From: Trypanosoma brucei
Taxonomy: Eukaryota
Length of the DNA stretch: 64,000 nucleotides
NCBI GenBank assembly: GCA_000002445.1
Contig: CM000208.1
Coordinates: 1,984,001-2,048,000, forward strand
Direction of reading: 5' to 3'
The notes beneath the pieces are model-generated. The model made no database searches. It was not told the DNA's origin and worked only from the letters and a program-made list of their open reading frames with translations. The position numbers were made by a program, and so were the translations under genes. Within the stretch, counting starts at the first letter, position 1; each line of letters begins with the position of its first letter. Shown in pieces: positions 1 to 64,000 of this stretch.

Positions 1-1722
1 TTCCCACTGAGCAATGCACGCATATGCCACTTTTTGTGCCTGAGCTCCGCTTTCCTCAAAACGATCGATTACACTCTCAAGTAATAAATCTTAATTAAGA
101 TAAAAGGTAAGAAGTAAAACGGAGAAAAAAAAATAAAGAAAGGAAAATTCATGAAATCCGAGGGGGAAACAACCAAAAATAAATAAATAAATAATCAAAA
201 CAAATAAAACGCATGCGCACGCACTTTAAAATGAAAATATAAGTGAGAGGGAGGGATGATATCACAACAAGATGCATAAAAATATATATGCAGAGATAAG
301 TGAGTAAATAATAAAATAAAGTGAAGTTCCCTCTGCATCAATTACCTTTTTCTTTCTTTCTTTCTCTTTTTTTCTTTTCTTTACTCTTCCGATCGATCAC
401 TTGAATTCGCTAAATCATGACATGCCACATCATATTACGTTATGCTTCATTATTTTTGTGCCATTTGGTACAGGTGCGCATAACTAAAAAGTGACGTATG
501 AAAAACGGTTCCGTCACGGCGGCAGCGGCAAAAAAAAAAAAAATACAATAAAAACAATAACGACAACATCATCACCGTAATTAACATCTTCACCGCTGAC
601 CCACATAAACACATAAACACAAATATATTCATTTTCGCTTTATTTCAGTTATATTTACACATGACTGTGTGAGAGAGAAAAAAAAAAGAATGGCGAAGTT
701 GTGAAAGCAACAACAGACCGCATAACTTGACAGCACTTATGATCGCTACTACCAATCAGAATAACAATAATAGCAACAATATAATATGATGATAAGACAA
801 ACAAATCAAGGAAACCACTGACACGCTGCAAGATGAGAGGAATGGAAATGAATGAGTAGTAAACTAAATGCGGATGAGTTAAAGGAAAATAAGACAACAA
901 TAACAAAATGTATTTGTCCTTTTCCTCCTCCTCCTTTTCACTCTCCGCTTAAATCATCCCTTTTCACCCCTGTTTTCACGCTGCCTTGAAATACCTTCAG
1001 ACAACATTCAAAAAAAAAAAAAAAAGAAATCAAACGATAGAAAAAGAAAAAAAAACGTGAAATAAAGTGAAGCGTTGACAACGGAGTTGGTGTAGAATGA
1101 AACAAACAAATAAATAAATGAGGTGCAGCCACTTGCGATAACTAAAATTATTAAACACAAGGTGCACAAAGAAAAACATGATAATAATAATAAAACACAG
1201 AAGCAAAAACGAACGAACGAACGAACAAACAAATAAAACATTCATAAATATACCAATGGGTATGAGCACTTTCAGCCGTTAGTTTATTTGATATTGATAT
1301 TTAATGGGAAATAACACACACGGCCACATTTGTACATTTACATATTATCTTATTTTCCCTTTGTGTACGACGATGCGTTTTGGAAAAACGGACAGCGCAA
1401 TAATGAGGGAGAGTAAGTAAAAATATATATATATAATAATAATAATAATCAAAAAAGAAAGACACAGAAGCAACGACGCACCAAGAGCGATCACTTTTAA
1501 TTATTTGCTTCTTTTTTTTTTTTGCCTTTCTTCAGTTACTTACTTATACATTCACTGGTGTATGAGGGGAGAAAGATAACATAAAATCAACAGAACGACA
1601 GCAACGAATATAAACATGCAAAAGCATACAAACAAAGTGAAGCAACATGTATTTGCCTGTGGTAATATTGAAAATGATATCATTATGATTGTTTACCATT
1701 TCCTCTCTTTATAATTGTAATT

Positions 1723-1740
1723 ATATATATATATATATAT
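1723..1740. repeat. (TA)9 microsatellite
   Basis: Direct reading: tatatatatatatatatat. Confidence 0.9.
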
Positions 1741-2008
1741 AAACCCGTTTCGTCTTAAAGGAAAAAAAAAGAGGTATGGCTGAAGTCCCTTTTTTCCCTC
1801 ACGTGCACAAACGGCTCTCCCGTAAATTTAAAAGAAATAAATTAAGATAAAATGACTGGATGGAAGACTGACGACACGGCCCACACGGTAGATAGTTACA
1901 AACATAAATATAAATAAAACAAAACGAGAACACCAGACTCCCAAAATGGAATACGACCATACAAATAATAAAAGTAATTATATAAAATAAACGAAAATAT
2001 AGAAAAGC

Positions 2009-2034
2009 ATATATATATATATATATATATATAT
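2009..2034. repeat. (AT)13 microsatellite
   Basis: Direct reading of atatatat... run. Confidence 0.9.
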
Positions 2035-2903
2035 TACATTTGTATATTTATCTTTCTTCTTTTTATAGAAACAAAATATCGAAAAGGAGGGGAAGGGAGG
2101 GGAAATAAAAGGAACATAAAGTAGGACTTAAGAAACGAATGGCAGCATTAAGAATCAAAACGAAACAATAAAAAGAGAAGTGAAAACGGAATTTTAACAA
2201 CTGCGGGCTAATAAAATCTAAAAAAAAGTGTCATATCGGTGGGAATGAGCGAAGCTTTTCCGCACATGTGAAAACAACTAAAATAATAATAGTAATAAAA
2301 GGAATAATAACAAAAGTAATAATCCTGAAACAAACAAAACCAAAGAACGGCCATAACAAAACAAAAAAAACACAGAAAGAGCGTGTGGACACGTATATGT
2401 GAGGGGGCGAAAATAAAATAAAAATAAATTACCCTCCTCTCATCCCTTCACATTTTTTTTCTTTTCCTCACGGGTCGGCCCATGCACTGAGCCGCACTCG
2501 ACTGTTACGGGAAGAAGAGGGGAGTGTGAAACTAGCAGACAGATAATAATAACAAATCAACAACAACAACAGCAATGGGGTTTCCGTGCCGTAGCCCCGT
2601 GCCCATAAATTGTGTGTTTGTGTGCGTGTGTCTGGAACAACGCACAATAAATAACTCCTCGGTGTTGGGCGCGGTGGCGAAACAGTGTACAACAAGGAAT
2701 ATAAATCAACATATAAGCAGATTGACAAAAAAAAAAAAAAGAGCAACGAAAGGAGAGAACCAAGAAGGAAACCGGGCAGCAATGGTGGCGCGGCGGCGGG
2801 GGGGGGGTGATAAAAGCATCCACCTCAATGCGCTTTATTTCCACTTTAAGTCCTTCGCCCTTCTTCCTGGAAAACATCTCTTAAATTCCCTCATTTGCCA
2901 ATA

Positions 2904-3704
2904 TCAACGGACTAACAGATTCCACCGACGCTTGGCTTCCACCAACTTGTTGTGACGTCGCTTGTGTAACGGTTCCATGCCCCCATCCACTTCGTTTGTT
3001 TTATCGTAACCGTACATGCCCTCCCTTACAATAAGGCAGTAGCAAAGCATCATGTCGCCATCATCGGTGGGCACTTCTCTCTGTTCCAACCGGTGCGAGG
3101 AGCGGATGAACTCTGGGACTGTAAGGTTTGTATCGTGACGGCGGCGCTCCACGAAGTCGCGAAGAAGTCCCAAAATAGCTGACAGTGTGTGATCTTCCAG
3201 CTCCCCTCCCACGTAGTCAGCAACCAAGACGCCGTTTTGCTCAAAACCACGGATGGAGTCGGGTGTATTCTCGAAAACAATCGTCGTTGCAACGTCACGG
3301 CCAAGCAGCGAAAGATCCTTTGCTGTGGATCCACCGCGAAACCAATCGCTGCTGCGGTAAATCATGTGGTGCACTGCATTGTGTCTATCAATATGACGGA
3401 CCACCGCCTCCGCGTAGTGCTTCATGCCGGCTGTCCAAAGTACCGTCTCGCAGTTTTCGTCCAGGAACTGCAGCAACTCCTCCAGTCCGGGGCGTACGTA
3501 AAGGGGTCCTTCACGGGCGTACACGAGTGTTTCGTCAAGGTCCAATACAATGGTGGGACGGTCTGCTAGTCGTTTGTCTTTCGGCGCGATGAGAGCTTGA
3601 GTTGCGGACGATTTTGGGCTGCCGCGGCAACCCGCGCACGAGAGGTCGTTGCAGGCGTACTCTTGCCGGAAACTGAGGCCACGCACTCGCTGAACCCGCG
3701 GCAT
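2904..3704 (-). CDS. NIF/FCP1-like HAD-family protein phosphatase (CTD small phosphatase-like)
   Basis: Translation contains DLDETLV (DxDxT HAD motif I) followed by the VLWTAG and IVFENTP blocks typical of NLI-interacting-factor phosphatases. Confidence 0.7.
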   Translation of the reverse strand: MPRVQRVRGLSFRQEYACNDLSCAGCRGSPKSSATQALIAPKDKRLADRPTIVLDLDETLVYAREGPLYVRPGLEELLQFLDENCETVLWTAGMKHYAEAVVRHIDRHNAVHHMIYRSSDWFRGGSTAKDLSLLGRDVATTIVFENTPDSIRGFEQNGVLVADYVGGELEDHTLSAILGLLRDFVERRRHDTNLTVPEFIRSSHRLEQREVPTDDGDMMLCYCLIVREGMYGYDKTNEVDGGMEPLHKRRHNKLVEAKRRWNLLVR

Positions 3705-4000
3705 TTAAGACAAAAATTTAAAATGAAGGAAAAGGAACGCCAGCGACCGGGCCGAAGGAAAAAACAAAATATTTCTTTGGTGTCTTTTCTCTTAGATTGG
3801 CTTCTTCGTATATATAACCTCTATCTAACACTGGTAATTCTGAAGACAGAAATGTGGAAGATATACATAGAGTGGTGGGCGTGCAAAAGCAAACAATGGT
3901 ACATTCTTCCCCCCTCCCACCACCCCTCTATCACAAGCAGCGTTCAGGATTAAGAACACACACGCGCACACACGCAAACACCATGGCTCTGCAACAGCTG

Positions 4001-4011
<11 letters not shown>

Positions 4012-4031
<20 letters not shown>
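4012..4031. repeat. (TG)10 microsatellite preceded by (TA)5
   Basis: Direct reading: tatatatatatgtgtgtgtgtgtgtgtgtgtg. Confidence 0.9.
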
Positions 4032-4303
4032 CCCACTTCCCATTTCACACGTTCGCGCTTCATTACCACACACAAAGCGCGTTACCCCGCTGCACGCACC
4101 CTCCTCTCCATTTGTCGCTCATGAACTGGCTCCAACACAGCAAAAAGGGAATCAGAAACAAATACAAGGAGGATGCAACGTACACCGTAGTAAATCACTT
4201 AGTGCCAGACAGGGGCGTGTTGACACCACCATCTTCAATAGACAATCCCCCTTTCTTGTGCTCACTTCTAATGATCCACATGCCCTCTGCCGCGGGAAGA
4301 AGG

Positions 4304-5791
4304 TTATTTCTCACTTCCATTGACCTGACGCTCCCAATCGGGGGCTTCGCGAGTGCACTTTGGACACTTACAAATGAAGAAGTAATGCTCATACAAAATC
4401 AGCTGGCGCTGTGGGTATGGCAGCGTCTCGTCCACATAGCTTATGTTTAACTCTTCCCCGGGTTCGATGTCTCGAAGGGCTTCAATGGACAATGTTTCGT
4501 CGCCCACAGCAGTGTAGAGAACCTGCAAATTGGGCTCACATGAGTGGTTTAAAAGGCAGCCTATCGTGTAGATCCCCTGCCCACGCGAGCCGCACATCAA
4601 CTGCCGGGCGTCGAAGCCGGCTGCCCGCACCTTCTCCTCGAACGCGTCCATCCTAGCCGCAGCATCGGGGATAACCTTCACTTTGCATTTAAGCTGCTCG
4701 TAATATGAGGGTCGACTGCGCTCTTGCCCGTTCAATAGCATCGCACCAAGGAGCTCCGACCATCGCGTGGGTGTGAAGAAGTGGCGTTCCTCATCTGTGA
4801 AGCGTAGAACTCGGTCCAGAAGCTCGACACCCTTCTCAAGGAATACCCCTGCTGCGTGGCTGTCTTCCGCTGAGTAGCGATGCACGCTGGTACAGCGGGA
4901 TTCTTCCAGTTTTCTCAACCAATGTTGCTGCCACTGCTGCCCACTGTTGTCATCTTCCTCACCTCCACTTTTGCTGCTGCTCTCGCTTCCTCTCTCCGCT
5001 ACAATCCCACCATTTTCCTTTGAAGGGCCCAGCAGGTACGTGAGCCGGAAGTCAGTAAGCGGTAACTTGGCAAGTTGCGATACGGGTTGATAAGCGACAT
5101 CTACTGGTTGCTTGTGGAAGCGTATATTCGTGACAACCATACAAACAAAGCGGAAGCCTAGGAACACAGTATCGGAGTAGTTAAGAGCTCCCAGGTTCCA
5201 ATCGTGAGTAACGAATTCATCATACGCACCCTTCTGCTCCTCTGACATCCTGCCGCGGCAGCCGCACCGGTGGAAACGCGACCACGCCGCTTCCCTGCAC
5301 CGCACCGAGCAGAACACCATCGCACAACCGCTTTCTGAACGCACGCACGGCACCTGCCGGATATCGGCGCAGGATTCACGAAATGGCAGTGCTGAGGTTA
5401 ATGCCTCATCCTTGGTTACTCGAGCCACAGACTGTGCTGGGCTTTCAAGGAAAAGAAGACAGTTTCCACACACGGCTACCTTGCTAAGGTGGTCGTCTAG
5501 GTTCTGCGAACAACAAAGGGCAGTTTCCTCGTGCACAACGTCTCCTTCACGTATTTTTTTTTGAGCAACGAGCCCTTTGCCCTTCACAGAATCTGTCTGA
5601 ATGCGGAAACTTGCGCCCTCCGTCACGGGCGCATAGAAGGATTCACAATAATTCCAATGTGGTGAGGGGAGAACCATACCAACAAACCCAGCCGACGCCT
5701 GGAACGGTGCCGATCTTATCGGCAGCAGAGCAGCTATCCGAAAGAAGATTCTATCCGCGCACCACGGATGTCCAGTGAACCACACCACCAC
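4304..5791 (-). CDS. SET + MYND zinc-finger domain protein (SMYD-like putative lysine methyltransferase)
   Basis: C-terminal SET signature GCLLNHSCEPNLQV ... ELNISY. Cys-rich MYND-like finger in the N-terminal half (CGNC...C..C...CSVRC). The true start may be an internal Met. Confidence 0.65.
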   Translation of the reverse strand: MVVWFTGHPWCADRIFFRIAALLPIRSAPFQASAGFVGMVLPSPHWNYCESFYAPVTEGASFRIQTDSVKGKGLVAQKKIREGDVVHEETALCCSQNLDDHLSKVAVCGNCLLFLESPAQSVARVTKDEALTSALPFRESCADIRQVPCVRSESGCAMVFCSVRCREAAWSRFHRCGCRGRMSEEQKGAYDEFVTHDWNLGALNYSDTVFLGFRFVCMVVTNIRFHKQPVDVAYQPVSQLAKLPLTDFRLTYLLGPSKENGGIVAERGSESSSKSGGEEDDNSGQQWQQHWLRKLEESRCTSVHRYSAEDSHAAGVFLEKGVELLDRVLRFTDEERHFFTPTRWSELLGAMLLNGQERSRPSYYEQLKCKVKVIPDAAARMDAFEEKVRAAGFDARQLMCGSRGQGIYTIGCLLNHSCEPNLQVLYTAVGDETLSIEALRDIEPGEELNISYVDETLPYPQRQLILYEHYFFICKCPKCTREAPDWERQVNGSEK

Positions 5792-6242
5792 CCACCACCA
5801 CGGCCAAACGAAAAAAAAAGGTCGCTAACGAGACTTACGATCGAGGGACGAAGTGAGGGAAAAGAGAAACCGTGAAAAAAGTAACAGGAGCGAGAGATGA
5901 CAGGCAGCTACAGACACTCAGACAACCGTGCTCGCACGACACCCACACGCATTAAAAGCAGAAGGAGGAGGGCAACTGCCCCCCCCCCCCCACAGGTCTC
6001 GTCTTTCGTTTGTCGTCACAAAGCATTTGCCTGTCCAACATGGGAGCAGCGAAACAAACAAGATATGCAATTTGAAGTAAATTAACAGAAAAAAAAAGAA
6101 GGAAAGGAATAATAAAGCAAAAATAAGACACTAAAAGTTGAGTCGTGTTAGCGTTTGGGTAAATACGTATAAGCTAAGGTGGATGGGTGAAGGGAGGCAA
6201 TGTGGGAAAACTAATAGGGAGCGAAATGGTAAGGAACTCCCC

Positions 6243-7721
6243 CTACTCCAGAAGGGCAGCGAAATTATAGTCTAACACAACGAAGTGGTTGTGGTCGCGC
6301 AACAGATAATGCCGGCAGCCCATTTCCTTCAGTCTACTTGCTATACGATTGAAACTCAACAACTCTTCCTCGTTACGGAAACCATAATAAGCTGCGTAGC
6401 CACTCCGCTCATCCTCTCCCTCTGAATAGCAGGAATCGGCGACAGAAGGCGACTCCCCTAGGCCGTCACGCAGAAGCTGGCCCCATGGCACTTCACTCGT
6501 AAAGAGGAGCTTCACATTAAATTGATATAGCTCATCTACGAGAATAACAAACTGCTGCGCTGCGTTCCTATTTAACCTGCTGATCTGCGGTATGTTTGTA
6601 ATTATAACCGTGTGGAAAGTTTTGGCAAGGCACTGGAAGTCGGGGGGTCCGAGCGCACCACAAATATCCCTGAAATCGAACAAAGCAATCCCGCCGCAGT
6701 GGTACGGGACAACGAGCTCCCGTCCGTAAAGCCATATGGTTGCCCCCTTTACCCACGTGCGACTACCCGAGATGCCACGCTCTACACGGCGGACGAGTTG
6801 TGCCGCTGCCTCGATCGTGTTGGGGTGGAGGAAAATGGCATCGTGGTGGCCGGTAGACGCGTTCTCGCGGTAGTCTCGGATGTTTTCACAGTGAACAATG
6901 TCGCAGTAGTACCACAGCAACGGCACACACCTCGCAAAAGAATCGGAGATGGAGGTAAGGTCCTGCGGTGGACGGTTGCTTGTTGCGAACAGTATCAGGC
7001 CCCGTGGCAGCGCGATGGAGAAGAAACCAGCTAGTAGTGATGCATGCGTGACGTCGATGGTCTGAAACTCATCCAAACACAGAATTGGTGATTCCTGAAG
7101 AATGTCATTCACCACTGTGTCCATTGGCCGCAGACGATGGTCTCGTAACTCCGTCTCCGCTTTCTGAAGTCGCTTGACCAAATCACACATGAACGAATGG
7201 AGGTGCACACGCCTCTTGCTAACGTGCGGAATTTCTGAGAGTTCGAAAAGATCCATAACAAGCGTCTTACCTATACCAACGTCCCCCCACAGGTAGAGCC
7301 CCGTCCTCTTATCAACACCAAGATTCTCCGGCCAGTGGACTTTTATGTCCCGCGTAACAGTGTCGGGGGATGCACGCCGGAGGAAGTGCGACCCCGCGTG
7401 CCAAAGCGATTGCGCCAACGCTCTGCATGTTTCCAGACGGGCATAACTACTAGTAATTCCACTGTAGCCACCAGAGTTGGCAAACGTGCCCTTACCACCC
7501 GACCCTTTCGCGAGCGGGGGTTCCGCTCCTTTTTTCCCTGAAGAACTCTCACGCACCTTTATCGAATTCGCCAGTTTCGTACAGGCCTGTACCATCAGCC
7601 TCTGTCCGGGCTCTTCCCTTAGCACACCCTTCTGCACCAAACAATTGTACATTTCCTCCACAGTCCTCCTGTCCGAAACGTGAGCTCGCCACATATTGCG
7701 GGTACACAACGAAGCTCTCAT
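6243..7721 (-). CDS. AFG1-like (LACE1 family) P-loop ATPase, probably mitochondrial
   Basis: Walker A block GLYLWGDVGIGKTLVMDLF closely matches the AFG1/LACE1 consensus (GLYLYGDVGxGKT). R/S-rich N-terminus. Confidence 0.7.
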   Translation of the reverse strand: MRASLCTRNMWRAHVSDRRTVEEMYNCLVQKGVLREEPGQRLMVQACTKLANSIKVRESSSGKKGAEPPLAKGSGGKGTFANSGGYSGITSSYARLETCRALAQSLWHAGSHFLRRASPDTVTRDIKVHWPENLGVDKRTGLYLWGDVGIGKTLVMDLFELSEIPHVSKRRVHLHSFMCDLVKRLQKAETELRDHRLRPMDTVVNDILQESPILCLDEFQTIDVTHASLLAGFFSIALPRGLILFATSNRPPQDLTSISDSFARCVPLLWYYCDIVHCENIRDYRENASTGHHDAIFLHPNTIEAAAQLVRRVERGISGSRTWVKGATIWLYGRELVVPYHCGGIALFDFRDICGALGPPDFQCLAKTFHTVIITNIPQISRLNRNAAQQFVILVDELYQFNVKLLFTSEVPWGQLLRDGLGESPSVADSCYSEGEDERSGYAAYYGFRNEEELLSFNRIASRLKEMGCRHYLLRDHNHFVVLDYNFAALLE

Positions 7722-8013
7722 AACTGCCTACTCACTGCCAAAATAGACCAACCGCCACGTACGTACAGAAAGGGAAAAGATGGACAAAGGACAGAGACGC
7801 AAGACCTAGCAACAATGATGCGCATGTATAGTCACGCACGCAAAGAGAGAGAAATACATATTTATGATCGTAGTCGTCAACTCAGCTAGTGCACAGCGCT
7901 CTCACCAAGAAGTCAGATCTGTACCCGCACCGTAAGAAACATCCTCCTCCTTCCGTGAGAGCACTAAGAGGCACCGGAATGTGAAAACCCTTAGGGGAGG
8001 AAAGGAATCGACC

Positions 8014-10236
8014 CTACGCATCCTCAAGTACAAGCCGGCGGAGGGTCTCGAGTTTTTCCACGTCGTCATCGCTCAGTGAGTGTTTTCCGCTGATGGCGCC
8101 TGTTATTATTTGGTTGCACTCTTTGAGGAGTTCCGCCACACCCATCGCCTCAGCCGCAAGGCACGTCACCGCACCTCCCACCGCACGCCCAGGGAGGTCG
8201 ACGTGCACGTGAAAGCGGGAGTGGATAAGAAGGCTACACAGAAGCGCGAAGAGCGCGCCGCTACGTGCCGTGTCAGTAGTGAAGGTGTCTTCTTCCACAC
8301 GTTTCTTCACTTCTTGCTTCATTGAAGCGAGCGTCTCACGCTCAACCTTCTTATTCAGTTGATGGAAGCCGGATACTGCGATTTGGGCGGTACAGCTCAT
8401 GTCACGCAGAAGCTTTGTGAAAGTCTCCACAGATTTACCCATTGCCGCATCAACGAGCGGGGAGAGGCTTTGACGCTGCTGTTCTGGAAGAGCCTTCAGG
8501 GCTTTTTGAAGCAAAGCAGCAGTAGGAGGTTGTTGTTTCTGCTGGTCTTCTTTCACCATTAATGCCTCACACACACACTCATACACACCTGCGCTGTCAA
8601 GACCTTCATTCAGCAGAATGTCGCGTAGGAGCGCAAAGGCACGGTCGGTGAGAAGGTGGCGGTTGAGGGCTACACAGGACGTCTCGTCAAATTTTGTCGT
8701 TGCCCACAAAACACCCTTCTCAGCAATCACCATGCCACACCATGCGGTGCCAAGCGACGACTGAAGGTTTGTACGCATCCTTTTCCAGTCCACGGAAACG
8801 TGCTGCTCAGCCGCTGCGGCGAGCTCGCTGTATACCTCCTGCGCTACTACTTTCCACTCTGAGGTCAACTCTGCGAGCACATCCTGGTATTGTTCTAGGG
8901 GCAGACCCGTGACATCCGCTACCGCTCGCAACAGTATCTCTTCCTCCTCCTCACCAAACTCACGACTAACCTTCGATTTCCTCCCCTTTGCCCCACTTTC
9001 CCTTATTTGCAAGTCGTAAGAAGATTCCAGCCGTTTTTTCACCGTGGGTAGCACAGACTCATGAAGCAGCACGCCGCAGTCTAGTAGAGTGCACGACGTA
9101 ACAATAGGATGCAACTCGCGTAACCGCCGCAAAAGAATATCGGAGTCCTTTTCGAAGTCTACAGAAAGTGGAAGGTGGGTTGACAGGTCCACAACCAAGG
9201 CGTCGCCGTGTGCTAAGTCTTCAAGGACAACCAAGTTTGCCAGAAACCTGTCGGAAAGAAAGCATGCGGAAAGCGCATGCCCCGCATTTGGGTACTTTTC
9301 ACTGCGTGCAACCGAAGGCGATTCCGTATTGGCCGTGGACGCAGCCTGGACACGGCGGGTCCGCCTTTTCGGAGCGTCACCTTGTGCTGTAGCCTCCATA
9401 ACGGGGTTATATTTTGTCGAAAGGAATTCCCTCGCCTGCGTGATGCCTTTCCTATGCAGCAAGGCGTACTCAATGAAACCATTCGAGAGGTAAACGTTTT
9501 CCACCTCATTTGCACGGTCTTGTTCGAAGTAAGTTGGGATGTAAACCCGTCCTTCAATTTTTCCGGGTAGGTCATTCCTCACGGCCTCGATGAGGACATC
9601 CACTAACGGGGCAAAGAGGTTGTGTCGCTCGAAGAAGGTCGTCAAGTTGACGGGCTCCGTAGCAGCCAGTAATCCCGCGCGGAGCACGACCTTTTGCGCT
9701 CCAACAAATTGTTTTGTGTGCAGGGCGCCCCCCTGAAGAACGGCGCGTAGCCGTCCCGACTCAACCGCACCAGTTAAAAGGTTTTGGGCGAACAGGGATG
9801 TGAAGCGGTGTATCCTTGCGAACTCTGAAACAGCGACAAACCCCTTTTCCTTCAGGACATCTTGCGCTGCAGAGACGGTCGAGTCCAGGTATTCATCTGT
9901 CATGAGTTCCGCAGCCTCGAGACGTATATTAGGTTCTTCAAGCACCTCCGGTAGCACGCGCTCAATGTGTATCATGTGCACAGTTAAAAGACCAGGGAGA
10001 TCGGTTACATTCATGCGCCCGCCATTGGCGTGTACCTCATCAATGACTTCACGTCGCAACTGATCCCACGTCAGGTATTCCTTACCGTCAACAGTGAACA
10101 ACAGGTCGACAAACTTTTTTCGCTGCAGCACATTAACAATCTCCACCACATTGCGCTCGGTGATCTGGTTAGGAATATCCTGCCGCTGGATTGCCTGAAA
10201 TTTGCGTATCAGTTCACTCAGCTCCAACTCACTCAT
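8014..10236 (-). CDS. UFL1: E3 UFM1-protein ligase 1 homologue
   Basis: The N-terminal 100 aa align by eye with human UFL1. ERNVVEIVNVL / LFTVDGKEYLTWDQLRREV / HANGGRMNVTDL matches SERNCIEIVNKL / LDGKEYITPAQISKEM / HVRGGRVNIVDL. Confidence 0.65.
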   Translation of the reverse strand: MSELELSELIRKFQAIQRQDIPNQITERNVVEIVNVLQRKKFVDLLFTVDGKEYLTWDQLRREVIDEVHANGGRMNVTDLPGLLTVHMIHIERVLPEVLEEPNIRLEAAELMTDEYLDSTVSAAQDVLKEKGFVAVSEFARIHRFTSLFAQNLLTGAVESGRLRAVLQGGALHTKQFVGAQKVVLRAGLLAATEPVNLTTFFERHNLFAPLVDVLIEAVRNDLPGKIEGRVYIPTYFEQDRANEVENVYLSNGFIEYALLHRKGITQAREFLSTKYNPVMEATAQGDAPKRRTRRVQAASTANTESPSVARSEKYPNAGHALSACFLSDRFLANLVVLEDLAHGDALVVDLSTHLPLSVDFEKDSDILLRRLRELHPIVTSCTLLDCGVLLHESVLPTVKKRLESSYDLQIRESGAKGRKSKVSREFGEEEEEILLRAVADVTGLPLEQYQDVLAELTSEWKVVAQEVYSELAAAAEQHVSVDWKRMRTNLQSSLGTAWCGMVIAEKGVLWATTKFDETSCVALNRHLLTDRAFALLRDILLNEGLDSAGVYECVCEALMVKEDQQKQQPPTAALLQKALKALPEQQRQSLSPLVDAAMGKSVETFTKLLRDMSCTAQIAVSGFHQLNKKVERETLASMKQEVKKRVEEDTFTTDTARSGALFALLCSLLIHSRFHVHVDLPGRAVGGAVTCLAAEAMGVAELLKECNQIITGAISGKHSLSDDDVEKLETLRRLVLEDA

Positions 10237-10494
10237 TTCTTCCTAAGGATATCGAGGGAAGTGTGTTGAGGTTGGGGCAAAGTAAATAAATTACAGGAAT
10301 AAACAGGAGAAAGACCAACCGCCATAAGAGACGGTACAACAATGCACCTGTGCGTGCTTGTGTCTTCAGGGCTGTCGCAAGTGACTTTTCGTTTTCGTCT
10401 GCGCTAGTAAGAGAAAGCTCATGCGTGAGAGACGGGGGAGGGTAACGCTCTTGCCGTTTAGCACAAGGAGTATAATCATCTCATTAGAGAAATG

Positions 10495-10965
10495 CTATTT
10501 TGTACACGAAAGCACATGTGTGCCACGGGAGAAGACTTTGCGCCGCCTTTCATCCTGGAAAGAATACTCCACGTGGTGTATATCACTTTCACCATCGCCA
10601 ACAATGCGAGTTATGCACGTGCACTCCGCATTCTCCGGGATGGCTTCAAGATAATTGATCTCAAAGCTGACAGAACGGAACTCTGCTGCGGGTCTCGCAG
10701 CACCCAGATGAATCTGCGTGAAAGTGTCAGCTAAAATGGCTAAAGCACCCCCGTGTGTGGAGCGGAACCCATTCAGTGCCCGTTGGTTCGCCCTCCATGA
10801 GAAACCCATTGACTCGCCATCACAAGCCTTAACACCTGTAGGTGTAAACTGCACCGTCCGCATAACGTTGGAACAGAAACCATCTGAACTGTTAATGAGT
10901 TCTGCTGCCCGCTTCTGTGCTTGGGAGACGGTCACAGTGCCCACCCTACAAAATCCGCGCTGCAT
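10495..10965 (-). CDS. Thioesterase-superfamily (hotdog fold, PaaI/THEM2-like) protein
   Basis: Motif NGFRSTHGGALAILADTFTQIHLGAA is the canonical N..G..HGG....L.D core of 4HBT/PaaI thioesterases. Confidence 0.55.
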   Translation of the reverse strand: MQRGFCRVGTVTVSQAQKRAAELINSSDGFCSNVMRTVQFTPTGVKACDGESMGFSWRANQRALNGFRSTHGGALAILADTFTQIHLGAARPAAEFRSVSFEINYLEAIPENAECTCITRIVGDGESDIHHVEYSFQDERRRKVFSRGTHVLSCTK

Positions 10966-11347
10966 CTTACGAACTCTCCGTTACCCTCTTACGCCCCCAG
11001 AGTTGTGGAGGCAAACACTCCTTTGTGCCGACCCTTTTCCACCCGCTCAGCGGAAGTGAAACCTTACAGATAGGGTCACAGGAAACCCACCTAAATGATG
11101 ACAAACTACCACAGGAATAAAGCAAGCCAGTGAAGGTGAAGAAAAGTGATCTTGTGTTCAGAGGGGGAAAAGAAGGTACGCGCGCAAAGGTGGGACGAAC
11201 GGGTGCACTCACAAAGGAAGCAGAAGAAGTGCAAACAAGCGAAACCAAACCCACGACAGGTTGGAGTGCCGACGACTGGGATCAAATACCCTCCGGGGAG
11301 TCACCTTTACCATCGCAAATTCGTCTCTCACCTCCCGATGCAACGAA

Positions 11348-11367
11348 AACAACAACAACAACAACAA
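11348..11367. repeat. (AAC)6 trinucleotide repeat in an intergenic region
   Basis: Direct reading. Confidence 0.85.
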
Positions 11368-11438
11368 AGCCCCTCTCCCCACAAAATCCATTAAGGTGAC
11401 CTCCTCCTGTTATCACTCACGTTACCGATTGGAACTTG

Positions 11439-12515
11439 CTACGACGCAGACCACGTGAACGTGACATCCCCAACTACATCCTCGTGTGAGAGGCCAAACG
11501 TTTGTGGCTCCTCCAAATCAACGAAATGTTTTGCTCGTCGTAGCATACGCTGGCGAGAGGCAGGAAGCACTTTACTGCTATTTTCCATCGCAGTGAACTC
11601 GTTGAACGGAAGACAATTCAGGCTGATCAACTTTTTTTTAACGAGTTTGTCGCCACATGTTCTTGCGTGAAGACTCATCAGTCGTTTTGTAACCTCCTCG
11701 CCGCAACGCCTGCAACGGTAGAAGAAATCACAAGAAAATTCGTCGGGATCGTCGTCACGCGGCCGCTTACGCTGCCCACCATTGATTTTGTGGTGTAGTT
11801 CATCATAAGAGGAACAGCCCCAGTATGTTGAACCGTAGGTGCAGAACACCTCCTCGCCGGGATCTATGTCACGTGCGGCAACAACGAAAACACGTCCCGC
11901 TAGCATGTCGTACTCCTGCATCGCCGCGTTGGCAGCTTCTGGTCCATTGTCGTTGATGAAGGTTGCTAAAGATAAGTGCTCACCGTTCTCATCCACACCA
12001 TCAACAAAATACGCGGCGGTACGGAGTCGCACCACATAAATGCTTTGTTCGTGTTCTTTTGGAGGCCGGCGAAGAAGACGTCCAGTATACTCACACATCA
12101 CGGTGCCCTGCCTCAGGGCCCTGGAAGATCGCAGGAATAATCCAAGACCTGCACGCCTGCCAAGTATAGACTGACGCACTTCAAAGAAACGGTGCTCTGC
12201 CTCGCGAGGGATGTACTTTACGACCTTCCTTTCGCCGACGCGGAGCACCGTCATCCCAAGGTCTTGGTACTCCGGTGTTACAAGAATATTTCTCACCGCT
12301 GCGTTGGAACTATCCTTCAGAACGAATGCATCATCCCCCCAGCGCTCTAACACACCACTTTCCGTCATTTTAAGACACACCGCAGTCATGTTGTCTACCG
12401 ACACAACGCCATGCAATATATCAGCGAGCCGCCTAGCTGTCATGGCTATGCATGCCCGCTGGAGAATTTGCCTCACGATACGCTCCAAAACCTTGCATAT
12501 CATGCACTGTGGCAA
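11439..12515 (-). CDS. Divergent SET-domain protein
   Basis: GLGLFLRSSRALRQGTVMCEYTGRLL (SET N-region). FINDNGPEAANA replaces the usual NHSCxPN. EEVFCTYGSTYW is an ELxxxY-like motif. C-terminal Cys cluster (CRRCGEE...HARTCGD). Confidence 0.5.
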   Translation of the reverse strand: MPQCMICKVLERIVRQILQRACIAMTARRLADILHGVVSVDNMTAVCLKMTESGVLERWGDDAFVLKDSSNAAVRNILVTPEYQDLGMTVLRVGERKVVKYIPREAEHRFFEVRQSILGRRAGLGLFLRSSRALRQGTVMCEYTGRLLRRPPKEHEQSIYVVRLRTAAYFVDGVDENGEHLSLATFINDNGPEAANAAMQEYDMLAGRVFVVAARDIDPGEEVFCTYGSTYWGCSSYDELHHKINGGQRKRPRDDDPDEFSCDFFYRCRRCGEEVTKRLMSLHARTCGDKLVKKKLISLNCLPFNEFTAMENSSKVLPASRQRMLRRAKHFVDLEEPQTFGLSHEDVVGDVTFTWSAS

Positions 12516-13684
12516 CTAATCACGGGAGAAGCAGCTGGGTTCGTCCCTCACGTCCCCTAAGTTATTTGTCTCTATCTGTTACGATAAAGCGATGGTATGG
12601 GATATAAAATAAAAGTGACATGATAAAGAAAAAGTTTTCACTGAGGGGGGGGGGCGCGCCCCGTCTGCCGATGGTACTTTCCCTCCTCCAACAGAGTAAC
12701 TCACGCCACCGGATACACCGGGGGCCAGTGACAACCTTAGCAACACATGGAGACAACAATAATAACAGAAAAACAATACGTCTGCCACGGGTGGTTGCGC
12801 GGCAACGTACACGGCAGGTGCAGTCGCGCCCAGATGCACCCGCAACCATCCACGACCTCACGCAGGGCGAGGCTACGATGAAACAACTTTGCATCCACTG
12901 CTTTCGGGTAACCCTTGTGAAGCAGCAGGGATGCCTTCCCTTCAACATTCTAATCGTGTATGGGGAAATATTGCACCACCGAAAAAGAGGAAAAAAAAAG
13001 CCGAAGCAAAGGCAGGAGGAGAAGAGGGGAGTGGTGCCGCTTCACTGAGGAAGTACTACCATTTGCAATGACAGCGCTACCAGGCAGCGGAATAACATTG
13101 CCGGATGCTTGACGTTTGGAAGGGTGAGAGGATGTATAAAAACCCTAACGAAAGAGGCAGCACAGAAAAATAATATTAGAGAAAGTAATAATAACACCAT
13201 ATGAAGACGGAACAAACGGCAAGCATCCGCGTACATAAAACAACTTATCACACCATATATCCATACGGGTACATGAGGTGACGATAGGGTCCCGCACGTG
13301 CACCGCTGTCGGAGTGGGGAAGAGGAAAAAAAAACAAAGCAAAAACAGCGGTCGGATTGTCCACCTTCTCCATGCGACTTTTCATTACTTATATGACTTG
13401 CCGCCCCCAATCACCATCGACACCTCAGATAAGCTAATTTGTTTTCTTTTCAGCCATAGTTTCACCACCGTTCGCGACACAACCAGTTAAGGGGTAAAGA
13501 AAGGAAGAGCAACACGATGCATTCTGCAATCGTTAACATCACCGCCACAAGACCCGTGGCGCAACATTTCGTGCGATCATGCACAAGACTCATGTCATTC
13601 CTTCATATGCATACGCAGCCAAGACCGCTCTTCTTCTGGCTACCACGGCCACACTAATAACTTTGACATTGTTTTCGCCTCTAT

Positions 13685-14509
13685 TCAATTGGTTTTAGCA
13701 ACAGCTAACGACTCACCAGCAGTTCGCTCATTTTTGGCATCGTCACTGTCCAGCAACAGGAGGGGAATCATTCCAAGGAGTAACCCCGTCATAATGCCGA
13801 CCGTCCCACCAATGTGTCCGGCAAAGAATACACGCTTCCCTTTCATCTGGTTTTCTGTTAATGTGGGTACCCTGAAGTTAAACCTCTGCACAGCCTTCTC
13901 AATAACACCATGCAGCTGCATGCCCAAAACACCGGAGAATATGTTCCCCATTGCGGCACAGGTCAGCACGGAGCAATTAAAGTAAAGCCCGAATGAGTTA
14001 TCAATGGCGTCACCTGCGAGAATCATCATTGCGTTGTCGAGGAACCCAAACCCAACAAACGGCAGTCCCGCCACTAAAGCGACCCAAAGCAGTGTGCTGT
14101 ACGGTACTAACTCATCTGCCTCATCCATGGCTTGCTTCTGCAGGCGATCCGTCACCTCCTCATCCTCTTCTTCTTGCCTTCGCCGCAGCGCTCCCTCCAA
14201 CCAATGATCAAAGTCCTTCGGTGAAATAAACCGGTCCTTGTCCACACCAGCGCGCTTCATTTCCGTCACGGCGTTGTCCTTTCCAAACCACTCTATAGCG
14301 CCACCAGCGACAATGAGACGGCGCCTGCTTGCTGCATCGAGTCTACCAATAATGTCGCCGAGAATCTTCGGGTCACTCTCCAAAATATCGACGAGCCGCC
14401 GAAGTTCCTCTTGACTCAAGCGCGGCACTCCTTCCACAGAATGGAACCGTTGCGACCATCGTCTACTGTGAGAAATTCCCCCCGGAATACAACACTGTAT
14501 CCGTCTCAT
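13685..14509 (-). CDS. TMEM65-like multi-pass membrane protein
   Basis: Acidic coiled stretch followed by a glycine-rich TM region with GFGFLDNAMMILAGDAIDN, which recalls the TMEM65/DUF2453 signature. Start set at the internal Met because the upstream F/L/S-rich part looks like a translated pyrimidine tract. Confidence 0.45.
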   Translation of the reverse strand: MRRIQCCIPGGISHSRRWSQRFHSVEGVPRLSQEELRRLVDILESDPKILGDIIGRLDAASRRRLIVAGGAIEWFGKDNAVTEMKRAGVDKDRFISPKDFDHWLEGALRRRQEEEDEEVTDRLQKQAMDEADELVPYSTLLWVALVAGLPFVGFGFLDNAMMILAGDAIDNSFGLYFNCSVLTCAAMGNIFSGVLGMQLHGVIEKAVQRFNFRVPTLTENQMKGKRVFFAGHIGGTVGIMTGLLLGMIPLLLLDSDDAKNERTAGESLAVAKTN

Positions 14510-14983
14510 CCCTAGGCAAAGACCCTTTTGGCAACACAACAAACAGCAGCGACGGGAATCGTCGTCTCCGCTGAACAGTAAGAACAAAGCAACGATAAGA
14601 AAGTAGAGAAGCAAATAAAGGGCGGAGGAGAGGGAAAAGAGAAAGGAAGGCAGTGGAAAAAAGGTGTAACAAGTTGCTTCTGGCACCCTGATGAAAGGGA
14701 GCGTGCATATTTAACATACAAAAATATGATGCACATATATATATATATATGTACTTGCATAACTTACCCGGGCAGTTGTGGATACACATGTGTAAATTGG
14801 CACCGGCACCAATGTGAGAGATTCACACGGAGAACAGAGGGGTGCGACGAGGCCGAGAGCGCGTAAAGGACTCCAAGAAAGAATAAAACGAAAAGGACGG
14901 ACCAACAGACGGGTCAAATTGCATGTCGTACTGCCAACCCACAGAGGGAGAGCGTGATCAATACAGCGCCTCCACAGATTTCC

Positions 14984-15187
14984 CTATGATAGAGGGTGCC
15001 TGATTGATATGGGATGGCCCCATACTGCAACGCCAACCTCAATGCAGGCAGTTAACTGCTCAACTGCCGCTGCGCTCCCATCGGACTCGTACGTTTTCAG
15101 CAACTCATCAGAGAAAACATCAGAGAAATGCTGCATATAATCGTCTCTAGCCTTCTGCACAGCTGAGCTATCGACGGCTTCTGACAT
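14984..15187 (-). CDS. Small hypothetical protein (67 aa, acidic)
   Basis: ORF with protein-like composition (MSEAVDSSAVQKARDDYMQHFSDVF...) in the gene-array orientation. No recognisable domain. Confidence 0.2.
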   Translation of the reverse strand: MSEAVDSSAVQKARDDYMQHFSDVFSDELLKTYESDGSAAAVEQLTACIEVGVAVWGHPISIRHPLS

Positions 15188-15417
15188 GACCAGTGCCCTT
15201 TCGCAACACTTCATGCGGATATATATATATATATGAAGATAGGGGAAGCACAAAATAATACGCTTAGCGAAGTGGAAGGGTGCAGTTGCACAGCACAAAA
15301 CCACACACAGTATGAGGGAGGATGGAAAACATCAAGATACAACGACAGAAGAAATTTACGAGACGGCAGGGTCGCTCGGAGATGTCTGGTAGCGAGTGTG
15401 AGCTAGCTGGCCCGCAT

Positions 15418-18030
15418 CTAAACAACAACAACAACTCCTCGCACATTAACCTGCTCGGCAAGACGAACCTGCACAAAATTAAAAAACTTCGAGCGACTCT
15501 TTTTCACTGAGAAGCCGAGACGCATATGTTCAAGTTTCCTGTTGTGACTCTCCCGCTGCTGAAATAAATCAAACATTTCGCCAGCGTAGGAGGCCTTTAC
15601 ACGACGCGTGTGGCCCACCGTCACGTGAAGCGGAACCGCACAACCTGGGCTCAACTGTAGTTCCTGACGGCGACCATTCAACACCACCGTGGCACCGAGG
15701 CACAAGGCAAAGGGATCGATCAAGACGGAGTGAAGGGTAACGTCCACAGCACTTCCAATAGCTGGCACAGAAACCCACGTCGCAGCACTTGTAGGACCGT
15801 GAAACACTGTGACGTGGGGCAAAGCAGGTTGGCACTCGTACCGATCTTCAAGGGCACGAAACCACACACTTTCTGGTGGTGTTTCCCCCACTTCTCGCCC
15901 GTCAAGAAGCCAACCGCGAAGCCAATGGGTGTGCCCCTTCTCCACTACGCCGGGACGTCGTCTGTTGCCTAAGCCCAGACCACGTTTACACCTTTCCCAC
16001 CAGCTCAACTTCGGCAGATCCACTACCACTGTGATGCTCTTAACAACGTCTGATATAATCTCGTACAACTCGTCGAATTTCACCAACAACTGGACCGCCA
16101 CTGTGTTAACCGCCTTTTTACGACTCACTTCAAGACTTCGCGCAAGGGTCATACTGTCGTTATAATGATCTCCAAGAATCGATGTAGCGAATGTTGCACA
16201 GTGCTTTGTTAGCTCTCTCTCTGCTTGTTGATGATCATAGACAGTGGCACGATGGCGACAGCTCGGAGCAGGCCCATTTGTTTCCTCGTAGAGGAGTAAT
16301 ACCGAGCGGGCGAGGTCCTCAGTCGAGGCTGCTGCAGCATCTAAACAAAAACAAGGCTCACTTTCCAGTGGGGCAACAAACTCCTTTCCCACAGCATAAA
16401 GGGCAGCCTGAGCTTCCTCGGCACCTCGCAGTACGGAGTGGTTTCGTCTTCCAGCAATACGAGACGCTAGGATGTTCCGCTCAGCGCATGCCAAGTAAAC
16501 TATGCGGAAGCTAGCCAACTCTCTGGGAAGCATATAGCGCCACCGCTGCCGTGTGCTCGGCTTGGCGTTGCACGCGTCGAAGATCAGAAGACCCGGTCCC
16601 TCAAGTAGAAATGACAACAAAATTGACTGCCTGAACGCACGTTGCACAAACTGGTGCACCATTGAGCGCAACCTTCGCTTCTTGTGCTTACTCGAAGAGT
16701 CATTGATGCCATGGTGCTCCGCCACGCACTTCGCAACTTCATCCCGACTCAGGTGCAGAATGTAACGAAAAGTAGAACACCCGTTCCCTCCCATTTCCCC
16801 AATTAGCCTTGCGAGTGTGGTTTTTCCCACACCAGGAAGACCACACAAAAAAATGACATCGAGCGGCGCATACGATATAGTCTGGGCCTCTTTTTCGGTG
16901 AACCCGAGGAGTCCCTTATAGGCCTCTTGGACACTCAAGTGGCTACCGCGATAACGCTTATTACCTTGATCATTGATATACGACTCAAATTCGCTGTATA
17001 TCTGGTGTACGCCACGATTTGTTACAGCCTGCTGCAAACATGTGTAGCCGGAGATATGTTCTGTCCATGAGCCGAGAATTTTATGGAAGAGCAACGGGTG
17101 CGCAGCAGATTCGCCGGACACAATAGACCGAAGTGAGCGCAGCACACGGTACTTCACCGTCTTTGCCTTCAAGCGGATCAACAAAGCCGTAAAGGGTGAA
17201 ATCGACTGACTTTCCGGGGAAACACGCTGCACAGTGTCTTCAATGACCACCACATATCCCTCTGCTAGCGCCTCACCAGCGGGATCTTTCCCTTCCCAAT
17301 GCTGCCTCTCTCCTAGCCAAGTGATTAACTCCTCACAATTCTTAACGCGCCAACAAGGAACCGATGGAAACCCCCACTCCTTTGCCATCTTCTGCATGAT
17401 ATCCGGGGGAACACTCACCTCCCGCATATCATCCCGCTTGTGAATGGAGAAAACGACCAGTTTGTTGTCAAACACGGTCCGCTCTGGCACCGGATGGTGC
17501 GAGTCGTCCTTGAGTGAAATGCACTCGCAGCTCACAGCAGCTCTCAACTCGAACAAATCACGCGCCAGCCGTCTACGCTGCTCGGTACTCAACATGGACT
17601 CCAGAATGTGATACGCAATATCGACGTGCGGACCCTCCACAACGTGCTTCGTGACAACGCCAAGCGACTTGCCATCAAGAGAAAACAATGTTACAACAAA
17701 TCCGGCTAGTTTTCTCTGCAACCATATGCCCTGCAGCTTCGCTACATCGCCTTTCCACATCAGGAGATCCCGCTCGACATCCTCGATGTCAAAAAACTTG
17801 TTAACGCCACGCACAACAATTTCGCTGGTATCAGCGCTAAGAAGAAGAGTACGTGCTGCGATGGGCAGGCTTTCTACATCCCCCTGATGAGATTCCTTCA
17901 CAACTAATGAGTTGAATGCGCCAGTGGCGATGAAATGTGCCTTTCCGCTATGAGCGCATTCAACAATGTCTTCCACGTTTGCGCCGTTCCATTCCCTCTT
18001 GAAAAGACACCTTTCAACAAGAACCTCCAT
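15418..18030 (-). CDS. tRNA ligase, Trl1-type (ligase / polynucleotide kinase / 2H cyclic phosphodiesterase)
   Basis: N-terminal nucleotidyltransferase-like region with EGYVVV (motif IV-like). Central P-loop FLCGLPGVGKTTLARL. Two C-terminal H-x-T-x motifs (HVTVFHG, HVTVGHT) typical of 2H phosphoesterases. Confidence 0.6.
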   Translation of the reverse strand: MEVLVERCLFKREWNGANVEDIVECAHSGKAHFIATGAFNSLVVKESHQGDVESLPIAARTLLLSADTSEIVVRGVNKFFDIEDVERDLLMWKGDVAKLQGIWLQRKLAGFVVTLFSLDGKSLGVVTKHVVEGPHVDIAYHILESMLSTEQRRRLARDLFELRAAVSCECISLKDDSHHPVPERTVFDNKLVVFSIHKRDDMREVSVPPDIMQKMAKEWGFPSVPCWRVKNCEELITWLGERQHWEGKDPAGEALAEGYVVVIEDTVQRVSPESQSISPFTALLIRLKAKTVKYRVLRSLRSIVSGESAAHPLLFHKILGSWTEHISGYTCLQQAVTNRGVHQIYSEFESYINDQGNKRYRGSHLSVQEAYKGLLGFTEKEAQTISYAPLDVIFLCGLPGVGKTTLARLIGEMGGNGCSTFRYILHLSRDEVAKCVAEHHGINDSSSKHKKRRLRSMVHQFVQRAFRQSILLSFLLEGPGLLIFDACNAKPSTRQRWRYMLPRELASFRIVYLACAERNILASRIAGRRNHSVLRGAEEAQAALYAVGKEFVAPLESEPCFCLDAAAASTEDLARSVLLLYEETNGPAPSCRHRATVYDHQQAERELTKHCATFATSILGDHYNDSMTLARSLEVSRKKAVNTVAVQLLVKFDELYEIISDVVKSITVVVDLPKLSWWERCKRGLGLGNRRRPGVVEKGHTHWLRGWLLDGREVGETPPESVWFRALEDRYECQPALPHVTVFHGPTSAATWVSVPAIGSAVDVTLHSVLIDPFALCLGATVVLNGRRQELQLSPGCAVPLHVTVGHTRRVKASYAGEMFDLFQQRESHNRKLEHMRLGFSVKKSRSKFFNFVQVRLAEQVNVRGVVVVV

Positions 18031-18224
18031 CCACTACGGAAGGAGGGAAAAAAAAAGAAGCTCGTAGCCAGACAGAGCGGTGCACGGCACAGGGAAACAA
18101 GTGGGTTAAAAAAGGTAAATACTGGTGTACCACTGGCGTCAGGCTGATCTGTCTTCTACTGTGCAAAAAATTTTCCAGGCATCCCCACTTTATCTCCAGC
18201 AGATGACCAATCCTCTTCCTTTCT

Positions 18225-19454
18225 CTATGGTTGCGTCCCAGCAGGGCAATCTTCTTCAGCTGCAGGCGGCGGAGGAGCAACCGTCGGGGCTGGTCCTCGT
18301 TTCCCTTTCCTTCGGCTGCAGTGATGCTTCCTTCGAGAACGCAGCTTTGCGTTCACACCTTTTACAGTTGTTTCTAACTCATCACCAAGAATATCCCTCA
18401 GATAAGGATACGAGTCATCCTCAGCTCCCATACAAAGAAGGAGAACCACGCTGTCTACGTGACCGGCGATGGCAGCATACTGAAGGGGAGTGGCCTTCTG
18501 ACCGAGGCCAAGGACAAACTTTTCCGATAGCCTCTTTAAGCCATAGTGGCGCCGGTTGTACACCACAAATCCTCTCGCACTGACAGCACTGCCATCCAGC
18601 TCTATAAAAGCGTGTAGATCTTTCACACTACCAGCGTAGGCAATTGTCCATATGTTTTTCAGAGAAAACGTGTCGCACTCAAGTGGTCCGGCGTCCTGTG
18701 GTGCAACGGCACTAAACCGAGCAGCAGCATCGAATGACGAGGAGGGCGGCCGCATACGGGAGTCTAACCTCAAAATGGCACTGGCGAGTCGAAGTTGGTG
18801 TGACATATACTTAGCTGTATTACGAGGTGCAACAGAGATTAGCTTCTCATTGCTCCGTTTTAGAACCTTCACAGCCCCTGGCGGCACATCCACGCGGTTG
18901 TACCGAGCACCACCGAACACAACATATGAGGGGAGCGACTTTCTGCATGCGGCCAGTGTGTCCCCGTCTGTGACAACCCCACCTAAAGCGGGAGAGATTT
19001 GTTCAGCCCCACCAACCACGGCGGCCGCCTGCTCTCCGCTCTGCCCTTCACTACCGCCTAGGGCAGCTACCGGCAAAATGGCAGCTTTCGCCGCCACATT
19101 AACGCCACCACACCCTTCAAGTGAAACAGTGAGGGGCTCACTACTCCTGCCTGGACTCAGAGTCGGAGGCAGTTCCGCCGTCAACCTGCTCTCATTTGCC
19201 ACTGCGGGCAGGGTTGAAAGGGGAAGAGGAGGGGTTGATAACAGTGGCATCAACAGATTAGCATCTACGGAGGACAGTGGCTGCTGCAGCGCGCTAATCT
19301 GTGGAATGGGTACTGCCTTTGGTACAGACAGCGAAACCGGCTGCGGCGCAGGCACGGCGAGTACTGGGGGCTGCGGGGTCACCCCTATTGGGTTGTTAAG
19401 AGGAATCGGGGGTGGCGCAGCGGTGGGAGCAGGCGAACCAAACCAACCACTCAT
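18225..19454 (-). CDS. Proline-rich protein with C-terminal ankyrin repeats
   Basis: ATPLQYAAIAGHVDSVVLLLCMGA ankyrin consensus. Long P/A/S-rich N-terminal half. Start trimmed to MSGWFG because the upstream extension is a translated poly-pyrimidine tract. Confidence 0.45.
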   Translation of the reverse strand: MSGWFGSPAPTAAPPPIPLNNPIGVTPQPPVLAVPAPQPVSLSVPKAVPIPQISALQQPLSSVDANLLMPLLSTPPLPLSTLPAVANESRLTAELPPTLSPGRSSEPLTVSLEGCGGVNVAAKAAILPVAALGGSEGQSGEQAAAVVGGAEQISPALGGVVTDGDTLAACRKSLPSYVVFGGARYNRVDVPPGAVKVLKRSNEKLISVAPRNTAKYMSHQLRLASAILRLDSRMRPPSSSFDAAARFSAVAPQDAGPLECDTFSLKNIWTIAYAGSVKDLHAFIELDGSAVSARGFVVYNRRHYGLKRLSEKFVLGLGQKATPLQYAAIAGHVDSVVLLLCMGAEDDSYPYLRDILGDELETTVKGVNAKLRSRRKHHCSRRKGKRGPAPTVAPPPPAAEEDCPAGTQP

Positions 19455-19747
19455 TCCTCCTATATATGAACGGCCGACCCGATGAGTGTAAGAAGCATAT
19501 AGAGGAGAAGGCAAACAAGTATGGGCGACCACAAGCATGCAAAAAAAAAAAAAACAGCAACTGCAACACATCATGTAATGAACATAGTAAAGCAAAGTAA
19601 TAATGATAATAGTAATCAGAGATGAAACCGTGGGCACGATTATCAATCCACACAAGTGTATAACCATATTTATACGAATATATGTATTTGTGCGTGACCA
19701 ATCCCACACGGCGTGACGAGAGGGTACGTGTGCCGGAGAGAACAAGG

Positions 19748-20233
19748 TTATTTTTTTCGCCCAAGCGATACAACATGATCGTATTCACTCTTCTCGACGG
19801 GCTGCACACTCAACCTTGACTGCGAAAATAGCTGCATCGCCTGCAGCTTTTTCTCCTTCTTTAGTTCCTCGAGGGAAACAATTGAAGCAAACTTTTCCTC
19901 AAATTGCACATCGACCATTTCCCACGGGTTCTTCTTGCTTGCTCTTGCATCGTAATATTCTGATTTCGGGTCCAACGCCGTGTGGTCGGGGTATGCAGTC
20001 TTTACAACGGAGGCAAGTCCCACTACACCAGAGGGCTTCGCGTTACTGTGGTAGAACAGTACACAATCTCCAACCTTCATCAACTTCATGTTGTTCCGAG
20101 CAGCATAATTCCGAACCCCGTCCCACGGGGAGCGGGTGCATTTCTTCAGGTCGTCAATCGAAAACTTATTAGGCTCGGACTTCATCAGCCAGTACTGCAC
20201 CCCGGCCGGAGACCGCGGCCTTTTACGATTCAT
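19748..20233 (-). CDS. EVE (PUA-like) domain protein, THYN1 homologue
   Basis: YWLMKSEPNKFSIDDL...WDGVRNYAARNNMKLMKVGDCVLFYHSN matches the THYN1/EVE domain consensus. Confidence 0.6.
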   Translation of the reverse strand: MNRKRPRSPAGVQYWLMKSEPNKFSIDDLKKCTRSPWDGVRNYAARNNMKLMKVGDCVLFYHSNAKPSGVVGLASVVKTAYPDHTALDPKSEYYDARASKKNPWEMVDVQFEEKFASIVSLEELKKEKKLQAMQLFSQSRLSVQPVEKSEYDHVVSLGRKK

Positions 20234-20902
20234 CTCCACGCGGCTAAGCCGCCTAAGAGAACTAAAAAATACGATAACCACAAGCAACAAAGATGAGTGA
20301 AATTGCAAAAAGGGAAATATAGGCCACGGCAAGAATGGAGAATTACGCTGGGTAAATTATTTAGAGAAGGGAACGTAATTGGTATTAACGAGGCTAAAGG
20401 AGAAACAGAAACCGACACAATACACGCACAATCACGCACATACGCCGCGCGGAGGCGGAGTTGACAGATGGCGCTGCCCCGGTTTTTGCGACAGACTTAC
20501 AGTGGTGCCTCCCCTGCCACTACAACCACACAAGCGACACCTTCCTCCATTTTCCCTAGAAGTGCACAATAATAAAAACGAGCTAAACTACCCACCACCC
20601 CGCCGAAGGGATCTTTTTTATTTTTTTTTCTGGGCGTCTCCCTTTTCAGTGTTCATTTTTGCCTCCATGTCGGTTCCCAGATCGAGAAAGTGAAAAACCC
20701 CTCGACAACGTGAAAGGAAGATCTACCCGATGAGAAAAATAAGAAAGTGGAGGCCAATAGGCAGTAGAAAGCGTGAAAACTTGACCCTCCACCATCCACT
20801 ACCCCGCCACATTTCGCTTCAGCAGCGGTTCATATGAAGTAAACTGGCAGAAGCAAACAAGCAAAAAGAGTGAATATAAGAACTTCACTGTATCCCCGCC
20901 CG

Positions 20903-21808
20903 TCAGTTTTCCACCCTCGCCTCTTCGTTGAATTGTACCTCATCTGAGCCTTCGTCGAATTCTACAGGACTAAGTAAGGCGAAAGAAGAAAAGCCAGCGC
21001 GTTCGTTCTGCGGCACGCGCTCGAGGCGTGGCTCTTTCCTTGGTGGCTCCTGTGGAACGTTTTGCTCTTCTCTGAAGTGAACGTCATCATCTGTTTCCAG
21101 AATGCTTCGTGTAGGGAACTTCGCTTTCTCCGGACGCCGTGAGGAAGAAGCAGGCGGTTGTGCACGTTGGGCACTCGCTGCCTTTTCGGACCGGCCACCG
21201 TGAGTGCCTCCTCTTGCTTTGGCCGATAAGCGGCGTAATTCCATTATGAGGCGGCGGCGCGTTGCACACTTCAGTTCAGCGGGTCTGATCTGCTGGTGTT
21301 TGGGTGTTTCACCCCTTTTGCATCCCTCGTAACGGCATATTATCTCCCATAGTTGTCGACCGTGAGACTTACTTGCACTTCCACCAAGCCTCAACACCTC
21401 ACGTGGATCAGGTGGGTCGAGGGAGAGCTCCGTGACGAAAAGGTCCTCCATTGCAATTTCAATTCGGCGTGCCAAGGTGGAGAAGGGTGATTCCTCTCTA
21501 TTATAGTCGTAGCAATTTTGAACGACGAGACGCATGTCATTGATAAATGCAGATGGGGATGTGTACTCATATCTTGTGAGGCGAGCCTTAATGAGGTCCC
21601 ACCACATTGGGTGCGAAATAATCATCCGGTAGTCCGGTAGCTTGGAGGGGTCGCGGGCAAATATCCCGTCCCTGTCTAGATCCATTACCACATGTAGGAT
21701 ACTTCGGCACTGCTTATAAAAGCTTGTGTCAAGGTAGTGGTGCACTTCCAAATATTTACGCCTCACGCGAGTCCATAGCAGCTTCACTCTTCTAGTAGTA
21801 TCGGACAT
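20903..21808 (-). CDS. Bromodomain-containing factor
   Basis: FARDPSKLPDYRMIISHPMWWDLIKARL...YTSPSAFINDMRLVVQNCYDYN fits the bromodomain ZA-loop/BC-loop pattern (PDY...I..PMDL...Y.....F..D..L...N...YN). Confidence 0.55.
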   Translation of the reverse strand: MSDTTRRVKLLWTRVRRKYLEVHHYLDTSFYKQCRSILHVVMDLDRDGIFARDPSKLPDYRMIISHPMWWDLIKARLTRYEYTSPSAFINDMRLVVQNCYDYNREESPFSTLARRIEIAMEDLFVTELSLDPPDPREVLRLGGSASKSHGRQLWEIICRYEGCKRGETPKHQQIRPAELKCATRRRLIMELRRLSAKARGGTHGGRSEKAASAQRAQPPASSSRRPEKAKFPTRSILETDDDVHFREEQNVPQEPPRKEPRLERVPQNERAGFSSFALLSPVEFDEGSDEVQFNEEARVEN

Positions 21809-22107
21809 CGTTATTCACGCCACCACCCGCAAGACATGAGCAGCAGCGGCAACCCAAGCAATTCTGCGTAACGAAAAGCACCTGGAAGATAAATAACAGA
21901 TATGGGGGGAAGAGCGACATTATATGATGAAATACCTCTCAAACTCTTCTTCGCACCAACTGGCCGGGAATTGATCTTCCACTGCCCGCGCACACTTCTG
22001 CATGTCAACGGAGGTGGGGATAAAAGAACAGGAGAAGGGGAGAAACGACAACGACCAATCTTTCGCTTTACCTTCCCGCGAGACCGTGCTCATGTGATTC
22101 CAGCGCA

Positions 22108-22482
22108 CTACAGGCTGATGTACAAGAAGAATGCAAACAGCAATATAGAGAGAGGTACTAGAACTGCTCTCGCCCACGCTCTCAACCAAGTACGCGACTC
22201 CCCGTCGTCCACTAGCTTTGGTCTCAAACCAGATCCAGGTTGCCAATGGTTTGGGTAAAGATACTGTTCAGCGTACCACACATTACCGTCGACTTGATGA
22301 CCCTTTTCACAACTGATATCACAATATCCCAAACGCTCGCCTACAAAACGCCGGGTGCTTTCAAGGGCGGCGGAGACTCGTAACCGCCACGGCCCATTGC
22401 TACGTGCCTTCTCCGCAACTAGGACGGGCATTTTATCCCACAACCACGTTAAACTATGCACGGAAGACCCGCTCCCCCGCAT
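22108..22482 (-). CDS. Hypothetical small protein with C-terminal hydrophobic segment
   Basis: ORF only. Lies between two confident genes in array orientation. No motif. Confidence 0.15.
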   Translation of the reverse strand: MRGSGSSVHSLTWLWDKMPVLVAEKARSNGPWRLRVSAALESTRRFVGERLGYCDISCEKGHQVDGNVWYAEQYLYPNHWQPGSGLRPKLVDDGESRTWLRAWARAVLVPLSILLFAFFLYISL

Positions 22483-22709
22483 TGTTTCAAGTAAAATAGA
22501 AGAACATAAAGGATAGAAAAGGATGGTTAGTGCAAATTCGACCCGGCGATAAAACAGGAACTCATGTCCTTGAGTGCCTTCCTATGTAGAGATTCGATGG
22601 TAGTGCGAAGAATAAAGGGAACGCCTCATCTTCTGTGCAGTTTTAGTCAATTAATATTCGCTGTCGACGCAGACAGGTCAACGCAGTGAAATAATCTATC
22701 ACCGTACAC

Positions 22710-25700
22710 CTAGAAAGTAAACCTGGAACTGGCACGATTCAGGGCAAGGTTGCACTGTTCGAGCAATCCCTCCGCAGCGCTCAATGCCCGGATACTGCGT
22801 TCATCACCGGGTTGGATGGCGACCTTGCTGATGCCCTCGCGCACCGTGTTTAGAGCGTTACCTAGAAAGTACATCTGAACGGAGCTGATGTGCGAAGCGA
22901 ACACCGCACGATGAAGAGCGGCAGCTAGCGAATGCACTAAGAACGCATCAGTAACTGCAGATTGGTCAAATGTTTCACAAGGAGCGGTAAGAAAGTCCCT
23001 TTTATCAAAAATCGCGGCGATCGTCGAGAATATTACGTTGTGCTCCACACCACAGTCGTAGAGAACGTCCACGGTCAGTGTGGACCCTTCAGGTGACCGC
23101 TGGAAGGCATATGCTTCCAATATCTTGACCACATGACACAGGGGAGAGGCGATCGTACGCATGCACTTTCCAATAACCCGCCTTGCTATCTCTTCCACAG
23201 TCGCATCTTTCCGCTGGAAACAGCGGTCGATGCACGCGGCGTGAAGCGATGAATCGGTCACGTTGGCCGCGTTCAGGACATCAAGTTGGACCTCCGCTCC
23301 GCCGTATGCGCAGAACATACCCGCAACTTGCAGCAGCTGAACAGTAGAGAGAACATGGTTCTCCACCATCTCCATCTGTTCCAATGCAATTTGCCGTTCC
23401 GTCATGAGACCCCGGCCATCCACTGCAACTCGCCTATCGAGATGAGAATGTCCGCTGTTGATAAATTCACAAATGATTTTAGACAGGTGAAGCTGTGCCT
23501 CCATTAACCCTATGCGCTGCTCAAGACTTTTGAGTTGATCTGATTTTGACTCTTCAGCGCTCCCCTTCGCCTCAGCCAGGCAGCGAAGCCTGTAGGAAAT
23601 TCGTTCTTCTCTTGGAATTCCTGTTAGCGGTGCGTGAACGACAGAAGCACAAACTTCGATGGCAAGGGCATGATTTTTTTTAGTCTTTCGCAAGTATCGA
23701 ACATATTGCTCCCCCAGAGTCGATATGTTGCGTTGAAGATACGCCTCGATAAATGGGGAATGCGCGGCCACTAACGTCTCTCTAAGCATTGCCTTGATGT
23801 GTGCATCGTCACGAGGCAAACACAACCAGTCGAATAGGTAACAATGAGCCAATTCGTCCGTAGGCTCGATCTGCCAGATAGCGCCGGAGGACAAAGGACC
23901 CCCAAGAAGGCCATCGACAGTACTACGGTGTGTGTTCCAAGCGTTCTCCAGAGTGCTGACAACCTCACCCAGCACCTTTAACTTCTGTTGGTAGGTGGAA
24001 CCGACAGCTGAGCTCACTGCCTGATTCAGATTGCCGCTTCTCTCCGCCAGGTAGGTCTTGAAAGCGGAGTTATTCGGATCCAATTGACACGCAGCGTGGA
24101 GTAGGAGTTTGACAGCAGTGCCCTCCTTTTTAAGCGCCCTCAGTTGCTGACATATATCAAGCAACGCCCCGGAGTACCACAATGAAGCGGCCATGACAGA
24201 GACAGATGATTCCCACTCTGCCATTTTACCCTCTGGAAACGCGTGGAAGTTTTCTCCATTGGCGGACAGTAACCTCTCAAGTTCGACCCGCACATTGTAT
24301 TCTTGCACATCGATGGAGTTGAAAAAGTACGGGCACTCCAGCTGCAGTTGCATCACTGAACCAACGCCGTCCTGCGGCAAATAACCTGCGCCCTTTTCGG
24401 AGGAAAGCACCACTTTTCCAACGTGCCGCGCCATGCGGTGTGCCACTGATTGGTCGCTCACAATTTGTGCTACTGTTACCTTACCATCTTCCGCCATTGG
24501 CGGGACGGCAGCCGTCTGTTTCAGAAATTTGATTGTCTGTAAGACTCGCTCACATAAAGTGTGAGAGGAGCACAGAAGCGCAGACTGCAACATCTTGATG
24601 TCGTATGATGATATCGACGACCGATGGGGTGGAAGCACCAGCGTTACCTTTCCTTTGTCCCACTGGAACGGTACAGCCGGCTGGACAAATTTGTCGGACC
24701 ACACGTCTCTCTTCAGGCTGTTCAACAATCGAACTACAGAGGAGAGTGCCGTTTCCACAACCGCCAATTCACGCATTGTAACACCTTCCAACGCCGTATT
24801 CCACACGGCGTAGAGAGCCCTTGAAATATATGCCAAAACGCCCGAGGCGAAAGGCGATACTTGAACGACAATGTGGCGGGTACCGTCGTCGGGGCCTGGT
24901 CCTTCATACCAACTCGGCGCCATTGCACTACGGAGTATCTCACGTGCAATTCTCTGAACCTCTTGAGAGGGCGTTTCGTTCAGCTGGCGGCCTAATTGCT
25001 CTACCGACAGAGGAATCTGTGACTTGCCGTTACCCTTCCCTGCCGGAGAAAAGGATGCGTTTGCATCACCTCTCTCGACGTATGGACCATCTACTGTGAC
25101 CGGCACATTCGTGCAACCAACAGCAATTTGTACAAGCATACAGCAATAGTCCGACGCGCTATAAATAGAAGAAAGCCGTTGAAGGAGACTGTCACGCACT
25201 TGTTCGCTTGACGACGCGATTATCATGTGGAGTGTATCCACGGGTCGGAGTTTTATGAAAGTTGAAACTCCATGGCGATGAAGAAAAACAAACTGCCTTG
25301 GGGAACATGAAACCTGAGAGCACAACTCGTTGGGACTCACACCGCCTTCTACGGGAACCTCAGAAATAGCGTCAACTCGTGTCATGCATGTTGCTTCTGG
25401 CTCAAACTGGGCGACGATGTCACGACAGTTGTGATGCGGCTGCAATATCCCCTTGTGTGAAGAAGCCACAGTCACAGAATCGGGCGAATAACCTCCTTCC
25501 GACTTTTCTGCGTGGCATACAACTGAGATTCCTTCGGAAGCAAAGCAAACGGTAACCTCACGGCCTTGGGGAATGTACGACCCCAAGCTCTCGCGCAGGG
25601 AAAGACTAGCGTCGGCACCACCCCACAAACCGTCTTGGCAGACATAGCGGTACTGTTCCCCATTAGCTGCAACGGCAATAAGCGAACAGCTGTCATCGGA

Positions 25701-26771
25701 TGACGTAGCGCAAAATATCCTGGCAAGTTCAACACCCGCTCCTCCCGACCACACTGATGTCCGATTGGTTCCCCCCAAAGCCCCCCCTCTGACTGTGGCC
25801 AGCTGACTTAGGCCATCGTTCGTTATCCTCCACAATGAAATTGTGCTCTCAGAATTCAGGGTAAACAGGAGCTTACGCTTCGCCTCTATGGCGACGTCGC
25901 GCAGTGCAGGTCTCTCTTTCGCCCATGTCTGTTTAATCGCACTGATCAATGAGCTTACGGCTCCCAGAACCGGAACACTACCAAACATTAGTGAACAATT
26001 AACGAGCCTAAGTTTCGGAAGGAAAGCTGTGTCCTCCTTTGCGTACTTAACCTCGTAGAGACACCCATCTGCGCCTGCAGCAAAGATCCTACCCAGCTCT
26101 TTGACACCAACAAGCTTTGTAAAGAGCGCCGGTGCCATCACAGAGAATCCAAGGCTCACCACGTAGAGTTCCGCCTTCTTCAAAGGACCACCTCCAAAAA
26201 CACATAACCCCAGTAGATGAACTGCTTTTGGGGTTGACACTGGGAGAACATAGGTGATGTGAGCTTGAAAAACGCCGGCAATGGGTAAGACGGGGGTTCC
26301 AACGGCTACGATAAGCTCAGGCACTTCATCGAAGAGAAAGAAGTCCCTCCCCGTCCCAAAATTCCACAAAAGCAGCTTGTTGTCAATCGTTATCCATGCC
26401 CTTGAAAGTTCTGGGAATAGACCAACAGTGGAATTCGCCCTGAATGTTTTCCACACGGCCTTGACAGCTTCCGGCCAAGTTACCCCCGTTAGTGGAAGAA
26501 ATGCCGGAAGCGTGGAAGACGTGTCAAATGTGGTGAGAGCAAATGGGTGGGAAGAGACGTGACCGCATGGCGAAATAGTGTTGTCTTTGCTAATCGCAGC
26601 GGAACGGATCTCCGCACTGATAATTTCCTCAACTGCTCTCTTTGTGGCGTCCTCTATCCTACTCGGGTTATCATCTCGTACTTCCATCCTTTCTTTGCGC
26701 TTACCAACAAAAACCTTAACAAATATCCCGGCTAAGAAGACAGCATTAACGAGAAGAGGGGGAAGGTCCAC
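22710..26771 (-). CDS. Nucleoporin of the Nup155/Nup170 family (beta-propeller + alpha-solenoid)
   Basis: FPELSRAWITIDNKLLLWNF...LIVAVG...AGVFQAHITYVLPVSTP and AGADGCLYEVKYAKE align with human NUP155 ([20 protein letters not shown]...ILAVG...AGIFQPHVRHLLVLATP; AGKDGCLYEVAYQAE). Size about 1350 aa. Confidence 0.7.
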   Translation of the reverse strand: MDLPPLLVNAVFLAGIFVKVFVGKRKERMEVRDDNPSRIEDATKRAVEEIISAEIRSAAISKDNTISPCGHVSSHPFALTTFDTSSTLPAFLPLTGVTWPEAVKAVWKTFRANSTVGLFPELSRAWITIDNKLLLWNFGTGRDFFLFDEVPELIVAVGTPVLPIAGVFQAHITYVLPVSTPKAVHLLGLCVFGGGPLKKAELYVVSLGFSVMAPALFTKLVGVKELGRIFAAGADGCLYEVKYAKEDTAFLPKLRLVNCSLMFGSVPVLGAVSSLISAIKQTWAKERPALRDVAIEAKRKLLFTLNSESTISLWRITNDGLSQLATVRGGALGGTNRTSVWSGGAGVELARIFCATSSDDSCSLIAVAANGEQYRYVCQDGLWGGADASLSLRESLGSYIPQGREVTVCFASEGISVVCHAEKSEGGYSPDSVTVASSHKGILQPHHNCRDIVAQFEPEATCMTRVDAISEVPVEGGVSPNELCSQVSCSPRQFVFLHRHGVSTFIKLRPVDTLHMIIASSSEQVRDSLLQRLSSIYSASDYCCMLVQIAVGCTNVPVTVDGPYVERGDANASFSPAGKGNGKSQIPLSVEQLGRQLNETPSQEVQRIAREILRSAMAPSWYEGPGPDDGTRHIVVQVSPFASGVLAYISRALYAVWNTALEGVTMRELAVVETALSSVVRLLNSLKRDVWSDKFVQPAVPFQWDKGKVTLVLPPHRSSISSYDIKMLQSALLCSSHTLCERVLQTIKFLKQTAAVPPMAEDGKVTVAQIVSDQSVAHRMARHVGKVVLSSEKGAGYLPQDGVGSVMQLQLECPYFFNSIDVQEYNVRVELERLLSANGENFHAFPEGKMAEWESSVSVMAASLWYSGALLDICQQLRALKKEGTAVKLLLHAACQLDPNNSAFKTYLAERSGNLNQAVSSAVGSTYQQKLKVLGEVVSTLENAWNTHRSTVDGLLGGPLSSGAIWQIEPTDELAHCYLFDWLCLPRDDAHIKAMLRETLVAAHSPFIEAYLQRNISTLGEQYVRYLRKTKKNHALAIEVCASVVHAPLTGIPREERISYRLRCLAEAKGSAEESKSDQLKSLEQRIGLMEAQLHLSKIICEFINSGHSHLDRRVAVDGRGLMTERQIALEQMEMVENHVLSTVQLLQVAGMFCAYGGAEVQLDVLNAANVTDSSLHAACIDRCFQRKDATVEEIARRVIGKCMRTIASPLCHVVKILEAYAFQRSPEGSTLTVDVLYDCGVEHNVIFSTIAAIFDKRDFLTAPCETFDQSAVTDAFLVHSLAAALHRAVFASHISSVQMYFLGNALNTVREGISKVAIQPGDERSIRALSAAEGLLEQCNLALNRASSRFTF

Positions 26772-26888
26772 AAAGACTACTCACAGGCGGAGATCCACCC
26801 ACATGCACACAAAAAAGGAGAAGAGCACTCATGCCGGTCAAAATCTGTAACTTTCGTGTTCCATGTTCTTCCAGCAAATATTAGGGTT

Positions 26889-29800
26889 CTAAAGCAGCCG
26901 CTCCAAGGAGACGTCAGTATCCGAGTCGGGTTCGGGTTCGTTTAGAAATTTCTTGTAGTCAACAGACGATGACAGAAACGAAGGATCACCCGCCAGCCTC
27001 TCAGACTTTGCAGTCAGTGAATTCTTGGGATTGCACATGTCCTCTCGCTGTGGCGTCCCGGTGGAAGATCCACCGGTCCCGGCAGCGGTCGGGGGCCGCC
27101 GACGAGAAAAACGCATGGCCGAGGAAGTTCTTGCAGCAGGCCCAAGCACCATTGAAGTCGAACCCCTTGATGCAACCCGACCCTCGAGGGCCGCGCCCCG
27201 ATGGTTGAAAGCCACAACATCACCGGTGGCAGTTGGTCGCCAGCGACGTGACAACCGCGTCGATGAGGATCCTCTGGCACTCAAAATCGAACGCCTGGAA
27301 GTCGCCACCGGCGAACATGACTGACAACTGGTGCCGTCTGTTGAAGGTGGGGCGTGAGCAAACAGAGCATCGGAGGCAATACCACTTGCCGATGATCTGT
27401 GCAATATTGGTGCTGTCGAAGACGCTCGTTCAACTGATGTTGAAGCCCTAGAGCTCATTGGCATCGGCCCCACAAAGGCACCACTGGCACTTTTACCCTG
27501 CTGGAGGGGGACGGGTGCCTTAGCGGCGGCAGCGGCATCAGTTGGCGAACATCTATATAGCACACGCGCAGGTGGAGAACTTCTGCCAACAGGAACCGAG
27601 GCCCTGGTAGTGGGAACCTGTGGTGCCGTGCGAGGTCCTGCAGCTGACGATAGTCGATTGGGAAGAGGTGATTGACCCGCCATCACTGATGAGTACCGGC
27701 TCGGCACGCGAAGTGGCGGAGGCGGCCTTCCGCCTGGTGTTGGGGCCCTGGACGCCAGCTGCTGGGGCGCTACCGATTCAGAGGTGTGTACTGTTGACAC
27801 GTTGGCCGCGTTCAAGTGCTCAACGGTGGTGGCGCCTTGGCCACTCGGCTCCACGTTTGGTGCCACTGTCTCGTTTTCCGTGGTGGTTGGGGCACCAGGA
27901 ACATGATCCTGCAACACGGGTGATTCTCCACCGTTCACTTCTGACGGGTGTACTGTAGAAGCAAGACCACCACTGGCGGTTGTTGGGGACTTGTATCGCA
28001 CACGCGCAGGTGGAGAACTTCTGCCAACAGGAACCGAGGCCCTGGTAGTGGGAACCTGTGGTGCCGTGCGAGGTCCTGCAGCTGACGATAGTCGATTGGG
28101 AAGAGGTGATTGACCCGCCATCACTGATGAGTACCGGCTCGGCACGCGAAGTGGCGGAGGCGGCCTTCCGCCTGGTGTTGGGGCCCTGGACGCCAGCTGC
28201 TGGGGCGCTACCGATTCAGAGGTGTGTACTGTTGACACGTTGGCCGCGTTCAAGTGCTCAACGGTGGTGGCGCCTTGGCCACTCGGCTCCACGTTTGGTG
28301 CCACTGTCCCGTTTTCCGTGGTGGTTGGGGCACCAGGAACATGATCCTGCAGCACCGGTGATTCTCCAGCGTTCACTTCTAGTCTGACAACAGGTGCATG
28401 GTCCGCAGTCGTTAAGGGGCGCTGACGTAGTTCACGTACGGCCGGGGATCTCCTCCCACCTGAGGTTGAGGCCCTAGACACTAGAACCCTTGGCGTTAAG
28501 CGGTTGTCCACGTGTGGAGTCGACGAACTTGGAGCGGGAGGATCGGCAACACTCGGGTTACCTTCCACAAGTTCTTCGACAATGGGCACCAGACTCCTAC
28601 CATTGTCTGATGCAGCAGAGACTAAAAGTTGCGAGCTTGAAAGACTGTTTGCAGCACCTGGAGGCGGCCTACTAAGCATCGTAACACCGGTAGCGGCATC
28701 GGTCAATGATAATGTGCACGAATCCTGGAGAACTGACGAATCTTTTTCTAAGGAGTTAGAAACCACTGAGACCTGCGTCTGACTGGTCACGCGTGTTCGA
28801 GTGTTCGCCTTCATCCGGCTGGAGGTAGGCTGTTGGGTAGCGAAGACTGATGATTGCCGACGTAACACCCGCACCGCCGGGGGCCCTCTATCACGTGGGG
28901 TTGAAACCGCGGGGGCCTCGGTGTGCGCTACCTCGCGATTGTCCGCGCTTGCAGCCCCGATGTCGGGTCCGAAAGCATTTTCGTCAATAGGGACAGCTTG
29001 AGGGGAGCCTGAAAACAGCCTAGGAGTCACGGCATTCGTTGAAAACAGGGTTTCCTGTGAAACTTCACTTCTGTCTTTATCGTCTGTTTCGTCCGTTGCC
29101 TCTCTCTCCGAAGCAATATCTGCGTACGTATTGGCAAAGCTTTGTTGTATCAGAGACGTATTCGGTGTTTGACCATCCTGAAGCGTAAGTGTGAGCGCGC
29201 TCTGAGTAACTTCCGGAAGTTGCTTATCCTCCCCGGCGGCGCTTGCCGCCGTCTCATAATGAAAAGAGTTCATGTACGGCATGAGACTTCCGTTGGCATG
29301 GATTGACGAACCCCCATGCCCCCTTTCTGGGTAAAAGGAATCGTTTGGGCCATTGTCGCCGACAAAGTAGCCGCGCTCGGTGTTCACGCTTGCGTCCACT
29401 AACAATTTAGCGTTTTCTGGTGCTTCGCTACTTATGAAGATAAGTGGCACATCACAGCCACGTCGCAAGTATATTAACTTGTGCACGCATCTGAGGGTCC
29501 TCGTGTCGCCAAAAAAAACGTCAGTTATGGACCCGTGATTACCCCGAATACGGAGTACGTTCTGGTGGAGCTCCACTTGAAGGTCACAAAGCGGGAACTC
29601 GGCCAAGCGGGTGCGTGACATGAAGGTGAGGAAAACCAACGAGGCTCTTTCGAACATGAGGGCACCCTGGACACAACCACTGCTCTCTTCATGCGTCGAC
29701 GTCGTAACGTTGGTGGTTAACCGAATGTTCTCGGTAAATAAGATACTATGGGCACAGCGGAGCTCAGCTGCAGACAGGCTGTCTGTGCGGCTCATCTCAA

Positions 29801-30518
29801 CGTCGTCCACCTTGTGCTGCTGCTGCTGCTGCTGCTGAGACTTCAGTTCCTTCTTTGCCTCATAAAGCAACTCTTCAAGATGTTTCACGCGCTCTGTCAT
29901 GCGTTCATACTCCATGGTACTAAAGCACTGTGAATTTTCCACGCTAGTTTGGTTGGGTGGCACTCTGATTATTACTGACTCCCTGCGTTCCTCCAAGGCA
30001 TGATCAATGGTTTTGAAGGTGCCCCGCTGGGCCGGTGACTTCCTGCGAGCTTTCTTACATGCCTCAATGATTTGGAGATACTCCTCTTGTGAGCGAACCC
30101 CAACCTCCAGTTTCCAGCCATAACTTACGGCCAGTGCTGCATGGTAACCCATAGCCCGCGCCGTGTCATATTCCTGAGTTGTAACGGGCACGCCATCGAT
30201 GGTAGTGACCGAAAATCCAACTGCGAGGAGCACCATTACGCGGTGAAGTGGGTGGGCTGCGATGGGATTCCCCTCCAGGTCAATAACAAGCAGCGACGGC
30301 TGCCTGGTTAGACCCATGAAACTCTCAATCATGTTGTTTTCAAGCCGTAGCTCGAGCAATTTGGGGTGCGTGCCGAAGTGCTCAAAGTTTTGGAGGCAGT
30401 TGTCACGGAGGTCAATCGAAACGTAGTCATACCCTTGGTCTTTGATACCCCAGAAGGTGGTTATTTTCTCACCACGGGCATCCAGACGCGACCCGCTCAT
30501 TGCAGCTATATCACACAA
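26889..30518 (-). CDS. Leucine-rich-repeat protein with long P/S/T-rich repetitive C-terminal region (contains 2 x 146-aa repeat and a polyQ tract)
   Basis: N-terminal SDS22-like LRRs (LELRLENNMIESFMGL...LLVIDLEGNPI). Coiled segment with Q7. Two near-identical 146-aa blocks. Confidence 0.5.
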   Translation of the reverse strand: MCDIAAMSGSRLDARGEKITTFWGIKDQGYDYVSIDLRDNCLQNFEHFGTHPKLLELRLENNMIESFMGLTRQPSLLVIDLEGNPIAAHPLHRVMVLLAVGFSVTTIDGVPVTTQEYDTARAMGYHAALAVSYGWKLEVGVRSQEEYLQIIEACKKARRKSPAQRGTFKTIDHALEERRESVIIRVPPNQTSVENSQCFSTMEYERMTERVKHLEELLYEAKKELKSQQQQQQQHKVDDVEMSRTDSLSAAELRCAHSILFTENIRLTTNVTTSTHEESSGCVQGALMFERASLVFLTFMSRTRLAEFPLCDLQVELHQNVLRIRGNHGSITDVFFGDTRTLRCVHKLIYLRRGCDVPLIFISSEAPENAKLLVDASVNTERGYFVGDNGPNDSFYPERGHGGSSIHANGSLMPYMNSFHYETAASAAGEDKQLPEVTQSALTLTLQDGQTPNTSLIQQSFANTYADIASEREATDETDDKDRSEVSQETLFSTNAVTPRLFSGSPQAVPIDENAFGPDIGAASADNREVAHTEAPAVSTPRDRGPPAVRVLRRQSSVFATQQPTSSRMKANTRTRVTSQTQVSVVSNSLEKDSSVLQDSCTLSLTDAATGVTMLSRPPPGAANSLSSSQLLVSAASDNGRSLVPIVEELVEGNPSVADPPAPSSSTPHVDNRLTPRVLVSRASTSGGRRSPAVRELRQRPLTTADHAPVVRLEVNAGESPVLQDHVPGAPTTTENGTVAPNVEPSGQGATTVEHLNAANVSTVHTSESVAPQQLASRAPTPGGRPPPPLRVPSRYSSVMAGQSPLPNRLSSAAGPRTAPQVPTTRASVPVGRSSPPARVRYKSPTTASGGLASTVHPSEVNGGESPVLQDHVPGAPTTTENETVAPNVEPSGQGATTVEHLNAANVSTVHTSESVAPQQLASRAPTPGGRPPPPLRVPSRYSSVMAGQSPLPNRLSSAAGPRTAPQVPTTRASVPVGRSSPPARVLYRCSPTDAAAAAKAPVPLQQGKSASGAFVGPMPMSSRASTSVERASSTAPILHRSSASGIASDALFAHAPPSTDGTSCQSCSPVATSRRSILSARGSSSTRLSRRWRPTATGDVVAFNHRGAALEGRVASRGSTSMVLGPAARTSSAMRFSRRRPPTAAGTGGSSTGTPQREDMCNPKNSLTAKSERLAGDPSFLSSSVDYKKFLNEPEPDSDTDVSLERLL
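27561..28382. repeat. In-frame tandem repeat, period 438 bp, about 1.9 copies, inside the LRR-protein CDS
   Basis: Identical plus-strand spurious ORFs at 27620 and 28058 (offset 438). The DNA blocks starting cacacgcgcaggtggagaacttctgcc at 27561 and 27999 are nearly identical until about 28382. Confidence 0.85.
29816..29836. repeat. (CTG)7 repeat encoding Q7 on the minus strand
   Basis: Direct reading: gctgctgctgctgctgctgctg. The protein shows KSQQQQQQQHK. Confidence 0.85.
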
Positions 30519-31483
30519 TCAAGCAAAAGAATGGAGAGCAGAAGCAAACAAAGGGTCTATTGTTTACCGGCACATATAACCGCGTCGGCGACGCAATGAA
30601 CCGATCGGCCTATCCCGTGCAAAATAAAGAGAAGGTAGCGTGTATGCGTGTGAGGGTAGCAAGCTGGTAATTAGCTATCAACAACTCTCCTACCGCAAAC
30701 CGTAACAGTGCTTGTTCTTGTCATGAGGCTGGTAACGCGACACACTAAATGACGATACCAGTCACCTTTTGCAGGTCACAGTCTCCCGTACAACCTCCTG
30801 CCGCCTCCGCTTCATCCCATCGAACACAGGGCGGTAGTACAGTTGCTGCGTTACTTCGTGACAATTTGGCCTTCCCTCATCGTGCCGCCGCAAGGTACGT
30901 CTCCGTCACACACTAACCGAAGACAAGCGTCGTCACAAAGAGGACGTGGGTGTGGTGACACCGCCTCCACTACATGCGTATGGACTTCCGGTACACCTAC
31001 AACGGCTACTGCTTCCAAAACTCAGCTAATTCACCTCGGAGGCAGGGCTATCAGTAAAAGATTCGCATTTAGGTCATTCTACCCTGGTTCAATTTTACAA
31101 AAATGTTAGAATCTGGAATGGACCAGAGCGTAGCATCATAAAGGGTGCAGCAAGGGGGGGGAAGGCGCTGAAAAACACATCTGCACGATCGTAAGTGGGT
31201 ACGGCTAATATGGCGACCTCTCACCCTTCACGCAGAGCTGAGAACAAACATATATCCTCCTTATGTAGTTTTTAATATCCTCCTCTTCCTTCCTCTTCTC
31301 TTAAGTGGTTTAGCGCTCTCTTCACAAGATCAAAATAAAACAAAAACAAAATAAAAAAAAGTATCCCGTAGAGGCACGAGTTCAGAATATGCCTACCAAG
31401 ATCTATCCACTACGAGGCAACAGCGCTTGACGCGTAAGGACGACCTCCTCCCACTACACCGTATCTGTGCCGCACGCCACCTC

Positions 31484-33097
31484 TTAATCATCATCTCTTG
31501 CCTGATCCGGACGATTTTTCGGACCGCCAGCTTGCTTGGCAACGATAATTTGGTTCACTTGAAGCACCGTCACAACAGCTTCCGTTGCCAGATTAATTGC
31601 CCAGTATTTTGTTAGATACGGCTCAACAATACCAGCCTCCAAGGAGTCGATTGTTGTGCCATCCTCTACACCAACCCCATTGTGCACCTTGCCGGCGTTG
31701 TGGTCAATCTCGAGCTGAGTTACAACATCTGTTCCATTAAAACCACTAACTTCTGCTAGTGTACGGGCCACTACCTCGAAACTGGAAGCAAATTTGTGAA
31801 TAGCGTACTGGTCAAGACCAGGGCTTGTCTCGGCGAACAACTTCAGCTTTCTTTGGAGTTCCATCTCGACGGCCCCCGCACCGGCTACGAGGCGCTTGTC
31901 CTTGGTAAGGGCCTTGAAAACGTTGACGCCGTCGTCAATGGCCCGTTCAACATCGTCAAGAACGTTTTTCGTTGCTCCACGGACGACAATAGTGGACAAC
32001 TTGGAATCGTCTTTGTCTTGGACAAACGATATGATGTTCTTGCCACCGGCATCCGTCACGTCCACGTTATCACACGATCCAATATCCTCCACTGTTGGGG
32101 TGTCCAGGCGAGAAAGAGTCCGCGCTCCCACTGCCGCACAGAGCCGACGGAGCTCGAATTTGGACGGGACCTTCACAGCCATTATGCCGTACCGATTGAG
32201 GTAGTGAAGGGCGAGGTCACCAAATGTTGAGTTTGAAACGATGACGTTGACACCTGTCTTGTGAATGTTGGTGATGATCTCTTCCATCGCCTCCTCCTCT
32301 TTTCTCGAGAACTGGAGAAGCTCGTCTGCTGTTTCGATCAATGCTGTCCCTTTCGTTTCGGTTGATGGCACATCTACTGCACAAGCGTATACGGCAATTT
32401 TCGCCTTCTTCTGGTGACGTACAACACCCTCAGGGTTTCGTGCAATCACAAATCCACGCACGTTCCGGGATCCCAACACACAGTCGCCGTCTAGCTTCGC
32501 CACGCGCACGTTGTCAACATTGAAGGACCGAGTGTTTGTGGGGCACGCATTGATGCAGGCTTCAACCACCAGGTTCGCCAAGAATGAGTCGTGTCCGTAC
32601 TGCTTTGAGGCGATGGCCGTGCGAATTGGTGCCATCACCTGCTCCTTGAGGAGTACATCGTCCACCGTTCCCACCGTCAGGGTTTCAAGGATCTCCAGAC
32701 TCTTGTTTCCAGCCTTCTTGTACCCCTCCACAATTTCACTTGGATGGAGGCCCATGCGTACAAGCGACTCCGCCTGGGAAAGGAGCTCGCCAGCCAAAGA
32801 GACAACAAAGTTTGTCCCATCACCAACTTCCTCCTGCATGGCGTTAGAAGCCTGAACCAACAACTTCGCAGCGGGATGCTCAACTTCAAGCTCACGGAGG
32901 ATGGTAGCAGCGTCGTGGGTTACAAATAGTTTGTTGAGGTGATTAATAACCATCTTGCACAGCCCGTAGGGTCCCATAGAACTGCGAGTTATCTTGGCAA
33001 GTTCACGGCAGGCGTCGATGTTCTTAATGACGGGGTCATCGACAAAGGTTGACCCATCCTTAAGCATGGACGCAGGACCAGTTTGCATGAACGACAT
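31484..33097 (-). CDS. CCT8: T-complex protein 1 (CCT/TRiC chaperonin) subunit theta
   Basis: Alignable along its length with human CCT8. KMVINHLNKLFVTHDAATILRELEVEHPAAKLLV and EVGDGTNFVV both match, and the C-terminal GGPK... tail matches. Confidence 0.85.
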   Translation of the reverse strand: MSFMQTGPASMLKDGSTFVDDPVIKNIDACRELAKITRSSMGPYGLCKMVINHLNKLFVTHDAATILRELEVEHPAAKLLVQASNAMQEEVGDGTNFVVSLAGELLSQAESLVRMGLHPSEIVEGYKKAGNKSLEILETLTVGTVDDVLLKEQVMAPIRTAIASKQYGHDSFLANLVVEACINACPTNTRSFNVDNVRVAKLDGDCVLGSRNVRGFVIARNPEGVVRHQKKAKIAVYACAVDVPSTETKGTALIETADELLQFSRKEEEAMEEIITNIHKTGVNVIVSNSTFGDLALHYLNRYGIMAVKVPSKFELRRLCAAVGARTLSRLDTPTVEDIGSCDNVDVTDAGGKNIISFVQDKDDSKLSTIVVRGATKNVLDDVERAIDDGVNVFKALTKDKRLVAGAGAVEMELQRKLKLFAETSPGLDQYAIHKFASSFEVVARTLAEVSGFNGTDVVTQLEIDHNAGKVHNGVGVEDGTTIDSLEAGIVEPYLTKYWAINLATEAVVTVLQVNQIIVAKQAGGPKNRPDQARDDD

Positions 33098-33435
33098 CTT
33101 TAACGGAGCGGTTAAATGCGGCTGATTCCTCTGGAGAAGGCTGTGTGGATTATTAAACCAATGATTAAAACTTCAAAAGAAAAAAGACATAAAAAGGCAA
33201 ACAAAGAGATATGAAGTTAGTTGGTGAGGAAAGGAGGGGTCGAAACCCCCATCCATGGCAGAATAGTTTAAAGGGGGAAACAGTCAGTGTCGGTTCCGGC
33301 TTCACACACCGTTCCTACGTTTCGTTAATTGGTACTTTAAATTTACCCAAGCGTACCCCCTTCTTATTATCCTCACTAGTGTTCGTCGCTGCATTGGGTG
33401 TGAATGTATGGACACGCGGTTCCAGTCAATCCACC

Positions 33436-34245
33436 CTACTCTTTCTTTCTTTTCTTCGTCTGACGTCCTTCCTCTTCCCCTTCCGGTAGGGTGCGAGGAA
33501 TTTGAAACGTATGACAAAATATTGGTAGCCCGGCACAGCGGTTTTTGTAGTCCATTCCCATGACTCGGATGCGGAGGATATTTTCGTGGGTAACTCCCTG
33601 GGGATCGTTCGTCAGTTGAGTAAGAAAGCTCCGAAGGTTCTCGTCGAGCTTTTCGATTGAAAGCCCCGTGTGACCTATGCAACACGTCACCGAGTTGTGT
33701 CCCCTGCGCGGCACCACCACAGTCTTTGCTGCTTCCCTTATTCTTTCAGCAAATGGAGAACGCCGCGGGACCCAAATGGGGTGCCGCTGGTGACCACAAA
33801 ACTCACCGGTCAACTGCGGTGGGTACTTTTTTACACCATACACAAAAAAATTGTCAAAACTTTTTGCGAGCGCCCTCACCGTGACGGGATGGGTAAATTT
33901 CACGCTTAGTTTGTTACTGTCAATGACCCTCTTAACACGCTGGAAAATGGCGTCACCGTCCTCGCTTAGTTTGAGAACCTCGTCCTTGTACCGCCGCTGA
34001 GGTGGGGGAGTTACTATGCATATGCTTCCCTGGTGAATTTCGTGTGGGACAATATAATAAAGGGGGACGCGGTGCGCCACGGGTGATACTAGGAAAGCCA
34101 CCTCTACATCCACCTTTCGAAAGGCCTTCTGAGGAGCGGTAGCAAACAGATCCTCTAGCGTATCGCTTACTTCGGAATGACCTGCCTCCCTCAGAAGGAA
34201 CTCGCATAACTTTTCCAGTGCCTCTCTGCTTCTTGGGGTCTCCAT
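33436..34245 (-). CDS. Ribosomal L1-domain-containing protein (putative pre-ribosome/nucleolar factor)
   Basis: Overall resemblance to L1-domain proteins and a basic KKRKKE tail. Start trimmed to METPRS. Weak call. Confidence 0.4.
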   Translation of the reverse strand: METPRSREALEKLCEFLLREAGHSEVSDTLEDLFATAPQKAFRKVDVEVAFLVSPVAHRVPLYYIVPHEIHQGSICIVTPPPQRRYKDEVLKLSEDGDAIFQRVKRVIDSNKLSVKFTHPVTVRALAKSFDNFFVYGVKKYPPQLTGEFCGHQRHPIWVPRRSPFAERIREAAKTVVVPRRGHNSVTCCIGHTGLSIEKLDENLRSFLTQLTNDPQGVTHENILRIRVMGMDYKNRCAGLPIFCHTFQIPRTLPEGEEEGRQTKKRKKE

Positions 34246-34474
34246 TGTGCTGCCCTTGGGATCACTCACAAAACGATAGGGGGGAGAAGCAGTATGAGGG
34301 AGGATAGAATGGGTAGAAGGATGAAGCGCCCAGAGAGGAGTCGGGAGTTCCCTCCAACTCGGAGGCTGCCGCTCGCTGCGGCTGCAAGAAGACAAAGAAG
34401 AAAGGTGGGAAGCGGATAGATAAACATGAGTGAAGAAACGCCAAGGGAAACGGTATTCTCCCCTAATGTATAAC

Positions 34475-37077
<2,603 letters not shown>

Positions 37078-38257
37078 ACACGCGTATGGCTTCAGACGAA
37101 CCGAAGAAGTTTAAAAACAATCAGACCATGCTCCGCTCCCCAGTGAAAGGGTACACCCTTCTTTAATTTCCGTGTGCAGCGGGCTCCCCCACCGCCCACC
37201 GCATTCTTGGCGTTCAGACTATACCACTGCGCGCCCTTTGCAGAACAGATCCGTCTGTGGCATTGAACAGTCTCCCTAACTTAATACAAAGATCAAAATG
37301 TGCGCACCTTTACGATTTATGCATCCCATGTGGTGAGCACCCCAAGAAGTGCTTGTGACAAGCAACCGTAAGGTGGGTTTGGGGTGTACGGGCCTCGGCA
37401 AGAGCCCAGTCATGGAAGAAAAGCATTAACTAATCCCATTTTTCGTTGGCCAATAGGGTAGCCGCGAGTTTGTTGCAGCATGTGTACGCTGGGTGGCGTG
37501 CATCTCCCCTGGCTCTCTCGTGCAGGATATCCCCCAGCCTCAAACTTTCAACAAGGCATCAAGACGCGCAGCGATTCACAGAGTTTGGGATTATCCCATC
37601 CCCGAACTAATCGGTAAATTCAACTTATCTCCTTCATCTCCTGGGTAAAGTATCGTCGGCTTCCCCTTAACACAGGGGCCCTGTATATTGCTTGTGGGAG
37701 GGGTGAATCCGTAGAAACGAAAACGCCATCCAACGTCCACGCCACCCAAACGCACTATTATGTAGAAAAATGAGCGCTGTCGCACACAAAATATGTCAAC
37801 CTTCCTAAGCAAAAAAGGAGGAGTTCAAGCTGAAGATGAAGAAACGGTGACGCAAGGAACCAGCCAAAGCCCACATAGAAAGGCATGAATATGAGTTTCT
37901 TATCAGTCGCCCCTTTCAAATCTTTTTATATACCTATTATCTACAGCGAGTAGGACTCTAGAGGCGCGCAGCACCCCCGACCCTCCGCCGTTATTTATCC
38001 CCCCCCCCTCCCTTCCGACATTTCAATTTCTTAAAGATACCCCGCTTTTACCACTATCATCTCTATTACCTGGCATTACGTTAGCCCCATAACCCACCCC
38101 CGCCAACGACCCCTTCTATTCATATATAAGGGGTTCTTCACTTTGTCTTCCATCCGGCAACTTGCAAACCATTGTTGCCCACATCATCGGAGCCGAAAAG
38201 CGAAAATAGCTAAGTGGATAAGGATTTGAAACTGGGCCAAACGTTTTCTTAATCTTG

Positions 38258-39751
38258 CTACAGATCTTGTTTATCAACATTGCTCTCATTGCTATCATTA
38301 CTTTCATTGCTCCTACTGCTCTTGTTCTCTTCCTCGCTTTTCTTCTCCTCTGTCACATTAGCTGGTTTCTCACTCACCTTAAACGTTGTCACATGTTTGC
38401 GAACAAATTCGTAGACGTTTTCAAATGAGCGTTCACCTTCGAAAACAACGGGTTTCCCTCCATTCGGGACGAAGAACACCGTCGGAAATGCTGTAACTGT
38501 AAAAGTAGACGAGTTAACGTAATTGGCTGTGGCATCAAGCTCGGCAACGATAAGGTCGGTTGCATCGAACTCCTTCGCGATCTTATCAAAGGTTGGAGCG
38601 AAATTCTTGCAGTGACCGCACCAAGGGGCAAAGAAAAGGATGAGCATGTCTTTTCCCGACGTAAGGTGCTTCTGCATTGTTTTTGCCACGATGGTGGTTT
38701 TGCCATCAACAGTCTCCACCTCGGGGACAGGGAGGGACTTGATGGTGGGCTCGACACGACCTGCAGCAAACTCCAGGATGAACTTCTCAAGGGACTCGCG
38801 GGTCACAACCTCCGCTGTGGAATGCAAGTAATTGGCGCCCCAGTGGATAGCCAAAAAGGCGGGGTACTTGGCGTCCTCCGGGACACCGAAGTCCCTCCAA
38901 ACCGGATGTTTCGAAATGTTAACCCAGAGAACTACCATATGGGATCGCATTTTTTTACCCACTTCTGTGAGGCTTTCTTTCAACTCGATCGAAGCAGTTT
39001 CATTAGGCTTGACCATAGCCCATCCTACGGGTCGTTTTATAACTGAGTAGTATTGATAGTTCTCCGGGGTAATTTCACCCCCAAAGGCAACGCGAGAAAT
39101 TTGAAGGAATTCTGTCAACTTCTCTACTTCCATGGGGCCATCGTAAACCTCCTTTTCGCCTCCCTTCCTGTACACCACAATGGTCTCGGGCTTCTCGTCG
39201 GGGAAAAGCTTAGGTTCTGCTTCAAAGAATTTGAGGCTGACTCTGAACGACTGCGCGGCCTCGGCCAGTGTGGTAGAAAGTGAAGTGCTATTGCTGGCTG
39301 TCAGGCCAACGCACACTACATCATGCTCCTCCTTTGCCCTTGTCACCTCTTCAGCATTGGACGCTGGCGTCACTGCCGGTCCAACGTTCGCTTTAATGTA
39401 CTTGATAATATCGTCCTTCGTGCGGGCACCACCGTAGTGCTCCGCCTCCTTGCCATTACGAAAGAGAATGATTGTTGGGTATCCCCTGATGGAAAAGTTA
39501 GCCGCCAATTCAGGTTGTGAGTGACAGTCGACTTCGCCCATAAGTGCATTGTCAATAGTTTCATTGGCCGCCTTCTCCCACTCTGGTGCGAGCATCTGGC
39601 AGTATCCACAGGTGTCAACATAAAACTTCACGAGAAATATTTCACTCTTTGCGATGGTCTCGTTGAAGTTCTCTTTGGTGAGCTTCAGGGATTCCGCAGT
39701 CGACTCGCGCATGGTGGCGAGCGCAAGAGCAACAAGAAAAATAGCGCGCAT
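38258..39751 (-). CDS. Protein disulfide isomerase (two thioredoxin domains, signal peptide, KQDL C-terminus)
   Basis: Active sites CGYC (FYVDTCGYCQMLAPEW) and CGHC (APWCGHCKNFAPTF). Hydrophobic N-terminus MRAIFLVALALA. C-terminal ...NVDKQDL retention-like tail. Confidence 0.85.
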   Translation of the reverse strand: MRAIFLVALALATMRESTAESLKLTKENFNETIAKSEIFLVKFYVDTCGYCQMLAPEWEKAANETIDNALMGEVDCHSQPELAANFSIRGYPTIILFRNGKEAEHYGGARTKDDIIKYIKANVGPAVTPASNAEEVTRAKEEHDVVCVGLTASNSTSLSTTLAEAAQSFRVSLKFFEAEPKLFPDEKPETIVVYRKGGEKEVYDGPMEVEKLTEFLQISRVAFGGEITPENYQYYSVIKRPVGWAMVKPNETASIELKESLTEVGKKMRSHMVVLWVNISKHPVWRDFGVPEDAKYPAFLAIHWGANYLHSTAEVVTRESLEKFILEFAAGRVEPTIKSLPVPEVETVDGKTTIVAKTMQKHLTSGKDMLILFFAPWCGHCKNFAPTFDKIAKEFDATDLIVAELDATANYVNSSTFTVTAFPTVFFVPNGGKPVVFEGERSFENVYEFVRKHVTTFKVSEKPANVTEEKKSEEENKSSRSNESNDSNESNVDKQDL

Positions 39752-40415
39752 CGTGACGCTTTTTATTAACTTAATAAAAAAAAGTAAACAGTATAACAAA
39801 CGTTCACCTAGCAAAGAGGAGAAAAGGGGTGCGAAGCAAATTTTGACACGAGGGATCTTCGGAGCGGCATGCAGTGACAGGAAAGTACGACACCAACGTA
39901 ATGCCTGCACTCGCGGTGGCACGAAAAAATAAATGTATCACAAGAGTCACCGATCCAGCAGCATACAACCGCCTGTATTCGCCCCGGATGCCCTGTAAAG
40001 GGGACCGTCAGCCAACATCAGGTGCGTGACGACCCCTCAACCCCTCTCATTTTTTGACTGAGGAGTAAACTCAGTAGACCCGACTCAACTCAACTGCGCC
40101 ACACTTTCTGTAAACACCTTTAACAAACAGTGAGATGATCAAAGCCTGTTGGCACCTGCTCGAAGTGACGGGGAAGGCTCCAAGAAGTGTGACTCGCGCT
40201 CGAAGATCGTCATTTTGTTATCGGTACTGCTACTCTTCACTACATCCCCCTATCCTATAGGGTAAAGTTGTGGATCCTATGCTAAGTAAACGACAAGGCT
40301 AAAGAAAAAGGTAAATTGCGACAGTTACACACACTTTGCTGCGGAACGCATTCAGGAAGACCGTTTGCCACACTTCACGCGGGGGATGACCCGCGTACCC
40401 TACAACATCACATTT

Positions 40416-41540
40416 CTACTTAGGTCCCAATGTTGAGGCCAGGGAATCACATAAAGACTTCAGTTTTCTGTTCTCGTTCTCTAGTCTGTGTGTTTCATTT
40501 TGCTTTGAGCGAACTTGATGTCTAAGGTCTTTAAGTTTAAGAGTATTTTTCTCCATTTGTGAGCCCACGCTCTCTCGTAGTTCATCTGTTGTGCTCCTTA
40601 GTTGAGTTACTTTTTCTTCCAAGTGTCTCAAATACTCACGGAGGTGCTCCCTCTCCTTCTGAACGTCGGTAGACTGACAGGAAGCCACATTCATCGAAAT
40701 TGAAGCCGGAGTGCTGGCACTGTCACTCCCTTTCGTATCACACAAACACTCCGTGCTGCCGAGAGTATCCTGAAGCAGCTGGTTCGCTCTTTTTATATTT
40801 TCAAGCTCTTCTTGAAGCAAGTTTCTCTCTTTTTGTATTTTCTCTACCGCATCTAATGTCGTTTTTTCATGAATATCGCGTAACAGGGCCACATTCTTCT
40901 TTGACTCAAGGAGAATTTCATCAGTTCTTTGCTTTTTAAGCTCCATCACACCCATGATCTCGCGTTTCTTTCTTAAGCAATGTCCAAACGTCCGCTCACG
41001 CTCACGGGACAACTCACGGATTGCCTTAAGCACCTCCCTTGCTCGATTGTCCTCTTCATGGGGAACGCACTGAACGCTGTGCTTCAGTGATGCATGCAAA
41101 TCGTTAAGCATCGAAATTAGCCTCACCAGGGTAACACGTTGCAATGCATTCTTGTTCTGAGGTTCTCTGCTCAGGTCGTTTATCTGAATTACGAGGTCTT
41201 TAACTTGTGCTTCTGCCGCGTTGAGACCTGCGTCCGCTTCAGACAATTCATTCAAGTACTCGTCGCGCTCCGAATATTTGGTTGCTTCTTCCTGAAGCAC
41301 TAGCCGCTCAGTGTGCGCAATTGTATTACTTCGGATCGCTTCTTCAAGACTTTCTTCTGCTTTTTTCAAACCTTCCTTGCTTTCTCCAATTGAATTCTCT
41401 GCATCCGCTATGGAGGAAGACAAAGAGAGTATCACCTGATTGCGCTGCTGCATGACCTTCTCTTGGATCAGTAAAGCTTCCTCCAGCCCTCTAAGCTGTT
41501 CTTTAAGCTCTTCAATGGATTCCCTTTGCTTAGCGTCCAT
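40416..41540 (-). CDS. Coiled-coil protein (hypothetical)
   Basis: 374 aa, heptad-rich E/K/L/Q composition throughout. No enzymatic motif. Confidence 0.45.
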   Translation of the reverse strand: MDAKQRESIEELKEQLRGLEEALLIQEKVMQQRNQVILSLSSSIADAENSIGESKEGLKKAEESLEEAIRSNTIAHTERLVLQEEATKYSERDEYLNELSEADAGLNAAEAQVKDLVIQINDLSREPQNKNALQRVTLVRLISMLNDLHASLKHSVQCVPHEEDNRAREVLKAIRELSRERERTFGHCLRKKREIMGVMELKKQRTDEILLESKKNVALLRDIHEKTTLDAVEKIQKERNLLQEELENIKRANQLLQDTLGSTECLCDTKGSDSASTPASISMNVASCQSTDVQKEREHLREYLRHLEEKVTQLRSTTDELRESVGSQMEKNTLKLKDLRHQVRSKQNETHRLENENRKLKSLCDSLASTLGPK

Positions 41541-41773
41541 CTTTGAATCCAGTGGCTCACCTCTATGTATTCGTAGGTTAACAATACTTTCCCTTTTTAA
41601 ACGTTTGTTAGCGCCTACCTTTCATGCAAATTGCGAAGTTCACAACGCAGAGGCGGGAATATTTGAAAAGGATGGAAGTTAAAAGAATTGGAGAGCGGCA
41701 TCGCACCAACAGCGGGCCCAAGCGAATAACAAAACGAATTGCGTAACAAAAAACTCAGCTAACCGCATTTTTA

Positions 41774-42595
41774 TCATGGCTTTCGCTGTAACACGAATGC
41801 GTAGTGAACCCCCATAAGGCACCTCCGTTCCGCTATAATTGAGTAGCAGTTGTCCTCTGCCACCCACCTTCCGTAATCGTGAGTAAGGTTCATTGAGCTG
41901 CGCGTCGCAGCACCGAACCAGCGAGTGAGCGAGGCTAACAGCGGCCATCTGGGTTTTCCAAAGTCCATAAGAAGAACATACCCTCCCTCCTTAACGTAGG
42001 CCGCGGCTGAGTTCAACATCTTCCGCGCCCCTTCCTGACCCATGTTCAACAATTCATTCCGAATCACAACGGTATCGTATTTCCTGAAGTCGGGCATTTC
42101 GGTCTCCCTCCGCTCAACAGTGTCAAAAGTTATAGAGCTCCCAGCCCAGTTATAATCATTCTTCAACATAAAACCCAAAGTCAGAGCCCGCCGCCTTTCA
42201 GTTTGCTCCTCTTCAGAAAGCGACAAGTCGGTTTTGTATTCGTCGTCATCAACCCTTTCCTTTACAATAAATTCGACACGAACAGCATTTGACATCTCGT
42301 AATATCTCACATCCCTTGCGTCTGCCACCTTTGGAGTGAGATCAAGCACTCGGCCTCTGCAATACTTCCGGTACATCCATGACACCGAACGATACATACA
42401 CCATTGGGGTATCAAACTCAAGCCCCAAATCACTGCAGAGCCAGTGATAAATGTCACTAGAAAAAGATTCCGCCCTTGAACTATCTTCAAGTATTTATCC
42501 TGTGGTATTTGAGTAGGTTCGTACCATTGTGCATCAGCACCATGTACACTGACAACCTTCCCCTGCATGCCGTTGAAAGCACTGGTGGCGCACAA
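41774..42595 (-). CDS. Hypothetical membrane-anchored protein with a degenerate class-I SAM-methyltransferase-like C-terminal region
   Basis: One TM helix near the N-terminus. YDTVVIRNELLNMGQEGARKMLNSAAAYVKEGGYVLLMDFG resembles MTase motifs II-III, but motif I is degenerate (VLDLTPK). Confidence 0.35.
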   Translation of the reverse strand: MCATSAFNGMQGKVVSVHGADAQWYEPTQIPQDKYLKIVQGRNLFLVTFITGSAVIWGLSLIPQWCMYRSVSWMYRKYCRGRVLDLTPKVADARDVRYYEMSNAVRVEFIVKERVDDDEYKTDLSLSEEEQTERRRALTLGFMLKNDYNWAGSSITFDTVERRETEMPDFRKYDTVVIRNELLNMGQEGARKMLNSAAAYVKEGGYVLLMDFGKPRWPLLASLTRWFGAATRSSMNLTHDYGRWVAEDNCYSIIAERRCLMGVHYAFVLQRKP

Positions 42596-42787
42596 AGGTG
42601 TTGTTAAGTCATGGATTTCTGTACAAGAGCTCGTACAACAGCAAGGAACGCCTCTTCAAAGTGCGCAAAACAACAACAACAATGATAATATTAATAATAA
42701 TAACGGTGGAGACACTACAGTCTCGCAAACAATAAACGCAAGTCTACACTAAGCAATAACGAGATACCCAACACGCTACTGGTTGCC

Positions 42788-43354
42788 TCACCTGTAAAAG
42801 GAGAGCACGAACCTCCAGTACCATATCGTCAACGGGTCCAACGGCAGTCCATCAAACCACTTTATTTTCACGAACGGCAACCAGTGCGGACCACTTGCAC
42901 AACTAGAAGTTAGGCACAGCAACCACCTGATTGTTTTGTCAAGTGTAACAAAGTCAAAAATTTCACCAATTAATGAACGATCCATTAAGGAGAATTCTCC
43001 CAACAAATGTTGCGAACCCGTCTTCTCCCTCAGCTGGCCATCTAAAGAGCGAACGTCGTTAAGAAAACCTGCACAGGGCCGCCTTTCCTGAAAGGACCAC
43101 GATAACTCAGCCATGTAAAGAAACCCAACAACGGAGCTTGCTAATCTCTGGGAAGCCCGTACCGCCATTCCAAGTCCGAAGTAGCCGCACGAAGCACCGA
43201 TCAATGCGAAATAAACCCCGAGGGGGTTGAATACACCATTAATAGTACGGCATATAACGGCGCGCTCTCCTATATTTGGTGTGTAGCCTTCTCTTTCTAT
43301 TTGTTTTAACAAACAAAGAAACGCATCCTCTTCAGGCAAAGATGACTGACGCAT
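42788..43354 (-). CDS. Hypothetical protein (188 aa) with predicted hydrophobic segments
   Basis: ORF in array orientation with protein-like composition. No motif recognised. Confidence 0.3.
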   Translation of the reverse strand: MRQSSLPEEDAFLCLLKQIEREGYTPNIGERAVICRTINGVFNPLGVYFALIGASCGYFGLGMAVRASQRLASSVVGFLYMAELSWSFQERRPCAGFLNDVRSLDGQLREKTGSQHLLGEFSLMDRSLIGEIFDFVTLDKTIRWLLCLTSSCASGPHWLPFVKIKWFDGLPLDPLTIWYWRFVLSFYR

Positions 43355-43568
43355 ACCATCTAAATAATACTGGTCGGTGTATCAAGCATATAAAACAGAA
43401 AAAAAAAAAGAAAAAACAGTATAAACGTAGGACAAAACTAGGATTTACAACAACTCACACAACTAACTCCAAGCAAGGATTTTTTTCCTCTCCACCAAAA
43501 AAGTATTAAAAATATAGGGAATCCTCAGATGATTGACAAAAAATTTATAACTTAAGTGATTGCTTTAC

Positions 43569-45791
43569 TTACTGCCCTCCTCTAGCACGACCACGCCCCC
43601 GGCCGCGCCCGTAGTCTGCTGCGCCACGGAAGTCGCTGCCACCTCCGCGTCCAAAACCTCGTCCCCCACGCATATACCCCTGGCCCCGTCCTCCACGGAA
43701 ATCGTTGCCATGCCCGCCCTTCTCGCAGTAGTGGGCAATATTTTCCACACTTCTCGCAGTAGCCTCCACCAGGTACTGCAGGCGTGAAATGTTGCTTCTA
43801 TCCACGTGAAGGTACTGATCATCTCTGTCCCACACAGCAATGAGGGGGGTGTTATTTTCTGATATAATACCGTTAATGACATGCTTAACTGTGCTCTCAG
43901 TTATATCAAACTTCTTGGCCATAATCTCCACGGATATCGTCGCAAAGCTACGCCTGCTGTTGTAACAGAATATCTGTAGGGCTGCTTCCTTCAAACGTTG
44001 TAGAAATGTGTCTCGTGCCTCAGTACCTCTCGGCATGTTATCCCAGACCTTCATGTTTTTGATAACTTCACTTGAGCGCGCATAATCACCCAGCTTCAAG
44101 GCAGTGTAAGCAGCTGTTATTTGCTCTCTGAACTCGATAGGCTCGCCCAGGAGTGGCTGAAACTGCATCTGATTTATTACACGGTAGAAATAGCGGTGAT
44201 GGTGTGTAACCTCGTAGGGCTTTTTTGCTTCGTCCACTGTGCCGACTACAAGCGTTGAAAGCATCGTTGCAAGCTCCAGCTGACTATAAGGGATGTGGGC
44301 GTGTGGAGGCAGTAGTAAATCACGGTACCTCAACTCCTCATCCCCCTTCTCATCTTTTAAATTCGGCAGCTTTTGGCCTATCAATACCTCAGGACCTTCC
44401 CACGAATTCCATAAAGGACTCAGGAGCTCATACGCTTGCATGATGTCACCCATAATGAAGGATGCCAAACCCAGTTGTGCGACAGCTCTGTTATAGAGGA
44501 CAGAATTATGGTTGGAGTTGCACAGCTTCTCTGCCCCACCAGAGCGTCGTATGAGATCCCGTCCCTCCCGGTACTTCCCTTCTAGTCCCATTTGGTAAAC
44601 CAAATGAAGCAGAGCAAGTGATTTGGACTCGTCATCACCGATGAGGAGGAGTTGCTCGTAGAGCGATCGCACTGTCTCAATAACACTGTCACTGACGGCC
44701 TCACGCTGTCCCGGAGGCATCTTGCCAAACAAAATCTCGTGGGCCTCCTGTCTCCTTGACCCAAGGATGTCAACAAGAATCTGGCAACAAACCGCTCTGC
44801 CGCGGCTGTTATCCCTATAATAGCCGAAGAGAGCGTCAGCAATAGCCACCAGCCGGTTCTCCAAGTGAACAATCTCGATATAGTCGGATGGAATACCGTC
44901 TTTAAATTGCGTAATGCGTCGCAGGTGTTTGCTGAGACTCTGCAACAGAGCATGCAACCCACCCTTAATGAATGCATCCCTTTTGTTGAGCTTGTCGGAA
45001 AATTTGTCCGATAGCCTTATTCCGGGATTTTCAACTATCAGACCGAAGCATTCCTCCAACGTATCACAGGATTTTGCCCACGTTTTGGTACTGACGTAGA
45101 CCTCGCGATTATCCTCTTCGAGAAGGGCATCCGCAACGATACCACATGTCGTGATCTGCAGTGCCTTATACCCTTTCCTTTTGCATTCGTTAGCAAGCTT
45201 ACGGTATTTGGACGCTTTCTTACCGGTACACGTCACGGACTCCCGCAGTTGCTTTACAATGTCGTCTTCAGTTAATTCCTTTTCCGCCTCCTCCTCGTCA
45301 CCTTCATCACCATCTTCTTCGTCGTACAAACGTTCAATATCGTCCTTGTACGTCTCCATCGCTTCTTCAACAGCCTTGATCAGCCCCTTGAGGGAACGAA
45401 ACTCCTCTGGCTTTGCAAATGATTCTCTCTCGGATAGGTGTGTCTTGAGATCTGGAGTGTTTCGGAGGCACTCCAGGAATGGGAAAGGTGTCGACTGAAA
45501 TCTCCGCTTGTGGATATCCGATTTCTCGCGAAGCTCTTTGAATGATTGCTCCGCTCCGACCCATGTCCCCTGATCAACGTTGAAGTCAAAAACATCGGCG
45601 TTTGTCTGTATTTCGTTCAATGACTTCTCACGCCGAGAAAGGACGACACGCTGTTCCTCTGCAGCTTCATCATCGGTTATTTCGAACCATTTTGGATCGA
45701 TCTGGGCGGTGTTCCTTTCTACCTGATCGTCGCGCTGGATAACTTCGTCGATACTTTCGTCACTGTCACTTACGTTAAAGAAATCCGCCAT
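43569..45791 (-). CDS. EIF3C: Eukaryotic translation initiation factor 3 subunit C (copy 1)
   Basis: MADFFNVSDSDESIDE start matches eIF3c MSRFF..SDSESE. Acidic region, PCI domain (…FATISVEIMAKKFDITESTVKHVINGIISE…), C-terminal RGG repeats. Central block aligns with human EIF3C (YNRAVAQLGLASF vs YNRTMVQLGICAF). Confidence 0.8.
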   Translation of the reverse strand: MADFFNVSDSDESIDEVIQRDDQVERNTAQIDPKWFEITDDEAAEEQRVVLSRREKSLNEIQTNADVFDFNVDQGTWVGAEQSFKELREKSDIHKRRFQSTPFPFLECLRNTPDLKTHLSERESFAKPEEFRSLKGLIKAVEEAMETYKDDIERLYDEEDGDEGDEEEAEKELTEDDIVKQLRESVTCTGKKASKYRKLANECKRKGYKALQITTCGIVADALLEEDNREVYVSTKTWAKSCDTLEECFGLIVENPGIRLSDKFSDKLNKRDAFIKGGLHALLQSLSKHLRRITQFKDGIPSDYIEIVHLENRLVAIADALFGYYRDNSRGRAVCCQILVDILGSRRQEAHEILFGKMPPGQREAVSDSVIETVRSLYEQLLLIGDDESKSLALLHLVYQMGLEGKYREGRDLIRRSGGAEKLCNSNHNSVLYNRAVAQLGLASFIMGDIMQAYELLSPLWNSWEGPEVLIGQKLPNLKDEKGDEELRYRDLLLPPHAHIPYSQLELATMLSTLVVGTVDEAKKPYEVTHHHRYFYRVINQMQFQPLLGEPIEFREQITAAYTALKLGDYARSSEVIKNMKVWDNMPRGTEARDTFLQRLKEAALQIFCYNSRRSFATISVEIMAKKFDITESTVKHVINGIISENNTPLIAVWDRDDQYLHVDRSNISRLQYLVEATARSVENIAHYCEKGGHGNDFRGGRGQGYMRGGRGFGRGGGSDFRGAADYGRGRGRGRARGGQ

Positions 45792-46139
45792 TTTACCTGA
45801 AAGCTCGATGCTGCTAAGATACCTGCGGTGTACATGCGGATGAGAAAAGGAGGTGAGAACAAAAAGAACAATTGAGGAAAATAATGTATCCGCGCATGAT
45901 AAGCGGGGGCTTGCTCAACCACCGGAGCGAGGTTAGCCACAACGATACTTAACGCATGTTGATATTAAAAAAAGGAGACAGAAAACAAGTAAGCGAATAA
46001 TCTGTTGAGAGAATATGCTCCCGTGTTTTTTTTCCAATTTGGCTTCCTCTCAGCTTCAATGATGGTGTCGACTCCCATAGTCCAAGCATCTTCAACTTGC
46101 AAAAGGTTAGTCATAAGAATATGGTCACTTACGGTAATC

Positions 46140-46472
46140 TCAGTCATCAACTTCAGTTTCAAAAGGCCTTCCAGCTGCAGCGGTACGAATATCTCTGCTG
46201 ATCCTGAGGCCCCTGGCACTCTCGCCATGCGTGTGTGTTGTCACTGCGACACCCGCGCTACATACAGCACCTGCTCCGCATGAGGGCTGTGACGTAGCCA
46301 TAAAGCGTAACGAGTGTGCGAGCTTGTCGAGAAAGGCGCATAGTTTTGCAAGTATGATGTCCGTTCTCTCAACTGCGGTCCAGTTTTTCTCCTGCATGTC
46401 CTGAATCTCTTTCAACATTTCATCAAGATGCATTGTGAGCTGCGGGTGAAAGAACAGGGGAAATGGTAACAA
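46140..46472 (-). CDS. Small hypothetical ORF (110 aa) conserved in both repeat copies
   Basis: Protein-like N-terminal 45 aa (MHLDEMLKEIQDMQEKNWTAVERTDIILAKL...). Overlaps a second-frame ORF (45965-46228). A frameshifted or degenerate gene is possible. Confidence 0.2.
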   Translation of the reverse strand: MLPFPLFFHPQLTMHLDEMLKEIQDMQEKNWTAVERTDIILAKLCAFLDKLAHSLRFMATSQPSCGAGAVCSAGVAVTTHTHGESARGLRISRDIRTAAAGRPFETEVDD

Positions 46473-46527
46473 AAAATTAAAGGCGTCTAAGAAAAAGCAC
46501 AGTTATTGGCTTACCATTATAACCAAT

Positions 46528-46992
46528 CTATCCGTCAAACATCCTTTTTATTTTGGTGGAAATATGTTCATTAGCAAACGAAACAACGGCCGCATTCGCA
46601 CCAACAATCTGATGCTGCTCAACGCCTTTGACATGTCTCAAATTTAACTCAACCCATAAAGAAGTGGCCCCACGTATAATGACGAACCGGGATGGTCTGT
46701 GCGTCACACTGCACCCTGGTACCTCAGAAACAGGAGGCACAGTAATGCTCACTCGTATCGTTTCACCAAATAGTAAAAACCCGTTCATTTTTATGTAAGC
46801 CTCTTGAGCAGACACAGATTCCGCGTAAGTCACCAGTGCCTCACCTACGTCGACATCCAAGAGAACGTCATACAACGACCCGAGTTCCCCAAAGCAGCGT
46901 AGGAGTGCTAATCTGCAAAACTCTACACCAAATGTAAACTTTAAACCCTGAACGCGAAGCGCCTCCATCACTCCCCCATCAAGGCATAACAA
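46528..46992 (-). CDS. RRM-like domain protein (copy 1, 154 aa)
   Basis: GELGSLYDVLLDVDVGEALVTYAESVSAQEAYIKMNGFLLFGETIRVS has the RNP1/beta3-alpha2-beta4 pattern of an RRM. Confidence 0.45.
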   Translation of the reverse strand: MLCLDGGVMEALRVQGLKFTFGVEFCRLALLRCFGELGSLYDVLLDVDVGEALVTYAESVSAQEAYIKMNGFLLFGETIRVSITVPPVSEVPGCSVTHRPSRFVIIRGATSLWVELNLRHVKGVEQHQIVGANAAVVSFANEHISTKIKRMFDG

Positions 46993-47212
46993 TGGAAAAG
47001 TGGTTTAATCTAAAGTAATACCAACAAATAGGCAGCAAAGCAAGAGGCGAAAGTTAATACAGCAGTTCCAGCACAAATACATAATATATCAACAACTAAA
47101 CCAGTAACATAAACAGATAATTTACGGTCATAAACATATGATTAGCAGTCGGTTAGCGTAATTACGTTTAATATTTAAAGTAGAGCTGTAACAACTTAAG
47201 TGATTGCTTTAC

Positions 47213-49435
47213 TTACTGCCCTCCCCTAGCACGACCACGCCCCCGGCCGCGCCCGTAGTCTGCTGCGCCACGGAAGTCGCTGCCACCTCCGCGTCCAAAA
47301 CCTCGTCCCCCACGCATATACCCCTGGCCCCGTCCTCCACGGAAATCGTTGCCATGCCCGCCCTTCTCGCAGTAGTGGGCAATATTTTCCACACTTCTCG
47401 CAGTAGCCTCCACCAGGTACTGCAGGCGTGAAATGTTGCTTCTATCCACGTGAAGGTACTGATCATCTCTGTCCCACACAGCAATGAGGGGGGTGTTATT
47501 TTCTGATATAATACCGTTAATGACATGCTTAACTGTGCTCTCAGTTATATCAAACTTCTTGGCCATAATCTCCACGGATATCGTCGCAAAGCTACGCCTG
47601 CTGTTGTAACAGAATATCTGTAGGGCTGCTTCCTTCAAACGTTGTAGAAATGTGTCTCGTGCCTCAGTACCTCTCGGCATGTTATCCCAGACCTTCATGT
47701 TTTTGATAACTTCACTTGAGCGCGCATAATCACCCAGCTTCAAGGCAGTGTAAGCAGCTGTTATTTGCTCTCTGAACTCGATAGGCTCGCCCAGGAGTGG
47801 CTGAAACTGCATCTGATTTATTACACGGTAGAAATAGCGGTGATGGTGTGTAACCTCGTAGGGCTTTTTTGCTTCGTCCACTGTGCCGACTACAAGCGTT
47901 GAAAGCATCGTTGCAAGCTCCAGCTGACTATAAGGGATGTGGGCGTGTGGAGGCAGTAGTAAATCACGGTACCTCAACTCCTCATCCCCCTTCTCATCTT
48001 TTAAATTCGGCAGCTTTTGGCCTATCAATACCTCAGGACCTTCCCACGAATTCCATAAAGGACTCAGGAGCTCATACGCTTGCATGATGTCACCCATAAT
48101 GAAGGATGCCAAACCCAGTTGTGCGACAGCTCTGTTATAGAGGACAGAATTATGGTTGGAGTTGCACAGCTTCTCTGCCCCACCAGAGCGTCGTATGAGA
48201 TCCCGTCCCTCCCGGTACTTCCCTTCTAGTCCCATTTGGTAAACCAAATGAAGCAGAGCAAGTGATTTGGACTCGTCATCACCGATGAGGAGGAGTTGCT
48301 CGTAGAGCGATCGCACTGTCTCAATAACACTGTCACTGACGGCCTCACGCTGTCCCGGAGGCATCTTGCCAAACAAAATCTCGTGGGCCTCCTGTCTCCT
48401 TGACCCAAGGATGTCAACAAGAATCTGGCAACAAACCGCTCTGCCGCGGCTGTTATCCCTATAATAGCCGAAGAGAGCGTCAGCAATAGCCACCAGCCGG
48501 TTCTCCAAGTGAACAATCTCGATATAGTCGGATGGAATACCGTCTTTAAATTGCGTAATGCGTCGCAGGTGTTTGCTGAGACTCTGCAACAGAGCATGCA
48601 ACCCACCCTTAATGAATGCATCCCTTTTGTTGAGCTTGTCGGAAAATTTGTCCGATAGCCTTATTCCGGGATTTTCAACTATCAGACCGAAGCATTCCTC
48701 CAACGTATCACAGGATTTTGCCCACGTTTTGGTACTGACGTAGACCTCGCGATTATCCTCTTCGAGAAGGGCATCCGCAACGATACCACATGTCGTGATC
48801 TGCAGTGCCTTATACCCTTTCCTTTTGCATTCGTTAGCAAGCTTACGGTATTTGGACGCTTTCTTACCGGTACACGTCACGGACTCCCGCAGTTGCTTTA
48901 CAATGTCGTCTTCAGTTAATTCCTTTTCCGCCTCCTCCTCGTCACCTTCATCACCATCTTCTTCGTCGTACAAACGTTCAATATCGTCCTTGTACGTCTC
49001 CATCGCTTCTTCAACAGCCTTGATCAGCCCCTTGAGGGAACGAAACTCCTCTGGCTTTGCAAATGATTCTCTCTCGGATAGGTGTGTCTTGAGATCTGGA
49101 GTGTTTCGGAGGCACTCCAGGAATGGGAAAGGTGTCGACTGAAATCTCCGCTTGTGGATATCCGATTTCTCGCGAAGCTCTTTGAATGATTGCTCCGCTC
49201 CGACCCATGTCCCCTGATCAACGTTGAAGTCAAAAACATCGGCGTTTGTCTGTATTTCGTTCAATGACTTCTCACGCCGAGAAAGGACGACACGCTGTTC
49301 CTCTGCAGCTTCATCATCGGTTATTTCGAACCATTTTGGATCGATCTGGGCGGTGTTCCTTTCTACCTGATCGTCGCGCTGGATAACTTCGTCGATACTT
49401 TCGTCACTGTCACTTACGTTAAAGAAATCCGCCAT
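47213..49435 (-). CDS. EIF3C: Eukaryotic translation initiation factor 3 subunit C (copy 2, protein identical to copy 1)
   Basis: Same as copy 1. One synonymous difference near the stop (tct vs cct on the plus strand = AGA vs AGG Arg). Confidence 0.8.
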   Translation of the reverse strand: MADFFNVSDSDESIDEVIQRDDQVERNTAQIDPKWFEITDDEAAEEQRVVLSRREKSLNEIQTNADVFDFNVDQGTWVGAEQSFKELREKSDIHKRRFQSTPFPFLECLRNTPDLKTHLSERESFAKPEEFRSLKGLIKAVEEAMETYKDDIERLYDEEDGDEGDEEEAEKELTEDDIVKQLRESVTCTGKKASKYRKLANECKRKGYKALQITTCGIVADALLEEDNREVYVSTKTWAKSCDTLEECFGLIVENPGIRLSDKFSDKLNKRDAFIKGGLHALLQSLSKHLRRITQFKDGIPSDYIEIVHLENRLVAIADALFGYYRDNSRGRAVCCQILVDILGSRRQEAHEILFGKMPPGQREAVSDSVIETVRSLYEQLLLIGDDESKSLALLHLVYQMGLEGKYREGRDLIRRSGGAEKLCNSNHNSVLYNRAVAQLGLASFIMGDIMQAYELLSPLWNSWEGPEVLIGQKLPNLKDEKGDEELRYRDLLLPPHAHIPYSQLELATMLSTLVVGTVDEAKKPYEVTHHHRYFYRVINQMQFQPLLGEPIEFREQITAAYTALKLGDYARSSEVIKNMKVWDNMPRGTEARDTFLQRLKEAALQIFCYNSRRSFATISVEIMAKKFDITESTVKHVINGIISENNTPLIAVWDRDDQYLHVDRSNISRLQYLVEATARSVENIAHYCEKGGHGNDFRGGRGQGYMRGGRGFGRGGGSDFRGAADYGRGRGRGRARGGQ

Positions 49436-49784
49436 TTTACCTGAAAGCTCGATGCTGCTAAGATACCTGCGGTGTACATGCGGATGAGAAAAGGAGGTGA
49501 GAACAAAAAGAACAATTGAGGAAAATAATGTATCCGCGCATGATAAGCGGGGGCTTGCTCAACCACCGGAGCGAGGTTAGCCACAACGATACTTAACGCA
49601 TGTTGATATTAAAAAAAGGAGACAGAAAACAAGTAAGCGAATAATCTGTTGAGAGAATATGCTCCCGTGTTTTTTTTTCCAATTTGGCTTCCTCTCAGCT
49701 TCAATGATGGTGTCGACTCCCATAGTCCAAGCATCTTCAACTTGCAAAAGGTTAGTCATAAGAATATGGTCACTTACGGTAATC

Positions 49785-50117
49785 TCAGTCATCAACTTCA
49801 GTTTCAAAAGGCCTTCCAGCTGCAGCGGTACGAATATCTCTGCTGATCCTGAGGCCCCTGGCACTCTCGCCATGCGTGTGTGTTGTCACTGCGACACCCG
49901 CGCTACATACAGCACCTGCTCCGCATGAGGGCTGTGACGTAGCCATAAAGCGTAACGAGTGTGCGAGCTTGTCGAGAAAGGCGCATAGTTTTGCAAGTAT
50001 GATGTCCGTTCTCTCAACTGCGGTCCAGTTTTTCTCCTGCATGTCCTGAATCTCTTTCAACATTTCATCAAGATGCATTGTGAGCTGCGGGTGAAAGAAC
50101 AGGGGAAATGGTAACAA
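49785..50117 (-). CDS. Small hypothetical ORF (copy 2 of 46140-46472)
   Basis: Identical translation to the copy-1 ORF. Confidence 0.2.
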   Translation of the reverse strand: MLPFPLFFHPQLTMHLDEMLKEIQDMQEKNWTAVERTDIILAKLCAFLDKLAHSLRFMATSQPSCGAGAVCSAGVAVTTHTHGESARGLRISRDIRTAAAGRPFETEVDD

Positions 50118-50121
50118 AAAA

Positions 50122-50637
50122 TTAAAGGCGTCTAAGAAAAAGCACAGTTATTGGCTTACCATTATAACCAATCTGTCCGTCAAACATCCTTTTTATTTTG
50201 GTGGAAATATGTTCATTAGCAAACGAAACAACGGCCGCATTCGCACCAACAATCTGATGCTGCTCAACGCCTTTGACATGTCTCAAATTTAACTCAACCC
50301 ATAAAGAAGTGGCCCCGCGTATAATGACGAACCGGGATGGTCTGTGCGTCACACTGCACCCTGGTACCTCAGAAACAGGAGGCACAGTAATGCTCACTCG
50401 TATCGTTTCACCAAATAGTAAAAACCCGTTCATTTTTATGTAAGCCTCTTGAGCAGACACAGATTCCGCGTAAGTCACCAGTGCCTCACCTACGTCGACA
50501 TCCAAGAGAACGTCATACAACGACCCGAGTTCCCCAAAGCAGCGTAGGAGTGCTAATCTGCAAAACTCTACACCAAATGTAAACTTTAAACCCTGAACGC
50601 GAAGCGCCTCCATCACTCCCCCATCAAGGCATAACAA
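50122..50637 (-). CDS. RRM-like domain protein (copy 2, 171 aa; 17-aa C-terminal extension relative to copy 1)
   Basis: Identical to copy 1 over 154 aa. Copy 1 has TAG (plus strand cta at 46529-46531) where copy 2 has CAG (ctg at 50173-50175), so copy 2 reads on through QIGYNGKPITVLFLRRL. Confidence 0.45.
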   Translation of the reverse strand: MLCLDGGVMEALRVQGLKFTFGVEFCRLALLRCFGELGSLYDVLLDVDVGEALVTYAESVSAQEAYIKMNGFLLFGETIRVSITVPPVSEVPGCSVTHRPSRFVIIRGATSLWVELNLRHVKGVEQHQIVGANAAVVSFANEHISTKIKRMFDGQIGYNGKPITVLFLRRL

Positions 50638-50869
50638 TGGAAAAGTGGTTTAATCTAAAGTAATACCAACAAATAGGCAGCAAAGCAAGAGGCGAAAGTT
50701 AATACAGCAGTTCCAGCACAAATACATAATATATCAACAACTAAACCAGTAACATAAACAGATAATTTACGGTCATAAACATATGATTAGCAGTCGGTTA
50801 GCGTAATTACGTTTAATATGTTAGAAGATGATATGCCAAGTAAGAAACAGGTGAAAAACACTGGTTACG

Positions 50870-51721
50870 TTATGATAGCGGCACCCATAGTAACAATTTG
50901 TTGTTGAGTCTTTTTGTTTTTTCTGATTCGTTGATAGCTGATTGGGGGACAGTTATGAAAGTTGTGCCATCAGGGGCGGAAAAGACGACTCCAAGATGAT
51001 GAAGGGCAAGGGCAGTATCTTCAATGTTTATCGCCGATTTCGATGAAATTGTACGTAGTGTTAGGGGTAGTCGTTCCTTATGTATTGCAAACATGGCTCT
51101 TAACAATTCCTCACGCCATATTCTGGAGAATATACGCTTTCCTCCGGTGCTTAACGGTCTTTCAGGTGTTCCAGCTATTCCCTCAATCTTAGCCATTTCA
51201 TACGATAATTCTACAAGAAGTGAACCATAACCCTTTGATCGGTACGGTGGCAACACCATTAGGCACGAAAGTGTGTTTGTGCAAGATAGTGTTTTTCTCC
51301 ATTCCTTGCTGAAGTATCCTGCAAAATGATAACCATAATCATCTAATTCAAAAATAACTATGAATGCGAAAAAATGTAGGTCATCTAAAGTAGTTTTTTC
51401 ATCCAAAAAGAATTTGGATAGATAGGCAATCCTCCTTGTGAAGGAACTACAGACCGCTTTCCGCCCGTCGATCTCCATAATGACGCACTTCCGTTCGTCG
51501 CATCGATATATTTCATCACCAGGAATCCAGTAGCGATAAGTACATATTTCAGCGTGCTTAATGAGGTCAGGCAGCGAGGAGAACTGCGAAAGACAAGCTT
51601 CACATAAGAAAATTTTTTCAGTGTCCTTTATAGCTTGCTGGACGAAACCTGTAACGGAATGTGCCTGATATTCCCGAAACAGCGTTTTGATGACAGTGTC
51701 TCCCGACCTCTGTCGTTTCAT
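50870..51721 (-). CDS. MYST-family histone acetyltransferase (small, chromodomain-less; HAT3-like)
   Basis: C2HC finger FLCEACLSQFSSLPDLIKHAEIC. MYST core LSKFFLDEKTTLDDLHFFAFIVIFE...GYFSKEW...LSCLMVLPPYRSKGYGSLLVELSYEMAK (R-x-x-G-x-G acetyl-CoA motif). GTPERPLS. Confidence 0.75.
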   Translation of the reverse strand: MKRQRSGDTVIKTLFREYQAHSVTGFVQQAIKDTEKIFLCEACLSQFSSLPDLIKHAEICTYRYWIPGDEIYRCDERKCVIMEIDGRKAVCSSFTRRIAYLSKFFLDEKTTLDDLHFFAFIVIFELDDYGYHFAGYFSKEWRKTLSCTNTLSCLMVLPPYRSKGYGSLLVELSYEMAKIEGIAGTPERPLSTGGKRIFSRIWREELLRAMFAIHKERLPLTLRTISSKSAINIEDTALALHHLGVVFSAPDGTTFITVPQSAINESEKTKRLNNKLLLWVPLS

Positions 51722-52168
51722 TCCACCTATACGGAAGGGAATTAATCAGAGACGATAAAGGGTAAGGGGGGGGGGGAAATATACTCGTGCAATGTGTAAA
51801 ATATTCACCAAATTAAAGTACAATGGGCTAAGGCAAATCAGGGAAAACATTCACGTTAGCGCCCTAGAAAACAGAAATAAAAATACCTAGCCCAAACAAT
51901 ACCCTCCACTACGCACCATTTCCACCTCGGTATCCTAATAAATCGATAGCATGTATATACTTAGGGGATGCACAAACCAACCAGCATAACACAGATGCCT
52001 GCGAGGAAAAAATAATAACAATAATCGTTACATCGCCTCCTATTCTTCATATATACATATGTTATATATAATAGACTGTGTTTGAACGCAAATAATAAAT
52101 AGACTGCTGTAACACTCCTACGAACCATACCATTAATCCCTGTTTCTTTTTTCCCTTCTACTGGGGTA

Positions 52169-52543
52169 CTAGTGGTGACCCAGATCCACAGCTCCTGGAG
52201 CTGGTCTCAGAGTTGCCGGACCAGCCGCATAACCTTCACCAATATCGAAGGCAAAATCCCACGGTTTCCGATCCTGTTTACGCCACCCATAGTCGAGGTG
52301 GCTAGGTCCACCACCAGCAATATCATCAAGTTTGGCCCAAAAACCATCGTACATAATAGAACCAATCACCAAAAAAGGTCCAGTGGTGCACAATAACGTC
52401 CAATAATTTTGACCTGGCTTGTGATAAACTTCACTGGTCCAATATCCTACTCCACGGAGACCAAAGTTTGGACGCGCCTTTGCCTTCGCGTTGAACGCGT
52501 TTATGTACGTTCGTCTACTGGTTCTCAGCGCACAGGAGAACAT
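52169..52543 (-). CDS. Small protein with presequence-like N-terminus and single TM helix (possible mitochondrial membrane-complex subunit)
   Basis: MFSCALRTSRRTY... basic N-terminus. TM helix WTLLCTTGPFLVIGSIMY. Array orientation. Confidence 0.35.
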   Translation of the reverse strand: MFSCALRTSRRTYINAFNAKAKARPNFGLRGVGYWTSEVYHKPGQNYWTLLCTTGPFLVIGSIMYDGFWAKLDDIAGGGPSHLDYGWRKQDRKPWDFAFDIGEGYAAGPATLRPAPGAVDLGHH

Positions 52544-53089
52544 TAATTAAAGGATATAAATTATTGCCACTACCTTCCTATATGCCCTCAATGTAGTCTT
52601 TGTGAGTTCAAAGTTAGCACTTTAGCACACAAGTGAAAAATAAACGATCAGAAATTACAACGAGACCCAGTGGCAAAAGATACATGCAAGTATTCGCACG
52701 CATACATCCGTGGTGCGAAAGAATTTCAAACTGATGGACACGCAAACTTGCGTGCCTGAAGGTAGATGTTAAATTTGGATTGTCTATACTTAAAACTGTA
52801 TCCGAAGATAATAAGAGGGGGTATATTAAAAACATCTAATGAAGAAAAACATCTCTATATGCAACCAGGTTCTTGGGGCAAATTTTAGTTTGCTCGCTCA
52901 AGAACACACGGACAAACTGATTGATGTTGGGTGGCAAATGGTAATAATCATCATTGCGAGTATCAACCCTTTCTCCCACGTATTCATCACAGTTGCCATA
53001 ATGAAACAATAAACCAACATAAAAATAAACAAACGACAGGTTTCTATTTTCTAACTTGAGTGACCCATTCTCCTTTTTTTTCATTTTCA

Positions 53090-53797
53090 CTAGTTATAAG
53101 TCCTTACTTTTTCCATCCAAATGCGGCACCCAAACTCTCTGTAAAGTTCCTTAAGCAGTTGAACGAAATCTATACGCGCCTTGGCGGTATAGTAAAACGT
53201 GAGTTTCTTTTTGTCAAACTGATATTCAGCATGGCGGATCTCCATATCAAATCTGTGACGATGGACTCTCCGTTGGCAGTAAGTAACGGCAATAGCTTCT
53301 TGCTCTTTCAGGTCAATAGCCCAGTAGTCCACTTCCTGTTGCGTTGCGTACCGCAAAATGTTGCCTGTTGGTCCAGAACGCTCCACATAGGTCTTGCAAG
53401 AATCCGTATTTACCCGAATGACAACACCGACATCAATTCCTCTGTCACCTTCCACAACGACATATTGGCCTTTCCCAACCAGAATAGGAGAAGAAAACTC
53501 TTTTTGATGACATTTAAACTGCACTAGGGCGCTGCATACAGGCGCCGTGGCAGGTGATGCCGGAGCTTCATCCCCGTCGTGTAAATTTTCTGGTTCGTTT
53601 AAATTTTTCGACGAAAACATTATATCCGGGAAAGCAATTGCGGTTGCGGGGAGCGTTGGTTGGATAAGGCATTTCCACCCGTATGGGTCATGGCGGATTA
53701 CGGAAGGCCTTGTCGTATGAAGAACAACGCCGGCTTTATGTTCCTTCCCATTGTGAGAAGCCTGAACGTTAGTAACATCTGCAAGTAAACTGGCCAT
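53090..53797 (-). CDS. PSP1 C-terminal domain protein
   Basis: VQFKCHQKEFSSPILVGKGQYVVVEGDRGIDVGVV ... RYATQQEVDYW...KKKLTFYYTAKARIDFVQLLKELYREFGCRIWM matches the PSP1 C-terminal conserved region. Confidence 0.6.
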   Translation of the reverse strand: MASLLADVTNVQASHNGKEHKAGVVLHTTRPSVIRHDPYGWKCLIQPTLPATAIAFPDIMFSSKNLNEPENLHDGDEAPASPATAPVCSALVQFKCHQKEFSSPILVGKGQYVVVEGDRGIDVGVVIRVNTDSCKTYVERSGPTGNILRYATQQEVDYWAIDLKEQEAIAVTYCQRRVHRHRFDMEIRHAEYQFDKKKLTFYYTAKARIDFVQLLKELYREFGCRIWMEKVRTYN

Positions 53798-55142
53798 AGC
53801 ACAGAAATTAGAGACCTACCGAAATTGATCTGGCTTTGCTTAGAAGTGTGACAAAGAGGAATAACTGGGAACGACAAACGCAAATACATAAATAAGGGAG
53901 ATACATACAAATCAGAAAACTGACATGATCCGCAGCTGCGGCACAAACACACAAAATGATCTCCCTTTCTTCTTTTTCACTCGTTAAGGGGAGGGATACT
54001 TAACTTTAGAAACAGCAATAATAAAAAATGTAAGAAAGCACTGCACATCTTTCTCTCCTTAGTCCAGCACCTTGAAACCGATACTTTCGGTACGCAATCC
54101 TGAAAATCAGTTGAATACGATCAAAATTTTTTTTAAAAAAATGGTAGCGGCACAAGCAAAACAAGTTTTGGCACGTAATGCCAGATCTAAAGTAAATTTT
54201 AAGGAAGGACTCCTGAACTATTTTGACAATTAAATCAAAAATTTTATGATGTCTCTCTTCGCAAGTAACACAGACATCACTATTTCAAAACCATCGCCCG
54301 AAAAAGAAGTGCGGCATTTCACCGAATTCTTATTGCGAGGTTCAACTAGAGAAGTTCACCGAGGAAAGAGAGCAAAAACACCCGTTTAAAACATCCTGCA
54401 AACTACATATGAAGACAGAACTGGAGCGCGATGATCCAGGGAGGGATGTCGCAAACAGCACTAGTAATGGCGGTAATAACGCCCATCAGAGTATGAGTAT
54501 GTAGTGGGAGCACCCGACTGGCTCAAAAATCCGCACATACACCCATGAAAAAATATGTACAACAAATAAGCAGCGCAGCGCAGTCCTCCCAATAAACACG
54601 GACGGAGGACAAGGTCAAAAGAGGAGACCATCTGTAACGAGAATCGGGACGGCAAACACACCGACAAAGTGAAATTGCAATCTTTTCTTTAACTAGTCGG
54701 TAAATAAACCCCGAGGGAAAACGACATGTTTCTTGCCCCTTTCCTCATTTAAGAAAAAAACGAACAGAAAACTGTGCCGCACATTAGTATCAAAATTGAG
54801 CAGCAAGCCCTAGTCGCCAACGCCACGTGACGGTCGAAAACTCCTTTTTTTTACCCTTCCTTCCGCTTAACGCTAGGTATCGAGGGATGTTTTTTGACGG
54901 CCCACAAACACCCTTTCGTGGGCTGACCGGCATTTCACACACCACCCAGTTGCGACAATCTTGCTGAGAAAGACGGCGAAGAAGGGACAGCAGCTGACAG
55001 CATGAGCAGATATACTGGCAGGTCCCCTATCTTTGGCTTCACGTTCGTCTCCTGTGAAGGTGATGTTGTTCCTGACCAACACCTCGAAAACTCTGGAGGG
55101 AACCAAGCCGGACTCGAGGTTCTGAAAGGCATTTGTCCACCA

Positions 55143-55164
55143 CCCCCCCCCCCCCCCACACACA
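55143..55164. repeat. Homopolymer C15 followed by (CA)4
   Basis: Direct reading: cccccccccccccccacacaca. Confidence 0.9.
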
Positions 55165-56997
55165 TACAAACTTCCTCTTTTAATGTGCGTCGCGCGACGC
55201 TTAAGCAAATGAGGAGGGGACGCCTAGCACCCCAACTTCAAATGGCTGTGGGGCCAGCTTTTCCCAGACACTGGCCCGAGCAAGCCACGCAAACGCGGCA
55301 CCCCACTGGTGCGTTCATCCCCTTCGCACCCACCTCCGGAAACCTTCCGGAAGCGGAGGAACCTCCGGTGCGGTACCCCCTGCCGTGCTGTAACGGACCC
55401 TACTGCATCAGGTAAGTACCGAGCGAGGGGCTGCCAGGGGGCGTCGTCATTACTCTCTCGCCAACCTGTTTTACCATCGCCTCCGCCGCGTTCCCGTATT
55501 CCCCTGACACCCCCTCTGCCACTGAGTGCTTCTCACTGTCGTAATAGCAGTTCCGCAATCGTCGCAGCACGGTTGTGCGCATGATACTTCGTCAAACTCC
55601 AGAAGACGACGTTTCCGCCACTCCCCACGCCGCACAGGTAGCATTTACTACTAACGCGGGCGCGGCTAACAGACCTTCAGCGCAATGATGTAGCACCTGA
55701 GCGGGGCTCGTCCCCGGTGAATCACCGTTGTCGACGTTTGGAAACTTCTCTTTAACGATCTTCTTTGCATCACCTTCGTCTCGATGTGGCCGCATCGCCA
55801 ACTCAGTTGTAACGTTGCCCGCGCTTATTCATCTCTAGCTTTCCATCGCTATTGTAAGTTTGCTTTTTTAAACTTCCACCCCGGACCCCAGCTGCCTTTA
55901 TTTCTTTACGTGCGACCCGGATGTCGCCCGTATTCCCGCAAATCCACGGCTGCGCTCGAACCGCTCTCCATCCGAATAACCAAAGACCACAGCTACACCT
56001 TGTGTTCCTCTTTCTTTTACTCGGGAGCCAGCGAACCTTGATGCTCCGTGAGGCTTTTGGACAATGTGGGAAGATGTTTTGCCCCTCTTCATCGTCCTCC
56101 AGTGGAAAGGGCAAGCCACTCAACCGAAGACGTAGAGGTCCCCCTGCACCATTTTCGACAGTTGCTTGGCTCTGCATCAGGATGTTTGTGATACCAGTTT
56201 GCGGTTTCCCGTTTTCATAACGTTTCTCTTCCTTCCTTCCTTCCCTTGGAGACGGCAGGTTCGGTTTGGCGTCTGCCAATGTCATTGCATGTTCTGCTAC
56301 TTCCTGACCCCTGCCGGTAAGCATGTAACTTTGTTTCTTTATGCGGTTTGTCGCTGTATCGCATCTCGGGAAGAATGAAAAGCTTGCCGAGCATCCCATT
56401 GGTTTTCTAGCTTTCTCCAGCTGAAACTCAAGAGGTGAATTCAACTCAGCTCATTCATCATGGGGCGTACCCAAGCCCGTTCTCCCCCCACCTCTTTTTC
56501 ATCCTCCCGATCGCTAAGCCGTCTACACTCGTTTCTGTGCCTTTTTTAAAGGGCCACCCCGTGGAACCATCTAAAGCGCCTCGAAGGTGACAACGCAGAA
56601 CTATGTAAGAAAAGTTTTCCTTACCCTGGTGAGTTGCACCTTCTCCGGAGCAGGTCTAATGCCTCGGAAGAGGTAAGTTTGATGCGCGACTGGTCTCAAG
56701 CCGCCCTAAAATGACCCATTTTCTTCATCACATTCCTTCTCTGTGACGCTCATCAAAACATCCGAGATCCAAGTTGGTCACGTCTGTGGACAGTTTCCCC
56801 TTCCCCTATCTGCGATTTTTACCGCTAATTCATTTTTCACCATGCCACGGTGGGGGGCCCCATTTGTACCGAGTTCGCCAACCCCCTTCATGAGCATGAA
56901 AACTTCCTTCTATGTCAGTGGAACGCCCCGTTTTTTACCTGAGTTTCGTATGTTTTCAGGGTAACTAGAAATGGTACGGAGTCACTCTGAGTGCCAC

Positions 56998-57015
56998 AAC
57001 CCTAACCCTAACCCT
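56998..57015. repeat. Interstitial telomere-like hexamer (CCCTAA) x 2.5
   Basis: Direct reading: aaccctaaccctaaccct. Confidence 0.85.
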
Positions 57016-59954
57016 TTTCAGAAACTTTGCGGGCCCTGGTCTCACAGCAGCGCTGCCCACTTTTCGACTGCGCGGCGGTCTCCCGGCCCCCTTGCACAAC
57101 ACAGTAGCACCATCGGCGCTGTCAAGTATGAAAGGTGCGCCACCGGATAGTATATTCAATTTGAAGAGGCCACTAGTCAGGCTCGAATGTTGCGGGGGGG
57201 GGCATATATTTTAGCCATTCTCACCACCAACACCTCTGCCTCGTCCGACACATGTCTCTTCAGCCCCCACAAAAGAAGAGGCTCGTGTGCGTGACTTTTG
57301 AAGCTTACCAAAATGTGCGCACTGCGAATGGGGAAACTACCTTATCCATGTTGTTACGCTAATCATCGGAAATAACCAAGCCCATGCCGTAGGGATTGCC
57401 TGAGAACACTGGCTTTCGACAGCCTCGCCGGATGTTCCCTTCTCTGTTTCCGTTTCGCCCAGCCCTACGTCGGCATCTTGCAAATCCCTTTTTTAGTGGT
57501 GGTCAGTTGCCCATCCCCCACCATGTCACCATCATTTCCTTAGGACAACAAGCCAGTTGCAATATTGGCTGCCAGCCACTTCAATAGTTACACATGGTTA
57601 TTGTCTTTCCGAAAGGGCAAAAGCCATAATGGGTTCACCCAGTGGCAAGTATTTCTTTGCATCGAAAAGGAACAGAGTGTCCTTCACGCTCCTCTTCTTG
57701 CTCTCCATTTCGGTGGGGAATTTGCTCGAAACTTAATCAGCTTCGGCCTAGTTGTCTTGGGAACCTCTCGCAAGTGTTTCCGCGCATCTCTTGTAGGCCG
57801 AAGGGTAGGGCCTAATAGCCCTGACATCCTCGTCTGGATCATTCATTCCCCCACACGCTGTGTGGCACAATACTGTTGGCGCCGCTGCCCCTAAACAACC
57901 TGTTTCCCGTCTCCTCGGAAGACGCGTCTATGAAAGGGCCCTTCAACCATTGGATGGTGCTGTCGAATCCTCCCTGAAGGATAGGCTTAAATTGATTGCG
58001 ACACGCCTTCCCGTGTGTCGGAACTGATCCGTCCACAAAGAAAGAAGCGCCGGAAGCCGAGTTTCCTGTTCAGTGCTCCGCTCTGTCTACCCATTTTTCT
58101 GAGCAAACCGAGATCCAGCACCAGTCCTTGCGGCGCCTCGCGTGTTGGTGCGGGGTTCCGCAACATTCTGCCTACTGTTCCATCCCTCGCCGTTCCGTTG
58201 TGCAGAAAACTATCCATCCGCTTCGTGATGTGTCGGGCAAGGGAGAAGCCCTCAGACATGCGGGTAACACGGCCATGTTTAACCAACCTGAATGCACAAA
58301 CACAGTCTGCTAATGAGCCCATGGTGTTTCGTGACGTTTCTTCCACAGCTCAGGTTCCAACGAGTTATTCTGTGCTGTTGGTTGCCGAATACTACCCTGA
58401 TACCAGGTTGTTGTGTCTGCAACCGACTCTCGTGTGAGTTTTGATGCAATCCAACGGTGATCTGCCACATTAGCTTCCACACTTTCGCCGTTACCGTCAC
58501 CGACCGGAAGTGTGATGACAACGAAAAGTTAAGTCGGCCCTGGAAGACCCATAGCTCATCCAGCTTCTGCTTCCATAATCTTTGGGTACCGTAAAAATTT
58601 GTTGAACAACTTCGACTGTTGCCGGGAAACATTGATGTGCTTGTGATCGGGCTTCTCATAACGAACGTTGCCCTCGTCTGTGGCAACCCTGTTTGAAAGA
58701 AAAACGAGACCACCTCTGATAGCATTTGGCACCCCACTGGTTCCGGTGGCCATTTCCTCGTACTTTCTTTGATATGCCGAGCCTGTTATTCATTGTGCGT
58801 AACTGTTACTTCGTGCTGGGACGCCGTTACATTTTTCGTCGGTTCCAAGGAACGCAAAAGCACAGCATCGGCACCGTTGCCGGCGCCGTCACCCCCGGGG
58901 AGTAACTCCAGCGGAGGCGTGGAACGAATCTGCAGAAAAGGAATCACATTGATCCTGGCGGGCGGGGCCGCCGGGTCATGTGTGGGAGGGCGGCGGTTCG
59001 TTCGTGGCACCGGGGGAGAGAGCATTGTCATCGGGATGACATCCTTGGGGCTGCTGCGAGGAGCTTTCGGGCGCGAGAAAACCGCGCCAACCGTGCAGAG
59101 CTGTTGCGGGGGGAGGAGGCCGGCTCGTCAACTCGAGTGGGGTTGTGGCAAGTCGCTTGGGCCGTGCTCGGTGCTATCAATGGGAGAGACCAGGCGGCCG
59201 CGCCGAGCAAGAGGCGCCCCCGACTGGTAGCGAAGTTTTTCGGGGAACCGTTACCCCCTCCCCCCACTTGAGGCATGGCTGGGTTGATGGTTGTTCAGAA
59301 GATGCTTTGGCTTTGTTTACCGCCGGCGGTAGTGGGTTCTTTTGGGTGGGCGAGGTGTTCCCTTAGGGATCTCCCTTCCCTGGGATGGCGAAATATGATC
59401 GGCACACATTGCTCGAACTGGTGCCGCTGACTGGGCACGGATGTGAGTGGTGGGTCCGTGCGGCGGAGTATACAAAGGAAGAAAAGTAGTGGGTATGGGT
59501 GTAGAAAGAGCCCCCAGGCTGCCGTACTGAGTTCGCTAGTAGAGAAGGATCGCTGATCGGCCACACCTTGAGGTCGGAAGAAGCGTTAGACCTGTGCACC
59601 CGGCCCTGTAGCCGAGGCGTTTTTGAAGTATGTTCAGGTTTCCAAGTGGGGAATAGTGGCTAGTTGACCACTGTGCGTCCGGAATTGAGGTATGTTTTTT
59701 TTTTTTGTAAGTCCGCGTTGAAGTGGTCTTCATATCCACTGGTGGTCAGTTTTCCACTCTCGTCCCTGGGAGTCACCTATTGTTTTCTCCCCCTTTCTTG
59801 TGAAGGCAATTGCATGTCACCTTGCACTTGACAGTATCACTGTACAAGGGCCTAATCACTGTGTTTATTTACTATTATTTTTATTTGCATTATCATTCAC
59901 TGTCGTCGTCATTGTTTCAACAATACTTCACTAGGGTAATGGTGTCTACGGGAA

Positions 59955-61484
59955 ATGGACGTCGACAAATATAACTGTTCCGTTGTTTTTGATGATTTTA
60001 AGGTTTCCATCGAGCAATGTGATTTTTATGCGCTTGATCAGGAGATGACCGGTGTCGATAACGGTGAGCGACCGCAGTCAGGAACAATGAGTTTGACAGA
60101 GCTTTACCAAGTTTCGCGGGACGTTGTCAACCGGTACATTGCCTTCCAGCTAGGTGTAACAGTTTTCAAGCGTGTTGATGGCGGATATGAGGTTAAACCA
60201 TACAACTTTTATTTATTGAAAAGTGTGGGCGATTTTGTTGTGAATATTGAGTCACTGAAGTTCTTGGCAGACAACCACATGGATTTTCAGCGGTGGTTGG
60301 TGACAGGCATGCCGTATTGTGGTAAAGTGGACACAGGGTTGCGTGGTGATGAAGGAGGTTCTGTGTCTAGTTTAAGGAGAGGGTTGTCCGAATACCTTGT
60401 TAGTCGAATAAAAAAGTGGTATAACAGCCCGTTGGCACGGGATGGCGAGTGTATTACTTTCAAAACTGTAATATGCGAAGAAATAGAGCGGTTGACTTTA
60501 TCAAAGCTTAAAGAAGAACAAGTTTTCGTTTCATTTGAGTATGATAAGTCGAGATGCATTGGATCACCGGTGTCGTTGACAGTTCACCGTGGAACGAGTC
60601 ATTTCGCCAGCGGCCAAGGTAAGGAAAAGGCCACACCTGATTTAGAGCCGATCAAAGTATGTGGGTTTCAACATTTTTGGAAGTGCTTAACCGATTGCAA
60701 GAAACCTATTGTTGGCCACAATTTTTGGCTTGACATTATGTTTATGGTTCAAATGCACGAAGGGCCTCTCCCCGAAGATTATGATACTTACAAGAGACTC
60801 GTTCACCAACTGTTCCCGTGCGTATACGATACGAAAACACTCGGCCGCGAGGTGATAATTAACAACTTATCTGAGTCTTTTTGTCTGAAAGATTTGTACG
60901 ACAGATGCCTGGCCTCGAGGCTAAAATTGGGAGGGGCACCAGAGTTCTTTTTCCCACCAGGATTTGGTCGGTACGACCCAGACAGCCTTGAAAGTGAATG
61001 CAAAGCCCATGAAGCTGGGTACGATTCATACATGACGGGCGTGGCTTTTTCCATTTGTAGGGATTTGTACTGTAGCGGTGAAAATTCTACCTTGGATAAG
61101 TGGCGAAACATTGTTTCTGTCTACGGCAGCAATTACTATATGAATGTCAATGGCAAGGATAGTTTGAGGAGGTCTGCAACGTTTGTGGTGGAGTTTAGGG
61201 AGGAGATTGAGTATCCTTTTGGAGAGTTGCTTCTGTGTCGGGACGATGCATTCACAAATGTGGATAGGGACGTGGAGTTATTACCGAGGGACTGTATTAT
61301 ATCATATGACAACAAAGGATTATGCAGGACGATAATAGTTGTGTTCGAAGATGATATTAGCGAAGACGAGGTACAAACGCGCATTGCGAATTCGGCGCGC
61401 CGTTGGAGTGAGGTTACTAAGGAGGCAAATGCTTATAATATAGTATTTCCCGAAATACTAAGTGTTTACCGTCTTAGTGGGTAG
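59955..61484 (+). CDS. PARN: Poly(A)-specific ribonuclease (PARN, CAF1/DEDD family deadenylase)
   Basis: FYALDQEMTGV (DEDD motif I, cf. FFAIDGEFSGI), IVGHNFWLDIMFMVQMHEGPLP (cf. [22 protein letters not shown]), HEAGYDSYMTGVAF (cf. HEAGYDAYITGLCF). Confidence 0.75.
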   Translation: MDVDKYNCSVVFDDFKVSIEQCDFYALDQEMTGVDNGERPQSGTMSLTELYQVSRDVVNRYIAFQLGVTVFKRVDGGYEVKPYNFYLLKSVGDFVVNIESLKFLADNHMDFQRWLVTGMPYCGKVDTGLRGDEGGSVSSLRRGLSEYLVSRIKKWYNSPLARDGECITFKTVICEEIERLTLSKLKEEQVFVSFEYDKSRCIGSPVSLTVHRGTSHFASGQGKEKATPDLEPIKVCGFQHFWKCLTDCKKPIVGHNFWLDIMFMVQMHEGPLPEDYDTYKRLVHQLFPCVYDTKTLGREVIINNLSESFCLKDLYDRCLASRLKLGGAPEFFFPPGFGRYDPDSLESECKAHEAGYDSYMTGVAFSICRDLYCSGENSTLDKWRNIVSVYGSNYYMNVNGKDSLRRSATFVVEFREEIEYPFGELLLCRDDAFTNVDRDVELLPRDCIISYDNKGLCRTIIVVFEDDISEDEVQTRIANSARRWSEVTKEANAYNIVFPEILSVYRLSG

Positions 61485-61897
61485 CTGGGTTGCGGAAGAA
61501 TGCAGTGTGGTGCTGGTGCTCCCACTTGCGCAGTTGGACAAATTAGCGGCAGAAGCTGTTGTTGCACAAAGGCAAACTACCATTGTCATTGTTTTCAAAA
61601 ATATTGCATGAGCCTCCCAACTCTTCCTCTCTATACAATGGATCCGAAGCTGGAGCTGTAATAGTGCATCAACATACGTAAGTACTCGTCTGCATCCGTA
61701 TTTATGTGTGCCACCCAAGGGAAAGTATAACGGTATGTGCATATGTCAAGTGGTAACAGCTGAATAAAAATTTACTTCGTCGTTTTTTTTTAAAAGTTGA
61801 GTGACCGTTTGTTTCGTTTTCTTTTAGGTATGGTAGTTGCTTATCTTTTTTCCTTTCCTTTTCGGCGTGTATGTGCGTAATTTTTTGTGTTTAGGCA

Positions 61898-62434
61898 ATG
61901 CGGAGGAAAACGACACTAAATATTGGACAGGTTATTTGTTTTTCTTCCTGGAACGATGGCAGTGAGGGGTATGAGTGGAAATCCCGAGCACTATCGGAAA
62001 AGCGATCGTTGGCGCTTGAATTTCTCGGAAATGTGAATAAAAGAGTTTCTATTCACGATGCAATTCGTTTAAAGGCTGACATTAATAAAAAAGCCATAAG
62101 TAACGTTAGCTGCCCCAGTTTTTTTAGCGGCATTGAAGGCGCTGATGAAGATGAGGATCAAAGTGATATGAGCCTCTGTTCACTTTTAGGAATGCTGGAG
62201 GGCGAGATTGAAACTGACTGCATTACACACCTTTCCCCTTCGGATGCCTCGCTTTTGAAGGAGGAATTCTTGTGCGATTATGATTCGTCGGATACAAAAC
62301 GTATGGCCAAATGGGTGAATTTGAGATCGGAAACGTCGGACTACCAAAGTTATGGTGCGATCCCGGAGGGCGAGCGAAGTTTATGGTCCGCTTGGTACCT
62401 CCGCAACATAAAGGCAGGAAAAAAACCTATCTAA
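61898..62434 (+). CDS. Hypothetical protein (178 aa, acidic)
   Basis: ORF in the plus-strand array, preceded by a pyrimidine tract and AG (61780-61870). No motif. Confidence 0.35.
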   Translation: MRRKTTLNIGQVICFSSWNDGSEGYEWKSRALSEKRSLALEFLGNVNKRVSIHDAIRLKADINKKAISNVSCPSFFSGIEGADEDEDQSDMSLCSLLGMLEGEIETDCITHLSPSDASLLKEEFLCDYDSSDTKRMAKWVNLRSETSDYQSYGAIPEGERSLWSAWYLRNIKAGKKPI

Positions 62435-62700
62435 CGGAGTTACAGGTTGTTACATTAATGTCGCCTTCTTTTTTTGTGTAATATAAAAATCATTTGGCGT
62501 TGTTTAAGACAATATTTGATTCAAGGGATATGAAGAGATAAATACCCCTAAAAGTTGAACAATATATTTGCCCTCGCATCTCCTGTGTTTTCCCCCTCAG
62601 TGATATAACGGAGAGCACGTAGCACTAGACGATAGAGAGAAGAAGAGTCCGTGACAGCCCTGGGCATACGCGTATATAAACCAAAATTCTAAACGGCAAA

Positions 62701-62916
62701 ATGAGGGCTCTTTTGCTCTTTTTTGCCGCTGCTTCTCTTATTCAAACGGTGCTGGTAGGCGGCGCTAGCGGAAATTCACAAAACACCGTTTCGATTTCCG
62801 GAGACACCCTTGGAGGGATCCTTTTGGGTTCGCTGGTAGGCGGTATCCTGATTTTCGCTGTCTTTATGCTGGCAAACATTGAATCACCCGAAGTACTGGG
62901 TCATCCTGACAGGTGA
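62701..62916 (+). CDS. Small secreted/membrane protein (71 aa: signal peptide + glycine-rich TM)
   Basis: MRALLLFFAAASLIQTVLVGG signal-like start. GGILLGSLVGGILIFAVFML TM helix. Confidence 0.3.
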   Translation: MRALLLFFAAASLIQTVLVGGASGNSQNTVSISGDTLGGILLGSLVGGILIFAVFMLANIESPEVLGHPDR

Positions 62917-63345
62917 CATGAAGATGATGCCTGCTTCCACCGCTAGTTTCTTGGCCACCATTGTTTTTTTTTTAAAACTAGCGTATTGAAAAGGCAACCG
63001 TTTCCTCTAGGCATATTCCCCTTTCTCCAGCTAAAGAAAGGAATCGTCGGTTTCACAGGGAACACGGGGGAAAAGCAACGAATGCCATACTATTTGAGTT
63101 CCTTAACTCTGCAGCTATCTAAGGATTCCCCCTTTTCTTTTCCCCTTCCTCCTCTACTTTTGAATTCCTGTGAGAGGGATGTTATGCAAAAAAAAAAGAA
63201 AAAATCGAGAATGTGATTCAGTGTATGTATATACACATGTAACAGTTTCGTGATTTTTTGTTATTCCGTTTTTTTTTTCTTGATGTGTCTTTTATCCTTT
63301 TTCTCTTTGTACCCGTTAGGCAGCTTCTCTAGTGGAAAAAGTAAC

Positions 63346-63924
63346 ATGGATACGCCCCCGATAAGTGATGACGATAAAGAGGTGATAGATCGGCTGTTTG
63401 CTTCCGATGTTCCGCAATCATTAAGCAGACATGCTGTATTGATTCTGCATTATCACAGGACTGTTTTTGGTTCAATGGTGCCCTCTAACGTTCTTCTTGC
63501 AGGTTGTTTATTATATTCATGTAAATGGCTTTCATATCCTTCTGGCAACAGTTTCCTCAAAAATTATTTTCAAGGGATGAAAACGTCTGACATCGTTGGG
63601 CTTGAGATGGTGCTGCACGGGACGGTAAGACAGAACTTCATGCTTGTTGAAGCATGTCTGCGCTCGGAGATGAGTGAAATTGTGCGGTTGAATGATGTTC
63701 CGCATAATCGCGAAAGAATAGTACTGGTGTGTCTGAATTTGGTACGTGCACTGTATAGGACAAGGTGGTGTCTCTTACCTGAAACTGCTGCTAGAGGGGC
63801 CCTGCTCGTTGCCTGTGAGATGTGCGACGTGCATCTGAAAAGCTTACCTGAGTCTTTTAATACTACAATGGTCACGTGTGCTGTCGATTATCTTCGATCT
63901 ATTTTTGCGCAAAGTCGCTGCTAG
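63346..63924 (+). CDS. Hypothetical protein (possible cyclin-like helical fold)
   Basis: Start set at MDTPPISDDDK just downstream of a poly-T tract and AG. Helical composition. No firm motif. Confidence 0.3.
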   Translation: MDTPPISDDDKEVIDRLFASDVPQSLSRHAVLILHYHRTVFGSMVPSNVLLAGCLLYSCKWLSYPSGNSFLKNYFQGMKTSDIVGLEMVLHGTVRQNFMLVEACLRSEMSEIVRLNDVPHNRERIVLVCLNLVRALYRTRWCLLPETAARGALLVACEMCDVHLKSLPESFNTTMVTCAVDYLRSIFAQSRC

Positions 63925-64000
63925 CATGCTTTGTGCTGCTGCTACTGTTGTTGTTGTTTATTACAAAATTGTACGACCGTATGGACATTTAATACGTGTG

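What the first reader, a model, noticed from the sequence alone, without database searches (positions are those of the whole stretch)
43549..50819. Near-perfect 3.64-kb tandem duplication carrying eIF3c plus an RRM-like gene
Two head-to-tail copies (43549-47175 and 47193-50819, period 3644 bp) have identical ORF content: eIF3c of 740 aa, a 110-aa small ORF and an RRM-like ORF. I could find only about four nucleotide differences in about 3.6 kb:
- a synonymous Arg codon next to the eIF3c stop;
- a T8/T9 homopolymer;
- an A/G change that is synonymous in the RRM gene;
- an A/G change that converts the copy-1 stop codon of the RRM gene to Gln in copy 2.
This implies either a very recent duplication or ongoing gene conversion. 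A doubled dose of the core initiation factor eIF3c would be a notable copy-number feature. Alternatively, the array may be collapsed or expanded by the assembler.
Basis: seen in the sequence. Interest (0 to 1): 0.65.

Follow-up and report, generated by a model that had tools for sequence, protein, structure and literature searches.

The report
Recent tandem duplication in Trypanosoma brucei
A real 3.6-kb stretch of Trypanosoma brucei chromosome 10, carrying the U1A splicing protein, a small conserved gene and translation factor eIF3c, is present twice in a row; this is a recent, strain-variable duplication of a common and already annotated kind.

Summary
Window 43549-47174 and 47193-50819 are head-to-tail copies that differ by three transitions and one homopolymer base, joined by an 18-nt filler.

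The window is T. brucei brucei TREU927 chromosome 10. Both gene pairs are already annotated and cited in the literature: eIF3c as Tb927.10.8270/8290 and U1A as Tb927.10.8280/8300.

It is not an assembly artefact. The independent T. equiperdum OVI assembly holds the identical junction, filler included, followed by a scaffold gap.

T. b. equiperdum IVM-t1 and four other Trypanosoma species have one unit in the same gene order. The duplication is therefore derived and varies between strains. Its age is about that of the TREU927-OVI split: 0.08% between the copies against 0.10% between the strains.

- The "RRM-like gene" is U1A. The copy-1 stop is a derived nonsense mutation that removes 17 conserved residues.
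- The two eIF3c genes have different 3' UTRs beyond nucleotide 20.
- The "110-aa ORF" (97 aa from its ATG) looks like a genuine conserved small gene missing from the TREU927 GenBank record.

Near-identical tandem duplications of housekeeping genes are a documented feature of T. brucei. Verdict: real, ordinary, already known, low interest.

The parts
47193..50819 (-). Duplicated unit, copy 2. It is the upstream copy in the direction of transcription and holds U1A-2, small ORF-2 and eIF3c-2.
43549..47174 (-). Duplicated unit, copy 1. It is the downstream copy and holds U1A-1 (truncated), small ORF-1 and eIF3c-1.
47175..47192 (.). 18-nt filler at the duplication junction (TTAAAGTAGAGCTGTAAC on the + strand). 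It matches neither flank and occurs only once in the window.
   Evidence: The identical filler is present in T. equiperdum OVI at L002 13421-13440.
47213..49435 (-). eIF3c-2 CDS (740 aa, EAN78235.1 / Tb927.10.8290 or 8270). Its 3' UTR is chimeric: 20 native nt, then the filler, then U1A upstream sequence.
   Evidence: Pfam eIF-3c_N, E = 1.8e-24.
43569..45791 (-). eIF3c-1 CDS (740 aa, identical protein, EAN78233.1). It keeps the native 3' flank.
50122..50613 (-). U1A-2 CDS, 163 aa, full length (EAN78236.1). The protein is identical in T. b. gambiense, T. equiperdum OVI and IVM-t1.
46528..46968 (-). U1A-1 CDS, 146 aa (EAN78234.1). A derived CAG>TAG nonsense change at 46528-46530 removes 17 conserved C-terminal residues.
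49785..50078 (-). Small ORF-2, 97 aa from its ATG. It is probably a genuine conserved small gene.
46140..46433 (-). Small ORF-1, identical to small ORF-2.
   Evidence: (no differences fall inside it).
49467..49512 (-). 31-nt polypyrimidine tract (49482-49512) and AG trans-splice acceptor of eIF3c-2. The spliced leader joins at 49467, 32 nt upstream of the ATG. The equivalent site in copy 1 is 45823-45868.
   Evidence: RNA-derived contig L006 carries the last 16 nt of the spliced leader fused at this position.
46026..46033 (.). T8 homopolymer in the spacer between the small ORF and eIF3c. It is T9 in copy 2 at 49670-49678, and its length also varies between strains.
50870..51721 (-). Flanking single-copy MYST histone acetyltransferase (EAN78237.1). 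Its stop lies 50 nt from the upstream breakpoint.
42788..43354 (-). Flanking single-copy gene for a conserved hypothetical protein of 188 aa (EAN78232.1), downstream of eIF3c-1.

Best explanation
This is a genuine, evolutionarily recent tandem segmental duplication. It lies inside a long minus-strand polycistronic transcription unit of Trypanosoma brucei chromosome 10.

Formation (partly inferred):
- The ancestral order was HAT3 > U1A > small ORF > eIF3c > 188-aa gene.
- One illegitimate joining event, not driven by homology, linked a break 20 nt downstream of the eIF3c stop to a break 206 nt upstream of the U1A ATG (50 nt downstream of the HAT3 stop).
- The event left an 18-nt filler of unknown origin at the junction.
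- This pattern suggests microhomology- or filler-type end joining, or a replication template switch. That part is inference.

Age and distribution:
- The event happened once, in an ancestor shared by TREU927 and T. equiperdum OVI.
- It is absent from IVM-t1 and from other Trypanosoma species, so it is a copy-number polymorphism.

How it works (inferred from trypanosome biology):
- Trypanosome genes have no promoters of their own, and each unit carries its own polypyrimidine tracts and AG acceptors.
- Both units should therefore be co-transcribed and processed, roughly doubling the template dose for eIF3c and the small ORF.

The two units are no longer equivalent:
- The downstream U1A has acquired a nonsense mutation, consistent with relaxed constraint on a redundant copy.
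- The upstream eIF3c has a chimeric 3' UTR.

The identity of the copies reflects recency and does not require gene conversion.
For: Shown here:
- The repeat and its four differences.
- The organism, and the fact that both copies are already annotated.
- An identical junction and filler in the independent OVI assembly, followed by a 10-N gap and the end of a second eIF3c.
- An uninterrupted single copy in IVM-t1.
- A single unit with conserved gene order in four T. cruzi assemblies, T. theileri, T. melophagium and T. grayi.
- Divergence between the copies of 3 substitutions plus 1 indel in 3626 nt. The flanks differ by 0.10% from OVI, 0.52% from IVM-t1 and 0.55% from DAL972.
- The AGG variant next to the junction is shared by TREU927 copy 2 and the OVI junction-proximal copy. 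This copy-specific variant therefore predates the strain split and has not been homogenised.
- All orthologues of U1A are 163 aa with a conserved C-terminus, so the copy-1 stop is derived.
- There is no homology between the breakpoints, and the filler is unique in the window.
- The eIF3c splice acceptor is mapped by a contig containing spliced-leader sequence and coincides with a 31-nt polypyrimidine tract.

From the literature:
- eIF3c is listed as Tb927.10.8270/8290 (PMC4320536) and U1A as Tb927.10.8280/8300 (PMC11613528).
- Near-identical 1-10 kb tandem duplications and the dosage rationale are described in PMC1855330 and PMC2854126.
Against: - Copy number in TREU927 (exactly two? the same on both homologues?) could not be tested without reads.
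- TREU927 chromosome 10 was shotgun-assembled from both homologues, and heterozygosity is 0.0022 (PMC2854126). Some 'copy 1 versus copy 2' differences, including the nonsense site, could be allelic or misassigned. The TAG allele and the T8 length are seen only in TREU927.
- IVM-t1 could in principle be a collapsed assembly, although its sequence runs continuously into the unique flank.
- The DAL972 locus has a 100-N gap inside eIF3c and is uninformative.
- The formation mechanism, the doubling of mRNA and the 3' UTR consequences are inferred, not measured.
Confidence: 0.87

Rival explanations
1. Assembly artefact: the assembler expanded a single-copy locus, or laid the two haplotypes of the diploid TREU927 genome end to end.
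For: - The copies differ by 0.08-0.11%. That is within the range of TREU927 allelic heterozygosity, 0.22% (PMC2854126).
- Chromosome 10 was assembled from shotgun reads of both homologues (PMC2854126).
- Three other assemblies display one annotated unit.
Against: - The junction carries an 18-nt filler found nowhere else in the window. An assembler cannot invent such sequence.
- The identical junction and filler occur in the independently sequenced T. equiperdum OVI contig. That contig differs from TREU927 at other sites, so it was not copied from the reference.
- In OVI the junction is followed by a scaffold gap and the end of a second eIF3c, which is the signature of a collapsed true repeat.
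Confidence: 0.03
2. An old duplication kept nearly identical by continuing gene conversion or unequal crossing-over (concerted evolution), rather than a recent event.
For: - Concerted evolution through gene conversion and unequal crossing-over is documented for T. brucei tandem arrays (PMC1855330).
- The OVI collapsed consensus mixes copy-1-type and copy-2-type alleles.
Against: - The locus is single-copy with the same gene order in every outgroup examined and in IVM-t1.
- Divergence between the copies matches the TREU927-OVI divergence, and is five times lower than the divergence from the single-copy strains. Simple recency is enough.
- The junction-proximal AGG variant is retained in both TREU927 and OVI, so it has not been homogenised since they split.
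Confidence: 0.07
3. The true array differs from the reference in copy number: three or more units collapsed to two, or two units on one homologue and one on the other.
For: [quoted passage not shown] - Once two 3.6-kb copies exist, unequal crossing-over can change their number.
Against: There is no positive evidence. The TREU927 sequence is continuous across both units with distinct variants in each.
Confidence: 0.2
4. The duplication is kept by selection for a higher or differently regulated eIF3c dose. The different 3' UTRs would give the two eIF3c genes distinct expression.
For: - In trypanosomes gene dose is a main route to higher expression (PMC1855330).
- The eIF3c CDS differs only by one synonymous change, while the co-duplicated U1A has a nonsense mutation.
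- The two eIF3c 3' UTRs diverge after nucleotide 20.
Against: - The event is too recent for the substitution pattern to carry statistical weight: only three substitutions in all.
- IVM-t1 has a single copy.
- No other eIF3 subunit is known to be doubled. PMC4320536 lists a single ID for the subunits shown.
- Most such duplications in T. brucei look neutral (PMC2854126).
Confidence: 0.12

Closest known systems
Strain-specific near-identical tandem segmental duplications in T. brucei (Jackson et al. 2010, PMC2854126 Table 1; Jackson 2007, PMC1855330)
   Same: - Head-to-tail units of 1.3-10 kb holding 1-4 genes, sitting inside polycistronic units.
- Copies differ by 0-0.2%.
- Copy number differs between T. 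brucei strains and subspecies.
- The genes are often housekeeping or translation genes, such as EF2, RACK1, ribosomal proteins S7 and L4, and enolase.
- The terminal copies have curtailed or different UTRs.
   Different: - This particular locus is not in either paper's tables. Jackson 2007 covered arrays of more than 3 copies, and DAL972 has a gap here.
- The junction detail (no homology, 18-nt filler) and the sharing with T. equiperdum OVI are described here, and I did not find them in the papers read.
Classical trypanosome tandem arrays (tubulin, HSP70, histones, PGK)
   Same: Co-directional repeats are co-transcribed, and each copy is processed by trans-splicing and polyadenylation. This raises gene dose where individual promoters are absent.
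   Different: Those arrays are old, have many copies, are shared across species and evolve in concert. This one has two copies, is recent and varies within the species.
Tandem duplications with inserted filler DNA at the junction, as produced by microhomology-mediated or alternative end joining or by replication template switching in other eukaryotes
   Same: The breakpoints share no extended homology, and a short insertion of unknown origin sits at the novel junction.
   Different: The mechanism was not tested here. The source of the filler was not found in the 64-kb window, and the rest of the genome could not be searched.

Membership tests
Recent strain-variable tandem segmental duplication in a T. 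brucei polycistronic unit | Head-to-tail direct repeat with near-identical copies on the same coding strand | tested here: met
   3626/3627-nt units with 3 substitutions and 1 indel. All genes lie on the minus strand.
Recent strain-variable tandem segmental duplication in a T. brucei polycistronic unit | Single copy at the syntenic locus in outgroup species | tested here: met
   T. cruzi x4, T. theileri, T. melophagium and T. grayi each have one U1A-eIF3c unit in the same gene order. T. congolense and T. vivax could not be examined.
Recent strain-variable tandem segmental duplication in a T. brucei polycistronic unit | Copy number differs between strains, and the novel junction has independent support | tested here: met
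   The OVI contig carries the identical junction and filler. IVM-t1 runs continuously from eIF3c into the unique flank. DAL972 is uninformative because of its 100-N gap.
Recent strain-variable tandem segmental duplication in a T. brucei polycistronic unit | Each copy retains its own RNA-processing signals | tested here: met
   The polypyrimidine tracts and AG acceptors upstream of eIF3c and the small ORF lie inside the unit and are duplicated. The eIF3c acceptor is confirmed by a contig containing spliced-leader sequence. The U1A acceptor is inferred only, from the pyrimidine-rich sequence upstream.
Duplication by non-allelic homologous recombination between pre-existing repeats | Homologous sequence at both ancestral breakpoints | tested here: not met
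   the sequences around 50819/50820 and 43548/43549 share no more than 'ATA'. An 18-nt filler sits at the junction. No other repeats occur in the window apart from an unrelated 438-bp coding repeat.
Retrocopy (mRNA-derived duplicate) | The copy begins at the spliced-leader site, ends in a poly(A) tract and lacks intergenic sequence | tested here: not met
   The unit holds three genes with their intergenic spacers and polypyrimidine tracts. There is no spliced-leader or poly(A) remnant at the boundaries.
eIF3 subunit c (eIF3c / NIP1) | Sequence match to the eIF3c N-terminal family above Pfam's threshold | tested here: met
   PF05470, E = 1.8e-24, 86.5 bits against a cut-off of 24.2. The sources name it eIF3 subunit 8.
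eIF3 subunit c (eIF3c / NIP1) | PCI domain in the C-terminal half | tested here: not met
   No PCI family was reported at E <= 0.01. Trypanosomatid eIF3 subunits are known to be highly divergent (PMC4320536), so this is weak evidence against membership.
eIF3 subunit c (eIF3c / NIP1) | Physical membership of the eIF3 complex | not testable with these tools
   PMC5311491 reports that TbIF3c co-purifies in an 11-subunit complex and crosslinks to RNA. This was not tested here.
U1A / U2B'' snRNP protein | N-terminal RRM most similar to U1A/U2B'' RRM1 | tested here: inconclusive
   A profile of 9 orthologues hits many human U1A RRM1 chains at E about 5e-4 to 2e-3, but other RRM proteins score equally well or better. 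Pfam RRM_1 gives E = 2.8e-5.
U1A / U2B'' snRNP protein | Association with U1 snRNA | not testable with these tools
   The name comes from database annotation and from PMC11613528, which cites TriTrypDB.

The most novel reading that the evidence does not exclude
The two units may have become functionally distinct, and the duplication may be held in the TREU927/OVI lineage by selection on eIF3c dose or regulation. The upstream unit would supply intact U1A plus an eIF3c mRNA with a new chimeric 3' UTR. The downstream unit would supply native eIF3c while its U1A decays. All three genes, including a previously unrecognised Trypanosoma-specific small protein gene nested right after the U1A stop codon, would change in dose.
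Probability: 0.12. Interest if true: 0.35.

Novelty: already known. Interest (0 to 1): 0.15.

Why it matters
It matters mainly for practical reasons.

- Anyone working with T. brucei TREU927 should know that eIF3c and U1A each have two gene IDs in a 99.9%-identical repeat. Reads multi-map there, RNAi and knock-outs hit or must remove both copies, and copy number differs between strains.
- One U1A copy (146 aa) is truncated and should not be taken as the reference protein.
- The shared junction is a ready-made PCR marker linking TREU927 to the T. equiperdum OVI lineage.
- The only item that may be new biology is the conserved small ORF downstream of U1A. If expressed, it adds a Trypanosoma-specific small protein to the gene list.

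None of this changes the understanding of translation initiation or of genome evolution in trypanosomes.

Tried and rejected
- The other 740-aa ORF in the window (8014-10236) is not a third eIF3c. BLASTP gives E = 0.33, and it is a UFL1-type E3 UFM1 ligase.
- The AlphaFold2 model of U1A from a 9-sequence alignment had mean pLDDT 36. It was not used as evidence, so the idea that the lost 17 residues form the last strand of a second RRM remains a guess. Profile searches detect only the N-terminal RRM.
- The origin of the 18-nt filler was not found. There is no second match in the window with up to 3 mismatches, and the T. brucei genome outside the window could not be searched.
- The supplements and Table 1 of the T. 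b. gambiense genome paper do not list this locus. Jackson 2007 does not mention it. The T. brucei eIF3 paper does not discuss copy number.
- Logan contig L006 at first looked like eIF3c in a different genomic context. It is an RNA-derived chimera: antisense squalene-synthase-like sequence, 20 nt of reverse-complemented eIF3c CDS, 16 nt of spliced leader, then eIF3c. It is useful only for mapping the splice site.
- The ends of the Logan contigs do not coincide with the breakpoints. They say nothing about copy number in those samples.
- I first assigned the 97-aa gene called in other assemblies to the 87/98-aa ORF. One search showed that it is the 110-aa ORF read from its ATG.
- The query carried 23 C-terminal residues that I mistyped. 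Only its match over the true N-terminal 47 residues is meaningful. Searches used the correct sequence.
- The 87/98-aa ORF hit by the homopolymer indel has no outgroup conservation and is treated as spurious.
- Rfam and tRNA scans of the window found nothing.
- The small ORF has no Pfam, PDB or distant-homologue match. It is absent from the Ericson 2014 small-ORF supplements.

Full report
**Observation.** A self-comparison of the window shows two head-to-tail copies, 43549-47174 and 47193-50819. They are offset by 3644 bp, and by 3645 bp after a one-base indel. An 18-nt sequence (47175-47192) sits between them and belongs to neither copy.

The copies differ at exactly four places:
- 43581 T / 47225 C;
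- a T8 run (46026-46033) versus a T9 run (49670-49678);
- 46530 A / 50175 G;
- 46672 A / 50317 G.

The description is therefore accurate apart from a one-base difference in the end of copy 1.

**Where the window comes from.** Exact-sequence look-ups place it on chromosome 10 of Trypanosoma brucei brucei TREU927. The 740-aa protein matches Pfam eIF-3c_N (E = 1.8e-24). It already has two GenBank accessions in that strain, EAN78233.1 and EAN78235.1.

The RRM ORF, read from its ATG, is 146 aa in copy 1 (EAN78234.1) and 163 aa in copy 2 (EAN78236.1). Sources name it the U1A small nuclear ribonucleoprotein.

The literature cites both pairs as duplicates. eIF3c is given as Tb927.10.8270/Tb927.10.8290 (PMC4320536). 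U1A is given as Tb927.10.8280/8300 (PMC11613528).

All ORFs from about 2.9 to 58.7 kb are on the minus strand, and plus-strand genes begin at about 59.9 kb. The duplication therefore lies inside one long polycistronic unit that starts at a divergent strand-switch region.

**Is it real?** Three other Trypanozoon assemblies display one annotated U1A-eIF3c unit. Reading them closely separates three situations.

- *T. equiperdum OVI (L002).* The sequence runs from the eIF3c stop through 20 nt, then the identical 18-nt filler, then 31 nt of the U1A upstream region. A 10-N scaffold gap follows, and then the last bases of another eIF3c joined to the unique downstream flank. That is a true repeat collapsed by the assembler. 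It is an independent witness of the junction, because the OVI contig differs from TREU927 at other positions.
- *T. b. equiperdum IVM-t1 (L001).* The sequence runs without interruption from eIF3c into the unique flank, so this is the unduplicated state.
- *T. b. gambiense DAL972 (L003).* There is a 100-N gap inside eIF3c, so this locus is uninformative.

An assembler cannot invent a filler sequence that is then found in another strain. The artefact explanation is rejected for the existence of the duplication. The exact copy number and zygosity in TREU927 remain untested.

**Ancestral state and age.** The gene order PSP1-domain protein, 124-aa protein, MYST acetyltransferase, U1A, eIF3c, then proteins of about 188, 265 and 374 aa is conserved with a single U1A-eIF3c unit in:
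- four T. cruzi assemblies;
- T. theileri;
- T. melophagium;
- T. grayi, on a contig that starts inside U1A.

Between the copies there are 3 substitutions plus 1 indel in 3626 nt (0.08% substitutions). The single-copy flanks differ from OVI by 7/6725 (0.10%), from IVM-t1 by 35/6717 (0.52%) and from DAL972 by 37/6715 (0.55%).

The AGG variant beside the junction is present both in TREU927 copy 2 and in the junction-proximal copy of OVI. IVM-t1, DAL972 and an RNA-derived contig have AGA. That copy-specific variant therefore arose after the duplication and before the two strains split, and it has not been homogenised since.

The simplest reading is a single event shortly before the TREU927-OVI divergence. 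Gene conversion is not needed to explain the identity.

**How it formed.** The ancestral breakpoints are 20 nt downstream of the eIF3c stop (43548|43549) and 206 nt upstream of the U1A ATG (50819|50820). The second is also 50 nt downstream of the MYST gene stop.

The sequences at the two sites share nothing beyond 'ATA'. The filler has no second match in the window, and there are no flanking repeats. This excludes homologous recombination between pre-existing repeats.

It also excludes a retrocopy, because the unit contains intergenic spacers and no spliced-leader or poly(A) remnant. Joining without homology and with inserted filler points to end joining or a replication template switch. That is an inference, and the filler's source could not be sought outside the window.

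**How it is expected to work.** Trypanosome genes lack individual promoters, so dose follows copy number. This is background knowledge, discussed in PMC1855330.

Each unit carries its own processing signals. A 31-nt polypyrimidine tract and AG lie upstream of eIF3c. An RNA-derived public contig (L006) carries the last 16 nt of the spliced leader fused exactly at that AG, 32 nt before the ATG (window 45823 / 49467).

The two units are no longer equivalent in two respects:
- *U1A.* The copy-1 TAG is derived. All orthologues are 163 aa, and the 17 residues removed are conserved across the genus. The TAG allele is seen only in TREU927. Which structural element is lost is unknown, because the AlphaFold2 model was unusable (pLDDT 36) and only the N-terminal RRM is detectable by sequence.
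- *eIF3c.* The upstream gene (copy 2) shares only 20 nt of 3' UTR with the downstream gene, and then continues into the filler and U1A upstream sequence. 3' UTRs carry most gene regulation in trypanosomes, so the two mRNAs could behave differently. This was not measured.

**Caveat on the variants.** TREU927 chromosome 10 was assembled from shotgun reads of both homologues, and heterozygosity is 0.0022 (PMC2854126). Some of the four differences may therefore be allelic rather than copy-specific.

The homopolymer is hypervariable: A8 and A9 in TREU927, A9 in OVI, A9 with a neighbouring G>A change in IVM-t1, and A11 in DAL972.

**The small ORF.** From its first ATG it is 97 aa (49785-50078 and 46140-46433, identical in both copies).

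I expected it to be spurious, but the evidence points the other way:
- Its first ~50 residues are conserved at the syntenic position, 37-71 nt after the U1A stop, in T. cruzi, T. theileri, T. melophagium and T. grayi. In each of these it is an intact 59-aa ORF.
- Pairwise nucleotide differences over 44 gap-free codons total 163, 95 and 232 at codon positions 1, 2 and 3. For T. brucei against T. cruzi the counts are 17:12:31 (chi-square p = 0.008).
- The other two frames contain stops in every species.
- Each species has a polypyrimidine tract and AG a few bases before the ATG.

This is the signature of a protein-coding gene. It is not among the consecutive TREU927 accessions EAN78233-78237. 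It is annotated only in T. equiperdum (TEOVI_000168100). It is absent from the Ericson 2014 small-ORF supplements and matches no Pfam family or solved structure. I could not check current TriTrypDB gene models.

The other small ORF (87 aa in copy 1 and 98 aa in copy 2, altered by the homopolymer indel) has no outgroup conservation.

**Comparison with what is known.** Near-identical tandem duplications of 1.3-10 kb, with 1-4 genes and copy number differing between T. brucei subspecies, are tabulated in PMC2854126 (Table 1). They include EF2, RACK1, ribosomal proteins S7 and L4, and enolase. Their dynamics are analysed in PMC1855330.

This locus fits that class in every tested feature. It is not listed there, probably because it has only two copies and falls on a DAL972 gap.

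**Verdict.** The artefact alternative is rejected. The feature is already annotated and belongs to a common, well-described class, so interest is low.

The refinements worth recording are:
- the junction shared with T. equiperdum OVI;
- the derived truncation of one U1A copy;
- the chimeric 3' UTR of one eIF3c copy;
- a probably genuine, unannotated small gene inside the unit.

Noticed in passing
window 49785-50078 and 46140-46433 (minus strand); orthologous ORFs at L007 8564-8743, L011 8530-8709, L012 4530-4709, L013 464-643: The '110-aa ORF' (97 aa from its ATG) is conserved as an intact 59-aa ORF right after the U1A stop in four other Trypanosoma species. Substitutions are biased to third codon positions, and a polypyrimidine tract plus AG lies just upstream of the ATG. 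It is probably a real small gene. It is missing from the TREU927 GenBank annotation and has no recognisable family.
   Followed up: yes
L006 (Logan ERR7929157 contig), 1-810: This RNA-derived contig is chimeric. It joins antisense squalene-synthase-like sequence, 20 nt of reverse-complemented eIF3c CDS, and 16 nt of spliced leader to the eIF3c 5' UTR. It maps the eIF3c trans-splice site, and it shows that such public contigs can mimic rearrangements.
   Followed up: yes
window 27556-28380: A 438-bp tandem repeat (1.9 copies, 98% identical) lies inside a 1209-aa minus-strand ORF (26889-30518) with no Pfam match. This is an internal 146-aa protein repeat.
   Followed up: no
window 46026-46033 / 49670-49678 and the homologous sites in L001-L003: The length of the A/T homopolymer in the spacer between the small ORF and eIF3c differs in every sequence examined (8, 9, 9, 9 with an adjacent G>A change, 11). 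It is a hypervariable site, so it is a poor marker of copy identity.
   Followed up: yes
window 58700-59950: Genes switch from the minus strand (up to about 58.7 kb) to the plus strand (a CAF1-family ribonuclease from 59955). This is a divergent strand-switch region, which would be the expected transcription start zone for the unit containing the duplication.
   Followed up: no
window 1-2000: The first 2 kb are markedly AT-rich (GC 0.33, against about 0.50 elsewhere) and hold no ORF of 150 aa or more.
   Followed up: no
window 8014-10236: A second ORF of exactly 740 aa is unrelated to eIF3c. It is a UFL1-type E3 UFM1-protein ligase (PF09743, E = 1e-76). The equal length is coincidence.
   Followed up: yes
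L003 11153-11252 (T. b. gambiense DAL972): A 100-N gap replaces the 5' part of eIF3c. This explains the 368-aa 'fragment' annotation (CBH15918.1). It leaves open whether DAL972 has one or two units.
   Followed up: partly

What the first reader, a model, noticed from the sequence alone, without database searches (positions are those of the whole stretch)
53798..59954. Gene-free 6.2-kb divergent strand-switch region with C15-(CA)n and G-rich tracts
Orientation flips from an all-minus to an all-plus gene array across this interval, and no ORF in it has protein-like composition. In trypanosomatids such divergent strand-switch regions are the sites of bidirectional pol II initiation and carry specialised chromatin (established knowledge). 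This interval has higher GC than the flanking intergenic regions and contains an uninterrupted C15 run followed by (CA)4 at 55143-55164 and several G-runs (for example 57196-57204). Both fit the GT/C-rich initiation elements described for these regions. Its length may also hide an unannotated small RNA gene.
Basis: partly seen in the sequence, partly recalled or inferred. Interest (0 to 1): 0.5.

Follow-up and report, generated by a model that had tools for sequence, protein, structure and literature searches.

The report
Known trypanosome divergent transcription start region
This 6.2-kb gap between two gene arrays that point away from each other on Trypanosoma brucei chromosome 10 is a real two-way start region for RNA polymerase II, but this exact locus is already mapped and published as a worked example, so it is ordinary.

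Summary
The window is T. brucei TREU927 chromosome 10, v4 coordinates 1,984,001-2,048,000. The interval 53798-59954 lies between the start codons of the PSP1-like gene Tb927.10.8330 (minus strand) and PARN-2 (plus strand).

- All genes to the left are on the minus strand and all to the right on the plus strand.
- GC is 0.51, against 0.455 for the other intergenic DNA.
- C15-(CA)4 sits exactly at 55143-55164.
- The G9 run is at 57194-57202, 2 nt from the stated position.

Kolev 2010 lists both flanking transcription units as 'Divergent'. Kieft 2020 (Fig 5) shows this SSR with two divergent start sites, mapped by 5'-triphosphate RNA-seq and H2A.Z ChIP.

'Gene-free' is wrong on paper. The reference annotates Tb927.10.8340 (55803-56399, minus, 198 aa) and Tb927.10.8350 (59036-59230, plus, 64 aa). 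Both look spurious:
- no transcript in wild type
- non-coding codon usage
- 8340 has no relative outside the T. brucei group, and its length is within chance for this sequence (neither test was run on 8350).

No tRNA, Rfam family or protein-domain relic is present. T. cruzi and T. theileri do carry three tRNA genes at the equivalent boundary.

Verdict: already known, low interest.

The parts
53798..59954 (.). Divergent strand-switch region between Tb927.10.8330 (PSP1-like, minus) and PARN-2 (plus; EAN78242, presumed Tb927.10.8360). Equals Tb927_10_v4:2,037,798-2,043,954.
   Evidence: Strand flip in the ORF list. Flanking genes verified. Coordinate offset of 1,984,000 from Kolev Table S2, and 'Divergent' transcription units in Table S14. 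Kieft 2020 Fig 5.
54500..55250 (-). Zone that is GT-rich on the minus strand. Inferred core of the leftward transcription start region (for the PTU beginning with PSP1).
   Evidence: 10-mers with at least 9 G/T on the minus strand peak here: 18, 20 and 33 per 250 nt. Kieft 2020 places the leftward TSS downstream of 8340, meaning at coordinates below 55803. The exact TSS position is inferred.
55143..55164 (-). (TG)4-G15 on the minus (leftward coding) strand, which reads C15-(CA)4 on the plus strand. It is the longest G/C homopolymer in the window and the only canonical G4 motif in the SSR.
   Evidence: The T. equiperdum assembly has an N-gap exactly here. The role is inferred from Wedel 2017.
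55803..56399 (-). Annotated ORF Tb927.10.8340 (Tb10.6k15.2160, EAN78240), 198 aa. It lies between the two TSSs, is silent in wild type and is probably not a protein-coding gene.
   Evidence: Exact match to EAN78240. Listed by Kolev as having no detectable transcript. Rises 4- to 13-fold on PNUTS, JBP3 or Wdr82 RNAi. Codon-usage score 0.038 bits per codon, against 0.073-0.247 for real genes. ORF length is reached in 6.4% of simulations. No true homologue outside Trypanozoon. pLDDT 32.6.
56998..57015 (+). (AACCCT)3, an interstitial telomere-like repeat in the spacer between the TSSs.
   Evidence: TRF and pattern search. Function unknown.
57194..57202 (+). G9 run on the plus (rightward coding) strand, 2.75 kb upstream of the PARN ATG.
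   Evidence: Identical in T. equiperdum. G-runs on this strand are not enriched overall.
59036..59230 (+). Annotated ORF Tb927.10.8350 (Tb10.6k15.2140, EAN78241), 64 aa. Silent in wild type and probably spurious.
   Evidence: Exact match. Kolev Table S2 coordinates and no-transcript listing. Codon-usage score -0.047. Weakly de-repressed in the PNUTS knockdown.
59000..59750 (+). Zone that is G- and GT-rich on the plus strand. Inferred core of the rightward transcription start region (for the PTU beginning with PARN-2).
   Evidence: GT-rich 10-mers on the plus strand: 11, 38 and 13 per 250 nt. GC skew turns positive at about 58.8 kb, and GC peaks at 0.63 in 58.8-59.2 kb. The exact TSS position is inferred.
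59695..59706 (+). T12 polypyrimidine tract followed by AG. Candidate trans-splice acceptor region for the first rightward gene.
   Evidence: Sequence. One T shorter in T. equiperdum. Assignment as a splice signal is inference only.

Best explanation
The interval is a divergent strand-switch region of T. brucei chromosome 10. It holds two broad, dispersed RNA polymerase II start regions facing outward. One drives the leftward polycistron that begins with the PSP1-like gene Tb927.10.8330. The other drives the rightward polycistron that begins with PARN-2.

Shown by published data mapped onto the window:
- 5'-triphosphate RNA reads and H2A.Z enrichment mark two separate divergent TSSs.
- The DNA between them, which includes the annotated ORFs 8340 and 8350, is silent in wild-type cells.
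- Each TSS also fires weakly in the antisense direction, into this spacer.
- That antisense transcription is cut short by the PNUTS-JBP3-Wdr82-PP1-1 termination complex. Losing the complex de-represses 8340 4- to 13-fold.

Inferred from the sequence:
- The leftward start region centres on about 54.5-55.25 kb. There the minus strand is GT-rich and carries (TG)4-G15.
- The rightward start region centres on about 59.0-59.75 kb. There the plus strand becomes G- and GT-rich.
- Such coding-strand G/T runs resist nucleosome wrapping, favour H2A.Z deposition and give initiation its direction, as Wedel 2017 showed with synthetic elements.
- The roughly 3.8-kb GC-rich spacer has no coding or small-RNA content.
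For: Identity and coordinates: the PARN protein is 100% identical to TREU927 on a 4.05-Mb contig. ORFs match EAN78239-78242 exactly. Kolev Table S2 gives an offset of 1,984,000.

Initiation: Kolev Table S14 lists both flanking units as 'Divergent'. Kieft 2020 Fig 5 shows PPP-seq plus H2A.Z at two TSSs flanking 8340, with the antisense 5' end adjacent to the opposing sense TSS, and attenuation that is relieved by PNUTS loss. The PP1-1 knockdown gives the same result.

Sequence: strand-specific GT-rich 10-mer peaks at 54.5-55.25 kb (minus) and 59.25-59.5 kb (plus), and a GC-skew sign change near 58.8 kb. These agree with Wedel 2017.

No other content: 0 Rfam hits at gathering threshold, 0 tRNA, and 0 Pfam hits in six frames. 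Both annotated ORFs are non-coding by codon usage and are listed as untranscribed.

An old boundary: PARN is the first gene of its unit in T. cruzi too.
Against: - The nucleotide positions of the two TSSs in the window are inferred from composition and from the published statement that 8340 lies between them. I could not read the PPP-seq or ChIP tracks.
- G/C homopolymers of 10-13 nt also occur in ordinary intergenic DNA in this window, so the C15 tract by itself is not diagnostic.
- G-runs on the rightward coding strand are not enriched.
- C-runs on the plus strand are enriched through the whole core up to 59.8 kb. The simple two-block picture does not predict that.
- No causal test of the (TG)4-G15 tract exists.
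Confidence: 0.93

Rival explanations
1. Tb927.10.8340 (and perhaps 8350) is a genuine T. brucei-specific protein-coding gene. In that case the interval is not gene-free, and the leftward unit effectively begins further right.
For: It is annotated in TREU927, T. b. gambiense and T. equiperdum. The ORF is intact in three genomes, with an in-frame 30-nt indel. The N-terminus MGCSAS resembles a myristoylation/palmitoylation signal (my own reading). Its mRNA appears on PNUTS loss, and it is up log2 2.57 in an acoziborole-resistant line.
Against: - No detectable transcript in wild-type procyclics (Kolev Table S2), and silent in wild-type bloodstream forms.
- Codon-usage score 0.038 bits per codon, below every real gene in the window (minimum 0.073) and within the range of spurious overlapping ORFs.
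- A 198-codon ORF arises in 6.4% of composition-matched random sequences.
- Only Trypanozoon homologues. The two other HMMER hits are bacterial repeat proteins.
- It differs from gambiense at 2.0% of residues plus a 10-aa indel, against 0.4% for PSP1 and 0.8% for PARN. Gly2 is lost in gambiense.
- pLDDT 32.6.
Confidence: 0.05
2. The long interval hides an unannotated small RNA gene (tRNA, snRNA, snoRNA). Its Pol III or other transcription would define the boundary, as at many other trypanosomatid unit boundaries.
For: In T. cruzi and T. theileri the orthologous boundary just upstream of PARN carries a conserved tRNA-Pro/Met/Leu cluster. Kolev lists other chromosome-10 units as 'next to tRNA' or 'next to snRNA'.
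Against: - ARAGORN finds no tRNA in the window or in the T. equiperdum locus.
- Rfam finds nothing at gathering threshold, and only two chance-level hits at E up to 5.
- No relic of the T. cruzi tRNAs by blastn-short.
- A folding scan shows nothing robust: the best region has z = -1.07 and -2.72 with 200 shuffles.
- Kolev found no novel transcript between 2,021,829 and 2,046,601.
Confidence: 0.03
3. The GC-rich core (55.1-59.7 kb) is the decayed remnant of an ancestral gene or mobile element. It would have been left when the tRNA-bearing boundary seen in T. cruzi was rearranged. Its composition would then be historical rather than functional.
For: The core GC of 0.537 equals coding DNA (0.508), not intergenic DNA (0.455). 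The left flank is not syntenic with T. cruzi, so a rearrangement occurred at this boundary. The T. brucei SSR is 6.2 kb against 1.27 kb in T. cruzi.
Against: No Pfam domain in any of six frames at E up to 1. No tblastx or tblastn similarity to the T. cruzi, T. theileri, T. vivax or T. grayi loci beyond chance. No repeats or retroelement hallmarks. This rival is compatible with the best explanation and does not replace it.
Confidence: 0.1
4. The interval additionally acts as a replication origin or ORC1/CDC6 binding site. In T. brucei these sites coincide with transcription-unit boundaries.
For: Tiengwe 2012 reports that ORC1/CDC6 sites map to unit boundaries genome-wide, and uses chromosome 10 as its figure example. 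Only general knowledge applies to this locus.
Against: I could retrieve no locus-specific data. Only a minority of ORC sites are active origins. No AT-rich or poly(dA)/poly(dT) signature stands out in the core.
Confidence: 0.15

Closest known systems
T. brucei divergent strand-switch regions / Pol II transcription start regions (Siegel 2009, from memory; Kolev 2010; Wedel 2017)
   Same: Head-to-head polycistrons. Two separated TSSs with 5'-triphosphate RNA and H2A.Z. GT-rich runs on the coding strand. No canonical promoter motif. A silent spacer between the TSSs. This locus is itself one of the catalogued dSSRs.
   Different: Nothing substantive. It holds the longest G/C homopolymer of the window, and C-runs on the plus strand are enriched through the whole core rather than on one side only.
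The chromosome-10 dSSR containing Tb927.10.8340, used in Kieft et al. 2020 (Fig 5) and Kieft et al. 2024 (Fig S3C) to show PJW/PP1-dependent early termination of antisense transcription
   Same: It is the same locus. The gene order 8330 / 8340 (bottom strand) / 8350 (top strand) / PARN matches the window ORFs exactly.
   Different: Those experiments used strain Lister 427; the window is TREU927.
tRNA-associated PTU boundary upstream of the PARN orthologue in T. cruzi and T. theileri
   Same: The same downstream gene order (PARN, 178-aa gene, ~190-aa gene, SPRY/HECT giant gene), with PARN as the first gene of its unit.
   Different: Those species carry tRNA-Pro(TGG), Met(CAT) and Leu(AAG) within 0.4-1.6 kb upstream of PARN. 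The T. cruzi SSR is only 1.27 kb. T. brucei has no tRNA or relic, and its left-hand neighbour is different.
Mammalian CpG-island-type dispersed bidirectional promoters
   Same: Broad initiation zones, raised GC, divergent sense/antisense initiation with early termination of the antisense RNA. Kolev 2010 draws this analogy.
   Different: The output here is two polycistrons processed by trans-splicing. Termination uses the kinetoplastid PNUTS-JBP3-Wdr82-PP1 complex and base J. Transcription-factor-dependent regulation of these Pol II start regions has not been established; some evidence for promoter- and chromatin-level control exists.

Membership tests
Trypanosomatid divergent strand-switch region / Pol II transcription start region | Two polycistronic gene arrays diverging head-to-head from the interval | tested here: met
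   ORF strands. Flanking genes verified by Pfam and exact protein matches. Kolev Table S14 lists both units as 'Divergent'.
Trypanosomatid divergent strand-switch region / Pol II transcription start region | Primary (5'-triphosphate) transcripts initiating on both strands within the interval | tested here: met
   Not computed from raw data. Met by published data that I mapped to the window by coordinates and gene identity: Kolev 2010 Table S14 and Kieft 2020 Fig 5A PPP-seq.
Trypanosomatid divergent strand-switch region / Pol II transcription start region | Specialised chromatin (H2A.Z/H2B.V, H4K10ac, BDF3) over the start regions | tested here: inconclusive
   The Kieft 2020 Fig 5A legend states that H2A.Z ChIP-seq enrichment marks the TSSs at this dSSR. 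H4K10ac, H2B.V and BDF3 could not be checked for this locus with the tools.
Trypanosomatid divergent strand-switch region / Pol II transcription start region | G/T-rich runs enriched on the coding strand of each start region (Wedel 2017) | tested here: met
   Minus-strand GT-rich 10-mers peak at 54.5-55.25 kb, including (TG)4-G15. Plus-strand GT-rich 10-mers peak at 59.25-59.5 kb. Caveat: plus-strand G-runs of 5 or more are not enriched.
Trypanosomatid divergent strand-switch region / Pol II transcription start region | No expressed protein-coding gene between the two TSSs | tested here: met
   Two annotated ORFs exist. Both are untranscribed in wild type and non-coding by codon usage. For 8340 only: ORF length within chance, no homologues, low-confidence structure model.
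Pol III small-RNA-gene-associated PTU boundary | A tRNA, snRNA or other small RNA gene within the boundary region | tested here: not met
   0 tRNA, 0 Rfam families, no tRNA relic. The feature is met in the T. cruzi and T. theileri orthologous loci.
Retroelement-bearing or centromeric strand-switch region | Reverse-transcriptase or endonuclease relics, or AT-rich tandem repeat arrays | tested here: not met
   No Pfam hit in six frames. No tandem array beyond homopolymers and an 18-nt telomere-like repeat. No dispersed repeats.
G-quadruplex-forming element at a TSS | Four or more G3+ tracts within short loops on one strand, and G4 formation in chromatin | tested here: inconclusive
   G15 on the minus strand satisfies the sequence motif and is the only such motif in the SSR. 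In vivo formation cannot be tested here. G4 ChIP-seq enrichment at T. brucei TSSs is reported only in general terms.

The most novel reading that the evidence does not exclude
The (TG)4-G15 tract might be a discrete cis-element rather than incidental GT-richness. As a nucleosome-excluding or G4-forming boundary, it would fix the upstream edge and direction of the leftward start region. The orphan ORF 8340, with its MGCSAS acylation-like N-terminus, might be a young T. brucei-specific gene. It would be expressed only when PJW-dependent antisense termination is relaxed. Together these would make the dSSR a regulated switch rather than a constitutive promoter.
Probability: 0.04. Interest if true: 0.45.

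Novelty: already known. Interest (0 to 1): 0.12.

Why it matters
It confirms that a reader working from raw sequence alone can pick out a trypanosome Pol II start region by strand flip, GC rise and coding-strand G/T runs. Nothing new is learned about the biology. This dSSR is catalogued (Kolev 2010) and has served as the model locus for antisense early termination by the PNUTS-JBP3-Wdr82-PP1 complex (Kieft 2020, 2024).

Three modest additions:
- Exact window-to-chromosome coordinates.
- Quantitative evidence that the annotated ORFs 8340 and 8350 are not genes.
- The observation that T. cruzi and T. theileri carry a three-tRNA cluster at the same boundary, which T. brucei lacks.

Tried and rejected
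- Hidden protein or retroelement. All six frames of the SSR, with stops written as X, were scanned against Pfam at E up to 1: no hits. The first attempts with DNA references failed because of the stop codons.
- Small RNA. Rfam at gathering threshold on the whole window, Rfam in E-value mode on 53000-60500, and ARAGORN all found nothing. An RNAfold z-score scan gave a few windows below -3 with 30 shuffles. The best region fell to z = -1.07 and -2.72 with 200 shuffles, so I rejected it.
- Cross-species conservation of the SSR interior. blastn and tblastx against the T. vivax, T. grayi, T. cruzi and T. theileri loci matched only coding flanks. T. cruzi upstream proteins have no relic in the window. 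The T. vivax and T. grayi contigs end just upstream of PARN, and the T. theileri upstream DNA is mostly N.
- T. equiperdum is 99.7% identical, too close to show constraint.
- Exact-protein contig look-ups for PARN failed.
- The two extra HMMER hits for 8340 are bacterial repeat proteins and I rejected them as compositional.
- The bacterial promoter/terminator scan was at chance level and is irrelevant to a eukaryote.
- Papers not held in the library: Cordon-Obras 2022 and Siegel 2009. I could not test the 2022 promoter motif, and Siegel's G-run statement rests on memory.
- The Kieft 2020 supplements contain no primer sequences, so the RT-PCR-mapped antisense 5' end could not be placed in the window.
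- Replication-origin data for this locus were not retrievable.
- My early note that eIF3c is present three times was wrong. There are two identical copies, and 8014-10236 is a different 740-aa protein.

Full report
**Where the window comes from**

The 509-aa CAF1-family ORF at 59955-61484 (plus) is 100% identical to a T. brucei brucei TREU927 ribonuclease encoded on a 4,054,025-bp contig. T. equiperdum annotators name the same protein PARN-2.

Exact-sequence look-ups tie four consecutive window ORFs to four consecutive GenBank proteins:
- EAN78239: PSP1-like, 53090-53797, minus strand.
- EAN78240: hypothetical Tb10.6k15.2160, 55803-56399, minus strand.
- EAN78241: hypothetical Tb10.6k15.2140, 59036-59230, plus strand.
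- EAN78242: PARN.

Kolev et al. 2010 (PMC2936537) Table S2 gives Tb10.6k15.2160 as Tb927_10_v4:2039803-2040399 (minus) and Tb10.6k15.2140 as 2043036-2043230 (plus). Both agree with an offset of 1,984,000. The window is therefore chromosome 10 v4:1,984,001-2,048,000, and the finding is 2,037,798-2,043,954.

Tb927.10.8330 is called a 'PSP1 homologue?' in PMC3985637. Kieft 2020 describes 8340 on the bottom strand and 8350 on the top strand. That fixes the modern gene IDs.

**Checking the observation**

The strand flip is real. Every substantial ORF up to 53797 is on the minus strand and every one from 59955 is on the plus strand. Pfam confirms the flanking genes: PSP1, MOZ/SAS, RRM, eIF3c and CAF1.

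GC is 0.51 for the interval, against 0.455 pooled over 13.3 kb of other intergenic DNA and 0.508 for ORFs. The core 55143-59700 is 0.537, with peaks of 0.60 at 55.2-55.6 kb and 0.63 at 58.8-59.2 kb.

C15 is exactly 55143-55157 and (CA)4 is 55157-55164. The G run is G9 at 57194-57202, 2 nt off the stated position.

Two qualifications apply:
- Homopolymers of 10-13 G or C also occur in ordinary intergenic DNA of this window, at 2798, 5979, 12645, 37999 and 51766. The tracts are therefore not diagnostic by themselves.
- Plus-strand G-runs of 5 or more are not enriched in the SSR (5 against 3.6 expected). Plus-strand C-runs are strongly enriched (16 against 6.7 expected; 0 of 1000 shuffles reach 16; 3.2 times the density in the rest of the window).

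**Is the interval gene-free?**

Not in the reference annotation. It holds Tb927.10.8340 (198 aa) and Tb927.10.8350 (64 aa). Every test I could run says they are not real genes:
- Both are in Kolev's list of annotated ORFs with no detectable transcript. Kieft 2020 calls 8340 silent in wild type.
- A codon-usage log-likelihood score, trained on 26 genes of the window, gives 0.073-0.247 bits per codon for real genes under leave-one-out. It gives 0.038 for 8340 and -0.047 for 8350. Spurious antisense ORFs elsewhere in the window score -0.13 to 0.04.
- The longest ATG ORF in composition-matched Markov sequences of the same length reaches at least 198 codons in 6.4% of 500 simulations.
- The word-indexed search found only the Trypanozoon cluster. 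The exhaustive HMMER search added only two bacterial repeat proteins matched through repeated short stretches, which I reject.
- Against T. b. gambiense, 8340 differs at 4 of 198 residues plus a 10-aa indel lying at a (CTTC)n microsatellite. PSP1 differs at 1 of 235 and PARN at 4 of 509. Gly2 of the MGCSAS start is Glu in gambiense.
- A single-sequence AlphaFold model has pLDDT 32.6, which is weak evidence.

**Other possible content**

- Rfam found nothing at gathering threshold across the window, and only two chance-level hits at E up to 5 in 53000-60500.
- ARAGORN found no tRNA.
- Pfam on all six frames found nothing at E up to 1.
- There are no significant internal repeats.
- A folding scan gave nothing robust.
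- Kolev's catalogue of novel transcripts has none between 2,021,829 and 2,046,601.

**What the interval is**

Kolev's Table S14 lists Tb10.6k15.2170 to 2950 (minus) and Tb10.6k15.2130 to 0880 (plus) as 'Divergent' Pol II transcription units. The table comes from a study that mapped start sites by 5'-triphosphate-end RNA-seq, which also showed sense and antisense initiation at all such sites.

Kieft et al. 2020 (PMC7055916) chose this dSSR for Fig 5:
- Knocking down PNUTS, JBP3 or Wdr82 raises 8340 4- to 13-fold.
- The antisense RNA attenuates with length unless PNUTS is removed.

Kieft 2024 (PMC11229358) repeats the result for PP1-1.

**How it most likely works**

Wedel 2017 (PMC5579346) showed three things:
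- 10-mers enriched on the coding strand of start regions are mostly long runs of G or T.
- Synthetic GT-rich elements drive directional initiation and H2A.Z deposition.
- Those elements are nucleosome-depleted.

In the window, 10-mers with at least 9 G/T on the minus strand peak at 54.5-55.25 kb (33 per 250 nt at 55001-55250, which includes (TG)4-G15). On the plus strand they peak at 59.25-59.5 kb (38 per 250 nt). GC skew turns positive near 58.8 kb.

This fits the published constraints. The leftward TSS must lie at coordinates below 8340 (under 55803). The rightward TSS lies beyond 8350 (above 59230) if 8350 is also upstream of its sense TSS, as the Fig 5 legend implies.

I therefore place the two start-region cores at about 54.5-55.25 kb and about 59.0-59.75 kb, with a silent GC-rich spacer of about 3.8 kb between them. 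These positions are inferred, not read from tracks.

The mechanism combines steps that are published and steps that I infer:
- Shown in general, not for this locus: coding-strand G/T runs promote open, H2A.Z-containing chromatin.
- Shown for this locus: Pol II initiates broadly in both directions at each start region.
- General knowledge: sense RNA elongates into the polycistron and is trans-spliced.
- Shown for this locus: antisense RNA entering the spacer is terminated early by the PJW/PP1 complex.

**Relatives elsewhere**

The T. equiperdum contig (L005) is 99.7% identical across the region. It has an assembly gap exactly at the C15 tract and one T fewer in the T12 tract. That is too close to reveal constraint.

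The downstream gene order (PARN, 178-aa gene, ~190-aa gene, giant SPRY/HECT gene) is conserved in T. vivax, T. grayi and T. theileri. The T. cruzi annotation calls only PARN and the SPRY/HECT gene, but the 178-aa and ~190-aa genes are detectable there by DNA similarity. The upstream side differs:
- In T. cruzi a different minus-strand gene lies 1.27 kb from PARN.
- None of the T. brucei left-flank genes is present in the 10 kb of T. cruzi sequence examined upstream of PARN, and no relic of the T. cruzi neighbours lies in the T. brucei SSR.
- T. cruzi and T. theileri share a tRNA-Pro(TGG)/Met(CAT)/Leu(AAG) cluster 0.4-1.6 kb upstream of PARN. T. brucei has no tRNA and no relic of one.

So the start of the PARN unit is conserved in T. 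cruzi and likely predates the split. The T. brucei version has been rearranged, has expanded about five-fold and has lost the Pol III genes.

**Verdict**

Novelty: already known. Interest: 0.12.

The residual novel reading has two parts: that (TG)4-G15 is a discrete boundary or G4 element, and that 8340 is a young, conditionally expressed acylated protein. My evidence does not exclude it, but I give it about 4%.

Noticed in passing
L003 9258-9620 (T. cruzi); L004 8437-8920 (T. theileri): A conserved cluster of tRNA-Pro(TGG, minus), tRNA-Met(CAT, plus) and tRNA-Leu(AAG, plus) lies 0.4-1.6 kb upstream of the PARN orthologue. It is absent from the T. brucei window and the T. equiperdum locus, with no relic.
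   Followed up: partly
window 56998-57015: (AACCCT)3, an 18-nt interstitial telomere-like repeat, sits in the silent spacer between the two TSSs. The 12-mer with one mismatch is found in 15% of shuffles; the full 18-mer was not evaluated.
   Followed up: partly
window 56382-56399 (minus strand, N-terminus of ORF 8340): The orphan ORF begins MGCSAS, which resembles an N-myristoylation plus palmitoylation signal. Gly2 is Glu in T. b. gambiense.
   Followed up: partly
window 55143-59793: C-runs of 5 or more on the plus strand (G-runs on the minus strand) are enriched 2.4-fold over shuffles, throughout the SSR core including the rightward side. The simple two-block GT-rich model does not predict this.
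   Followed up: partly
window 43542-50000: Tandem duplication with a 3644/3645-bp unit gives two 100% identical 740-aa eIF3c genes (43569-45791 and 47213-49435). The T. equiperdum contig shows a single copy, which is either a collapsed assembly or copy-number variation.
   Followed up: partly
window 27556-28380: A 438-bp tandem repeat, 1.9 copies at 98% identity, lies inside the 1209-aa ORF 26889-30518. This is also the GC-richest stretch of the window (about 0.59).
   Followed up: no
window 1-2900: Gene-free, AT-rich (GC 0.31-0.40) stretch that is strongly A-rich on the plus strand, with A14-A16 runs and (AT)n/(TA)n microsatellites. It lies downstream of the last minus-strand gene in the window.
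   Followed up: no
window 62601-63198 (plus): Kolev's novel transcript Tb10.NT.94 maps here. It contains a 71-aa ORF (62701-62916) with a hydrophobic, signal-peptide-like N-terminus, so it may be an unannotated small protein gene.
   Followed up: no
window 51766-51776 and 55140-55186 versus L005: Homopolymer instability or assembly trouble. The G11 run is 4 nt shorter in T. equiperdum, and that assembly has an N-gap exactly over the C15-(CA)4 tract.
   Followed up: yes
Tb927.10.8340 in PMC8648117: The silent ORF 8340 is up log2 2.57 in an acoziborole-resistant line. From memory, the drug targets the cleavage factor CPSF3. That would suggest leaky antisense termination in the resistant line.
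   Followed up: no
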